DNA of 64,000 bases from Macrostomum lignano (Eukaryota): positions 186,001 to 250,000 of the forward strand of contig NIVC01001203.1 of the NCBI GenBank assembly GCA_002269645.1, in the 5' to 3' direction. The translations under genes and the position numbers were made by a program. A model generated the notes under the pieces. It was given only the letters and a program-made list of their open reading frames with translations. It did not search any database and was not told the DNA's origin. Within the stretch, counting starts at the first letter, position 1, and every line of letters starts with the position of its first letter. Positions 1-64,000 of the stretch are shown piece after piece.

Positions 1-3000
1 ACCATCTATTGCCAGGACCTGCACCGGAGCGGTTACGAAAATTAGATTTCTCGGTAGTTGCTCGCACTCTTTTGCACTACTTGAGTAGTCTGATTTTCGT
101 TCGGCAGCTGGTTCCAGCAGGTAGTTCCTCTGGATAAAAGCGCTTACCGCGCCCATTGGCTTTCCAGCTGCCTTAATCGTTTCCGGTGATCTTGTGTGCG
201 TGCATTCAGCTTGATTGGCTGCGGCAAGCAAGCTCGAAAGAGCTCGCTTCGCTCGCTCTTTCTCGCTATCTACCATCTATTGCCAGGACCTGCACCGGAG
301 CGGTTACGAAAATTAGATTTCTCGGTAGTTGCTCGCACTCTTTTGCACTACTTGAGTAGTCTGATTTTCGTTCGGCAGCTGGTTCCAGCAGGTAGTTCCT
401 CTGGATAAAAGCGCTTACCGCGCCCATTGGCTTTCCAGCTGCCTTAATCGTTTCCGGTGATCTTGTGTGCGTGCATTCAGCTTGATTGGCTGCGGCAAGC
501 AAGCTCGAAAGAGCTCGCTTCGCTCGCTCTTTCTCGCTATCTACCATCTATTGCCAGGACCTGCACCGGAGCGGTTACGAAAATTAGATTTCTCGGTAGT
601 TGCTCGCACTCTTTTGCACTACTTGAGTAGTCTGATTTTCGTTCGGCAGCTGGTTCCAGCAGGTAGTTCCTCTGGATAAAAGCGCTTACCGCGCCCATTG
701 GCTTTCCAGCTGCCTTAATCGTTTCCGGTGATCTTGTGTGCGTGCATTCAGCTTGATTGGCTGCGGCAAGCAAGCTCGAAAGAGCTCGCTTCGCTCGCTC
801 TTTCTCGCTATCTACCATCTATTGCCAGGACCTGCACCGGAGCGGTTACGAAAATTAGATTTCTCGGTAGTTGCTCGCACTCTTTTGCACTACTTGAGTA
901 GTCTGATTTTCGTTCGGCAGCTGGTTCCAGCAGGTAGTTCCTCTGGATAAAAGCGCTTACCGCGCCCATTGGCTTTCCAGCTGCCTTAATCGTTTCCGGT
1001 GATCTTGTGTGCGTGCATTCAGCTTGATTGGCTGCGGCAAGCAAGCTCGAAAGAGCTCGCTTCGCTCGCTCTTTCTCGCTATCTACCATCTATTGCCAGG
1101 ACCTGCACCGGAGCGGTTACGAAAATTAGATTTCTCGGTAGTTGCTCGCACTCTTTTGCACTACTTGAGTAGTCTGATTTTCGTTCGGCAGCTGGTTCCA
1201 GCAGGTAGTTCCTCTGGATAAAAGCGCTTACCGCGCCCATTGGCTTTCCAGCTGCCTTAATCGTTTCCGGTGATCTTGTGTGCGTGCATTCAGCTTGATT
1301 GGCTGCGGCAAGCAAGCTCGAAAGAGCTCGCTTCGCTCGCTCTTTCTCGCTATCTACCATCTATTGCCAGGACCTGCACCGGAGCGGTTACGAAAATTAG
1401 ATTTCTCGGTAGTTGCTCGCACTCTTTTGCACTACTTGAGTAGTCTGATTTTCGTTCGGCAGCTGGTTCCAGCAGGTAGTTCCTCTGGATAAAAGCGCTT
1501 ACCGCGCCCATTGGCTTTCCAGCTGCCTTAATCGTTTCCGGTGATCTTGTGTGCGTGCATTCAGCTTGATTGGCTGCGGCAAGCAAGCTCGAAAGAGCTC
1601 GCTTCGCTCGCTCTTTCTCGCTATCTACCATCTATTGCCAGGACCTGCACCGGAGCGGTTACGAAAATTAGATTTCTCGGTAGTTGCTCGCACTCTTTTG
1701 CACTACTTGAGTAGTCTGATTTTCGTTCGGCAGCTGGTTCCAGCAGGTAGTTCCTCTGGATAAAAGCGCTTACCGCGCCCATTGGCTTTCCAGCTGCCTT
1801 AATCGTTTCCGGTGATCTTGTGTGCGTGCATTCAGCTTGATTGGCTGCGGCAAGCAAGCTCGAAAGAGCTCGCTTCGCTCGCTCTTTCTCGCTATCTACC
1901 ATCTATTGCCAGGACCTGCACCGGAGCGGTTACGAAAATTAGATTTCTCGGTAGTTGCTCGCACTCTTTTGCACTACTTGAGTAGTCTGATTTTCGTTCG
2001 GCAGCTGGTTCCAGCAGGTAGTTCCTCTGGATAAAAGCGCTTACCGCGCCCATTGGCTTTCCAGCTGCCTTAATCGTTTCCGGTGATCTTGTGTGCGTGC
2101 ATTCAGCTTGATTGGCTGCGGCAAGCAAGCTCGAAAGAGCTCGCTTCGCTCGCTCTTTCTCGCTATCTACCATCTATTGCCAGGACCTGCACCGGAGCGG
2201 TTACGAAAATTAGATTTCTCGGTAGTTGCTCGCACTCTTTTGCACTACTTGAGTAGTCTGATTTTCGTTCGGCAGCTGGTTCCAGCAGGTAGTTCCTCTG
2301 GATAAAAGCGCTTACCGCGCCCATTGGCTTTCCAGCTGCCTTAATCGTTTCCGGTGATCTTGTGTGCGTGCATTCAGCTTGATTGGCTGCGGCAAGCAAG
2401 CTCGAAAGAGCTCGCTTCGCTCGCTCTTTCTCGCTATCTACCATCTATTGCCAGGACCTGCACCGGAGCGGTTACGAAAATTAGATTTCTCGGTAGTTGC
2501 TCGCACTCTTTTGCACTACTTGAGTAGTCTGATTTTCGTTCGGCAGCTGGTTCCAGCAGGTAGTTCCTCTGGATAAAAGCGCTTACCGCGCCCATTGGCT
2601 TTCCAGCTGCCTTAATCGTTTCCGGTGATCTTGTGTGCGTGCATTCAGCTTGATTGGCTGCGGCAAGCAAGCTCGAAAGAGCTCGCTTCGCTCGCTCTTT
2701 CTCGCTATCTACCATCTATTGCCAGGACCTGCACCGGAGCGGTTACGAAAATTAGATTTCTCGGTAGTTGCTCGCACTCTTTTGCACTACTTGAGTAGTC
2801 TGATTTTCGTTCGGCAGCTGGTTCCAGCAGGTAGTTCCTCTGGATAAAAGCGCTTACCGCGCCCATTGGCTTTCCAGCTGCCTTAATCGTTTCCGGTGAT
2901 CTTGTGTGCGTGCATTCAGCTTGATTGGCTGCGGCAAGCAAGCTCGAAAGAGCTCGCTTCGCTCGCTCTTTCTCGCTATCTACCATCTATTGCCAGGACC

Positions 3001-3246
3001 TGCACCGGAGCGGTTACGAAAATTAGATTTCTCGGTAGTTGCTCGCACTCTTTTGCACTACTTGAGTAGTCTGATTTTCGTTCGGCAGCTGGTTCCAGCA
3101 GGTAGTTCCTCTGGATAAAAGCGCTTACCGCGCCCATTGGCTTTCCAGCTGCCTTAATCGTTTCCGGTGATCTTGTGTGCGTGCATTCAGCTTGATTGGC
3201 TGCGGCAAGCAAGCTCGAAAGAGCTCGCTTCGCTCGCTCTTTCTCG

Positions 3247-3252
<6 letters not shown>
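1..3252. repeat. 271-bp tandem array, 12 full copies visible, truncated by the window start
   Basis: Units start at 1, 272, 543 ... (ACCATCTATTGCCAGG). ORF-track translations recur identically every 271 bp. No inter-copy differences were seen by eye. Confidence 0.98.
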
Positions 3253-3660
<408 letters not shown>

Positions 3661-4357
3661 AAGAGATGGATTCGATCTCAGTGATATTATATGCGGTAGA
3701 CTAGTACGGTTCATTAACTTTGTGAAAACTACAGACAGCAACTGTAGAATATTGATTATGAAGATTTATGTTCAATAATGTCCGGAGCGAAGAGGCGGAG
3801 AGGAGCGAGTGGGCGATCAAGCACAGCCATGCAGGCCCCTAAGCGATGAAGACCCGCATTTTATATTGTATATTGTAAGTATATTGTTGCGAAAATTTAA
3901 AATTTTGAACGGCAGCGGCGCCCTCTCGCGTTGAGCTGCGAAACGTAAATAAAAACACGCTTTATTAGAGATTCCAATAAAACTGCAATCTCTACAGTTC
4001 ATTGAATTCTTCGGCTTTCAGAAACTACCTTCTAAATGACTTGAGAAGACTGTCTGCTTTTCGTTGCACAGCCAATGGGAAGATATTGGGATTAGGTTAT
4101 ACGTTCATTCAAGCCATGCACCCAAAAGAATTTGAGTTATCGGTGGGAACTGGCTACACGTTTTTGTTCCCCTATTTCCATTGCAGGTGATACCAGGTGA
4201 AGACAGGCGAGGATGAAAATCATAGGCAGAATGGCAGGATTGTACAGTCAGGGGAGAGAAACTAAGATGGGGTATGAGTTTGGGGTGGGAAGTTTTAAAT
4301 TCTCTTTGACACAGGGGAAGGCTGTGCACCTGAAGTCAGAATGTAGACACTTGTGCG

Positions 4358-4363
4358 TATAAA
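4358..4363 (+). promoter_or_regulatory. Candidate TATA box of glycosyltransferase copy 1
   Basis: TATAAA 187 bp upstream of the ATG. The surrounding sequence (TATAAATGT.C.CAGGG..GCAT.TCATGA) is conserved upstream of copy 2 at ~12770. Confidence 0.45.
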
Positions 4364-4544
4364 TGTACTCAGGGAAGCATTTCATGAGTCTCAACACTTC
4401 CGTGTGCACACAATAGGCTGCTGTAGCTGTTGGTTTGGCTCAGCTAGAATTATTAGTCAAGAGCATGGACACATTTACCTAATTTGTGGACGAAATTTGT
4501 TTAAAGTCTGTCATCATCATTACGCAAGCGCGAACACATCCGAA

Positions 4545-6081
4545 ATGCTAGTCCGCAGCAAGCGGAGAACAATAGTATCCGGGACTGTCCTCCTGATGCT
4601 TGGCTACGCAGGCCTTTCTCTAATGGCGTCACTGTTTGAAGATTTAAGTATCGACGGTGTGATTCTCGAACAAACTACTGACATGTTTCCGTCCGCGCTG
4701 CACACTTTCTTACCGACTGTCTGTGCAAACGAGAGCTGCAGGCGACATTATGAAAATCACATGAGCGCAAGCGACACTCTCCCGATACCGAAAATTCGGC
4801 ACATTCTCTGGCGCAATGAGTTCATATCCGACTACTTCGCTCAGCAACTAAAATCTTGGCAGAGAATTCATCCCGACTGGACCTACGTGCTGTGGCGCGA
4901 CCAAGACCTGGAGCCATTCGTGGCGGCGAACTTCCCTGAACTACTGGACAAGTTCAGGTCGCTGGAGCTGAAAATCATGCGGATCGATATGATTCGCTAC
5001 ATGCTACTGCTCAAGGTATGTCGAAAATCGCTGCAAAAATAATTTTAAAAATCGGTTTTCTCCTTTGAATATCCTCGAGTACATATAGTTTAATGAATTC
5101 TGCTAAACTTCAATCAGAGGTGGATCGTCTAAAACTAATCACGCCATGTTCACACCTTACACACAGGAATTAAGTCAGTCATAATGCCTTCTTGCTTCCT
5201 CGTCATGGCTGATGAACGGCAATAAATATTTACCCATGTATCACTACTGATACACTGTAAATGTATGTGGGACAGACCTGCATGCACCTGGTTGTCGTGC
5301 GTTGCTACACCTAACATAACAAATTACATATGTCGAACTACCTTGCTGTGATATTTGAATTCGTGCAATGGCCCTGAAAAAATCCTAATTCAAATCGTGA
5401 CAGTTCGGCGGCGTGTACGCGGACCTGGACTACAAGCTGGTGCGAAGTCTGGACGAGTTTCGTCGCTTCTACGCGGTGGTCACTCGCGAGCCAGAGACGC
5501 ACTCGCTGCAGCTGTTCGGGCCTCACTGGCCGATAAGACCTGCGGCCAGTCCGGCCTTCCTCATGTCTGCGCCTGGACACATTTTCTTCAGATTTGTGCT
5601 CAAGCAGCTGTCAAAGAGAAAAATTAGCGAAGACATACTCGCCTTTGCCGGACCTGAAGGTCTGACGATCACTTTGGAGCAGTACCAGATACGTTACCCG
5701 CTGACGAACAACCCACTCGCAGGGGTGTACGTTCCGCCTTCGTTCAGCTTCTACCCGTACGAGAACAACTCTCTGGACGGTGTGTCGAAACATTTTAAGG
5801 ACTATCGAATTTTGAAGCTAGGCAAAAGTTGCAGCAAATTGGCTTGGTGGATTGACCCCAGAATGTACTTTCTTCGGAAGGTGAAAAACCTGACGCAGCT
5901 GTGCTCAGACATGACTAAATTCAACGCGGTTACGGACTCGTCACCGCCTGTGTACGCCATTCACGACATGCGAAAGAGCGGGACGAGCTGGGGTATCACT
6001 CACACACCGGAGTATTTTGCCAACCTGACAGAGATGGCAAAAATTGTGAAAAACTTCAGGCTGGGTGGCAGTTTGTTATAG
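4545..6081 (+). CDS. DXD-motif glycosyltransferase (GT32 / Gly_transf_sug, SUR1/Och1-like), type II membrane protein, copy 1; exons 4545-5015 and 5404-6081, 382 aa
   Basis: N-terminal TM anchor and IPKIRHILW...SWQRIHPDWTYVLW...RIDMIRY. Phase-0 GT-AG intron (AAG|GTATGT ... GACAG|TTC) joins to give LLKFGGVYADLDY, the family DXD signature. Confidence 0.88.
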
Positions 6082-6118
6082 TATGAATTCCACTTTTATA
6101 TGAACGTAAATTTCTGTG

Positions 6119-6362
6119 ATGGACTCACGACTTGAAGGTCGGGGGTTCGATTCAGGATCCTGCACTGGAACAATTTGTGTCACTTAACAACTATGCATTG
6201 CATCAGGTCACCCAGCTGTAAAATGGGTGCCAGCATTAGCTGGGGCCGGTAATTGAGGGTGGAGGTGGCAACCCCCCCCCCCCAGGCGATGGACTGAACA
6301 GCCGTACGCAGCCGTCAGATGCGCCGCTCAATAGCTGCGGTGTAATTAATGACTAAATAATT
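6119..6362 (+). mobile_element. tRNA-derived CORE-like SINE, 5'-truncated
   Basis: B box GGTTCGATTC, CORE-like ...CACTTAAC...CAGCTGTAAAATGGG; homologous to five other copies in the window. Confidence 0.8.
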
Positions 6363-7234
6363 ATTAAAACTTTATTCCTTAAAGGCAGATTTTACTGTTT
6401 CATCAATGCTATGTCATATCTTGTATTAGTTTTAGTTTTAGTTTCCTTTTTGATGGATTATGATATTCACGCAGTTTACCTGTTATACTAGTATTACTGT
6501 GCTTATGTTTGCTGTTTTTTTACCTTTAAGAGTTTCGCAATATAATTAAGCCAGTTTTCTACAGTTTTTATGGTTGCATGCACTATCTCTAGCCACATCA
6601 TGATTATGTTTTTTCCTTTGTTACTTAAGCTTTTCTACTTACTAGTAAACATGTATTTATTCATAGCTTGGTCGTGAAACTCATAATCTTAAGCCCATTT
6701 TTGATTATAACATGTACGCTATATGCTGAAAAAGCATTTGTCTCTCTATAATATCGAGTATATAATACAGAGGTACATAGTAGACTGAGCAGCCATGCAC
6801 AGTCAAGATGAACTTAGTAGGTGGGAAAGTGGGGTGAGAGATTTCATTGCATGCATATAAACACAGACATAAACACAACACATCTACAGTGCATCACATG
6901 TATCAAAAGAGTATGAAGGTTTCGGCCTCTCCTAAAGCCTTTGATCGAATCAAGCTTTATTGAGCCTCAGAGTGATGAGGAGGCTGATGAGGTGTGACAG
7001 GCGATGTCGGTCGTCTGACCGTGAGGCTGCGTGACACTTAACACTGCATTGGCACTTCATCATTGTGACACAGAGTCCAGGCCATCGGAGATCCTCTCCA
7101 ATTCATGGGTGATGGTGGACGTATGAACCTCTTAAAGATACTCTTGGGACTCTTATTGGACCTAAATTTACGTTGGTTTCAAAGACTATTTTTTGGGCGA
7201 TGTGATAACATTTGGGTCTTTTGAGCCCCCCCTC

Positions 7235-7555
7235 TTAGTGAGCGCCCCTATCTCTTGGTTTTTGCCCCTGTCTCTTGTTGAGTATTTTTGTTTCTTGGTT
7301 GGCGCCCCTATCTCTTAATGGGTGCTTCTGTCTCGTGGCATGCACCCCGTCTCTTTGTGGGCGACCCTGTTTCTTACTGGGCGCCCCTGTCTCTAAGTGT
7401 GCGTCCCTATCTTTTGGTGGGCGCCACTGTCTCTTTGTGGGCGCCAATGTCTCTTGGTTGGTGCCCCTGTCTCTAGGTGGGCACCCCTGTCTTTTTTTGA
7501 CCCTTTGTTGGGTTCTGACCCCATGCGCTTGCCTCTTATTTAGGGCCATCTAACT
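7235..7555. repeat. Degenerate ~21-bp minisatellite (GGCGCCCCTGTCTCTTGGT-like)
   Basis: Direct reading; paralogous array at 16065-16330. Confidence 0.85.
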
Positions 7556-7804
7556 CTGATACCCATTCTTGCATGATTTTGGCTTACTAGACTTAAAAAA
7601 TTACTATCTCTTTGCATCTATATTTTTGCCTGACGATGCCGATTGTTCGGCGAAACATGTCGCGCGAAGATTAATAAATTGTAATTTCGTATTATTAAAG
7701 AAAAATGCGAATGTTCGTTTTTGCTTTCGTTTCCCTGGCTTTCCTCAAACGATGTACCTTACCTCGACTCTACTTTGAAAAAATTAATGTTATAATCATA
7801 TTTA

Positions 7805-10800
7805 GTACGCCGGGTCTGTTGCCCCCAGGACCCCGGGTCCTGCACAAAATTGCGTGGTGAACAATCTGTGGCCTCTTTCCCAGCCAGCGACGCTCACACC
7901 TGCCTCTCCTGGCGGGCTGATAGCTCAAGAGACTCTGTCTCCTGATTGTCATCTTGCAAGGCACACTTCGAAGGATACTCGTCCCATGGGTGTTAAGGCA
8001 GGCCTTCTCGGGCCTTGCCGAGCTGATTCGTTGGCGCCGGATCCTGGTGTGACCATATAAACGCACCCTCTAATGTTCCAGCGTAACTCCGTGCTGATGG
8101 ACGCTTGGCCAGGGATTTGTCTGGTCGCTAACGGTTCCCCTGGGCTCTTGGGTCCCCCCGCAGGGTGGTATTTTGCTTTTTGGGGGCCTGCCGCTTGGTT
8201 TGGGGTTGCGGCCTTGCGGCCTTGCGGCTCTTTGCCTGTTTTCTGCAGTAAGTCCCACTTTTTTACTTCCAGCCAATGGCTTCTAGCCGAAGTACCCTAC
8301 CGGCTGTGGATGACACAGTGCCTCCGGCCTCGGCTGGGGCCGTGGACTCCGCGGCCATACCATCTGCTACCATCAGGGACGCCTCGGCGAGACCCGTGGA
8401 GCAAACTCTGAGCGGTGCCTCCGAGAAGACACCTGCTACTCCAGCTGCCAAGCAGCTGAGCACCACCTCTGGAGCTGCCCGCCGTCGACTTAACAAGGCG
8501 AGGCGGGCCAAGGAGGGCGGAAGACTAACCGGCGCCAGGGGCCAACGGCCCGGGGCAGCGGAAGCTTCCCAATCTGGGGCGGCGGCGGAACAGGGCCTTG
8601 AGCCCACTGAAGTCACTGCCCAGGATAGGGAGGCTGATGCAGCCGGGAGGGTCGACAGCCCACCTGAAGATGGCTCCACTGACCCCCGGACCTCCTACGC
8701 TGATGCGGCAAAGAGGCAACCGGCGGTTGTCATCCTGAAGAAGGACACGCGCCTGTTCCCCGACCAGCTGAAGCAGGTGAGAGGTGCTGTTGATCGCCCT
8801 CCTGTGGAAGCTTACTCTGAAGGGAACGCCTCTAAACATTCACTCGAATGCGACGAGGGACTCTTGCCTTCTTATTTGTCCCAGTGATGCTGAATCGGGA
8901 CGGCGGCACCTTGAGCTGCTGCCTGAGCCGAGCTGGGACCTCAACCTAGCCTTCTGCAGAGAGGACGAGCGCTCCCGGACCAAGAGGCATCGAATCTGGG
9001 TTCCGGCCAGGAGCGTCGTTACCTCTACTGATGAGCTCCGGAAAGGAATGCTAGCAGTCAACCGGATCTGGTCTTCGTGCAGGAGCCCTGGATGACTAAA
9101 GGTAAGCCAAATAACGTACCATCTGGCTACCACTGCTTTTGCATGGCGGACTCTCAGCCTCGCCCAAGATCTCTGGTCTTTGCTGCTAAAGCTTTTGAGG
9201 CATGGATGAGACCTGATCTCTCGACCGAGGACATCTGTGTTATTCAAATCAATAACCTCCTTCCCAATAAACCTGTACTGGCAGCATCTGCCTGTTTCCT
9301 AGGCGATACCCAGTAGTCTGCGACGCGCTAGTCACCTTATTGACTACGCCGCGTCCCGTCACTTCGAACTGCTCATTGCAGGGGATGTGAACGCGCACCA
9401 CAAGCATTGGGGCAGCAAGAATAACAACACAGAGGCGAGGAGCTGCTGGCCTATGTCAGCAGCACTAACCTCAACTTCTGTAACATGGGCAATGCACCAA
9501 CGTTCAATAATGGGCGGTGGGCCAAGTCATCGACACCACCATCGCCTCACCCGGACTTCTGTCCACAGTAACAGGCTGGCGAGTGTGGGACGAGGACTCG
9601 CTCTCGGACCACCGTTTTATCCGCTTTTGCATTGGGCCGACCAAGCAAAAGCCTAAGGTCACTTGGAGTCGGAACGTCAGAAATACCGATTGGGCAGCGT
9701 TTGGCTCGAAGCTGAGCCGCGGTCTACGGGATCTTGACACCCCCAGTGACCTCTCTGACTGCCAGGTGGTGGATGATCTCGCCTCCTCCCTGGGCGGGGC
9801 GATCACCACTGCCTTTGAAGCAGCCTGCCCTCTAAAAGCCTACAAAGGCAAGAAATCTGCTCCCTGGTGGAACCCAGAGCTCGGGGCCCTTCGGCGCCGA
9901 GCCAGGACCCTCCAAATGTGAGCGCTCAAAACCAAAGACCCATCTGATAGAGAGGCCTATACCCGTGCGATCCACGAGTTTAAGGGCCAAGTCAGAAGGG
10001 CCAAGACGACCAAGTGGCGCCAATATAGCGAAGTGCTTGAGGGCTCTCGCCCCGTAGCCCGCGAGGTAAAGGCACTCACGAACGACCGTTTTTCTAAACT
10101 CTCTGTGGTGAAGAGACCTGGTCACAGAGAGCTCTGAAGCAACTCTAGAGCTCATGCTCAATAGTTTCTCCCTAAATCTCCTACTCAGAAGGGCCCGCCT
10201 GACCACTCCGTGGGAGGGCAAGGCCTAGCGAAGTCAATGATCACCAAAGACCGCATTATTAGAGCAGCAAGGTCCTTTAACCCGTTCAAGGCGCCTGGGC
10301 CCGACGGCATCTACCCAGCGTTCTTGCACGAGGCGGTGAAAACCACCGCTTTCTGGACCTCCTCTGTCGTCTCCTCCGAGCTTGGGTGGAGCTGGGCTAT
10401 GTACCAGTTGCGTGGAGAGAGGCCCGGGTGGTCTTCATCCCCAAGCCTGGAAAGAGCGACTACCAATCGGTGAAGGCCTTCAGGCCTATCAGCCTCACCT
10501 CTTTCTGCCTTAAGCTTCTCGAAAGACTGGTGCTTTGGCGCCTACTTTCGGTCGAGCTGAAGTGCTTCCTACTCTCGCAGAACCAGCACGCCTTCCGCGC
10601 GGGCAGGTCTACCGAGAGTGCCCTTCATGTCATTGTTGACTTCCTGGAGAGGGCCGTTCTTGGCAGCGGCTTTGCTCTCTCGCTTTTCCTCGACATTGAG
10701 GGGCCTTCGACAACGTCACCTTCGAGGCCTTTTGCAGAGCCCTGGAATCCAGGGCCACGCACCCTCACCTTGTCCGGTGGATCATGTTCATGATCCGGAA

Positions 10801-11950
10801 CCGCACTGTTGTGGCCCACCTGAACGGCAGCTCTCTTACGGCGCCTGTCCAGAAAGGGGGCCCCCAGGGCGGGGTTCTCACCCCCGTTCTCTGGAACATG
10901 GTCATGGATGAGTTGCTTTGCAGTGATCTCCATGACCCCATTCTCAAGGTGGGCTATGCCGATGATGTGAACGTGATATGCGCGGGCCCCTCGGTTGATA
11001 CCATGTCAGAGATCTTCTGCAGGTCTTTCTGGGACTAACGGAGCGTTGGGCAAACCAATGTGGCCTTAGACTCTCAGAGTCGAAAACCACAGCGGCCATG
11101 TTTACCAACATACTGCTCTGGACCATTAAGCCCCTCACCCTCTATGGAAAGGATATTTCCATGGAGAAGCAGGTCCGCTGCCTGGGCCTCACTCTAGACC
11201 ACAGGCTTAACTGGACTCCGCACATTCAAACAAAAACTAAAAAAGCCCTGGCTGTCCTGGCTCAGATCAGGGGCGCCGTGGGCATCACCTGGGGACTCAC
11301 CCCCAGGAAGCTGTGGTGGATTTACACTGTCATTATCCGCCCCTCGATCAGTGGGCATCGTGTGGGCCAGCGGTCTGAGCGTCAAGAGCAACCTCGACGC
11401 TCTCTAAAAAATCCAGGGCAGGGCCTGCCGCATGACTATGGGCGCTCCACCCTCTTCTCCTTTTGAAGGCATGAATGCCTTCCTCTGTGCCCCTCCTCTG
11501 GATATTTATATCAAAGGAGAGGCGGCGAAGAGCACCCGGCGTCTTCTGGATGCTGGGGTGGCCTTCAAGAAAGTGCGGGCCTTTAAGAAGCGGTCACTTA
11601 TCCCGCACTCTGACCTCTGCCTCAAGACTCTCGAGGAGTGTGGCGGGCTCGACATCCTCACGGACTCGATCCCAGCCATCCTTCTCCTGAGCCAAAAGTA
11701 TAAGGTCACTATTCAGCCTCGACACGAGGCGAGTGACAGCTGGAGCGATTCTGAAGTCCACTGTTACACTGACGGCTCTATGAGGCATGGTCTTTCAGGT
11801 TTTCAGAGCTTGCGTCTTTTTCAAGGGAGATGTGGTGTGGAGCTACTCCCAGCACACTGGGCTCAATTCCAGTGTTTTTCAGAGCGAGGTGCTCGCCATC
11901 AGCTCCTGCGCGGCAGAGCTGCGCCGAAGGCAGCTTAGCGGTCGGAACTA
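7805..11950 (+). mobile_element. Decayed non-LTR retrotransposon (APE + RT + RNase H; LOA/I-group-like), many frameshifts, 3' end missing
   Basis: Across frames: DLVFVQEPW, GDVNAHHKHWGS, SDHRFI, APWWNPEL (APE/linker); APGPDGI, FIPKPGK, FRPISLTS, QHAFRAGRST, GPQGGVLTPVLWN, GYADD (RT); YTDGS, SVFQSEVLAI (RNase H). Ends approximate. Confidence 0.88.
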
Positions 11951-12177
11951 GCACGGGAAGCCATTGGTCGCAATGATTTTAGCAGTTTTCGCACATATTT
12001 CTGCTCTCACTGCTTCCCAACGCCTCTATCAAAAATCATAAGTCGCATGTCGCTACAAAGATAACCTTTATTTCTTTGTGGGGATGACTTTGATTTATCT
12101 GGACTCAGGGCAGGTTGTGCAAAAAAGTCGTAATTAAATGTACCTACACGCGTACTATGTAGCCACATATGCAACTA

Positions 12178-12769
12178 TACTGTCCGTCAAAAGTTCCGGA
12201 ACCCTTGCTACGATGTCTTCTAGCGGACATAATTTCAGTCCGTTTCAATTGTAACTTGATTCAAATGAAAGCTGCGGATCTCAGCTCCATGATGTGGTCA
12301 AGAAAAAGTTTATTCGAAGGAGCGCGTGTGAACAGCCCAGTGTTATGTACATAAAGGTTAGAGAAAAAAAGTGAGGAAAAGACAAACAAGCAATTGTCTA
12401 TGGTTGCTGAGTCTATGGAGCAAACACACATGGGAAGGAATCGGTTTGCGCGCAGTGTTCAGCCTGGCTAACATTGGTCTATGGCCAAAACTTGTGTTGA
12501 AATCAACAGGCTCTTATGGATTCTTGTGCAGTCAGCTTTCATGGGAGAGTCAATTGCTTGTTTGTCTTTTCCTCACTTTTTTTCTCTAACCTTTATGTAC
12601 ATAACACTGGGCTGTTCACACGCGCTCCTTCGAATAAACTTTTTCTTGCCCACATCATAGAGCTGAGATCCGCAGCTTTCATTTGAATCAAGTTACAATT
12701 GAAACGGACTGAAATTATGTCCGCTAGAAGACATCGTAGCAAGGGTTCCGGAACTTTTGACGGACAGTA
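12178..12769. mobile_element. 592-bp MITE, Tc1/mariner-type, ~220-bp terminal inverted repeats, TA target-site duplication
   Basis: Arms 12176-12396 and 12551-12771 are near-perfect reverse complements (TACTGTCCGTCAAAAG...). TA flanks both ends. The paralogous empty site at ~4350-4365 confirms the boundaries. Confidence 0.92.
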
Positions 12770-13193
12770 TATAAATGTCCACAGGGCGGCATCTCATGAT
12801 TTTCAATAATTCTATCTATACACAATAGTGAGGTAGGCGTTGGTTGGTTTGAAGCACAGAATATTCTGTGGTTTGAAGTGGCTCTCGATCGCGGTGCCAG
12901 TTAGAAAAAGAAAAGTGCGCTTGCTTATTTCTCACAGCCAGTTGGCGGCTTCTCGACTGTAACGAGAGGCGTACAAATTAGAAGTGGCCATAGACAAAAG
13001 ATGCGGTTGTCTCTAGCCGCCACAGACTTCAGCTAAAATTATTTTTCGAGAGCAAAGATGCCTCCTTTCCTTTGTGGCCGTAGACGAAAGTCATTTGAAA
13101 TACTTGGTTCGACCACTTCACTTCGCGTTGAATCACAAACGTACGAGCAAAAGCATCGCGGACTAAGGATAGTCCGCTTTACCATCATTTGAA

Positions 13194-14727
13194 ATGCTAT
13201 TCCGAGGCAAGCTAAGAAAAATAATTTTCGCGACTTGCCTCCTGATGCTTGGCAGCCTTTCTCTAATGGCGTCACTGTTTGAAGATTTAAGTATCGACGG
13301 TGTGATTCTCGAAAAACAAACTACCAACACTGTTCCGTCCGCGCTGCACACTTTCTTACCGACTGTCTGTGCAAACGAGAGCTGCAGGCGACATTATGAA
13401 AATCACATGAGCGCAAGCGGCACTCTCCCGATACCGAAAATTCGGCACATTCTCTGGCGCAATGAGTTCATATCCGACTACTTCGCTCAGCAACTAAAAT
13501 CTTGGCAGAGAATTCATCCCGACTGGACCTACGTGCTGTGGCGCGACCAGGACCTGGAGCCATTCGTGGCCGCGAACTTCCCTGAACTACTGGACAAGTT
13601 CAGGTCGCTGGAGCTGAAAATCATGCGGATCGATATGATTCGCTACATGCTACTGCTCAAGGTATGTCGAAAATCGCTGCAAAAATAATTTTAAAAATCG
13701 GTTTTCTCCTTTGAATATCCTCGAGTACATATAGTTTAATGAATTCTGCTAAACTTCAATCAGAGGTGGATCGTCTAAAACTAATCACGCCATGTTCACA
13801 CCTTACACACAGGAATTAAGTCAGTCATAATGCCTTCTTGCTTCCTCGTCATGGCTGATGAACGGCAATAAATATTTACCCATGTATCACTACTGATACA
13901 CTGTAAATGTATGTGGGACAGACCTGCATGCACCTGGTTGTCGTGCGTTGCTACACCTAACATAACAAATTACATATGTCGAACTACCTTGCTGTGATAT
14001 TTGCATTCGTGCAATGGCCCTGAAAAAATCCTAATTCAAATCGTGACAGTTCGGCGGCGTGTACGCGGACCTGGACTACAAGCTGGTGCGAAGTCTGGAC
14101 GAGTTTCGTCGCTTCTACGCGGTGGTCACTCGCGAGCCGGAGACGCACTCGCTGCAGCTGTTCGGGCCTCACTGGCCGATAAGACCTGCGGCCAGTCCGG
14201 CCTTCCTCATGTCTGCGCCAGGGCACATTTTCTTCAGATTTGTGCTCAAGCAGCTGTCAAAGAGAAAGATTAGCGAAGACATACTCGCCTTTGCCGGACC
14301 TGAAGGTCTGACGATCACTTTGGAGCAGTACCAGATCCGTTACCCGCTGACAAACAACCCACTCGCAGGGGTGTACGTTCCGCCTTCGTTCAGCTTCTAC
14401 CCGTACGAGAACAACTCTCTGGACGGTGTGTCGAAACATTTTAAGGACTATCGAATTTTGAAGCTAGGCAAAAGTTGCAGCAAATTGGCTCGGTGGATTG
14501 ACCCCAGAATGTACTTTCTTCGGAAGGTGAAGAACCTGACGCAGCTGTGCTCAGACATGACTAAATTCAACGCGGTTACGGACTCGTCACCGCCTGTGTA
14601 CGCCATTCACGACATGCGAAAGAGCGGGACGAGCTGGGGTATCACTCACACACCGGAGTATTTTGCCAACCTGACAGAGATGGCAAAAATTGTGAAAAAC
14701 TTCAGGCTGGGTGGCAGTTTGTTATAG
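13194..14727 (+). CDS. DXD-motif glycosyltransferase (GT32-like), copy 2; exons 13194-13661 and 14050-14727, 381 aa
   Basis: Same motifs and the same 388-nt phase-0 intron as copy 1. Exon 2 protein differs by one residue (W>R). Confidence 0.88.
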
Positions 14728-14763
14728 TATGAATTCCACTTTTATATGAACGTAAATTTCTGT

Positions 14764-15008
14764 GACGGACTCACGACTTGAAGGTTAGGGGTTCGATTCA
14801 GGATCCTGCACTGGAACAATTTGTGTCACTTAACAACTATGCATTGCATCAGGTCACCCAGCTGTAAAATGGGTGCCAGCATTAGCTGGGACCGGTAATT
14901 GAGGGTGGAGGTGGCAACGCCCCCCCCCAGGCGATGGACTGAACAGCCGTACGCAGCCGTCAGATGCGCCGCTCAATAGCTGCGGTGTAATTAATGACTA
15001 AATAATTA
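14764..15008 (+). mobile_element. CORE-like SINE, 5'-truncated (duplicated with the GT gene)
   Basis: Near-identical to 6119-6362. Confidence 0.8.
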
Positions 15009-16064
15009 TTAAAACTTTATTCCTTAAAGGCAGATTTTACTGTTTCATCAATGCTATGTCATATCTTGTATTAGTTTTAGTTTTAGTTTCCTTTTTGATG
15101 GATTATGATATTCACGCAGTTTACCTGTTATACTAGTATTACTGTGGTTATGTTTGCTGTTTTTTTACCTTTAAGAGTTTCGCAATATAATTAAGCCAGT
15201 TTTCTACAGTTTTTATGGTTGCATGCACTATCTCTAGCCACATCATGATTATGTTTTTTCCCTTGTTACTTAAGCTTTTCTACTTACAATTAAACATGTA
15301 TTTATTCATAGCTTGGTCGTGAAACTCATAATCTTAAACCCATTTTTGATTATAACATGTACGCTATATGCTGAAAAAGCATTTGTCTCTCTATAATATC
15401 GAGTATATAATACAGAGGTAGATAGTAGACTGAGCAGCCATGCACAGTCAAGATGAACTTAGTAGGGGGGGGGGAGATTACTTTGCATGCATATAAACAC
15501 AGACATAAACACAACACATCTACAGTGCATCACATGTACCAAAAGAGTATGAAGGTTTCGGCCTCTCCTAAAGCCTTTGATCGAATCAAGCTTTATTGAG
15601 CCTCAGAGTGAATAGTGAATAAATCAATCACTTTAGCACCTGAACTGAGGTAAATTGTTGACAGATAGCGCTGATGAAGAACTGACAGAGCCTTCAGGAG
15701 ATATGAGCAGGGGATCAACAAGCAGGTCCGCGGTGATTTTGATTATACTGGATCCCAGCCACTCTGCGTGAGGTGCTTCGGAGTCGCCCGCGGGCTGATG
15801 AGCGCTGATGAGGTGCGACAGGCGATGTCGGTCGTCTGACCGTGAGGCTGCGTAACACTTAACACTTCATTGGCACTTCATCATTGTGACACAGAGTCCA
15901 GGCAATCGGAGATCCTCTTCAATTCATGGGTGATCGTGGACGTTTGAATCTCTTAAAGGTGCTCTTATGGGCAAAATTAAAAACGAGACTTTTTTATACG
16001 ACCTAAATTTACATGATCGTTTTCAAGGAATATGCTTTAGGCGATGTGATAAAATTTAGGTCTC

Positions 16065-16330
16065 TTGAGCCCCCCTTTTAGTGGGTGCCCCTATCTCTTG
16101 GTGGGCGCCTCTGTTTGTTGGTGGGCGCCTCTGTCTATTGGTGGGCGCCCCTGTCTCTTGGTTGCCGCCCCTGTCTCTTGGTGGGCGCCCCTGTCTCTTG
16201 GTGGGCGCCCCTGTCTCTTGGTGGGCGCCTCTGTCTCTTGGTTGGGGCCCCTGTCTTATAGTGGATGCTTCGGTCTCTTAGTAGGCATCCCTGTCTTTTG
16301 GGTCTCTTGTTGGGCATCTTTAATTGGTGG
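16065..16330. repeat. 21-bp minisatellite (GGTGGGCGCCCCTGTCTCTT-like)
   Basis: Direct reading; paralog of 7235-7555. Confidence 0.85.
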
Positions 16331-16844
16331 GTACGTGTACTGTAGCTGTCAAAATAAGTCTGCTCCATGGTTATTATGGCTAATCCTTGTCCTACACGTA
16401 GCTTACATTAACATAATTTCCACAGCCATCATGTCAATTTACATGTACTATAAGGTTTCTAGAGTACCCCTAAATCTATTCTATAAGTTGCAAGTCAGCA
16501 TTGTTGCGACATTAAAAAACACGGACTGCTAGTAGACCATGTCACTAATTTAGACCTGATCGAAAAAATTGGTAAAATCTGACGTGGCAATTCAACGTGT
16601 GTGCCTAAAAACGACTCTAAAAAAGCTAGCAATAAACTGTAATGCAAATCACTGCTGGCTTGAAAATCGTGCACTTGCAACTGAACGCTGTCTGTAAAGA
16701 GGGGCAATTGCAAACAAATAAAAAAATTTAAACCAATTTTTGCATGATTGCTTCCGGTCAGAAGATCCTACAAATAGTCAGCCAGCTGCGCAGACCCCAG
16801 GAGCAAGAAGTCGAACTGACTCCAAAGCAATCTCCAAGTAATCT

Positions 16845-16850
16845 TATAAA
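16845..16850 (+). promoter_or_regulatory. Candidate TATA box of the secreted-peptide gene
   Basis: TATAAA 43 bp upstream of an ATG in strong context (CACCGCCATG). Confidence 0.5.
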
Positions 16851-16887
16851 GCCGGACTCGAAATTCTAAAAAGCTGACTACACCGCC

Positions 16888-17115
16888 ATGATCCGCACAG
16901 CCGCGCTCTCCCTGCTGTTGCTCGCTCTGCTGCTCTGCTCGACGCCCTCCGTCATGGCCGCTCAGCGTGGCGCCCGCAACGCCGCCGAGCTGAGCCAAGA
17001 TCTCGACAAAGTGATTCAGATGGGCCTCGGCCTGCTGTGCGACTCCATGAGTCTGCTGGACCAGTCTGACCCCAGGACCGCCCGGCTCTCCATCCTGTGT
17101 CAGACCAGGAGCTAG
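16888..17115 (+). CDS. Small secreted protein, 75 aa (signal peptide + ~51-aa mature region with 2 Cys), unknown family
   Basis: Hydrophobic leader MIRTAALSLLLLALLLCSTPSVMA, GC-rich codon usage like the other genes, upstream TATA, AATAAA at 17221. Confidence 0.72.
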   Translation: MIRTAALSLLLLALLLCSTPSVMAAQRGARNAAELSQDLDKVIQMGLGLLCDSMSLLDQSDPRTARLSILCQTRS

Positions 17116-17654
17116 ATACCAAACTAATTGAGTGACACGCTGTGTGTAGACTCGCGCTCATGAACTGCATGGACATCTGAAAAATTACTTAAACCATCAT
17201 TATTTAAAACAAAAAAATCGAATAAAATGGGTAATTAATTACGTTCAGCAATACGTTATGATGTGCATTTTTATTTCATTTCTTTGTTAAACTACAGTGG
17301 TTCTCAGAGAATTTACTGATGAGATAGGACATCAATGCATGCATGAATATCTGTGAGGTCAGGTCCACTGCAGTCAGTCGTTTATACATTCTTATACACA
17401 TTCCGAACAATTAGGACCACTGAAGTCACTTCGTTAAGTAGTCCTTGATCCGGAATACTACAGCATACATGTACGTAGATTGCACCAAGATTTAAGTATG
17501 CATGCATGTACATATATATTTACAATGATCGATTTTCGATACTCATGCAAATTGCCCCATGTTGATGATGAGGACTGATTAGATTCTGAGCTACGTTGCT
17601 ATGTTGGTCGACTGCTCATAACTTGACCAACAGGGGCGTCGTCGCCACTAATGT

Positions 17655-18960
17655 TGTCAGCACTCATTTTAGCGCCGCAGGCACTCATTTTTGCGCCGCA
17701 GGCACTCATTTTAGCACCGCAGGCACTCATTTTAGTGCCGCAGGCAGTCATTTTAGCGACGCAGGCAGTCATTTTAGCGCCGCAGGCACTCATTTTTGCG
17801 CCGCAGGCACTCATTTTAGCACCGCAGGCACTCATTTTAGTGCCGCAGGCAGTCATTTTAGCGACGCAGGCAGTCATTTTAGCGCCGCAGGCACTCATTT
17901 TTGCGCCGCAGGCACTCATTTTAGCACCGCAGGCACTCATTTTAGTGCCGCAGGCAGTCATTTTAGAGCCGCGGGCACTCATTTTAGCGCCGCAGGCACT
18001 TATTTTAGCGCCGCAGCAGGCAGTCATAATTTTGGCGCATCAGGCACTCATTTTAGCACCGCAGGCACTCATTTTAGTGCCGCAGGCAGTCATTTTAGAG
18101 CCGCGGGCACTCATTTTAGTGCCGCAGGCAGTCATTTTAGAGCCGCGGGCACTCATTTTAGCGCCGCAGGCACTTATTTTAGCGCCGCAGCAGGCAGTCA
18201 TAATTTTGGCGCATCAGGCACTCATTTTAGCGTCGCAGGCAGTCATTTTAGTGCCGCAGGCAGTCATTTTAGAGCCGCGGGCACTCATTTTAGCGCCGCA
18301 GGCACTTATTTTAGCGCCGCAGCAGGCAGTCATTTTAGCGACGCAGGCAGTCATTTTAGCGCCGCAGGCACTCATTTTAGCGCCGCAGGCACTCATTTTA
18401 GCGCCGCAGCAGGCAGTCATTTTAGCGACGCAGGCAGTCATTTTAGCACCGCAGGCACTCATTTTAGCACCGCAGGCACTCATTTTAGCGCCGCAGCAGG
18501 CAGTCATTTTAGCGACGCAGGCAGTCATTTTAGCGCCGCAGGCACTCATTTTAGCACCGCAGGCACTCATTTTAGCACCGCAGGCACTCATTTTAGTGCC
18601 GCAGGCACTCATTTTAGTGCCGCAGGCACTCATTTTAGCGCCGCAGGCACTCATTTTAGCACCGCAGGCACTCATTTTAGTGCCGCAGGCACTCATTTTA
18701 GTGCCGCAGGCACTCATTTTGGCGCCGCAGGCAGTCATTTTAGCGACGCAGGCAGTCATTTTAGCGCCGCAGGCACTCATTTTTGCGCCGCAGGCACTTA
18801 TTTTAGCGCCGCAGCAGGCAGTCATAATTTTGGCGCATCAGGCACTCATTTTAGCGCCGCAGGCACTTATTTTAGCGCCGCAGCAGGCAGTCATAATTTT
18901 GGCGCATCAGGCACTCATTTTAGCGTCGCAGGCAGTCATTTTGGCTGCCGCAGGCACTCT
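17655..18960. repeat. 21-bp minisatellite (GCAGGCACTCATTTTAGCGCC) with higher-order variant blocks
   Basis: Direct reading; explains the AAGTHFS / APQALIL / MSACGAK ORFs. Confidence 0.96.
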
Positions 18961-19856
18961 TTTTGGCGCTGCAGGTGTTGTATATTGAAAATGACTACCG
19001 GGGTCGTTCGCAAATTCTGGGAGGAGCAAAAATTTTAAAAATTTTCCGAACATTTCCTACTGTTACTGCCGTATTGAAAATAATGGAACACTTTCATCTG
19101 TGAATAAATATGATTTTTGGGTTGAACTTTATCATGCAAAAGTGTTAATCATCTTGCGGTATTAAGCGATATTAAGCGATGAAAAAATTCAAATTCAATC
19201 ATTTCGCCGATGTTAATTTTTGATACTACAAGATGTCTGTAGCTAAAAAAGTTGTTGTTGTGTTGAAAACTTGCTATACTACATTTAAAATGAAAGCTTA
19301 TATAAATTTAATTTAGGAATTTTTTTAAAGCTCTATTAGACTGCACTATAAATGCTTTTATAGACGCTTAACTGTACGCCTAGCATTTCCGGTGTGATAG
19401 CCTCTTTAGCGTCTCACAAAATGTATTTTTCGGCTGACGTCTAGAATGTGCGCTTTAAACGATACATTTTGATACAGATAATTAGGAAAAAATGTCTTAT
19501 TATCTTTTTGTAAAAAATTGTTGTGAAATAGAGCACTATTGTTGATAAAAATAATTAAAAGCAACCATGCATCGCAATAAACTCCTACTTTGAAGCGCAA
19601 AATAAATATCCTGTAACCACACTAGCATTCTCCATGGAGAACATTTTCAGCTGAAATTTTACACAGATATCCAGTAAAGTATAGTGAGCAAATGATTTTT
19701 TGTTTTTGAAAATAATTCAATTTGGCTTATAGCACTATGTGTTGTAGATGTAACACTACAACACTACACAGCCGTTGATAATATATAAGTACGATTCTAT
19801 TATTTATGGCAAATGTTAACGGTGAAATACAGTTCCACAGCGCTAAGCTAAGAAGC

Positions 19857-21180
19857 CACATAGTGCTATAACTACCCCCCTCCCAAAAGGAAGATAACTA
19901 GATATGCATCGGTTCGGTACAGCAATATCATGAAAACGGCCTCATGTGCAAACAAGAACATGTTCGTAGTGTCCGTAGGGGCACAAACCACACAAAGTTT
20001 AAGCAAAGGTGACACGGCGGGGTCTCAACCTTGCTCGGATGGGCTCATCCATCCCGGTGGCCTTGGTGGGCTCATCGCGCTGGAGACTGGGCAATCGTGC
20101 TGGCTTAACGCGGTCGATTGCAACGCTTGTGGGTGTCCCGCTGATGTCGAGTGTAAAGGTGAGCGGTGAACGGTGCAGAACACGAAATGGACCTTGGTAA
20201 GGTGCCTCCAACGGCTTACGGACCCGGTCGAGCCGGAGCCAGACGTGGCTGCAGCCCTGTAGGTTGTCCGGAAGGTGCACCGGGGTGCACCGGTGTTGCG
20301 CGCGTGCGTGGCAGACGGTACGGGTAGAACAGATTGTGAAGACGATGGGATAGTTGGCTCAGGCTGGCATCCTCTGTGACTACCGGTGGTACGATCGGTT
20401 GCTCTCCCGTTACACCGGAGAATGGACAGTGGCCAGCATCGTCAGGCTGAATTCGTAGTCCGAGTAGGACAATCGGTAGCTGCTGTAACCAGCAGCGACC
20501 TCGCGCCCGAAGAGCAGCTTTCAGAGAGCGGTGCGCTCGCTCCACCAGGCCATTGGCTCGGGGGTTATACGCTGAAGTTCTTATGTGATGGATGCCAAAT
20601 AGCTTGGTAAACTCTGCCATGAGCTCTGCACGGAACTGGGCGCCCTGGTCTGTAATGAGCGTCAGAGGTGGGCCAAAGCGGGACACCCAGGCGCTGAGGA
20701 ATCCTTGCGCTACAGATGCGGCAGAGATGTCCATCAGCGGCATGGCCTCCAACCATCGGGTGTATGCGTCGATGACTGTAAGTAGATAATGTGGTTGTTG
20801 TTGACCGTTAGCCTCTGGTGGTGTTTGTGGTCCGACGATATCCATGTGCACCGTCGCGAATCGCTGAGAGGGAGTCGGTAACTGGTGTAATTTTCGGTGT
20901 ACATGCTGAGTCACCTTGTTGGCTTGGCATTGTAGGCATTCCTCCGTCCAACGGCGCGCATCGCGAGAGATCTCCGGCCAGAAGTAGCGATGGGTGATCA
21001 ATCAACAGCTAGCCTTGACACCAGGATGGGCCAATGAATGAATCGATGTGAAGAAGTGTTTTCGCAACTCTGGTGAAACGACTGGTCGCGGATTGGGGTA
21101 TGAAGTTTCGCAAAGCAGTTGACAGTCCGTCAGTCCGATGTCAAACAACTTGAAAGTGCTGGACTGAGATGTTGTGCTTT
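19857..21180 (-). mobile_element. Ty3/Gypsy fragment: integrase (HHCC, DDE core, GPY/F tail), 3' UTR, PPT, start of LTR
   Basis: HSLAHPGVK, RYFWP, CLQCQANK, VHMDIVGP, ITDQGAQF, NGLVER, PLEAPYQGPF, VAIDRVKPA; PPT GGGAGGGGGG on the minus strand at ~19875-19884. Confidence 0.88.
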
Positions 21181-21228
21181 TAAAAACTTTTACTTTCCAT
21201 TAATTCCGCTGTAAATGGCAACTCCAAA

Positions 21229-21880
21229 AGTGAAATAGCGACCCTCAAATGAAATAGCGACCCTCAAATGAAATGGCAACCCTCAAATGAAATGGCAACC
21301 CTCAAATGAAATGGCAACCCTCAAATGAAATGGCAACCCTCAAATGAAATGGCAACCCTCAAAAGAAATGGCAACCCTCAAATGAAATGGCAACCCTCAA
21401 ATGAAATGGCAACCCTCAAATGAAATGGCAACCCTCAAATGAAATGGCAACCCTCAAATGAAATGGCAACCCTCAAATGAAATGGCAACCCTCAAATGAA
21501 ATGGCAACCCTCAAATGAAATGGCAACCCTCAAATGAAATGGCAACCCTCAAATGAAATGGCAACCCTCAAATGAAATGGCAACCCTCAAATGAAATGGC
21601 AACCCTCAAATGAAATGGCAACCCTCAAATGAAATGGCAACCCTCAAAAGAAATGGCAACCCTCAAATTAAATGGCAACCCTCAAAAGAAATGGCAACCC
21701 TCAAATGAAATGGCAACCCTCAAATGAAATGGCAACCCTCAAATGAAATGGCAACCCTCAAATGAAATGGCAACCCTCAAAAGAAATGGCAACCCTCAAA
21801 AGAAATGGCAACCCTCAAATGAAATGGCAACCCTCAAATGAAATGGCAACCCTCAAATGAAATGGCAACCCCTCATATGA
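21229..21880. repeat. 19-bp minisatellite (AAATGAAATGGCAACCCTC), ~34 copies
   Basis: Direct reading; period checked at 21371/21390. Confidence 0.96.
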
Positions 21881-22129
21881 AATAACATCTCCTCAGATTA
21901 AGAAGCGTTTTTGATCGAATATCCTGGCTTCACCACTACAGGCAGAGTGTAAGTGTGGATTGGCTCACTGTGGATCACTGTTAGCGGGGCCGGGGTGCTT
22001 GCCGCTGCCCCGTGTTTGGGGTGCATCTGTCCGGGGTTGGGTACGCCGCCGCGAACTCCTGAACTCCTGAGTCGTGAACTCCTGAACGGCCATTAGATCA
22101 GGACGCAGATCGACAGGCTTCTGCCTTCA

Positions 22130-22560
22130 CCAGCACATCTCGCCCAAGGCGGCCAGGTGAGACAAACTTAGGCCTCCAGGGCTCGGAACGAGGTCGCCAC
22201 AGTCCAGCGGAGTTACGATGTTGGAGATCATGTCTATGCCCTCTACTATAGATAGCGCCGGGAGAGGGAAGGCCGCTGGGTGCCGGCTGTCGTCACAAAA
22301 CGGCATGGTAAACGTGAAGGTAGTTCCCGGCGGTCCAACCTGGCGGGCGGCACTACAACCGGCTTCAACTACGCCATGCATTAGTGGAGGACAGCGAACC
22401 GGGAGCGCTGCCAACTCAGCAAGCCGACATGCCGTCGACTGCGGTGCACCCGAAACCCCAGCCGGCAGCTCCAAGCCGGTATACGGGGGAGAAAGTTCCA
22501 CAGCCACCGCCCTACGGGTCAGACAACCCACGACGCCCTGAAAGGCAAGGGAAGACTCCC
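22130..22560 (+). mobile_element. Decayed Gypsy-type integrase C-terminal fragment (second family)
   Basis: Across frames: SPAHLAQG, YDVGDHVYALYY, GRWVPAVVTKRHG, VNVKVVPGGPTWRRHYNRLQLR; contains a stop and frameshifts. Confidence 0.6.
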
Positions 22561-23299
22561 TCGCTTGCGGATGGACCCATAGTTTCGTCAGCTGTGCTCA
22601 CAGCTTGGTGGCGAAGCCATCAAATCTGTTATAGATTTCAGAAAAACGTGGTACACACAGTAGTAGCCATATTAATGTAGACTAATTTTGTTCCGGAAAC
22701 TTCTACGCTCTCCCCGTATGCCAAATATAGTAACATTCTAGAAACTTCCCTCGCGCATCACGAGTCTATCAATAATAACACCCCTAACTGTGATATAAAC
22801 AAGACTCACTCGCTCTAACTGCTACAGCGCTGATAAATTCTGTCACTTCTAAAATGCATTCGCCGCAGAGTTACTTTGTCAGATTGGTTATACCAATACT
22901 TTACTCTCTTTTCATTTACTCGAAGATACAACATACGAGCTACACTGCATCATTTACGATCTTCTATAGAAACAGGGATGTAGCCTAGAAATTCAAGAGT
23001 ACTTCTTAAATTTCAAAAACAGTTTGCCTGCGTAAGTTAGAAAAATTCAAACCTGTACAATTCAAGTTGTTTTGTTAGAGAGTATAAAAGTTTGTTGCAT
23101 TTATTCCAAGTAATGTACATACGGGTAAACTCGTACCTGGCGGCAATAACAACACACAAAACGTATTAAAAAGCAGACAGATGCACATTGTGTCACATGA
23201 GTCACGGTTAAAAAGAAGCCAGTAGAAAAAGAGAAGTTCGTACAGAGAAAAACATCTGCGGCCAAATTCCATGCTTCACGCTGCAAACTGTCTCAGGAT

Positions 23300-25166
23300 A
23301 TGTTGATATTCATTTTCTTCACTCTCCTAACTGCATTCGGTAAGAATCACGAAGAAAGTCAAATTTTCAATGCATTTTTAATTTTTTGTACATCAGAAAA
23401 GAATGATTATTTGTGATATTCTGACTAATCATGTTGAAAAGCACATATAATCATAATTATTGCATCCTAGACTATGTCGAAGCTGCCAACTGCTCAGCAG
23501 TCACCTGCTACAACGGTGGCACCTGCAACAATTACACAGCCAGCCCGCCCTGCCTCTGCGTGCTGCCCTACATCGCACCGTACTGCGAATCAGCTCAAGA
23601 CTACTGCTCCACCCTGCAGCCTGACAAGGGCATCACTGAGCTGCCTGTGTGCCTGAATGGCGGCAACTGCACTCGGACTTACACCGATCCGTTCTACAAC
23701 TGCAGCTGTCCTGTTGGCATCGCAGGTATAATCAAGCCGATCTCTTTGATAAAAAATTTAGGCTTCTATTTGCTTCTTGTACGTTTACTAGAATATATGG
23801 ATAGTTAGTATAGTGGGCTGAGTGAATTGAGCTAACAGATCTGTACCTTAACAGTACATGACAAAATGTTTGCATAGTTTTGTCATAAGTTAAGAGGCAG
23901 AGCGGAGTGTGCCCCCTGGCGCACTTTAAGCGACATTGTCACACAACCGGCCAGAGGCATTGCTGCCCATTCCACCGATTCCCCTGAGCAGGCATACAAG
24001 CGCGTGGATACGTACGCAGTCATACGCACAGACAACACTCACACGAAAGTGTTCAGTGGCTCTAACTTTATTTATCGTTAAGCATGTACACTTCACTGTG
24101 CTTTGGGTGTTGGCCCTCAAGAGCGCTAATTCCTCGAGCAGAGCCAAGCCGAGATTCCAATTTAGTCCCAAATCAGTCTGACTGCATTTTGAGTCGAGCC
24201 GGGTCACTGGCACATAAAAAGCACTGCGCTGGATCACAAATTGTATTCTGCTAGTGTATCTTATCAGACAAGTTGGTATACACTAGGGTATACCTACGGG
24301 TTGTAGCCTAGTGGTTAGAGCGTCAGACTCAACTTGAATGTGGGGGTTCGATTCCCAATCCCATTGGAAGAATTTGTGCCCTTGAGCAAAACACTTAACT
24401 CTGCATTGCTTCAGTTCTCCCAGCTGCAAAATGGGTACCAGCATTATTAGCTGGGGTAATTGAGGGTTTGTTTGCCGACCCCCCCCCCCAGTCCTTGGAC
24501 TGAACAGCCGTACGCAGCCTTCAGATGCGCCGCGCAATAGCTGCGGCTGAGTTGTCGGTTGCACATCTGCCCATCAATGCAGGCGTAATCGATTATTAGT
24601 ATTATTATTATTATTACTAAGGTACGAGTATAACACGCATTGCAGTTTAATGTGTTTAGATACTCTCAAAATTCACAATCAGTTTTACAAGCCGTATTCA
24701 CTAATATTCTAGGTTTTCGATGCGAGAGACACAAAGAAGACGGCAGTAAGTGTCCTGATGAACTCAAATTAAAAAAATCTTCTATTGTAGCAAAAATAAT
24801 AGCTACCGTTTTATTGTCATTTCAGCACTTGGATTTTCCGAGGCTTCCGTCACTGTAGTCGTCGCAGCTGCTGGCGGCACGATCGGAGGCGTATGTATAA
24901 TAGTAATCATTGTAGCAGTCTACAAACGCAAAAAGATTTGCAAGAAGCATTCGGAAGCTCCAAGTACGGACGAAGCTGCCGATTCAACTGCAAAATATCA
25001 CTGTCCGAATACAGGAGCCGAAATTGTAGATGAAACTGAAAACAAACATCAGCCGAATGACAACTCAAAAGCTGTCGAACTTAACAGCCAAGCAACCAAT
25101 GACACTTCTGTCGGCGACACGGAAGCTGATGGCAGCCCAGGTGGCAGAATTCCTGTATCCGAATAA
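23300..25166 (+). CDS. Type I membrane protein with signal peptide, two EGF-like domains, TM helix and acidic tail; exons 23300-23339, 23471-23725, 24713-24745, 24826-25166 (alternative end 25180-25238)
   Basis: All introns GT-AG and phase 1. Signal MLIFIFFTLLTAFDYVEA; EGF1 C..CYNGGTC..CLC..C; EGF2 C..CLNGGNC..CSC..GFRCE; TM VTVVAAAGGTIGGVCIIVIIVAVY followed by KRKK. Confidence 0.82.
24297..24617 (+). mobile_element. Full-length tRNA-derived CORE-like SINE in intron 2 of the EGF gene
   Basis: A box TAGCCTAGTGG, B box GGTTCGATTCC, CORE-like TTGAGCAAAACACTTAAC...CTGCAAAATGGG, (ATT)n tail. Confidence 0.88.
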
Positions 25167-26167
25167 AACAATTCGCCAGATGCGGAAGTTGTCTACGCAG
25201 TGGTCCAGAAGAGAGCGAAAATACCCTATAACTTCTAAACTTATTGAACTACATACATATTGTCCTATGAATTAAATCTTGTGCATGTTGTTATTCATTC
25301 TTTAAACGGTACACTTAATTCTTATCTCCTGACCTGAAGTAACAATTTAGTAAAATTAAGACAGAGGATATATAGTACGAGTGTATTGACGGATTGTGAT
25401 CTTGTACTGTACTCGTATTTTGTTAAGGTTTTCGTTTTGATCAAACGTCATAGTTGAAAAAAGCTGCACATTGCACTTTGTGCAAATAATTGACTCATTT
25501 TTCATTCCAATTATTGAAAAAGGTTTCGATTCTATTGAAAAATTTACCATAATACATTAAATTTCCTGCGATATATTCAATTTACGAGCGTATTTGAATC
25601 GCTACCCTGCATGTATAAGAGGACCACTATAGGAACACTTTGTTATAGATAATTTAGTAGTCCTTGCATGTGACCATAATTAGTAGAAGAACAATACATG
25701 CATGTAGATATTACCGTAACCTATTGTTTCATAGTTAATCTAGTATGTATCGATGACATCATGACTCTGTTTATGTTCCATGATTATTGATTTGACGCCA
25801 ATGAAGTAATCAAATTAAAGCTGTTGTTGGGATGCCGTCTTGAACTCTCCTACGAGACAAGCGCACCTGTTTAAACGTTGGCGTTGGGTTGTTGCACGGC
25901 GGTTACTCGTAGCTTCTAACCCCCTGCTTGTGCTCTGTCAGCAATATCGCTTACCTGTTCGAATTGTATTTTCGTTTTTCTTGTATTTCTCAAAACTTTT
26001 TAACACCTGATGCAAAGTATATTATTTGTCGTTCCAGGTGGCTGGTTCCTTTGTAGTCGCTGTCCTTCCCGTTCTGTTGTTGCTGTCTTTGTCACTTCAT
26101 CTAACCTCAATGTGGCACATTTTTCTAGTCAAAGTCCTACTGAACTGACAAATCATTGCGTTAAATG

Positions 26168-26937
26168 CTTCGGGCGTGAGGTCGCTGTTGGTACAGCAGC
26201 TACCGATTGTCCTACTCGGACTACGAATTCAGCCTGACGATGCTGGCCACTGTCCATTCTCCGGTGTAACGGGAGAGCAACCGATCGTACCACCGGTAGT
26301 CACAGAGGATGCCAGCCTGAACCAACTATCCCATCGTCTTCACAATCTGTTCTACCCGTACCGTCTGCCACGCACGCGCGCAACACCGGTGCACCCCGGT
26401 GCACCTTCCGGACAACCTACAGGGCTGCAGCCACGTCTGGCTCCGGCTCGACCGGGTCCGTAAGCCGTTGGAGGCACCTTACCAAGGTCCATTTCGTGTT
26501 CTGCACCGTTCACCGCTCACCTTTACACTCGACATCAGCGGGACACCCACAAGCGTTGCAATCGACCGCGTTAAGCCAGCACGATTGCCCAGTCTCCAGC
26601 GCGATGAGCCCACCAAGGCCACCGGGATGGATGAGCCCATCCGAGCAAGGTTGAGACCCCGCCGTGTCACCTTTGCTTAAACTTTGTGTGGTTTGTGCCC
26701 CTACGGACACTACGAACATGTTCTTGTTTGCACATGAGGCCGTTTTCATGATATTGCTGTACCGAACCGATGCATATCTAGTTATCTTCCTTTTGGGAGG
26801 GGGGTAGTTATAGCACTATGTGTTGTAGATATAACACTACAACACTACACAGCCGTTGATCATACAAGTACGATTCTATTATCTATGGCAGATGTTAACG
26901 GTGAAATACAATTCCACAGCGCAAAGCTAAGAAGCCA
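26168..26937 (+). mobile_element. Ty3/Gypsy 3' fragment (integrase tail, PPT, LTR start), inverted copy of 19860-20512
   Basis: Identical translated segments (MHLPDNLQGCSH...RVTFA) on opposite strands; PPT at 26795-26804. Confidence 0.88.
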
Positions 26938-29900
26938 GAGCGGCATTCCCCATCGTTCCACTGCAATTATCTGCCTTTTGTTCTTAGTTGTAGCACCCGC
27001 TACAGGCTTTGTATCAGTTAGTTCATTGGACATATTTATTATATTTTTATTAAAATCCTTGTAACCAAGCTACAGAGAAACATGTGCAAAACTGGACCTT
27101 GACATTTGACCTGAATAATCAGCAAATGTGTATCTTGAAATGATTTTTTTGTTTTCAGTCAGCATTTTGAAGAAACTGACCTTATATAGATGGGCCCCAA
27201 GCTAAGAAATGAATGTAGAGCTTATTTCGTGTAATGTATAAAAAATCATTTTATTATGATAATAAATACTCCTAATAAATTGGTTAAATTAGTTATTTAC
27301 CTTGAATTAATTTAATTTAATAATTAAATATATAAATTTGTTTCACTTCTTACTGCATTTAAATACCGGTAGAGTACCTCTCTACTATAACTATAGAAGT
27401 ATTGTAAAAAATTTTCTTTGGTTTAATCCCAGCTTGCCTCAGTTTTTTAGTCTTAATACGAGCTAGATAGTAAGTGTTGATTAATTTGCTCCAACACCTT
27501 CTGCCACGGAAACTGCTGAGTGATGCCTGCTGAGTGATGCCAAGAATTGTGCCACACAATAAATGTATCTGGCCCATAAACTACTCGTATATTATACATA
27601 TGTATGCACAGCACACGCACACGCAGTTCATTCATACTAAATGTACTAGTTGATAGAATTCTCATCACATGAGCTTTGGTCTATGGACAAACCTGAAATT
27701 ACTAGAATATCTAGATAGATCTAACCTTCTTTGAGCAGCGCGCTGCGCTGCCAGCAAAATACATGTAATGATTCCTTAGCGCAACTAATTAAAAGTGTAG
27801 TACAGTCTATAGCCTCAAGTAGCCTGTGTAAGATGCGGAGGGATGATTTTTGCATAGGAAGCCACTAAGGTAAGGTTGATGGAACTATGGGGAGGTGAGA
27901 GATTCAAAGCGAGGGACGGAAGCCATGCATAGTTCGATCATAAGTTTGATTATTGCAAGAGTCTGGGGATGCATTAACGAGAGGCGTACGAGAGCATAGA
28001 AATAAAGCGGGCTAGATATATTAATACACCAAATTGCATGTACTAGCTAGTAATTTCAGAATGGTCAGCGACTCCTCCGATCTGTATCCGCGACCGCGTG
28101 CCCACAAATCCCCCGGCAGACCCTGTCGCATTTGTTGGTTGTGCACAGAATACAATGTTAATTTTCGAGCTTCTCTGCAAAAAATGCGTGATGCACTCAA
28201 GATGCATGCTATAGTCTACTTCTTTGATTGATGGCTGGGCTTTGCCTTTTCGCTTGTGATCATCAAAGGCTTGGGCGTCATTGCTACTGGTGTTTCAGTG
28301 TGCGCATTATGTCTGGTTATCATATTATGTGCATGTGCAGTGTCTTTTACCTACATTTTTGTTTGTCTCTGTTTCCTGCATGCTCTTTAGCATTTTTACA
28401 CTTCGCACATCCTCATTTTTCTCAATTAACAAGTGAAATCTTTTCTTAAAGACTAATTGCTATTTTAGTTAAGCTAGTAGATTTTTGGTAATTAAACAAT
28501 TCAACTTTGTCTATTTTTCCAAAAAGTTTCAAAAAATGAATTAATTAAAATAATTTTGAACTATTTTAAGTTAATTGGAGTAAAATGTCTAATAAGTAAC
28601 TATAATTTTTTATTTTAAGTACATGTAGCTTTGGTATAAGTATTAATGTAATAAGTACTTTTAATTAAAGTAAAATCAAGCAAGTTATATAGTTTTCAGA
28701 AATTATGCTACAAATCTAATATATACTAGTATCCGAATTCCTTTATTAAGGAACATGCAGTCGATATTAAATCCACAATGTGCTTTTTTAGTGTTTAAGG
28801 ATAGTTCCCTGATTTTTTCTATTATTAGTTAAATTTATTCTATTTAGTGTAAAAATGAACATTCTTTATTTGTCGAAGCATCTTGACTTTGAAAAGATAC
28901 ATAGTGAAAACTTGATTTTTAATTCAACCTTTCAAGACTTATTTAGACTTCTTAACTCAGTTATTAGTTAAACTGATCGAAGTCCTTTCGAGTGCATGCT
29001 AGATAATTTCGCACTTTTTTGCACACGATAATTTTAAATGTCTGGGATTTAGAGCAGAGTAACAAAATGCTGTGCTCAAAAACATTTCCTTTGTCAATTT
29101 CTTGTTTTTTTATTTTTGAAAAAAAAATTTTACTGCATATTTAAAATAAAAATAGAAGCAAATTTTATTTTCTCCTAAATATTTTTGTCGTTTATTTTCC
29201 GCAACAAAGAATAACAAATAGCCTTGATTTCTTCTCAATTTCAAGTTTTCTTGTGGTTTAAGTAGCTCAGCTTCTTACAGAAATTGTCGAAAGAAACTTT
29301 TTGTACGATTATTGGTCGATGTACAACTTTTTTTGCAATAACAAAAAGTTGTGACCTAGTCTTTGAGAACGACCCACCGAGTGATCCAGCCAGTGTCAGC
29401 CGTTGACCGAAAAAGGCGTTGACCGACGATCAGTGAAGCTGTATAACCCCCCCGCCCCAGTATTCATATTAATTTATATAAAGTAAAGTACCAGACAGTT
29501 TTATCGGCCTAGGCCTATCTAATTATACAGTTCCTACTGACAGCTATAATTATTTTTAGGGCCTAGCCGCCTAGCTAATCTAATTCGACTGACACTGACT
29601 GACTGTGACAATGACAATCAATAATCATGCCTTTTTAGCAAATATCTAACATGAAATAAAAGACCTGTAGGCCTAATCTACGTATACTTTTTTATTGAGA
29701 GTGAATTAAATATTGATTTTTTTAATAAAAAATAGGGCCTAACTTTTTAAAGTTTCGTTTTACTTCATTAGGCCTAGGCCCTATATTATTAGGGCCTAAC
29801 TAAAATCTCCAATCCTTCTGAGACCAATGTGATTGTGAGTAATATAGATGCATAGCTAGAAACAACTCATTTTTTAGGATAAATGATTAGTTTATATCGG

Positions 29901-32900
29901 ATGACTATTTTAAACATTTTTTTTCTATTCTAATTCACAGTATATATTATAGGCCAAGTTATTTCAAGGCAACAACTGCAACTTTTAAAACAAACATCCT
30001 TTAGGCCTAATGTTAGGCTTTAACATATTTTATTGGTAGGCCTAACTGGTATTTCCAAGGCTGCCAGAGGATTATCATTGATTCTAAATAAGTCCGCAGT
30101 ACATAATTATTAATTATACTTACATTACATTACTATAATAAAAGTATAGCTGCTATAAAACTATGGCACAGTAACAACAATAATAAACTATAAGTATAAC
30201 AATAGCCACCCTAGGCAAGCCAATTAAGTTAGGTTATAATCAAAATGCATACACAAGTGCAGATTTGCACATAATAGTGTAAAAGATATTGCTGTGTGCA
30301 TTTTGGTTCAGCTAGGGTCTAGTGATTTTGAACCTCACAGTCCTTTGCGCCACCTAGCAGATCCGCACTACTAGTTGGCTGGGGCTGGTTGCCTATGGCT
30401 TATTGCTTGCATCACTAAAGTTGGCCATTGCAATTTTGCTCATGGCGCTATTCTTTGTGATGATCATATATGCGCAACAGTTGGCCGAGTCGGCCGATCT
30501 GGCTGACCGATTTGGCGGCCAACCAAGGAAGTTGCAAAAATGCCAACCCGAAAAAAACACCGAGTAGTAGTACTATGTAGCTGATGAGGCATTTTGGCTT
30601 TATAAGACAGTCATAGTTACTCCTGCCGTTTACCCAAAGTTGCGTTAATTTTGCTTTCAGGTTTTTTTACATGTAAGTCGCATTTTTGGCCAAAAACTAT
30701 GTCACATTTTTGTTAAACTAAGTCGCATGGCCGACCAAAATTTGGAAGTTGCGCATGTATAGTGATAATACTCACTTCGTAGTCTCACCAAGTAAATAGT
30801 ATAGCATAAAAAAGTCAGAATTTAAATCAATATTTGAAAATTGGCTTCTAATTTTTTTTTCTATGAATTGCAAGTGTATTGTCTTGATAAATCAGATTCA
30901 GATACTACTAATTCTTGTTTTGTAAAGGTTTTGTTTAGGCCTATTCACTCAAATTTTAGATGCAATAAGGGGCTTAATAATAATAAATTTTATGTAGTAT
31001 CTTTATTTGAGGAATAATAGCATGGATAACTTTTAGACAAACACATACTTTTCTGTTTTTTTTCTTAAAGATATATTTAAGCACTTTTTAATTGGCAGTT
31101 CTTTAAAATTAGAAAGGACCAATGATAGAAGTACCAGAACATACTTTTTATAAAAAGTACTAGTACTGGAACAAGTTATTTTCCTTGGAATAGGAAGTTA
31201 CTTAACTAGAAGTTATTTCAAAAAAAGTAACTTTCAATAGTTATCTAATACTATTTAAAGATAGGCCTAACAGATTTCTAGATAGACTTATAAACTATTG
31301 CAACTCAATGCCTATAGCTTAAATTCAAGTCATTGTGCAATATAACAAAGCTAGAAATATAAAAAAAGTTTGTATAAGTATATGGACCTATTCTAGACTA
31401 GGCTTACTATATTATAGAAAGTAGCATTCTAGCTAAAAACATTTTTATTTTTGTTTGAATAGGTCTAAGGCCTAGATATGTATAGACCTAGTTTATCTTA
31501 TATTTGATTCCTTGATATAAAATTCAAATAAATATAAACTATTTATCTAGTAAATTTTTATTCAATTGTTAATTTAATACATAGGTTTTTTTGCCAAATG
31601 TCCACTGTCTTGGTTATTATATTAATTGCCAATAAAGGAATTAATTTTATCAAAATGTCTTGTTGCTAAAGTGGCTAAGACCCATATTCTAACATAGGAC
31701 CTAATATATCAATTGTTTAAAATAATGAAGCCACATTTATAGTTAAATTTATACTATCTATAAAAATATAATAGCAATTTTAAATATGCAATCAAATGCT
31801 TTAAGAAAGTTAACATAGAAAGATGGAATCTAAGAATGAACATGGAGATTTGTGCATATCCTTTTTCCTATACCAAATCCTAGTATATTACAGCCCCTTT
31901 GGCCTTGATCTATACTAAATATGCAATTTTTTACCAAAGATAAATCTTTCTTATGAAAGAAACCTCAGCCTAAGATAAATGGCAAGAATAACTTATATAA
32001 CTATGTTATTAAGGCTAAATGTCTTAATCATCTAATTAGTACTATCTACATTGTGTTTAAATAGGCATTTTTGTGACTTACCTTAGTTTAACCCAATTGT
32101 TAGTTAGCAGGATTAGGCAGCTTGGCTAGGTATTATACATATATATTTATCCTATGTTTTTTTGTTCTATGAAAATGCTATGTATCATCTTGAATTTTCT
32201 AAAATATGTCTTAAACTTAGATTTAGAAAATAAATATATTGACAATATAAGAGCTATATTATATATGCTATATTAATACTCATGTTCCCTCTACATTGTC
32301 TATTGACCACATGTGCAAGATTTTATTCCTGCACACTTATGTGTGCAAGATGTCATTCCTGCATAAGCTTTATTTGTATGATTTATTTTAAAGAGTATAC
32401 TATCATGGAATTTAATGAACCTTTTCAGGTCATCTCGCTCATTGTACATTTCACAGCCATCAATTATGGATTGTTCCCTAGACCCACCTCCCCCTAAGCC
32501 CTCACTGTGTCTGCCATAAAATATTTTTTACCTTTAGCCATGCCTCTTTGTCTGACACCTACTTCTGTGCATAGCTAGCCCTAAAAATTAAGTTAATTTG
32601 TCTACCTAGACCTTTATCCGAACAATTGCTACAGCTCTGGTCAGATTCATACTAGAGAGAGGGGGGGGCCCTCTTACATAGTCAATTATTTTGATAAGTG
32701 CAGCATTTTGATAAAACTTCTTTATGTTAGTATGTAGGGGCACTGCCCCCACACCCCGCAAGGAGGCTTTGCCCCCTTGACCCCTCTCTGTGCACTCATT
32801 CAAATTTATGATGCAACTTAATAGTCAATCAACAATGGGATTCCAACATGCCAACTCATGTGTCAATGGCAGAAAAGCACTCATCAGTGGTCAGTATGCA

Positions 32901-33390
32901 GAAATCATTCATTGTGAGCTTGTTTAGATTTTCCTCTAAGATAATAAAATGACTAATGGCAATATTTAAAAGTTTTGTAGGTTATCAATGCTAAAACAAT
33001 ATTATTTAATAACATAGAAATGAAGGTATAAACAGTATACGTTATTTAGTCCTTGAAAATTTCTTCAAGATAGAGCTCTTGATCATGAATCTAAATTTGA
33101 CATATTTTGTCTTTAATATTACACAAATTTTTTACATTTGTCAGAAATGGCATTTTAATTATAGTATCAGAAATAATTTAATCTTTAGCCCAAGCAAATC
33201 TGAATCTCCCAGATAGAAATTAAGCATGTATAAAAGTATGATTTCCCAATCCCATTAATTTTTTCTCAGAATATGTCATGGCAAATTAACTTTAACTTTG
33301 GCATCTTAAATTTTGGACTCCAGCTACTAAATTGGCAATTGTTCTTTCCAAGCTGAATATAATTAAAATTCAGTTCTAAACATTTATAAG

Positions 33391-33640
33391 GGGTTGTACC
33401 CTAGTGCTTAAAATGTTGGACTCACAACTGAAAGGTCTGGGGTTCGATTCCCAATCCCACTTGAAACAATTTGTGTCATTGAGCAAGACACTTAACTCTG
33501 CATTGCTTCAGTTCACCCAGCTGTAAAATGGGTGCCAGCATTAGCTGGGGTAATTGAGGGTGTGTGGCGACCCTCCAGTCCTTGGACTGAACAGCCATAT
33601 GCAGGCGTTTAGTTAATTAATCTATTTATTTATTTCTATC
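33391..33640 (+). mobile_element. CORE-like SINE just upstream of the epsin start codon
   Basis: B box GGTTCGATTCC, TTGAGCAAGACACTTAAC...CTGTAAAATGGG. Confidence 0.85.
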
Positions 33641-33670
33641 TACTAATTGGTCTGCATGCCCTGCTGATTG

Positions 33671-36600
33671 ATGGCAACCATTAAGCGCAATTTCAAGAAC
33701 ATTGTTCATAATTATTCGGATGCCCAGGTGAAAGTTCGCGAAGCCACGTCAAACGATCCATGGGGTCCATCAAGTACTTTGATGTCGGAAATATCCGACA
33801 TGACAAACAATGTGATGGCCTACACTGAAATTATGTCGATGATTTGGAAACGATTGAATGATAAAAATAAGAACTGGCGTCACGTTTACAAAGCCCTGGT
33901 GCTGCTGGAGTACATTATCAAAACTGGCAGTGAGAAGGTGGCCCAGCAGTGCAAAGAGAATCTGTTTGCTATCCAATCGTTGCGGGATTTCCAGTACACA
34001 GAGGAGGCCAAAGATCACGGATTGAATGTGCGCGAGAAAGCCAAGCATCTGGTAGCTTTGCTTAAAGACGATGAGAAGTTGAAAGCTGAGAGGCAGAGCG
34101 CTATCAAGGCCAAGGAGAGGCTCAGGCACGGTGGCGGTTTCAGCTCTGAGGACAGGCCGCCGGACAGGTGAGGGTGGACAGGTTAGGCAGAGACAGGTGG
34201 ACAGGTTGAGTAAAGACATGTGGACAAGTTGGGTAGAGACAGGTGGACAGGGTGGGTAGAGACAGGTGGACAGGTTGGGTAGAGACAGGTGGACAGGTTG
34301 GGTAGAGACAGGTGGACAGGGTGGGTAGAGACAGTTGGGCAGGTTGGGTAGAGACAGGTGGACAGGTTGGGTAGAGACAGGTGGACAGGGTGGGTAGAGA
34401 CAGTTCGGCAGGTTGGGTAGAGACAGGTGGACAGGTTGGGTAGAGACAGTTGGGCAGGTTGGGTAGAGACAGGTGGACAGGTTAGGTAGAGACAGGTGGA
34501 CAGGTTGGGTAGAGACAGGTGGACAGGTTGGGTAGAGACAGGTGGACAGGTTGGGTAAAGACAGTTGGGCAGGTTGGGTAGAGATGGACAGGTTGGGTAG
34601 AGACAGATGGACAGGTTGGGTTGAGACAGGTGGACAGGTTGGGTAGAGACAGGTGGACAGGTTAGGTAGAGATGGACAGGTTGGGTAGAGACAGGTGGAC
34701 AGGTTGGGTTGAGACAGGTGGACAGGTTGGGTAGAGATGGACAGGTTGGGTAGAGACAGTTGGGCAGGTTGGGTAGAGACAGGTGGACAGGTTAGGTAGA
34801 GACAGTTGGACAGGTTGGGTAGAGACAGGTGGACATGTTTGGGACAATGGGACAACTAGGAGACAGGTAAGGTAAAAAGTTAGATGGACAAGAGAGACAG
34901 GTAGGAGACAAATACGAGTAGGTGGACATGCTTGGGTACAGATGGACAGGTAGGTGGCCAGGTTAGGGACAAGTTTGGAACAGGTAGTAGGGGAGGGGAC
35001 AGACTGTTGTACATAGATAGTCATGAAAAGGTTGTAAGCTAGATTTGAAATTTCCCACTCAGATCCCGCATGGAAGCGCAGCGCCGGTCTGAGTCCAGCG
35101 CCGCCACAACCACTGGAGGCGCGGCCGCGGCGCAGGAGGCTGAAGACCTGCAACTGCAGCTGGCCCTGGCCATCTCTAGGGAAGAGCACGAGCAGGAGCT
35201 GAAGCGGCGCGAAGCCGAGGGTCATAAAGAGGAGATAAAATTGAAGATGGCGCTTGAGGCAAGCAAGAAGGAAGACGAGGTAAGTTTTAAAGGCCGGCCT
35301 TGACTCGCTAACTGTTTTCAACACTGGGAGTTCGGGCCGAGGCAGTTCTCAACTCCGCTATAGAGCTGATTATAAGTGCAATATTTGTTTGTAGCTCTCT
35401 TTAAAGCTCCCACCGTCCCTGTGTTCAGGTTCTTTCCCCGCTTCGCATGCCACCCAAGCAGCAGCAACAGGAGAAGCTCGATAATTCAACTGTTGCTTTT
35501 ACAAAAGAAGAAGATGATGTAAGTTGAGAGCTTATAATCGGATTGAAGTAAATACACTGGTTAAATGATTGTTCATTATTGGAAAAGTGAGTATAATATT
35601 TTTGTAGACAAATTTGGAATTGAAATCTGGATTTTTATCACTGGCTGATAAAGAAACCTGTTCATTCCAAAGTGTGTGTGCGTGTGCTCAACACGATTAA
35701 AGTCCCTAAGATTTTTTTGATAGTCTTAACAGCATGGTCAAAAAAATTTTGAGAGAGAAATTTGATTCTGAAAGTCTCTAGTCTTGGAGTAAAGATTGCT
35801 AATTTTAATCTTTAATTTTTTACGTAGCAGCGACTAGGGCTTGGGTGACAACTCAAGCCTCTTGGAGTTGGAAACTTTAGCACAACATGCTCATCAAGAC
35901 TGAGGCTCCGTTGGCATGTACTGCGTGTACCGGCAGCGTCCTCGTTATGGGAATAGTTGTTCATCAACTTCATCAAGGCCTATAGTCCTTGCTCCAAAGC
36001 TTCTCGTGCAGTCTGGCTGTTGAAAACTGGGTTATGCTAGGCCGTTTTTGTTAAACCTGGCATAGTCAAAAGTAATGAGTAAAGGAGTAATGGCATTTAT
36101 ATATAGTGGTGTATCGGCCATAGACATTTAGCACAATAATACTTGGCCATACCAATAACTACTTCGGTAGAAGGTCGGGGAAAATACGTTTCTTAAAAAA
36201 CTGTTTATTATGAGACTGGTTTTTGCCGAAAAATACACTACAGAGATACAATTACAATCACAATTAATACGTACAATTAATTGTACGTAACAAAAAAGAT
36301 TAATATTGAATTCTAATTTTCTAAATTTATGAATAATAATAGAGCTGCTATAAGCAAGGCACAACACATCAAAAAGTGAGTATTGGATCTGCCTCAGTGC
36401 CTCCTATCAAAATCGACAACAATTTTTGTGCTGAAATAAAACTGAAAAGTTCCTATCTCCGTAGTCCGTAGAGACCAGCCAGCCTCAAACACCAGCCTCA
36501 AACATCAGCCTCAAATATCAGCGCGCCTCAAACACCAGCCTCAAACACCAGCCTCAAACATCAGCCTCAAATATCAGCGCGCCTCAAACACCAGCCTCAA

Positions 36601-39600
36601 ACACCAGCCTCAAACACCAGCCTCAAACATCAGCCTCAAACATCAGCCTCAAACATCAGCCTCAAACACCAGCCTCAAACATCAGCCAGCCTCAAACACC
36701 AGTCTCAAACATCAGCCTCAAACACCAGCCTCAAACACCAGCCTCAAACACCAGCCTCAAACATCAGCCTCAAACATCAGCCTCAAACACCAGCCTCAAA
36801 CATCAGCCAGCCTCAAACACCAGCCTCAAACATCAGCCTCAAACACCAGCCTCAAACATCAGCCTCAAACACCAGCCTCAAACATCAGCCAGCCTCAAAC
36901 ACCAGCCTCAAACATCAGCCTCAAACACCAGCCTCAAACACCAGCCTCAAAATTAATGTGCATAAGAAAGACCCAAGAAATATTAATTTCTCCTAATAAA
37001 ATGCAAGCCATACTTATGCTTAGTGCTTAAATCAATGGTCATATTCTACTGCTACAAATTTGCGCATGTAAACAAACACTTCAAATCTGAATTCGTCATC
37101 AGATTCTGCAGATTAAATCAGTTATAGTAGATTGCTGGCTTGCGGTTTTGCGACACCTTAGCTGTGTTACCTGTTATAAAGTAAAGCTTTAATTAACTGT
37201 GTTACAATTTGGTGATTTTAATATGCGATGCTTTTATGTATCTATGGGGTTAACACTATATGCATATATATAGAATTATATTTAGCTTTTTGTTTTCATA
37301 ATTTTCAGAATCGCAAGAACAAAGACTCTAATCATGGTGCAACGGTGAGATAATCATCACTATTACACTTTATTTTATAAGATTTTTTCTCTACTCAGGA
37401 TTCGAACCCGGGGACGTAAATTCTACATGTAAAATATATTTTTTTGATATTTACAGAGCGAGCTAATCGACACGGCTTTCTCCTCCGGCTCGGATCCTTG
37501 GGCTGCACCGGTGGCGCCAGCTGCCAGCATAGCAACCAGTGGTGGCGTCCCTAGCAATGGATTCGATACCAGCGGAGATCCTTGGGGTGGCGGTGCGGCA
37601 ACTGCAGCGCCAACTGCGTCCTTGGCTGACCCCTGGGGTGGCGGCGGCGGCGGTGGCCTGAACCAAGATGGTGAGACCAATTGATTGATGAGATTTAAAA
37701 TCTAAATAAAAATCTTCTGTGAGATTTCCCTAGGAAGTGAGACTTCCATATGTGTTAAAAAATATAAGGGTGAGATTGCCATGAAAACTAGGAATTGTAA
37801 GGGTGAGATTTCCATAAAGACAAGGAATCAAAGGGTGAGATTTCCATAGAGAATAGAATATTTAAGGTTGAGATTTCCATGGAGACTAGAAATTCTAAAG
37901 GTGAGATTTTCATGGAGACTTGGAATTTTAAGGGTGGGATTTCCATAAAGACTAGAAATTGTAAGGGTGAGATTTCCATAGAGACTAGAAATTAAAAATA
38001 GTGAGATTTCCATGTAGACTAGGAATCTAAGGGTGAGATTTCCATAGAGACTAGAAATTAAAAATAGTGAGATTTCCATGTAGACTAGGAATCTAAGGGT
38101 GAGATTTCCATTGAGACTAGAAATTAAAAATAGTGAGATTTCCATGTAGACTAGAAATTGTAAGAAGTGAGATTATAATCGATAATTATAATAGGTATCG
38201 AATAATTATTTTATAATCAAGTGTCTCAAGGTCCCTCCTTCCCCTACCCAAAATCGCACCCGCAGCATTCTCAGCTGCACCCCCTGCATCTGGCGATCCC
38301 TGGGCGGCAGCTGGGGCGCCTCTCCAACAGCAGCAGCCAGCAGCGCCAGTTGACGAATTTGACCTGCTGGGAGGCCGAGATCAGACTGGGGGTGCTGCCG
38401 GCTCTACAGGTGAGCTGCCTACCTGTCTTCAAAAAGTTGAACAAATTATTGTTTGTTTTATGATTGTTTGTGGTTGGAGCGTCGGACTCACGACTGAAAG
38501 GTCGGGGGTTCGATTCTCGACTTACTCGTAACAATTTGTGTCCTTCCTTGAGCAAGAGACAATTAACTCTGCATTGCTTCAGTTCACCCAGCTGTAAAAT
38601 GGGCGCCAGCATTAGCTGGGGTAATTGAGGGTGTGTGGCGACCCCCAGTCCTTGGACTGAACAGCCGTACGCAGCCTTCAGATGCGCCGCGCAATAGCTG
38701 CGGCTGAGCTGTCGGTTGCATATCTGGCCCAATTAGGGCAGGTGTAATCAATTATATAATCTTTATATTGTGTAATGATTCCTATTAATAATAATACAAC
38801 CCGCAGGACCCACAGCCCAAGATCCTTGGGCAACCGATGGCTCAACCGCTTTCGCAGCCAGCGGCGGGGGTGGCTTCGGCGGTGGAACCGGCGGCTCCCA
38901 AGGCGACCTGCTTGGAGGCGGCGGCGGCTGGACAATGGACCAGCAGCAACAGCAACAGCAGCAAGCCTCGGCGGCAGCGCAGCAACCGCCCAGAGCCAAG
39001 TCGGCAATGGATTTTCTCGGCGAACATGGCGGCTTAGTGAATCTGGATAGTCTGGTTACCAAGCCTAAGGGTAAGAGTGAGAGTCCTGAGTTCGAGTCTT
39101 GTCCTTGATACTTCATGTTGGACAATATTCATGTTTCATATTTTTTGTATTTAGTTTTGTTTCTCCCTCTCACACATTTATCTACCTCTCCCCTATCTAC
39201 CTCTGCCCTATCTACCTCTCCTATCTACCTCTCCCCTATCTACCTCTTCCCTATCTAACTCTCCCCTATCTACCTCTGCCTTATCTACCTCTCCCTTATC
39301 TACCTCTGCCCTATCTACCTCTCCTATCTACCTCTCCCCTATCTACCTCTTCCCTATCTAACTCTCCCCTATCTACCTCTGCCTTATCTACCTCTCCCTT
39401 ATCTACCTCTGCCCTATCTACCTCTGCCTTATCTACCTCTCCCTTATCTACCTCTCCCCTATCTACCTCTGCCTTATCTACCTCTCCCTTATCTACCTCT
39501 CCCCTATCTACCTCTGCCTTATCTACCTCTCCCCTATCTACCTCTGCCCTATCTACCTCACCCCTATCTACCTCTCCCCTATCTACCTCTTCACTATCTA

Positions 39601-40619
39601 CCTCTAACTTATCTACCTCCTATCTACCTCTGCCCTATCTACCTCTCCCGTATCTACCTCTGCCTATCTAACCTCTCACATATCTACCTCTGCCCTATCT
39701 ACCTCACCCCTATCTACCTCACCCCTATCTACCTCTTCCCTATCTAACTCTCCCCTATCTACCTCTGCCTTATCTACCTCTCCCTTATCTACCTCTGCCC
39801 TATCCCCTATCTACCTCACCCCTATCTACATCACCCCTATCTACCTCTTCCCTATCTAACTCTCCCCTATCTACCTCTGCCTTATCTACCTCTCCCTTAT
39901 CTACCTCTGCCCTATCTACCTCTCCTATCTACCTCTCCCCTATCTACCTCTTCCCTATCTAACTCTCCCCTATCTACCTCTGCCCTATCTACCTCACCCC
40001 TATCTACCTCTCCCCTATCTACCTCTCCCGTATCTACCTCTGCCCTATCTACCTCTCCTATCTACCTCTCCCCTATCTACCTCTTCCCTATCTAACTCTC
40101 CCCTATCTACCTCTGCCCTATCTACCTCTCCCCTATCTACCTCTGCCCTATCTACCTCTCCTATCTACCTCTGCCCTATCTACCTCTTCCCTATCTAACT
40201 CTCCCCTATCTACCTCTTCTTACCTTGCTTCCATCATTAAACTCCCCTATCCTGTCCTACACTCTGCAGGTCCCTCAGGCCCCTCAAACCCGTTTGGCGG
40301 AGGCGGTGGCAGCGTATTTGGCAACCCAGCGGCACCGGGCAGGCCGAACTCCTCCATTGCGAATCCGTTCCATCAGCAGCAGCAGGCTGGGCCAAGTCTG
40401 GCTGAGCTGCAGCAACGGCAGAACAGCCAGGCTACTGCAGGATTTCAGCCCGGTGGCAGCAATGAGTTTGGCCTGCCGCCCCCGCTAATTCAGGCCCCCG
40501 CTCAGCATGGCGTGTCCGCTATGACCAGCTATCCAGCGGCCAGCAATCCTTGGGGCAGCCATCAACAGCAACAGCCACAGCCCGGCTCCGCTGCAGCCAG
40601 TTTCAATCCGTTTCTTTGA
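33671..40619 (+). CDS. EPN: Epsin; exons 33671-34167, 35063-35279, 35429-35518, 37309-37344, 37457-37670, 38266-38409, 38807-39070, 40270-40619; 603 aa
   Basis: ENTH domain (NYSDAQVKVREATSNDPWGP, KNWRHVYKALVLLEY); two UIMs (EDLQLQLALAIS, EEIKLKMALEAS); multiple DPW; DEFDLL; LVNLDSL; three NPF ending NPFL*. Phases are consistent across all seven GT-AG introns; total 1812 nt. Confidence 0.93.
34170..34990. repeat. ~23-bp minisatellite (GACAGGTGGACAGGTTGGGTAGA) in epsin intron 1
   Basis: Direct reading; decays toward the 3' end. Confidence 0.95.
36476..36950. repeat. 13-bp minisatellite (CAGCCTCAAACAY) in epsin intron 3
   Basis: Direct reading. Confidence 0.95.
37780..38170. repeat. ~32-bp minisatellite (GGTGAGATTTCCATAGAGACTAG...) in epsin intron 5
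   Basis: Direct reading. Confidence 0.9.
38471..38760 (+). mobile_element. CORE-like SINE in epsin intron 6
   Basis: Homologous to the other copies; B box GGTTCGATTC. Confidence 0.85.
39179..40225. repeat. ~15-bp pyrimidine-rich minisatellite (TATCTACCTCTCCCC) in epsin intron 7
   Basis: Direct reading. Confidence 0.95.
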
Positions 40620-40698
40620 GTCCACTGTTCGGTATGAGTGCAATAAACATTCTAGATAATCTAAGATAAAAAGATTTGAGCCTACGCGCATTGAATTG

Positions 40699-40814
40699 AA
40701 TCCAAGATAGGCTTGCCAATGTGATGTGGAGCTTCTGTCTATGGTAGCAAGCTTCATTTGCCTTGCTACCATAGACGGAAGCTTCATATTGCATTGGCAA
40801 GCATATCTTGGATT
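40699..40814 (+). other. 53-bp imperfect hairpin downstream of the epsin stop codon
   Basis: Arms 40699-40751 and 40762-40814: 47 Watson-Crick pairs, 5 G-U, 1 mismatch, 10-nt loop. Confidence 0.85.
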
Positions 40815-41987
40815 AAACCACTTTAAAGCTCACTTTCAGGGAGGTTATTGACATAGATTTTATTTTGCGGGATTTAATCGATCACTTTCCCGGACATATT
40901 GCAAGGATTATTGTATGTATCTAAATAAGCGAGCTTCTCTCTTCTCTTCCTTCGTGACTCGAGAAATTTCCTAATGAAATTTTGTTTATGGTAAGAATGT
41001 GGGGGCCTCGCCCCCACACCCCCAGAAGGGGCTTTGCCCCCACACCCCATCCCCAAGCTCAACCATAGACATACAAGTATGGCTCTCGGGATTTAATCAC
41101 ATACCGACCTCAAACCCATAGAATATCTTATACTTAACTTAAATGCGCCGTAAGCCCGACTGGACTGCAAAAAAACTATATTAAATAAGGTCACTTGTGT
41201 TTTTTCGTAACTATATTTAGACTAGAAAATCGCTGAAGAGCCATTGCAAACAATTCACAAAGTGCTTAACTTTCTACTAACTCAAGTAGGCTATATAGAG
41301 TTGCTTGAATATTAAATTCGAAATTACGCAGATTATTCAGTGTGTAAATTTTCTAGGTGACAAATCGGCCTTCAAAAAAAAACCCTGTTGTTGTGGATCT
41401 GAAGTCTGTTGTACTCGTAGTATTGCCATCCGAGATTTCGCAATGACTTAACCCCTAGAAATATTTTGAATATTTTTTCAAGTTTAGTAGTTGACACTAA
41501 TAATCTATTTTTAACAAAAATACCCAAATTGTATGCATGTAACCTATCCGTAAAAATATTTATATTTCATTTTATGGCCAAGCGTTCTGGTTGAATTTCA
41601 AATTCTATCTATTTGTCTGTCTCCGTTTTGCCGGCTTCATCGATTACTGTGTTTTATTATTATTATTAACTTATTTTTCTAGCATATTTCAATTTTTCTA
41701 AGCCAAAAATGTTTTTCCCTTCACTACCGCGGAGCTTTTGTTGTACAAAAGGTTGGTTTCTTGAAGAAATTATATTTGGTCCTTGCCGCTGCACCCTGTT
41801 CTGTGTCTGTTTTCTGTTCTGTCTGTGTCTTAGAACCTTCTATACTCTTATTTTTTGTGACAAACTCAACTTTATAGCGTGAGACACATATTGGGTTCAT
41901 TGTGTCTGTTGGATAGTGCTGAAATCAATTTTTGCTATTTTGCCTCTCTGACTAGGGCTTGCCCAATCTATTGTAATTTTGCAAAAA

Positions 41988-42407
41988 ACTGTCTGTCTGT
42001 GTCTGTCTGTGTCTGTCTGTCTGTCTGTGTCTGTCTGTGTCTGTCTGTCTGTCTGTCTGTCTTTCTGTCTGTCTGTCTTTCTGTCTGCCTGTCTGTCAGT
42101 GTCTGTCTGTGTCTGTCTGTCTGTCTGTCAGTGTCTGTCTGTGTCTGTCTGCCTGTCTGTCTGTGTCTGTCTGTCTGTCTTTCTGTCCGACTGGCTATGT
42201 GTCTGTCTGTCTGTGTCTGTCCGTCTGTCTGTTTGTGTCTGTCTTTCTGTGTCTGTCCGTCAGTGTCTGTCTGTCTGTCTGTTTGTGTCTGTCTGTCTGT
42301 CTGTCTGCCTGTGTCTGTCCGTCAGTGTCTGTCTGTCTGTCTGTCTGTCTGTGTCTGTCCGTCAGTGTCTGTCTATCTGTCTGTCTGTCTATCTGTCTGT
42401 CTGTTTG

Positions 42408-42440
<33 letters not shown>

Positions 42441-42485
42441 TGTCTGTGTCTGTCCGTCAGTGTCTGTCTGTCTGTCTGTCTGTCC
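41988..42485. repeat. (TGTC)n compound microsatellite
   Basis: Direct reading. Confidence 0.96.
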
Positions 42486-43597
42486 TTCAGCAGTTTCGTT
42501 TCATCAGTAAATGGAACCCAAGCATTCGGCATGAAGTCAGCAGCCAGCTTACATTGAATATTTACGCGTACAGTTTTTTAGTGTGGCAGGCGAGAAGGCA
42601 GATAACAGCGAGAGGCAAAAGCTTAAACGAAGGATCTAAGAATTAAGAATTGAACAAATTTTTAGTACAATAGAATTTGCTACTTATTCAACTACCTGTG
42701 TCAGTAGCTCTCATGTCACAAGTGCCACACGACGGAGTCCTCCTAGTATGCAAATGGATTTTAATATTATTGATTTGATATAACTTTCTGTTGTTTGTTT
42801 TGTCTTACTTTTTTGTTTGCTTAATCATTTATTTTGTCAATCTCGACTTTAGCAAAATTGGTGACATCAAAATTTGGTTTGCCATTCAGTTTATTTTGTT
42901 GGCCTGCTAAAATTGAAGTCAATTTTGTCAAAGTCAAGATTAAAAAACCTTAATTCAGTGTTTTACTGTTGTCTGTTATTAAATACAACTCGCAAAAAAT
43001 ATTGGCGTTATAACAAATAATATTTAATTGACATTCGCAATTCACCTTGTGGTGCAATGAAAGCCGCAAAATGCAAAAAAAGCCAAACAAATCTGGAAAA
43101 AATGTTTCCTATTTTGTTATAATTCTGTTATATGTTTTGATTTTCTTTTTCACTACATAATAATATTTTTCGTTTGGAATGAGTGCAATTTTTTGCTTGC
43201 CTACTCATCCGCTTACTACTAATCTGTGACAGTAGTATGTGTTTGGCACTCGTATCGAATGCTGTAATAATAATAAAATAATAATATTTTAGTGGCAGAA
43301 CAGACTCAAAAAAGTGTGTTATGTACAATAAATATGTGTTGATTTGTTTAACTTTAGTCATTGGAAATGCTATAATTGCTACTATGTGGCCACTTTGTTT
43401 ATTCTTCACTCCCTTATACACTGCCTAGTTTAATTCTTGTTCCTGTCTGTCTGTGCGCGTTTGCCTAATAAATTTATTCATAAATAATACTTATTTATTT
43501 TAAATATTTTAATGTTGGAATGATGACAACACAATTCTAAATTGTTACACCGAGTTTTCGTGTTTTGCTTCTTTTTTATGTTAGAGGGACTTTAAGT

Positions 43598-45445
43598 TGT
43601 ATGGAAGTCTTCCATCCAGGTGTGTGGAAGTCTTCCTTCCAGGTGTGTGGAAGTCTTCCTTCCAGGTGTGTGGAAGTCTTCCTTCCAGGTGTGTGGAAGT
43701 CTTCCTTCCAGGTGTGTGGAAGTCTTCCTTCCAGGTGTGTGGAAGTCTTCCTTCCAGGTGTGTGGAAGTCTTCCATCCAGGTGTGTGGAAGTCTTCCTTC
43801 CAGGTGTGTGGAAGTCTTCCTTCCAGGTGTGTGGAAGTCTTCCTTCCAGGTGTGTGGAAGTCTTCCTTCCAGGTGTGTGGAAGTCTTCCTTCCAGGTGTG
43901 TGGAAGTCTTCCTTCCAGGTGTGTGGAAGTCTTCCTTCCAGGTGTGTGGAAGTCTTCCTTCCAGGTGTGTGGAAGTCTTCCATCCAGGTGTGTGGAAGTC
44001 TTCCTTCCAGGTGTGTGGAAGTCTTCCTTCCAGGTGTGTGGAAGTCTTCCTTCCAGTTGTGTGGAAGTCTTCCTTCCAGGTGTGTGGAAGTCTTCCTTCC
44101 AGGTGTGTGGAAGTCTTCCTTCCAGGTGTGTGGAAGTCTTCCTTCCAGGTGTGTGGAAGTCTTCCTTCCAGGTGTGTGGAAGTCTTCCATCCAGGTGTGT
44201 GGAAGTCTTCCTTCCAGGTGTGTGGAAGTCTTCCTTCCAGGTGTGTGGAAGTCTTCCTTCCAGTTGTGTGGAAGTCTTCCTTCCAGGTGTGTGGAAGTCT
44301 TCCTTCCAGGTGTGTGGAAGTCTTCCTTCCAGGTGTGTGGAAGTCTTCCTTCCAGGTGTGTGGAAGTCTTCCTTCCAGGTGTGTGGAAGTCTTCCTTCCA
44401 GTTGTGTGGAAGTCTTCCTTCCAGGTGTGTGGAAGTCTTCCTTCCAGGTGTGTGGAAGTCTTCCTTCCAGTTGTGTGGAAGTCTTCCTTCCAGGTGTGTG
44501 GAAGTCTTCCTTCCAGGTGTGTGGAAGTCTTCCTTCCAGGTGTGTGGAAGTCTTCCTTCCAGGTGTGTGGAAGTCTTCCAGGTGTGTGGAAGTCTTCCTT
44601 CCAGGTGTGTGGAAGTCTTCCTTCCAGGTGTGTGGAAGTCTTCCTTCCAGGTGTGTGGAAGTCTTCCTTCCAGTTGTGTGGAAGTCTTCCTTCCAGGTGT
44701 GTGGAAGTCTTCCTTCCAGGTGTGTGGAAGTCTTCCTTCCAGGTGTGTGGAAGTCTTCCTTCCAGGTGTGTGGAAGTCTTCCTTCCAGGTGTGTGGAAGT
44801 CTTCCTTCCAGGTGTGTGGAAGTCTTCCTTCCAGGTGTGTGGAAGTCTTCCTTCCAGTTGTGTGGAAGTCTTCCTTCCAGGTGTGTGGAAGTCTTCCTTC
44901 CAGGTGTGTGGAAGTCTTCCTTCCAGGTGTGTGGAAGTCTTCCTTCCAGGTGTGTGGAAGTCTTCCTTCCAGGTGTGTGGAAGTCTTCCTTCCAGGTGTG
45001 TGGAAGTCTTCCTTCCAGGTGTGTGGAAGTCTTCCAGGTGTGTGGAAGTCTTCCTTCCAGGTGTGTGGAAGTCTTCCTTCCAGGTGTGTGGAAGTCTTCC
45101 TTCCAGTTGTGTGGAAGTCTTCCTTCCAGGTGTGTGGAAGTCTTCCTTCCAGGTGTGTGGAAGTCTTCCTTCCAGGTGTGTGGAAGTCTTCCTTCCAGGT
45201 GTGTGGAAGTCTTCCTTCCAGGTGTGTGGAAGTCTTCCTTCCAGGTGTGTGGAAGTCTTCCTTCCAGGTGTGTGGAAGTCTTCCTTCCAGGTGTGTGGAA
45301 GTCTTCCTTCCAGGTGTGTGGAAGTCTTCCTTCCAGGTGTGTGGAAGTCTTCCTTCCAGGTGTGTGGAAGTCTTCCTTCCAGGTGTGTGGAAGTCTTCCT
45401 TCCAGGTGTGTGGAAGTCTTCCCTTCCAGGTGTGTGGATGTGTCT
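43598..45445. repeat. 23-bp minisatellite (CCAGGTGTGTGGAAGTCTTCCTT), ~80 copies
   Basis: Period 23 checked; explains the three ~650-aa periodic ORFs. Confidence 0.98.
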
Positions 45446-45471
45446 ATTTGGCTTCGCTCGCGGTCTTGTCT

Positions 45472-45473
<2 letters not shown>

Positions 45474-45523
<50 letters not shown>
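45474..45523. repeat. (CT)n microsatellite
   Basis: Direct reading. Confidence 0.95.
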
Positions 45524-45525
<2 letters not shown>

Positions 45526-46654
45526 GCTTGCGTGACCGACAAAGGCAGAGGCTTCTAACTAAAGGTTAGAGCAGAAAGGTTAGAGCTCTACTGGGGGGGG
45601 GGGTTAGATGCATCTCTCTCTCTCTCTCTGTCTCTATCACACTCGCTCTGATCTATCAGTCAAGTAAGCTTCGCTACTTTGCTTACTTATTCATATGCTC
45701 AAATCTTTTTTTGCTTCTTCTTTTCATCTGTCGGGTTCCGCCCGCCACTGGCATCGAGATCAGTATATGGGATTTCTATCCTCTCTCTTGGTGTCTACGT
45801 AACAGTATTGGTTGCGTTCCGAAGGCGTTGCTCCGGAGTGAATAATTACCATCACCAGAGCGTATATACCGCAATGGGAGGTGTCTTGACTCTTGTAGCC
45901 AAATAAAATGATTTTTTGCAGAGCTGTCTACTCCAGATTCTAGTTCCAAATCTCCTTGGCCATGGGCGGCCTCTCTTTATTCCTTCTTTCAATCTTCCTT
46001 CCTTTTACTTCTTTTGATTGCATGCGCCGCGCGCTGGGAAGCTAAGGGGTGCCCGGTGGCCGCTGCCACCGCCGCTTCCATCCATCGCTTCCTCGCTTCG
46101 TCTCTCTCACCACCCGCCCAAAACCCCCAAGGGAGGGAGGGCCCTCCAGCCGCTAAGTAAGCACAGAGCCTCCCTGCCAGTGTGTTCGCGCCGCTAGCCT
46201 CTCTCTCTCCGCGCTCTCGAGAGAGCCCAAGCCAACCGTTTTGTGTGTTAGTCAGCCCCCAGCCAGGCCAGCTAACCGCCAACTCTCAAGCCTCGGAAAC
46301 TCCTTGGGGCGGCGATCGACCAACCACCCCGCCCCCAACCCCCTGGCCAACCGCCGCCCCCCCCCCGCTGCCCCATCCTTTACCCTTCTTGTGCTGTGCG
46401 TGCGTGCGACGCAAGCGACAGGCCGACAGTTCGACAGCCCCGGCGACCCGACCGCCTCCCATCCCACCCCGCCCTCTCCTTCCCCCATCGGTCTTTCTAT
46501 GTTATATAGTATTAGTATATTCTATATAGCAGTGGCTACGAGTATTAAGGAAGGCCTGAGACGCAGCTTCCCAACCGCCGGACAAAGACGATCTTAAGAC
46601 ATTTGACGCGATTCCAAGAAATCTCCAGCGATTCTTAATACTTATCGTTCAGCC

Positions 46655-48649
46655 ATGAAATCCGACATGTATGTCGCTTCTTCAAAAAGCTCCGCTGCTG
46701 CGGCTGCTGCTGCGTCGACATCCGGGATGAGCAACAGCCACTGGCCTCTGCCTCTTCAGCAGCACCAGCTGCTACAACAGCAACAGCAGCAGCAGCAGCA
46801 CGCTCTGCTTTTAGAAGCTGCAGCTGCTTTGAGCCAGCAATACGCCTACGCTGCATTTTATCCACCAGCTTCCCAGCATCCTCTTTACCATCATCATCCT
46901 CAGCAACATGTGCAGCACAATCTCAGCCAAGTATTTCTGGCTCAGCAGCAACAGTTGATGCAGCAACATGAGCAGCTGTTACAGCAGTCTCATGTAATTC
47001 CATCGGCTGCAGCTGCTGCAGCCGAACTGCCGACGCCTCTGCAAACACCGGAGCCTTCGGCCATAGACAGCAATCCGGCCAGTCTCAAATCCAGCCTGCT
47101 GTCAATCATTGACCGTCTCAGAGAGCGCAAAGCTCGTCCAGACGCTGATCGGATCTGCTCGATGATGTCGCGGCAGCTTGGCCTGCCTCGGGAGACAATC
47201 GCGAGAGCTCTGGAACGCCTAGTAGAGGAGGGCGCGGTGCTGCGTGTTGAGTACAAGGGCTCGGTGTCATATCGCAATGCGGCAAAGTGGCGCAACAAAC
47301 TATCATCATCAAGTGCCAGCACCTGCTCAACTGGGGAGCGAACGATTCAAAAGAAGCGAAAGCAGACTCAAGCGACGGATTCTGCTCAAGCAGCAGCCGT
47401 CTCAAATTCCAGCTGTTCCAAAGCTGAAGTCAAAGATGAAGAGGTTGAGCCGTTTCAAGCTTTGGATCTGACTGTTTCGTCAGCTTCTGCTCTAGCGCGT
47501 GCGGTGGTCAAGACTGAGCACGCTGAGCAGCCTGGGGGCTATTTGAAGGACGAAGTTATCGAAAGTGAAGTCTTGAGAAAGTCTGTTGTCGAATCTCACA
47601 GAGATGAGCTTTCAATGGACTGTGCCATCGGCTGCACAGCTGAGCCTGCAGATGCGACCGAAGGCAGCGACTTGATGTGAGTCAGCAATAGACTTTATTT
47701 TGATGCAGATTCTTAATAATTCACCTCTTTTACTACTGTATCCGCCCCTCTGCACCGCCAAATACGCCCCTCCTATCAGAAGGTCCGCACCTCCCACCAG
47801 AAGATCCGCCCCTCTCATCAGAAGATCCGCCCCTCCCACTAGAGGATCCGCCCATCCCACTAAAGGATCCGCCCTTCCCTTCAGAGATCCGCCCCTCTAA
47901 CCAGAAGATCCGCCCCTCCTACTAGAGGATCCGCCCCTCCCACTAGAGAATCCGCCTTTCCCTTCAGAGATCCGCCCCTCTAACCTGAAGATCCGCCCCT
48001 CCCACTGAAGATCTACCACTCCCACCAGAAGAACCACCTCTCCCAGCAGAAGATCCGCTCCTCCTACCACAAGATCCGCTCCTCCTACCACAAGATCCGC
48101 CCCTCCTACCACAAGATCCGCCCCTCCTACCACAAGATCCGCCCCTCCACCCAGAAGATCCGCTCCTTCCACCAATTGTTCAAAGAGCTCCGCAAACTCA
48201 TCTTTAGCGAGCAAATCGAAGGACCTCAGCCAGCAAAAGCATACGACTGCAAAACTGTAGAAGAAGAAGAATCCGATACAGCAGAAGCAATCGACTCAGC
48301 AAAAGCAGCAACAGGCAAATCAGTTGAAGAGCAATCCGAAACCGAAGATCTGGACAATGCCGACTACTACGACGACGATCTGGACGACGATTCTTCCATC
48401 TACGACGTCGACGCATCCGCCTGGACAATCGAGGAAGTTGCCGACTGGCTCCGAGCTCGAGGATTCGCCGAGGCGGCGGCGGCTTTCCGGACTCAAGAAA
48501 TCGACGGCGAAGCGCTGATGCTGCTGCGCAGGGGCGACGTGCTGGCCTGTCTCGGCCTGCGGCTCGGCCCGGCGGTGAAGCTGTTCCAGTGCGTCTGCCG
48601 GCTGCAGGCGGCCAGCCAACTGCGGATACGCTGGGCCTGCGGCAACTGA
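46655..48649 (+). CDS. SAMD1: SAMD1/atherin-like chromatin protein (polyQ N-terminus, SAMD1-type winged helix, acidic linker, C-terminal SAM domain); exons 46655-47676 and 48208-48649, 487 aa
   Basis: IIDRLRERKARPDADRIC...LVEEGAVLRVEYKGSVSYRNA matches the SAMD1 WH as I recall it. WTIEEVADWL...FRTQEIDGEALMLL...LGLRLGPAVKL is a SAM domain. Phase-2 intron AT|GTGAGT ... TTTAG|C. Confidence 0.82.
47760..48170. repeat. 21-bp minisatellite (AGAAGATCCGCCCCTCCYACC) in the SAMD1-like intron
   Basis: Direct reading. Confidence 0.92.
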
Positions 48650-49500
48650 CTGGACAGGGACCCTTGACACTCCAACTGGACTGGGCATGGACCCTTTTGA
48701 AACTGGATCTGGATTGGAAATTGACCCTTATGATACTCAATCTGGACTGCGCATATGGACCCATTTGAAACTCGATCTGGACTGGGCATGGACCCTTATC
48801 GAAACTCCAACTGGACTGGAAATGGACCTTTTTTAAAAATCGATCTGGACTGGGCATGGACCTTTTTGAAACTCGATCTGGTCTGGGAATGGACGTTGAA
48901 ATTTCATCTTGACTGGGCAAGGATCCTTTCAAAACTCCAACTGGACTGGGAATAGACCTTCTGTAAACTCGATCTGGAATAGTCATGAACCCTTTTAAAC
49001 TTGATCTAGACTGGCCATGGACCCTTTCAAAGCTCAATCTGGACTGGGCATGGACCCTTTTGAAACTCGATCTGGACTGGGAATGGACCTTTTGTAAACT
49101 CGATCTGAAATAGTCATGAACCCTTATTATAAGTCTATCTGGACTGGGCAAGGACCCTTTTGAAACTCGATCTGGACTGGGAATGGACGTTGAAATTTCA
49201 TCTTGACTGGGCAAGGACCCTTTCGAAACTCCAACTGGACTGGGAATGGACTTTTTTGAAACTCGATCTGGAATAGTCATGGACCCTTTCAAGCTCAATC
49301 TGGACTGGGCAAGGACCCTTATTGAAACTCAAACTAACTGGACTGGGAATGGACCTTTTCTAAAACTCGATCTGAACTGGGCATGAACCTTTCTGAAACT
49401 CAATTATACACTGTGCATGGACCATTTTGAAACTCGACCTGGACTGGGCATGGATCCTTATCGAAATTCCATCTGGTCTGGACATAAACCCTTGAAACTT
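48650..49500. repeat. ~33-bp minisatellite (CTGGACTGGGCATGGACCCTTTTGAAACTCGAT) starting at the SAMD1-like stop codon
   Basis: Direct reading. Confidence 0.92.
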
Positions 49501-49897
49501 CATGTGAACTGATTATAGATTTTGTGCGCTGATAATAAGCTAATTAATGACTGTAAAGCCATTCTAGTCAGCCTCTAGATTAATTTTTAGCAATTTTCGG
49601 CTTATTGCATGTAAAAAATATGTTCTGCGTTTAAATTTCTTTTTCTTTCACCATGACTTTTGACTTTCAGAAATGTGTGAATGCATATTCTTCAATACTA
49701 AATTATGGTAGACTACATTGATTTATTAAATTTTTTTTCAAAATCATTTACTCTCACACGTAGCATGTAATAAAGTTCAATTATGTTGGTAATTTTTGCT
49801 TTTTAAATTTACATAAATGGCTTACTACAATATATTAAATTTAGATGATTGCAGTTAAAATTTATTTCTGATTTTTAATCTATTTCTTACATCCAAG

Positions 49898-50153
49898 ACG
49901 GGTTGCAGCCGGGTGGTTAGAGCGACGGCCACTCACGACTGTAAGGTCGGGGGTTCGATTCCCAATCCCACTCGGAACAATTTTTGTCCTTGAGCAAGAC
50001 ACTTAACTGTGCAAGTTGCTTCAGTTCACCCAGCTGTAAAATGGGTGCGAGCATTAGCTGGGGTGATTGAAGATGTGTGTGGCGACCCCCCTCCAAGTCC
50101 TTGGACTGAACAGCCGTACGCAGCCTTCAGATGCGCCGCGCAATAGCTGCGGC
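49898..50153 (+). mobile_element. CORE-like SINE cut off at ...AATAGCTGCGGC by the Polinton-like insertion
   Basis: A and B boxes and CORE present. The tail found in the copies at 24540 and 38700 (TGAG[T/C]TGTCGG...) is absent. Confidence 0.88.
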
Positions 50154-50349
50154 AGTAGAAGGCATGAGGGGGCTTCTGGGACAAAATTTTTCACGTCCTC
50201 CATAATCCCATTAAATCCATTCATATTATCCCTGACAGAATCAGAAAAAAAGGGGGGTCGCACTCGCTCACAAAACGTCCTCCATAATCCCATTAAATCC
50301 ATCCATATTATCCCCGACAGAATCATGAAAAAGTGGATGAGTGAATGAA

Positions 50350-53300
50350 TGTCGCGGAATTCATTCATTCACTCATTCATTCAGTGCATATGTACCTGTG
50401 TGTACGGTGGTGGTTGTTTAGCCTAATATCGATTTATTTGCCGCTTTCAAACCACCCCCTCTGTTTGTGCGCTTTGCCGCCTCCCCCCGTTTTCCTACCC
50501 TTCTTATCTCTCTCCTAGCCTACCTAGCCCCCCCACCCCCAAATTTTCACTCACCATTTTTAATACAAAATATATTGACCGTGCAAGGCCTTTCGTGCCT
50601 ATCGTTTGTTTTTCCGTTGCTCATCCTAAAGTTAAAAAAATCGACTCCAAAATAACAACATGGCGCCCAATGTAAATTACTGAAGAATTCAACCTGGCTC
50701 AAAATCTAGCATTAGAAGCTCAGTTCGACTAGCCAAACTCGACCTCAACTCCGGCCCAGCTCAACATTCTCTGCAGTTCGCTGTTCTAGCCGTCTGCACT
50801 CGACAGTGGCTCGCTCCTGGTTCAACCGGCTTCTGCCGTGGCGGTCACGGTCTCCGCTCGACCACACCTGATTTCACATCATAGCACGGGCCAACTTCGT
50901 GACGTTCTGGAACCAGGGGCTCTCATCTAGATTCGAGCCGGTGCTGCTGGCTTCTGACTCTGCACGGCTTGCGGTAGATTGACTCTATGTGCTTGTTTTT
51001 TCGATGTTCTTTTTTCTATTCGCATACTACTCGTAGTTTGTCTCCTGCCCTCTTGTCCTCTCTTTTCCACCTTTGTCTCCGTTTGGTCGCTTAGACGTTC
51101 TTTAGTCGGGATTCTCGCTGCCGGTTTTCTCTGTGTTCTCGTTGTCGTTCGCATCTCAATCATGGTTCTCTCAGAAGATGAATTGGCAGCTGCTGTCCGG
51201 AAACGGGCGGGCATTCGGTCTAGCGTTACTAAAGCGGTCGGCAAAGTGCAAGTGCTGTTGGACAGGGGTTTGCAGAGAGAAGTCGAAGTCGCTGAGGCGG
51301 CTGCGTATCTCGAGGTGTTCAATTCGAAGCTCAGTATATTGAGGCAACTGGACGATGCGATAGACGAGTCTCTTGCAGATGAGCAGTTAGAGTCGGAGCG
51401 CGATGATTGTGAGCGCTATGGGCTGCAGTGTCTCACTTGCATCAAAAGGTTAGAAGCTGCTCTTTCTCGTAATTTTAAATCTCAGGCGAGTTCGCCTCCC
51501 ACTCAGTCGCAGCAACCTCAAGTCAAGCTCCCTAAGCTGCAGGTTCCCACGTTCGATGGGCAGGTTTCAACATGGCAATCATTTTGGGATCAATTCGATT
51601 CCTCGATCAATTCAAACACCTCACTTTCTGAAATTGACAAGTTTAATTATCTCGTGGCCTCTCTATCTGAGGCGGCAAAGTCATGCATTAGAGGCCTGGC
51701 TATCACTGCTGACAACTATTCCACTGCGGTGGATATTCTAAAAGAGCGCTTTGGCAAACCCGAGGTGGTTGTCAAGGAGTTAATGCATAAAATCTCGGAG
51801 CTTCGCCTGTCTGATGCATCCCTGCGCTCTCTGCAGCAATTTCACGATGACATTTCTGCTGCCATGCGTAGCCTGAACGCTCAGGGTGTCTCTGCCAATT
51901 CTTACGAGTCACTTTTGGTTCCATCGCTGATGAGCAAGTGCCCATCAGCCTTCCGGTTAGAGCTCCTGAGAGCCGCGCAAATGCAGGGATCGGACATTAA
52001 TTCACTGGAGAGCCTCTTGCGATCGCTAAAGCAGGAAATTACGGTTCGCGAAAGTGCTGGGCAAGGGCAGTTCCTGAGTTCGAAAGAGTCGACGAAGTCC
52101 TCATCACCTGCTGGCTCTAGCAGTAGCAAAGCTTCTCCACGGCATTCGTCTGTCTCGACTCTGGTGACACTTCAGCCGAAGGCGTCCAAACAGGCCTCTT
52201 CGAAGATCTTCTGCACCTACTGCAAAGGCTCACACTCGTCTGAGTCCTGTACCAACCTCGTTTCCGCTGATCAGAGACGGGCCTTTCTTGCGTCTGAGAA
52301 GCGCTGCTTTAGGTGCTTGCGCCTGGGACATTTGGCACCTCAATGCAAAGATCCGAGACCATGTCGGGGCTGCTCAGGTAGACACCATGTCAGCATCTGC
52401 ATTAAAAATTCACAGGCAGGCAGGGAGTCAGATAAGCCATCCACGTCCGCCAAGAAACCAGCTTCGCCGCCGAATCAGTGCTTAGCATCTGTGACAGAGT
52501 CTTTTGCCTTCACAATGTTCATTTCTGACAATCCGGCAGTGGCTCTGCCCGTTGCCAAAGCCATTTTGCTCAGCACAGATGGTCGCCGGGAAATGATGGT
52601 GCGTGTTCTGTTTGACACGGCCAGTAATCGCAGCTACATTCGTCAGGACATTTGTGACCTGCTGGGCATTCAGGCGAATTCACTGGAACGGCTTAACGTC
52701 TCGTCGTTTGCTGGAAACAGCACGGCTCTGCAGTCTGGTAGTGCTAACATCGCATTACGCAAAATGGATTCTTTCGAAGTGATCCAGATTCGTACAAATA
52801 TCGTCGAGACAATATGTCAACCACAACATTCAGTCAAAGTGACAGGGTTCGAACACCTGCACTCTCTAGATTTAGCGGATCCATACGATCCTCGGGATCA
52901 GCACACGCCTATATCTATTCTAATAGGCTCAGACTTCTATTACCAAATCGTGGGTGACACGGTAGTGCGTGGAGACTCTGGCCCAGTGGCCATCTCATCA
53001 AAGCTGGGGTTTCTATTATGCGGCCCCCTCGCTACTGGCATCAACAATACATGTAGTGCTAGTATAGGCAACTCGATCGAGTCTAGTGTTCCCAATGAGG
53101 ACACCTGCGCTTTAGCTCTATGCTGCTCAGTTTGCGAGAATATCTCACTGGACGCTTCACACACACGAGACATTTCGACTCTCTGGAAATTAGAGTCTAT
53201 TGGGGTCCTAGATGATCCGGGCCCCAACTCGGAGTCCTCGTTTCATTGCAATCCTCAGCTTCGGGATGGACGCTATTCCGTCCAGCTACCATGGTCTCTG

Positions 53301-56300
53301 CCAAAAGAGTCCATTATGCTCACTGACCACTCTGATTTGTCTTTTCGGCGACTGATATCGACCAGACGTCAACTGGAACGCGATCAGACTAAGCTGGCCC
53401 AGTGCGAAGCCATCATCGCAGAGCAAGAGGCTCTTGGCATCATTGAGAGAGTCCCTGTTAGTAACTCTAGTAGTAGCCTGATTCACTATCTTCCTCACAG
53501 CTGTATCTCCAAAGCAGAAAGTGAGCACACAAAACTTCGCATTGTGTTTGATGGGTCAGCTCGAACTCATTCAGCTGACTTTGCAATTAATGACCTACTT
53601 CAAGTTGGTCCGACGAATTTTCCGCAAATTCCACAAATTCTCATTAGGTTCCGAATGAAGCCGATAGCAGTCTTAGCTGACATCGAAAAGGCCTTTCTGC
53701 AGATTGGCATTGAGAAGAGTGATCGGGATTCGCTCCGTTTTCTCTGGACTCAGGGTCAGTCGGGTGCTCAGGAGGTTATTCATTATCGGTTCTGCCGTCT
53801 GCCCTTTGGGCTTACGTGCTCGCCTGGGGTGCTTCGGGCAACCATTTTGCACCATCTCGAACTGCACCAGAACGATTTTCCGGGTGTTGTAGACACTCTG
53901 AAACAGGATCTGTATGTAGACAATCTAGTTACTAGTTGCGACTCTGTAAAGGACGCAATTTCGCTCTACGAACAAGCGAAGCAAGTTTTTAGCTTAGCAG
54001 GGATGAACTTGAGACAGTGGCAGTCAAACTCTGATGGCTTTACAGCCCACTTGCCGGTGGCAGACGTCAGCAAGGCTTGTAAGGTTTTAGGCCTACCTTG
54101 GGATGCCCAGACAGACACGCTTCACTTTAACTTTCGCTCACTGCTAGATTCCATCCCGGATCGACCTCACTCGAAGCGGTCAATGCTCGCCGTTCTTGGC
54201 AGAATTTTTGATCCGCTTGGCCTTCTGTCACCGGCTGTGACTATTGTCAAGATTTGGTTTCAGCAGCTGTGCAGCCGGAAATTGACGTGGGACGAACAGC
54301 TTCCTACTGACATTGCTTCGCAGTGGTCTCGCTGGCTGACCTCGCTTCAGGAGACGCACCTGACCGTTCGCCGTTACGTGATGCCAGACACTGATGAAGC
54401 CGATCACCTTGAGGTTCAACTGCATGGTTTTTCCGACGCCAGTGAGCGAGCATACGCCGCTGTCGTCTACCTTCGGGTGATTGACCATGTCCGTCGCAGT
54501 GCCTCAACTGTTCTTATCATGGCGAAGTCTCGCATCGCTCCTCTCACAGTCATCAGCATTCCTCGTTTGGAGCTTCTTGGAGCGCTGATTCTGGCTCGGT
54601 TGATGGACTTCGTTTCCTCACAATTTCCGGGTGTACGGAAACAGCTGTGGACCGACAGCATGACCACACTGCAGTGGATCACCCAGGAAACTCGAATTCG
54701 TCCAATCTTCGTTCACAATCGTGTCACTGAAATTCGCAGACTTTCCTCGGTTGTGGATTGGAGATATGTCCCGGGGGAGAGCAACCCAGCAGATATTCCG
54801 TCCAGAGGTTGCTTTCCCGATAAGCTTGTGAGCAATCCTATGTGGCTGGACGGCCCCTCTTTCCTGCACTCTTACGAGCTTCCATATGACCCAGGCATCG
54901 AAATTTCCGAAGAACTATCAGTCGATTGTGCTCCAAGTGGTCCGGCGAAGCCTGACCAGCATTATTGTCTGGCCACAGCAGAGATCGGTGACGAGGGAAA
55001 CCAGACTCGCAATCTTCTTCAGATCTTGAACATTCACGACTACTCGTCATGGCCGAAGCTAACTCGCGTGGTTGCCTGGGTGCGCCGCTTCATCAGCAAC
55101 GCGCGAGCGGCAGCAAAAAAATCCACCCAACAACAGCAGAGGTCTCTGACTACTGCAGAAGTTGTCGACGCAGAAACGTCGATTCTTCGCGCTGCTCAAC
55201 AGATTTTTCTTGGGCCAGAACTCAAGCACTTACAAGGTGCTGGTCCTCGTACGCCACTGGTTCAACAACTGCAACTCTTTCTTGGCGACGATGGACTCAT
55301 CCGTTCCAAAGGGCGGCTCGCTGATGCCGTGCCTTTTGATACGAATCACCCCGTGCTGATTCCTGGGAAGACACATATTGAACTGCTCATCATCCGGCAC
55401 TGTCACCTGGCTGTTTTCCACGGGGGAGTGCCTGCAACTCTGTGCAAAATTCGAGAACGCTTTTGGGTTTTGAAGGCTCGGCAGCGGGTGAAACAGGTTC
55501 TCTCTACGTGTGTGACGTGCCGGAAGCTTCAGGGTCAGCCCTTCACGGTCACTCAGGTTCCACAACTTCCTCCGTTCCGTTTGTCTGATATCAGAGCCTT
55601 TCAGACTGTGGGATTGGACTATGCTGGTCCGATCTATTATCGGACGGGGGAGGGTGACAACTCTGCTAAGTCGTATATTCTTCTTTTCACATGTGCAGCG
55701 ACTCGTGCTGTGCACCTTGAGTTGGTGACCAGCATGGGAAGCGATCAGTTTCTGCATGCTCTGCGCCGCTTCGTGGCGCGTAGAGGCATTCCGTCAATCG
55801 TTAGCGACAACGCCAAGACCTTCCGTGCAACTGCCAGGGTGATCGGTGCTGAAGTGTCTAAGGAGCTTCAGGAGTTTTGCACGTCGAAGCGAATCACCTG
55901 GCACTTCATTCCTGAGCGGGCCCCGTGGTGGGGAGGTTTCTGGGAGAGGTTGATTGGAGTCATCAAGATAGCCATTAAAAAAGCCGCCGGTCGTCAGTTA
56001 TTCACGTACGATCAGTTATTAACTCTGGTGATGGAAGTGGAGGCGGTTGTCAATAGCCGTCCGCTGCTGTATGTAGCGTCAGGAGAGACGATGGAAGTCA
56101 TTACGCCGTCTCATTTTATTGTGACAGCTCGTCTCACTCAGGAGCCTGAAGTCAGTTTGGGTCCTGAACTGATGTTGCCTTTGCCTCAACGGTTCAAAAT
56201 GCTCCGTGCAGCCTTGAACTGGTTTTGGGACCAGTGGAAGGGATCATATCTCGAAGCTCTCCGCGAGAAGTCGTCTAAGCGTCATTCGCAAGGTCGCTCA

Positions 56301-57219
56301 CCGACGGTTGGTGAAGTGGTACTGATTTCGGGCGAGCCCCGGCAACCCAGGTTCCATTGGAAGTTAGGGGTTGTCGAGGAGGTCAAGGCAGGTCGCGATG
56401 GAGTTGTTCGCTCTGCGGTCGTGAGGATTTCGGGAGCGGGTGATCCCCGGCGACGGGAACGTCTGAGGCGACCCGTTCAAGCTCTCATTCCGCTCGAATT
56501 CAAAGTTCCCAACTAAATTTTGCATCAATCCTCGGCAGTTTGTTCTCAGACAGCGCTATTTGCTTGTGAAGTTTAAGCGCAAGTCATTATTTTTTTCTTT
56601 TTTCTTCATAATCTGTCGTTTTGTTTACTCAATAACCTGTTGTGCTCAAAAAATCTTTTTCATTGATATTTCCTATTTGTTCAACTCAGCCTCCTGCTCA
56701 TATTTATAACGTTTAAAATTTAAACTTCGAGCGTAAAAGTATAAATTAACGTATGAAAACATTTATTCATTCGTAGTTTCGGTTTTGCTGGGTGGTGGTT
56801 AATGCTCAATTAGTCTTTGCTATTTTCAAACATGCCCAAATGTTTCCGAGTTCATTCATTCATTATAGTTCATCCATTATCGCAAATGACAAGTCATTTG
56901 GGGGAGTGTCGCGGAATTCATTCATTCACTCATTCATTCAGTGCATATGTACCTGTGTGTACGGTGGTGGTTGTTTAGCCTAATATCGATTTATTTGCCG
57001 CTTTCAAACCACCCCCTCTGTTTGTGCGCTTTGCCGCCTCCCCCCGTTTTCCTACCCTTCTTATCTCTCTCCTAGCCTACCTAGCCCCCCCCACCCCCCA
57101 AATTTTCACTCACCATTTTTAATACAAAATATATTGACCGTGCAAGGCCTTTCGTGCCTATCGTTTGTTTTTCCGTTGCTCATCCTAAAGTTAAACAAAT
57201 CGACTCCAAAATAACAACA
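50350..57219 (+). mobile_element. Full-length BEL/Pao LTR retrotransposon; LTRs 50350-50660 and 56907-57219
   Basis: TG...CA LTRs with only three differences seen. PBS TGGCGCCCAA(T)GT at 50661 resembles the tRNA-Lys 3' end. PPT GGGGGAG precedes 56907. Single intact polyprotein. Confidence 0.95.
51162..56516 (+). CDS. BEL/Pao gag-pol polyprotein, 1784 aa
   Basis: Gag LPKLQVPTFDG with three Cys/His knuckles; protease LFDTAS; RT LYVDN; RNase H LHGFSDASERAYAAVVY; integrase HCHLAVFHGG..CVTC, GLDYAG, SDNA, FWERL. Confidence 0.95.
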   Translation: MVLSEDELAAAVRKRAGIRSSVTKAVGKVQVLLDRGLQREVEVAEAAAYLEVFNSKLSILRQLDDAIDESLADEQLESERDDCERYGLQCLTCIKRLEAALSRNFKSQASSPPTQSQQPQVKLPKLQVPTFDGQVSTWQSFWDQFDSSINSNTSLSEIDKFNYLVASLSEAAKSCIRGLAITADNYSTAVDILKERFGKPEVVVKELMHKISELRLSDASLRSLQQFHDDISAAMRSLNAQGVSANSYESLLVPSLMSKCPSAFRLELLRAAQMQGSDINSLESLLRSLKQEITVRESAGQGQFLSSKESTKSSSPAGSSSSKASPRHSSVSTLVTLQPKASKQASSKIFCTYCKGSHSSESCTNLVSADQRRAFLASEKRCFRCLRLGHLAPQCKDPRPCRGCSGRHHVSICIKNSQAGRESDKPSTSAKKPASPPNQCLASVTESFAFTMFISDNPAVALPVAKAILLSTDGRREMMVRVLFDTASNRSYIRQDICDLLGIQANSLERLNVSSFAGNSTALQSGSANIALRKMDSFEVIQIRTNIVETICQPQHSVKVTGFEHLHSLDLADPYDPRDQHTPISILIGSDFYYQIVGDTVVRGDSGPVAISSKLGFLLCGPLATGINNTCSASIGNSIESSVPNEDTCALALCCSVCENISLDASHTRDISTLWKLESIGVLDDPGPNSESSFHCNPQLRDGRYSVQLPWSLPKESIMLTDHSDLSFRRLISTRRQLERDQTKLAQCEAIIAEQEALGIIERVPVSNSSSSLIHYLPHSCISKAESEHTKLRIVFDGSARTHSADFAINDLLQVGPTNFPQIPQILIRFRMKPIAVLADIEKAFLQIGIEKSDRDSLRFLWTQGQSGAQEVIHYRFCRLPFGLTCSPGVLRATILHHLELHQNDFPGVVDTLKQDLYVDNLVTSCDSVKDAISLYEQAKQVFSLAGMNLRQWQSNSDGFTAHLPVADVSKACKVLGLPWDAQTDTLHFNFRSLLDSIPDRPHSKRSMLAVLGRIFDPLGLLSPAVTIVKIWFQQLCSRKLTWDEQLPTDIASQWSRWLTSLQETHLTVRRYVMPDTDEADHLEVQLHGFSDASERAYAAVVYLRVIDHVRRSASTVLIMAKSRIAPLTVISIPRLELLGALILARLMDFVSSQFPGVRKQLWTDSMTTLQWITQETRIRPIFVHNRVTEIRRLSSVVDWRYVPGESNPADIPSRGCFPDKLVSNPMWLDGPSFLHSYELPYDPGIEISEELSVDCAPSGPAKPDQHYCLATAEIGDEGNQTRNLLQILNIHDYSSWPKLTRVVAWVRRFISNARAAAKKSTQQQQRSLTTAEVVDAETSILRAAQQIFLGPELKHLQGAGPRTPLVQQLQLFLGDDGLIRSKGRLADAVPFDTNHPVLIPGKTHIELLIIRHCHLAVFHGGVPATLCKIRERFWVLKARQRVKQVLSTCVTCRKLQGQPFTVTQVPQLPPFRLSDIRAFQTVGLDYAGPIYYRTGEGDNSAKSYILLFTCAATRAVHLELVTSMGSDQFLHALRRFVARRGIPSIVSDNAKTFRATARVIGAEVSKELQEFCTSKRITWHFIPERAPWWGGFWERLIGVIKIAIKKAAGRQLFTYDQLLTLVMEVEAVVNSRPLLYVASGETMEVITPSHFIVTARLTQEPEVSLGPELMLPLPQRFKMLRAALNWFWDQWKGSYLEALREKSSKRHSQGRSPTVGEVVLISGEPRQPRFHWKLGVVEEVKAGRDGVVRSAVVRISGAGDPRRRERLRRPVQALIPLEFKVPN

Positions 57220-57599
57220 ATCCCTGACAGAATCAGAAAAAAAGGGGGGTCGCACTCGCTCACAAAACGTCCTCCATAATCCCATTAAATCCATCCATAT
57301 TATCCCCGACAGAATCATGAAAAAGTGGAGGGGTCGCACTTGCTCCGAAAACTTCGAAGATAATCGTATTAAATCCATCCATATTATCCCTGACAGAATC
57401 AGTGCATAACAGATGTCCACTAACACCTGTTATGTTCATTGACACCGACATCCACCCATAGCATCTTCGAAACAATCAGAAAATAATCTGCATTCTTCTC
57501 CCCACATTCAATCCAAAGCGGTGAAACCAGATCCCAAAGACTTTAAATCATCAGCGCAGGGTCCTTACCCTCCAAAAAAAACTAAATTCTCAATAAAAA

Positions 57600-57839
57600 A
57601 TGTTTCCAGTTGTCTCTCCAGGTTCTTATTATACTCAGCCTAATCCATTGTACAAATCCAAGTACCGATGCAAACTTGAATGCAGCGAGTACATGAGAAA
57701 ATATTGGCCCGATGTTGATATCAATGCCCCTAATATTAATCTAGCTCTCCAAAGACACTGGTTTTATAAGTATGGAGTAACCTATGTAAAAGATTACGAC
57801 AGCTACTATAACTTTGCAGAAGTTATAAGGCAATTGTGA
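57600..57839 (+). CDS. 79-aa Tyr-rich orphan ORF of the Polinton-like element
   Basis: A-rich leader (AATAAAAAATG); its stop lies 4 bp from the convergent capsid stop. No recognised motif. Confidence 0.45.
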   Translation: MFPVVSPGSYYTQPNPLYKSKYRCKLECSEYMRKYWPDVDINAPNINLALQRHWFYKYGVTYVKDYDSYYNFAEVIRQL

Positions 57840-57843
57840 TTTC

Positions 57844-58707
57844 TCACATTCTCTCAATGATTAACGTCAATACAAACTCTTCACCGTTGAAATCAACACC
57901 CATCCCATCTTCAGTCTCAAACTGTAGCACAATCTCGTGAATCTCCTTATTACTCAATACAACTCTTTTCACTGGATTTGGTTTCTCTACCACCATCTGT
58001 CCTCCAGCTACAGAGTTGGAGATATTGTACAAAATATTCGTTCGCTTTCCCTTAAATACCCAATCAAGACTGAGATTACTTCTGATTAGAATATTCAAAC
58101 CCTTTACAATGTCTGCAATATTGGGTGCTAAGAACAAACCGCTTACATTTTCCCGGGCCATTTTAACAGTCCCCGATGCTTGAGTGGCGGTCCGCGCCGC
58201 GGATTCTGCCTTATAAACTTTCTTCTCGAATCCCAGTTCCCTATACCAAGTGTCATCTTTAAACTCAACCTCCGCATCTTTGTGAACTTGCATGACCACT
58301 CTCATTACAGTGAGATCATAGGTTAGTTTGACAGGGAACAGTTTCTTCTCTGGCTTACTCGCATCAGGTGTCTCAAAATGACCTCTCTTAGTAAAGACAT
58401 TTTCTAGAAAGTTATTGTAGGTATCCACACTTTGCGTGCTCACATGGAATACCACAGGGTCTGCTGCTGCACCTTTCCATTTGTAATAAAACTTATTATT
58501 TGCTGCCATCACATTGGGAACGTTTGACCAACCAGTAAAGTCGTTAAGATAGACATGGTAATTAGCACCTGGATCCAGGCGAATCGCCTGCTCTAATTTT
58601 TCAACAAATATCCCGTTTGAGTCATTAATTCGCCCGGTTATTGTAATAGGAATGCTCTCCTTAGAGTGTGAAACAATGTTGTTTAGTCTTTCGGCTATAG
58701 CTTCCAT
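57844..58707 (-). CDS. Polinton/adintovirus minor capsid protein (penton, single jelly roll), 287 aa, intact
   Basis: Spaced motifs IRLDP..Y, PNV...NNKFYY, LGF, IHEIVL...DG..VDFNGEEFVLTL typical of Polinton mCP. First ATG in AAAAAAATG context at 58707. Confidence 0.82.
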   Translation of the reverse strand: MEAIAERLNNIVSHSKESIPITITGRINDSNGIFVEKLEQAIRLDPGANYHVYLNDFTGWSNVPNVMAANNKFYYKWKGAAADPVVFHVSTQSVDTYNNFLENVFTKRGHFETPDASKPEKKLFPVKLTYDLTVMRVVMQVHKDAEVEFKDDTWYRELGFEKKVYKAESAARTATQASGTVKMARENVSGLFLAPNIADIVKGLNILIRSNLSLDWVFKGKRTNILYNISNSVAGGQMVVEKPNPVKRVVLSNKEIHEIVLQFETEDGMGVDFNGEEFVLTLIIERM

Positions 58708-58728
58708 TTTTTTCACATAAAAAAATAT

Positions 58729-59217
58729 TTAAACTTTACTGGATGAATTGTTGATCATGTTAAGCTTCACCTTCCTCTCAAATGCATAGACAATGTACAG
58801 GTCCACGGGTGTTGCGGCAGTCCTTTCAATGTTAGTCACGATATTCACAGGGCTGTTATCAGTAGGCATTTGTCTGGCAGACACATCAGCGCCAAACATC
58901 GGATATAGAGTTCCATATTGAAGAGCAGTGATAGCAATTCCATTGTTCTCTTTCACAGCCAAGTCGACTAACTCGCTGTAAAATTTGCTAATCTTGTTCT
59001 GACTGAAATCTCCATTTTGTGGCAGTGCAGGGTAAAGATTATCACTGATTTCATGCTGAATGGACCGCACGTCTCCATGCATGTAGCGTATAATGCTATT
59101 TGGGTTTCTCATATTAATAATAATATACCTTGGATTGCTGCATGATCCCTCTTTAATGCAGATGTTTGTTCTAGTTTCGTTTCGCTCATCTCGACACATG
59201 TAGGCCGTGTATGCAAC
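58729..59217 (-). pseudogene. C-terminal part of Polinton/adintovirus major capsid protein (double jelly roll), split by the Gypsy LTR
   Basis: PRYII, YP...NGDFSQN...FY, ADVS, YIVYAFERKVKLN at the C-terminus. The frame stays open upstream of the listed Met (VAYTAYMC...) up to the LTR edge. It lies 21 bp from the mCP start on the same strand. Confidence 0.75.
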
Positions 59218-62200
59218 TGTAACGGTTTGGAAATTCTGTAATTCAAATCTAGTTTATTTACATGGTGTATTTTAACTTTATTCAAATCCTTAGCTGTTTA
59301 GATTACGTGCGTAATTATTCTAGGGTTTTAATATTACGTATTTTGTTAATTTGGTTTTCGTTTCCAAGAAATGCGACTCATAATTTTAACATGTAGTTTC
59401 TAGTCTTTTTCTGCAAGCGTGTGGCAGCCTGGGACGTAGATCAACCTAGCATGTACGTGAGATACAATAATTATAATCAGAGCCGATCACCAGTGTACGC
59501 ATTCATACTAAGACAGTAAGATTTCTTATGCTCCGAGTATAGTAAATCGTCCAGGACTGACAGACGTATCTGCTGAACCATATACGTTGCTAATACTCTC
59601 TCTTCGCTAGTAATATTAAATATACCGGACTCGTTACATCAATTTGGAGGTCCCACCACCGAACTCTTCATATCAGTCATCATCATCAGGCGTCCGTCAG
59701 CATTCAGGCTCCCATCCTCATCAGGCACTGCGACACGAGAATTTTGGCCGGGTACACAATAGCCATCTGCAACCGCAACCAGGTCCTACACTACAGTATT
59801 GCGGCGAGGCTGAGGCAGCACAATTTCGTTTCAACTTGTCTAAAACCGCGTGAGTCAGCTCTACATCTAGACCCAAGGCCAAGCGAAAACAGTCAATACG
59901 TTCGTAGCTACGGCGCGTCAAAACCCCAGCCGGTCAACTCAGCGTAAACAACACTCAACTGTTCTGAGGCCCGTATAAGCTGCCGACTGAACCGCGAGAC
60001 CACCACCCCAGCGGCAGCCACCCCTAAAAGCCACAGCCAATCCGGTCCAAGCGGCAGTACGGCAGGACGGCAGTCTGTACATTGTACTCCACGGCCAATA
60101 ACCTCCAAGAGTTTCATCACAGTTGTGAGTGTGGTTGCTTCATTTTGGGCTGTTTAGCTGAGCTTACCTGGCTGTTCAAAGGTGTGTACGCGTGTAGGTT
60201 TTTTTCTTCCTTTCCTCTCTGTAATCTTAGTCTTCACTTTGCACTGGCACACCTCTTTTTTCTCTCAATATGTCTGTAGAGCAATCAGCCACTGGAACTC
60301 AAGGCGCACCTCTGGTGGGTGAACCCATAAAGCTGCCTGAGACTGAGAAGGCTCAAAATGAAGCCGAGTTAAACCAAATTGCTACTGAGAGTAGCGTGGG
60401 TGCTATTTTAGGAAGTCTTGACAGAACGCTGGGCAACTTGGATGCTAAGCTTGACTATGCGAGAGTGCCTGAGGCAAAGCTGAAAGCCCCACCTTGCTAC
60501 CACCCTAAAATCAGATTTGAGCTCTGGGAGACACAACTCCGGGCCTATTTAAGCGTTAACAGAGTTCAGCGGGAGCACTGTGGCGGTGTTCTTTTCTCTC
60601 TACTATCGCCAGAAGTCCAAGAGTTTTACTACAATAGCAAACTACAGGATCTAGCTTTTCCAGCAGCATTAGAAGCTCTCCGCGAGCGGTACACGGACTC
60701 TAGCAGTGCCGATAAATTTTACATTGAGCTGACAGTTGCCCACCAAGCTGATGGCGAAGGAATTCAAGAATTCTGTGACCGTCTTGTAGCCCTAGCCACC
60801 GCAGCTAAAATTTCTGCTCCACACAGCGATCCTTTGGTTCGGTCACGTTTTTGTTATGGAGTTCTAGACAAAAATCTAGCTGAGAAACTAATTACAATGA
60901 CCCAGGAGTCACCCAAAGCAACCCTTCAAGACCTCCTGAAGAAAGCCAAAAGTTTTCTAGACATTCAGATGCTGCTGAAACCGACTGAGACAAGCAAGAT
61001 CCGGCAGTTAGAAGTAGACGAGATAAGCCGACTCAAAAACAGGATCCAAGAACTTGAGACAGAAGCCAAGCAGAGGGGCAAGTTCGAACACGAATTTAAT
61101 AGCCAGCCTACTGGGGGATTTAGACCACAGGCTTTGCACACTGCCACTGATAAACCACCGAGGTACAATGCGCCTATCACGGGCAGGCACGCAGGCAAGC
61201 GGCACTGCTTCAGGTGCGGTTCAGCTGATCACCTGGTAGCAGAGTGCCCTGGCTCAGGTGCACCTGAAAACGGTAAATTTTCATGGCGCCACCCGAGGCA
61301 GCCCATACAGAAAGGCTCAGCTAAAGTGGAAAAAGAGCTGGGTAGAATTTCCTACTGGTCAAATGCCTACGGATTCATCCAGTCTCTGCCTCTGGGAGAT
61401 TCTGTTTTCGTACACTTCTCGCAGCTCAGCAGCGAGTTAAAGGATCTTGTCCCCGCCCATCAGATTGTCGGAGCGCCCGTAGAGTTTATCCGGCTAGCCG
61501 ACAAGGGCAAGAAAAACGACCGTGCTGTTGATGTTGTGTGTAGTAACCAGGATGTCCGGTGCAGCCAAACCGTGTCTAGGGCAGAATCCTCCAGCTCCGG
61601 GTACTACCTGCAGGCCACTGTGGGAGACATTAAGCTGATTGGGTGTCTAGATAGTGGTTCAAATGCATCCATCATCAGCCCAGAAATTCGGGACAAACTG
61701 TTAGCAGCCGATCCTATCAATAATCGCTTCACGGCTGCAACTACAGTGCAGTCAGCTTCGGGATTCAATGGTGCCTCCAGCCGAATCCTTGGCAAGTTAG
61801 TTTGCGAGGTTCAAGTAGCGAATGAGACAAAGCCGCACGTTTTCCTAGTCATAGAACACTCGATCTCCGACACTCTCTTTGGGATCGACTTCATGCGGAA
61901 TTTCCAGATTAATTTATTGGTGGCAGAGGGTCGAGCGACGGCTGGAGGTGAGCTTATTCCTGTCATCGAAGGGGACAGTAGCATCTTCCAAGTCAAGAGA
62001 GTGCTGGCGGCTTGCAATGTCGAACTCCCGCCCAGGTCGGAGACTCTAATCCCTGGGAGGGTGATAGACAGTCAGCCTAACACCTGCGGCTCCGTGGGTG
62101 GCAAGATTTTTGCGAACGACTCGAGCCTCTTAATAGCACACTCGGTAGACCAAGTAAACAGTTCCAATCACATCTTGCTGCGGGTCTTAAACACCAGTGA

Positions 62201-64000
62201 AGAACCAGTATCACTCAGAAGAGAAGATGAAATGGGATCCTTCCAGCAGTTGGGGCCAAACGAGACAATCAGTAAAACTTCAATTTCTGAAAAAGACTTT
62301 AAAATCGAAAACACTGATCAGCTCCTTAGAAAACTCAATCAGCTGCCTAGTCCAGATGAAGGTACAGCGAAGTGGCTATCAAACCAGTTTCGCCTAACGG
62401 AGTCCAAACTCAGCGAGGAACAGTTGGGAACTACACTGAAAATGCTTAACTATTTCTTAAGTCAAATCTCTCGTAGTGAGCACGATATCTCGAGAACCCA
62501 ATTGCATGAACTAGCTATCGAACTGAAAGACCCTAGCTGTAGGCCGATCACGCAGCCATCACGCCGCACCACCCCGGCTCAAAAAGATTTCCTTGACAAA
62601 TATATAGAACAGCTAGTGGAGCAGGGCATAGTAGAAGAGTGTGATTCCGAGTGGGCCTCACCAATTGTCTTAGTCAAAAAGAAGGACCAGTCTTACAGAA
62701 TGTGTGTTGACTACAGAGCGGTCAACAAGCTAATAAAGCCGTGTAGCTTTCCGCTCCCATTAATGGATGAAACGTTTGATAGCCTTGCCGACTCTACCAT
62801 CTTTTCAACACTAGATTTAACAAGTGCATACTGGCAGGTAGGAATTAGAGAGCAAGACCGAGACATTACGGCTTTTTCTTGCCCCCAGGGCACATTCCGT
62901 TGGCGAGTTGTGCCATACGGTATCAAAACGGCACCATCTAACTTTGCTAAGCTGATGCACCGTGTGCTCAAACCCTTGCTGATGAGAGTTAGCCTCGTCT
63001 ATCTTGACGACGTCATTATCAAAGCTCGAACTAGTAGCGAAATGATAACAAACCTAGCGCTGGTGTTTTGGCAACTACAAAAGGCAAACCTAAAAATTAA
63101 GCCAGCAAAATGCGAGCTTTTCAGGGAAAAACTAAAGTTTTTAGGATTTGTAGTATCGGCGGATGGAATCGAGACGGACCCCAGCAAAACAGAGGCCGTC
63201 CAGAGTTGGTGTAGGCCAAAGACAGGGAAACAACTCTTGTCATTCTTAAATTTTGCCAACTATTACCGTAAATTCGTGCCAAAATTCTCGATCATAGCAG
63301 CTCCACTGTACGCTATCGCTAACTCCGATAGGTTTCACTGGGAAGAAAAGCACGAAGAAGCTTTCAAACAGTTAAAGGACAGTCTCTGCAATCCTCCAAC
63401 CTGGCGTACCCGGATATGCGTCCAGAAGCCGGCCCCTTCGTGCTAGACTGTGACAGCTCTGGCCTGGGGGTGGGAGGAGTCCTGTCCCAGGTTGGCAAAG
63501 CTGGTAAAGAGCATGTGATAGCATTCGCTTCGAAGAAGTTCAACAATGCACAAAGAAATTATTGTGCAACAATGCGCGAGCTGCTCGGTTTGATTATCAT
63601 GCTAGAGCAGTTCCGCACTTACCTCTTAGACAGGCCTTTCGTCGTCCGAACTGACGCCGTGGCGCTTAAATGGCTTCATTCCAAAAAACACGCTACGGGA
63701 ATGCTAGCCCAGTGGCTTGTGATCCTAGAGCCTTACAACTTTAGCGTTGAGCAGACGCCGCTGGAACGCTTGGCAGACTTTGACTTCTCCGTGGAACATA
63801 GGCCTGGGGAGAGCCACATTAATGCCGACATTCTCAGTCGCAATCCCAAATTCCGTCCGGACCATTTCGACTGCCCATCTTGCTCTCGTATTCCAGAGTT
63901 TCAGGCCAGGTTCGGATGCCAAAGTAGCGCCGTTAGAGCCGTTAAAATAGGCTGTGCTAAATTAGAAAAGCACGAGGCTTCGACTCAAACCGAAGGTACA
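59218..64000 (+). mobile_element. Ty3/Gypsy LTR retrotransposon, 5' part; 5' LTR 59218-59638; runs off the window
   Basis: LTR TGTAACG...CGTTACA; PBS TGGAGGTCCCACC at ~59645, complementary to the tRNA-Gln 3' end; gag-pol downstream. Confidence 0.93.
60270..64000 (+). CDS. Gypsy gag-pol: Gag, CCHC knuckle, cold-shock domain, protease, RT, RNase H; one frameshift near 63400; incomplete at the window end
   Basis: CFRCGSADHLVAEC; YGFIQ..VFVHFS; CLDSGS; RMCVDYR; YLDDVII. After the shift, LAYPD..FVLDCDSS..GGVLSQ..RNYCATMRELL..HRPGESHINADILSR stays open to 64000. Confidence 0.9.

Follow-up and report, generated by a model that had tools for sequence, protein, structure and literature searches.

The window, the whole 64,000-nt stretch of Macrostomum lignano DNA analysed here, contains, inserted into a SINE, one copy of a Polinton/Maverick, a virus-like mobile element of an established kind. 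The Polinton runs from window position 50154 to position 267587 of the contig (C1203), which is 17.6 kb beyond the window end, and is 16.2 kb long when the elements nested in it are subtracted. To its left lies the 5′ part of a tRNA-like SINE (49898–50153, forward strand), which is cut by the Polinton and ends at the left target site duplication (TSD) TGCGGC (50148–50153, forward strand), with AGTAGAAGG beginning at 50154. The far terminus CTTCTACT is directly followed by the second TGCGGC (contig positions 267588–267593) and then by TGAG and the 3′ tail of the SINE, past the window. The original prediction had stated that the SINE stops at TGCGGC where sister copies go on with TGAG, as can be seen in two other SINEs of the window (38470 and 24296), and had placed a terminal repeat, the TSD and the missing SINE tail beyond the window; all of them are present downstream in the contig. 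Five other stretches of the window resemble the SINE with 78–89% identity. Its likeness to A and B boxes was judged by eye, and in this sequence ARAGORN found no tRNA and Rfam no RNA family above cut-off. We also considered the SINE as a preferred Polinton target and rejected this, as none of the 23 other terminus pairs has the SINE in its 200-bp flanks.

Two hallmarks of Polintons are found at these ends, namely long terminal inverted repeats (TIRs) starting with AG and ending with CT (AGTAGAAGG...CCTTCTACT) and a 6-bp TSD, which was exact in all eight paired copies first retrieved; among the pairs from the list of termini it was exact in 16 of 23, had one mismatch in two and did not match in five. 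The outer piece of the left TIR (50154–50337, forward strand) starts with AGTAGAAGG, contains 82–84-bp repeats, corresponding to the tandem repeats of about 85 bp noted originally, and over 184 nt shares 98.4% identity with the right terminus. The inner piece (57220–58014, forward strand) carries a 79-aa ORF and the 3′ end of the penton gene; aligned with the right end in 804 columns, it shows 93.8% identity. The TIR of this copy measures about 870 bp, those of two sisters without interruption 691 and 873 bp.

Between both pieces of the left TIR lies a BEL/Pao LTR retrotransposon (50350–57219, forward strand; LTRs 50350–50660 and 56907–57219), whose gag-pol ORF (50979–56516) of 1845 codons shows Pfam matches to Peptidase_A17 (E = 1.6e-45), DUF1759, RT and rve, and whose LTRs are one substitution and two one-base indels apart. 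It is flanked by a 110-bp target duplication (50228–50337 and 57220–57329, forward strand), whereas five other BEL or solo-LTR sites show 5-bp TSDs, and its left junction is abnormal with a 12-nt filler (50338–50349, forward strand) that repeats the start of the BEL LTR in inverted orientation; the same junction with the filler recurs on a second contig, C3867. Weak Rfam miRNA matches below cut-off coincide with a hairpin at the BEL junction. A Gypsy LTR retrotransposon (59218–64000, forward strand, continuing to contig position 253432; 421-bp LTR at 59218–59638, TSD CAAC) with RT, protease and RNase H domains (Pfam) and an LTR pair differing at one position is inserted in the major capsid protein (MCP) gene, which for this reason ends at 59217. 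The 5′ part of this gene lies outside the window past the Gypsy insertion, and the remaining Polinton sequence extends from the Gypsy end at 253432 to 267587. Neither retrotransposon had been mentioned in the original prediction, and its description of the parts as tightly packed has to be given up, as the BEL/Pao element (50350–57219) fills 6.9 kb of the 9-kb interval. Both retrotransposons likely entered the Polinton after its own insertion. The locus itself, a SINE holding a Polinton holding two LTR elements, is ordinary repeat nesting, and the Polinton copy, broken because the Gypsy element splits its MCP gene, is a passenger and no source of new copies.

A small ORF, an intact penton-like gene and the 3′ part of a hexon-like gene had been predicted and all three were found. 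The small ORF of 79 aa (57600–57839, forward strand) occurs in both TIRs and has no assigned function. It is followed on the reverse strand by the intact penton gene (57844–58707, 287 aa) and the 3′ part of the MCP gene (58729–59217), which equals the 3′ end of an intact 428-aa ORF in sister copies. As Pfam gave nothing useful for the penton and the MCP 3′ piece, folds and homologues were required for the capsid genes and also for the DNA polymerase pPolB. Structure prediction, which had been proposed as a check for jelly-roll similarity, matched both the penton and the sister MCP to virophage-type capsid folds. For the penton model (pLDDT 77) the best matches were the mavirus penton (E = 6.5e-9), adenovirus penton bases and Sputnik, and in VIA-align six capsid chains (PBCV-1, adenovirus, mavirus, Sputnik and EhV) reached Z values of 11.2–13.1, with the next row at 7.4; judged by this model, the protein is a single jelly-roll minor capsid protein. 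The model of the intact sister MCP (pLDDT 91, pTM 0.89) matched the Sputnik MCP with E = 4e-18 and a TM score of 0.66, and PF21738 is carried by 58 of the 62 aligned MCP members, so that in its predicted fold the MCP is a double jelly roll of the virophage/NCLDV type. The capsid identity behind the term hexon-like was therefore right, but the label is loose for a 428-aa double jelly roll below adenovirus hexon size. About a dozen database relatives of the MCP exceed 40% identity, and other long matches show about 30% or less.

Past the window end we found genes for an ATPase, a protease, pPolB, protein X, an rve integrase and a phospholipase A2 (PLA2); the rest of the MCP, the ATPase, protease, pPolB and integrase all lie between the window end and the far terminus, as predicted. 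The packaging ATPase (Pox_A32) and the adenovirus-type cysteine protease (Peptidase_C5) have Pfam matches above cut-off, while the N-terminal piece of the integrase matches rve with E = 1.3e-5, under the curated cut-off. The integrase ORF is open at 345 aa in many copies, and the genome holds 117 integrase matches. A natural 415-aa piece with the catalytic part of pPolB has 507 homologues at E ≤ 1e-30, many of them with PF03175, and itself matches no Pfam family, PF03175 included; a PDB sequence search with it gave chance matches only. Among full-length pPolB proteins, the closest shows about 46% identity. The 806-aa N-terminal piece has no Pfam match to the OTU domain known from the N-terminus of adintovirus PolB or to PF03175. 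PLA2 (166 aa) and Adeno_PX (152 aa) are encoded by two separate ORFs on opposite strands, and Pfam gave no match to gasdermin, although GasderminX/cupiennin accessory genes are characteristic of Beta adintoviruses (Polinton group 1). A hydrophobic 237-aa ORF matched only unnamed clusters in the ESM Atlas, whose output consisted mostly of such clusters with recognition under the threshold. In all eight full copies examined, which were chosen via penton or TIR matches, pPolB is frameshifted, with 82 one-base indels compared to none in the penton or MCP, and open pPolB frames of at least 1250 codons occur in three of the 101 scored genome matches. These indels may be assembly errors or real decay. 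Short-read contigs do not have several one-base gaps of one assembled copy, which fits both private mutation and assembly error. The Polinton family is also present in other sequencing datasets.

The exact 22-nt terminus occurs 346 times in the genome and its reversed control not at all, corresponding to about 170 elements. The 135 scored penton matches are 92–100% identical, the capsid genes about 98%, and seven sister copies of 14.9–18.9 kb agree with the Polinton hallmarks of size (15–20 kb), absence of introns and multiple copies. Judged from these sequences, the family is young and abundant in its host genome. The original prediction had read recent activity from the intact penton; such activity is supported for the family but does not follow from that gene, because two LTR elements interrupt the copy in the window, which is also frameshifted. 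pN/pS is 0.10 for the penton (26 ORFs), 0.125 for the MCP (23 ORFs), 0.09 for the ATPase and 0.15 for the integrase, all calculated from mutually dependent ORFs picked for intactness, and these patterns indicate that the family keeps its capsid genes under purifying selection. Capsid and pPolB genes differ by 1–4% among copies. The ATPase of the window copy is 1.5% apart from that of the copy on contig C14 and a nearby ORF 23.5%, and in six other copies the ATPase is about 20% divergent. Such mosaics can also be explained by gene conversion among chromosomal copies.

Four copies have neither integrase nor nearly all of pPolB and instead hold the capsid arm a second time, in inverted orientation and over 1.8–6.2 kb, each with an exact 6-bp TSD. 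Copy-back or snap-back defective genomes of linear viruses carry an inverted arm duplication, have lost replication genes and keep both termini. The four arm-duplicated copies resemble them by analogy in the inverted arm, the lost replication genes and the retained termini, but are integrated with 6-bp TSDs, and their origin in free replication would be an inferred one. We consider it quite possible, although we lean the other way, that arm duplications and mosaics arose after integration in the chromosome by TIR-primed repair or gene conversion. An internal rearrangement leaves the TSD intact, and in one copy a tyrosine-recombinase retrotransposon is doubled and present in both arms, so that this copy likely had a chromosomal stage. 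The one arm junction searched was single-copy among 40 scored matches, which fits a chromosomal origin and led us to reject a mobile copy-back subfamily. On the other hand, the duplicated arms are 99.3–99.9% identical and begin exactly at the terminus, two of the four stop beside a common 20-bp tandem array, one copy shows two switches, one of them at a short shared motif, and an 80-bp SINE piece carried in at least five separate Polinton insertions indicates that altered copies do reach new sites. Misassembly of long reads is a very improbable source of the nested structure and of the palindromic copies. The assembly is imperfect, as shown by many one-base indels, repeats in high copy number and duplicated haplotype contigs (C3867 and C187), but the Polinton, the Gypsy element and the four palindromic copies have matching TSDs and different outer flanks, and both the right junction and that of the BEL element were found again on separate contigs.

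TIRs, TSD, the interrupted SINE, core genes and capsid folds confirm the Polinton/adintovirus-like identity proposed originally. We regard it as probable that a 16-kb Polinton inserted into the SINE and later received the BEL/Pao and Gypsy elements, and that it is one member of a young family with about 170 copies which likely spreads as free linear DNA that is packaged and re-integrates. According to the general Polinton model the integrase would excise and insert the element, pPolB would replicate it by strand displacement with protein priming at the TIRs, the capsid would assemble from MCP and penton, the ATPase would package and the protease mature the particle, and PLA2 with protein X would aid entry. 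Template switching in the free phase might then give variable TIR lengths, gene-by-gene mosaics and arm-duplicated defective copies, which intact copies could mobilise in trans. The family likely still makes virus particles, to which the intact folds and the purifying selection on the capsid genes point indirectly, although this selection could instead be inherited from a recent infectious ancestor. Spread purely as an intracellular self-synthesising transposon, with capsid genes conserved as remnants of a recent invasion but no longer giving particles, seems unlikely to us. The high similarity of the copies (1–4% in capsid and pPolB) would be expected after such an invasion, no related locus was found in the viral contigs searched, and singleton capsid variants are less skewed (21:20 and 24:33, synonymous to nonsynonymous) than shared ones. 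The shared, inherited variants, however, are strongly synonymous (36:11 and 46:12), and the copies combine at least two old alleles of the ATPase and of ORFs near it in different ways, which fits a long-lived recombining population. Beyond the packaging and re-integration that we prefer, we only tentatively propose a cycling particle-forming Polinton virus whose arm-duplicated copies would be fossils of defective interfering genomes integrated by a helper and which would ferry host SINE and retrotransposon DNA.

Whether animal Polintons form virions is an open question, and this family is suited as a test system. Its roughly 170 nearly identical copies, its selected capsid genes and its many open integrase frames make it a place to seek particles and free genomes; arm duplications and gene-level mosaics record in sequence how pPolB may replicate the element and switch templates, and the SINE piece, being mobile, indicates a route by which host repeats are moved. 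In the literature searched, comprising few subscription papers and no Repbase, neither this family nor copy-back Polintons are described. Animal Polintons/Mavericks (Orthopolintovirales) have been treated as adintoviruses by Starrett et al. (PMC8502044), and with these the family shares pPolB, rve integrase, FtsK/A32 ATPase, adenain, double jelly-roll MCP, penton, PLA2 and protein X-like genes, terminal inverted repeats and a size of 15–19 kb. Alpha adintovirus modules there carry a PLA2X fusion, whereas PLA2 and protein X are separate here, and PLA2 accompanies a polymerase missing PF03175, which would be Beta-like, as Beta adintoviruses have a divergent PolB outside the PF03175 archetype, although many close pPolB homologues carry this domain. 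Insect polintons are reported by Igolkina et al. (10.1101/2025.02.07.637071) with TIRs including core genes (about 2 kb in full-length insertions), copies without polB and still-mobile TE cargo (LINE or LTR); the family described here is similar in its gene-bearing TIRs, copies without polB and TE cargo, but its arms reach 4.8–6.2 kb and take the place of the whole replication arm, and what it carries is a SINE piece. Nematode Mavericks, for which virion formation and cargo transport have been proposed (10.1101/2022.07.12.499685), have the same core genes without introns and an MCP model similar to Sputnik and PBCV-1 capsids, but here no fusogen had a Pfam match and no host-gene cargo was seen. 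Mavirus and Sputnik virophages and adenoviruses are the best structural matches to penton and MCP, and adenovirus has the protease and protein X families in common. Sequence identity to these viruses is only 9–13% (10–12% to virophage-type MCP), however, the MCP has 428 aa, and the Polintons described here are a family of many TSD-flanked copies in the chromosomes of an animal.

We could confirm that the element recognised in the original prediction is a real Polinton, and all hallmarks tested are present in its family. Coordinates above 64000 are contig positions minus 186000. A tRNA-like SINE, the middle of which (49990-50045) may resemble the CORE domain of MIR-like SINEs, starts at about 49898 and breaks off at TGCGGC (50148-50153), the left target-site duplication (TSD), while two sister copies elsewhere in the window go on with TGAG at the same point, as had been noticed. 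The Polinton begins at 50154 with AGTAGAAGG and its right inverted terminus, which matches the left one, ends at 81587, followed by TGCGGC (81588-81593), TGAG and, from 81594, a SINE tail 86% identical to that of a sister SINE. With these located, everything that had been predicted beyond the window was borne out. As a preferred target SINEs were rejected, since none of 23 flank pairs of other copies is a SINE and the insertion thus looks like chance.

Reading the contig downstream also revealed the remaining genes that had been expected there, namely the 5′ part of the major capsid protein (MCP) gene (67433-68234, minus strand), the ATPase (70014-70814, plus), the protease (72475-72876, minus), pPolB (72962-76831, minus) and the integrase (77431-78425, minus). 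Between and beside them lie a ~400-aa ORF in pieces with a 126-aa ORF (68265-69816, plus), a 269-aa ORF with a hydrophobic ORF (70831-72470, plus), a protein X-like ORF (76956-77414, minus) and PLA2 (78456-78956, plus), and the right terminal inverted repeat (TIR) occupies ~80718-81587. For the genes beyond the window Pfam returned Pox_A32 (E=7.5e-7), Peptidase_C5 (1.6e-4), Adeno_PX (4.7e-7), rve (1.3e-5) and Phospholip_A2_4 (2.4e-13). For the polymerase, 507 homologs reach E<=1e-30, with up to 46% identity, and few of the 120 matches listed are named (sea slug, coral, leafhopper). The 287-aa penton ORF had no match in Pfam, and its model (pLDDT 77) matched the mavirus penton (E=6.5e-9), adenovirus penton bases and Sputnik, in agreement with a second search independent of Foldseek (Z 11-13 against 7.4 for the next, rmsd 3-9). 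The intact 428-aa MCP of a sister copy (pLDDT 91) matched the MCPs of Sputnik, iridovirus, PBCV-1 and mavirus. The window's copy has an interrupted MCP gene and frameshifts in pPolB, integrase and two further ORFs.

Two retrotransposons inside the Polinton had been overlooked. A BEL/Pao element (50350-57219; 1845-codon ORF, Peptidase_A17 E=1.6e-45 in Pfam) is nested in the left TIR, and a Gypsy element (59218-67432), flanked by a CAAC duplication, splits the MCP gene. Both insertions are recent, the two LTRs of either element being one substitution apart; without them the Polinton measures ~16.2 kb, and seven sisters 14.9-18.9 kb. The left BEL junction is abnormal, with a 110-bp target duplication and a 12-nt filler that repeats the start of the BEL LTR in inverted orientation (50228-50349 and 57220-57329), also on the duplicate contig of the locus, while the other end is clean and the same LTR shows 5-bp TSDs at five other sites. 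Presumably this is a one-ended integration completed by host repair. Between zinc knuckle and protease, at residues 365-423, the Gypsy gag-pol ORF (60270-63446) shows a cold-shock-domain match (Pfam CSD, E=2.8e-4) that stays below cut-off and is, to our knowledge, unusual for a Gypsy element. Elsewhere in the window we observed a 271-bp satellite (1-3261) followed by many minisatellites, a gene, by eye glycosyltransferase-like, in two near-identical copies (4347-6081 and 13173-14727), each adjoining a SINE copy and together a local segmental duplication, an epsin ENTH exon (33668-34171) and a host SAMD1-like gene (46607-48649; SAMD1_WH and SAM domains) ending ~1.2 kb upstream of the interrupted SINE. 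The gene content is in keeping with an animal host.

The exact 22-nt terminus occurs 346 times in the genome and its reversed control never, which gives about 170 elements, of which some are duplicate haplotypes. Genome searches yielded 135 scored matches for the penton (92-100% identity), 117 for the integrase and 101 for a pPolB piece, three of the latter in frames that stay open over the length of a complete polymerase. The TSD was an exact 6-mer in all eight pairs fetched first; 23 further pairs gave 16 exact TSDs, two with one mismatch and five without a 6-bp match, and two additional pairs one near-matching TSD and one mismatch. Polintons nested in other Polintons occur at C27:369430-406463 and C217:253406.

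Among intact ORFs from 31 regions, penton (n=26) had a pN/pS of 0.10, MCP (23) of 0.125, ATPase (16) of 0.09, protease (10) of 0.07 and integrase (8) of 0.15; these values are indicative only because the copies were selected as intact and are mutually related. Against a simple reading of these data count the one-base indels in eight full copies: pPolB has 82 of them, and the capsid genes have none. For the most part these indels are private deletions with a patchy distribution, short-read contigs of four sequencing runs lack several such gaps seen in one compared copy, and assembly error is their likely cause. In the same eight copies capsid, protease and pPolB diverge by up to ~4%, and the ATPase and two nearby ORFs occur as independently assorting alleles ~15-25% apart; the copies are mosaics.

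In seven of 40 scored matches an 80-bp internal SINE piece (here 80533-80612) replaces ~35 bp near the right TIR. Its carriers sit at five different insertion sites, and therefore a copy kept transposing after it had taken up host DNA; four other aligned copies are without the piece. In four copies (G000:C633:134497-147606, C1584:127375-135893, C2140:107247-122715 and C276:289398-300645) a second, inverted capsid arm (1.75, 4.75, 4.85 and 6.2 kb) takes the place of the replication arm, with 99.3-99.9% identity between arms. They lack integrase and PLA2, have little or no pPolB, and show exact 6-bp TSDs with differing outer flanks. A bias towards the capsid arm is not established, as paired penton hits had led to three of the four and the fourth came from the sample of termini. 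Both arms of the C2140 copy carry, at the penton/MCP boundary, a 4.4 kb tyrosine-recombinase retrotransposon (4100-8540 of stretch L057, and L058), assigned from RT and integrase-family matches and split direct repeats and presumably Ngaro-like; copy C110 has an insertion with an ORF that looks similar by eye. The variable region adjoining the TIR (125-273-aa ORFs), compared at the ends of C14, C616, C986, C2523 and C110, lies left in some copies and right in others.

The family integrates with a 6-bp duplication, has a complete set of genes for replication and morphogenesis, has spread recently and keeps its capsid genes under selection. In the standard Polinton model the element is excised, replicated by protein priming as free linear DNA, packaged and re-integrated. 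Here the element would likewise be excised and copied as free linear DNA, which would be packaged into putative particles before re-integrating, and template switching in this free phase would jointly give the variable TIRs, the mosaics and the copy-back forms. The main rival is that chromosomal repair after integration made these forms instead. There is nothing unusual about the locus itself. The family holds more interest, as a test case for virions and for replication-born defective genomes.

No description of copy-back Polintons turned up in the literature searched, whose coverage misses many papers. For insect polintons, bioRxiv 10.1101/2025.02.07.637071 already reports TIRs that bear genes, copies without polB and TE cargo that is mobile, which makes these features less new. 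According to bioRxiv 10.1101/2025.04.19.649669 such elements are widespread among invertebrates, flatworms included, with recent near-identical amplification being the minority case, and a nematode precedent appears in bioRxiv 10.1101/2022.07.12.499685. The same gene set is described in PMC8502044, but the M. lignano family does not fit the Alpha adintovirus with its PLA2X fusion described there.
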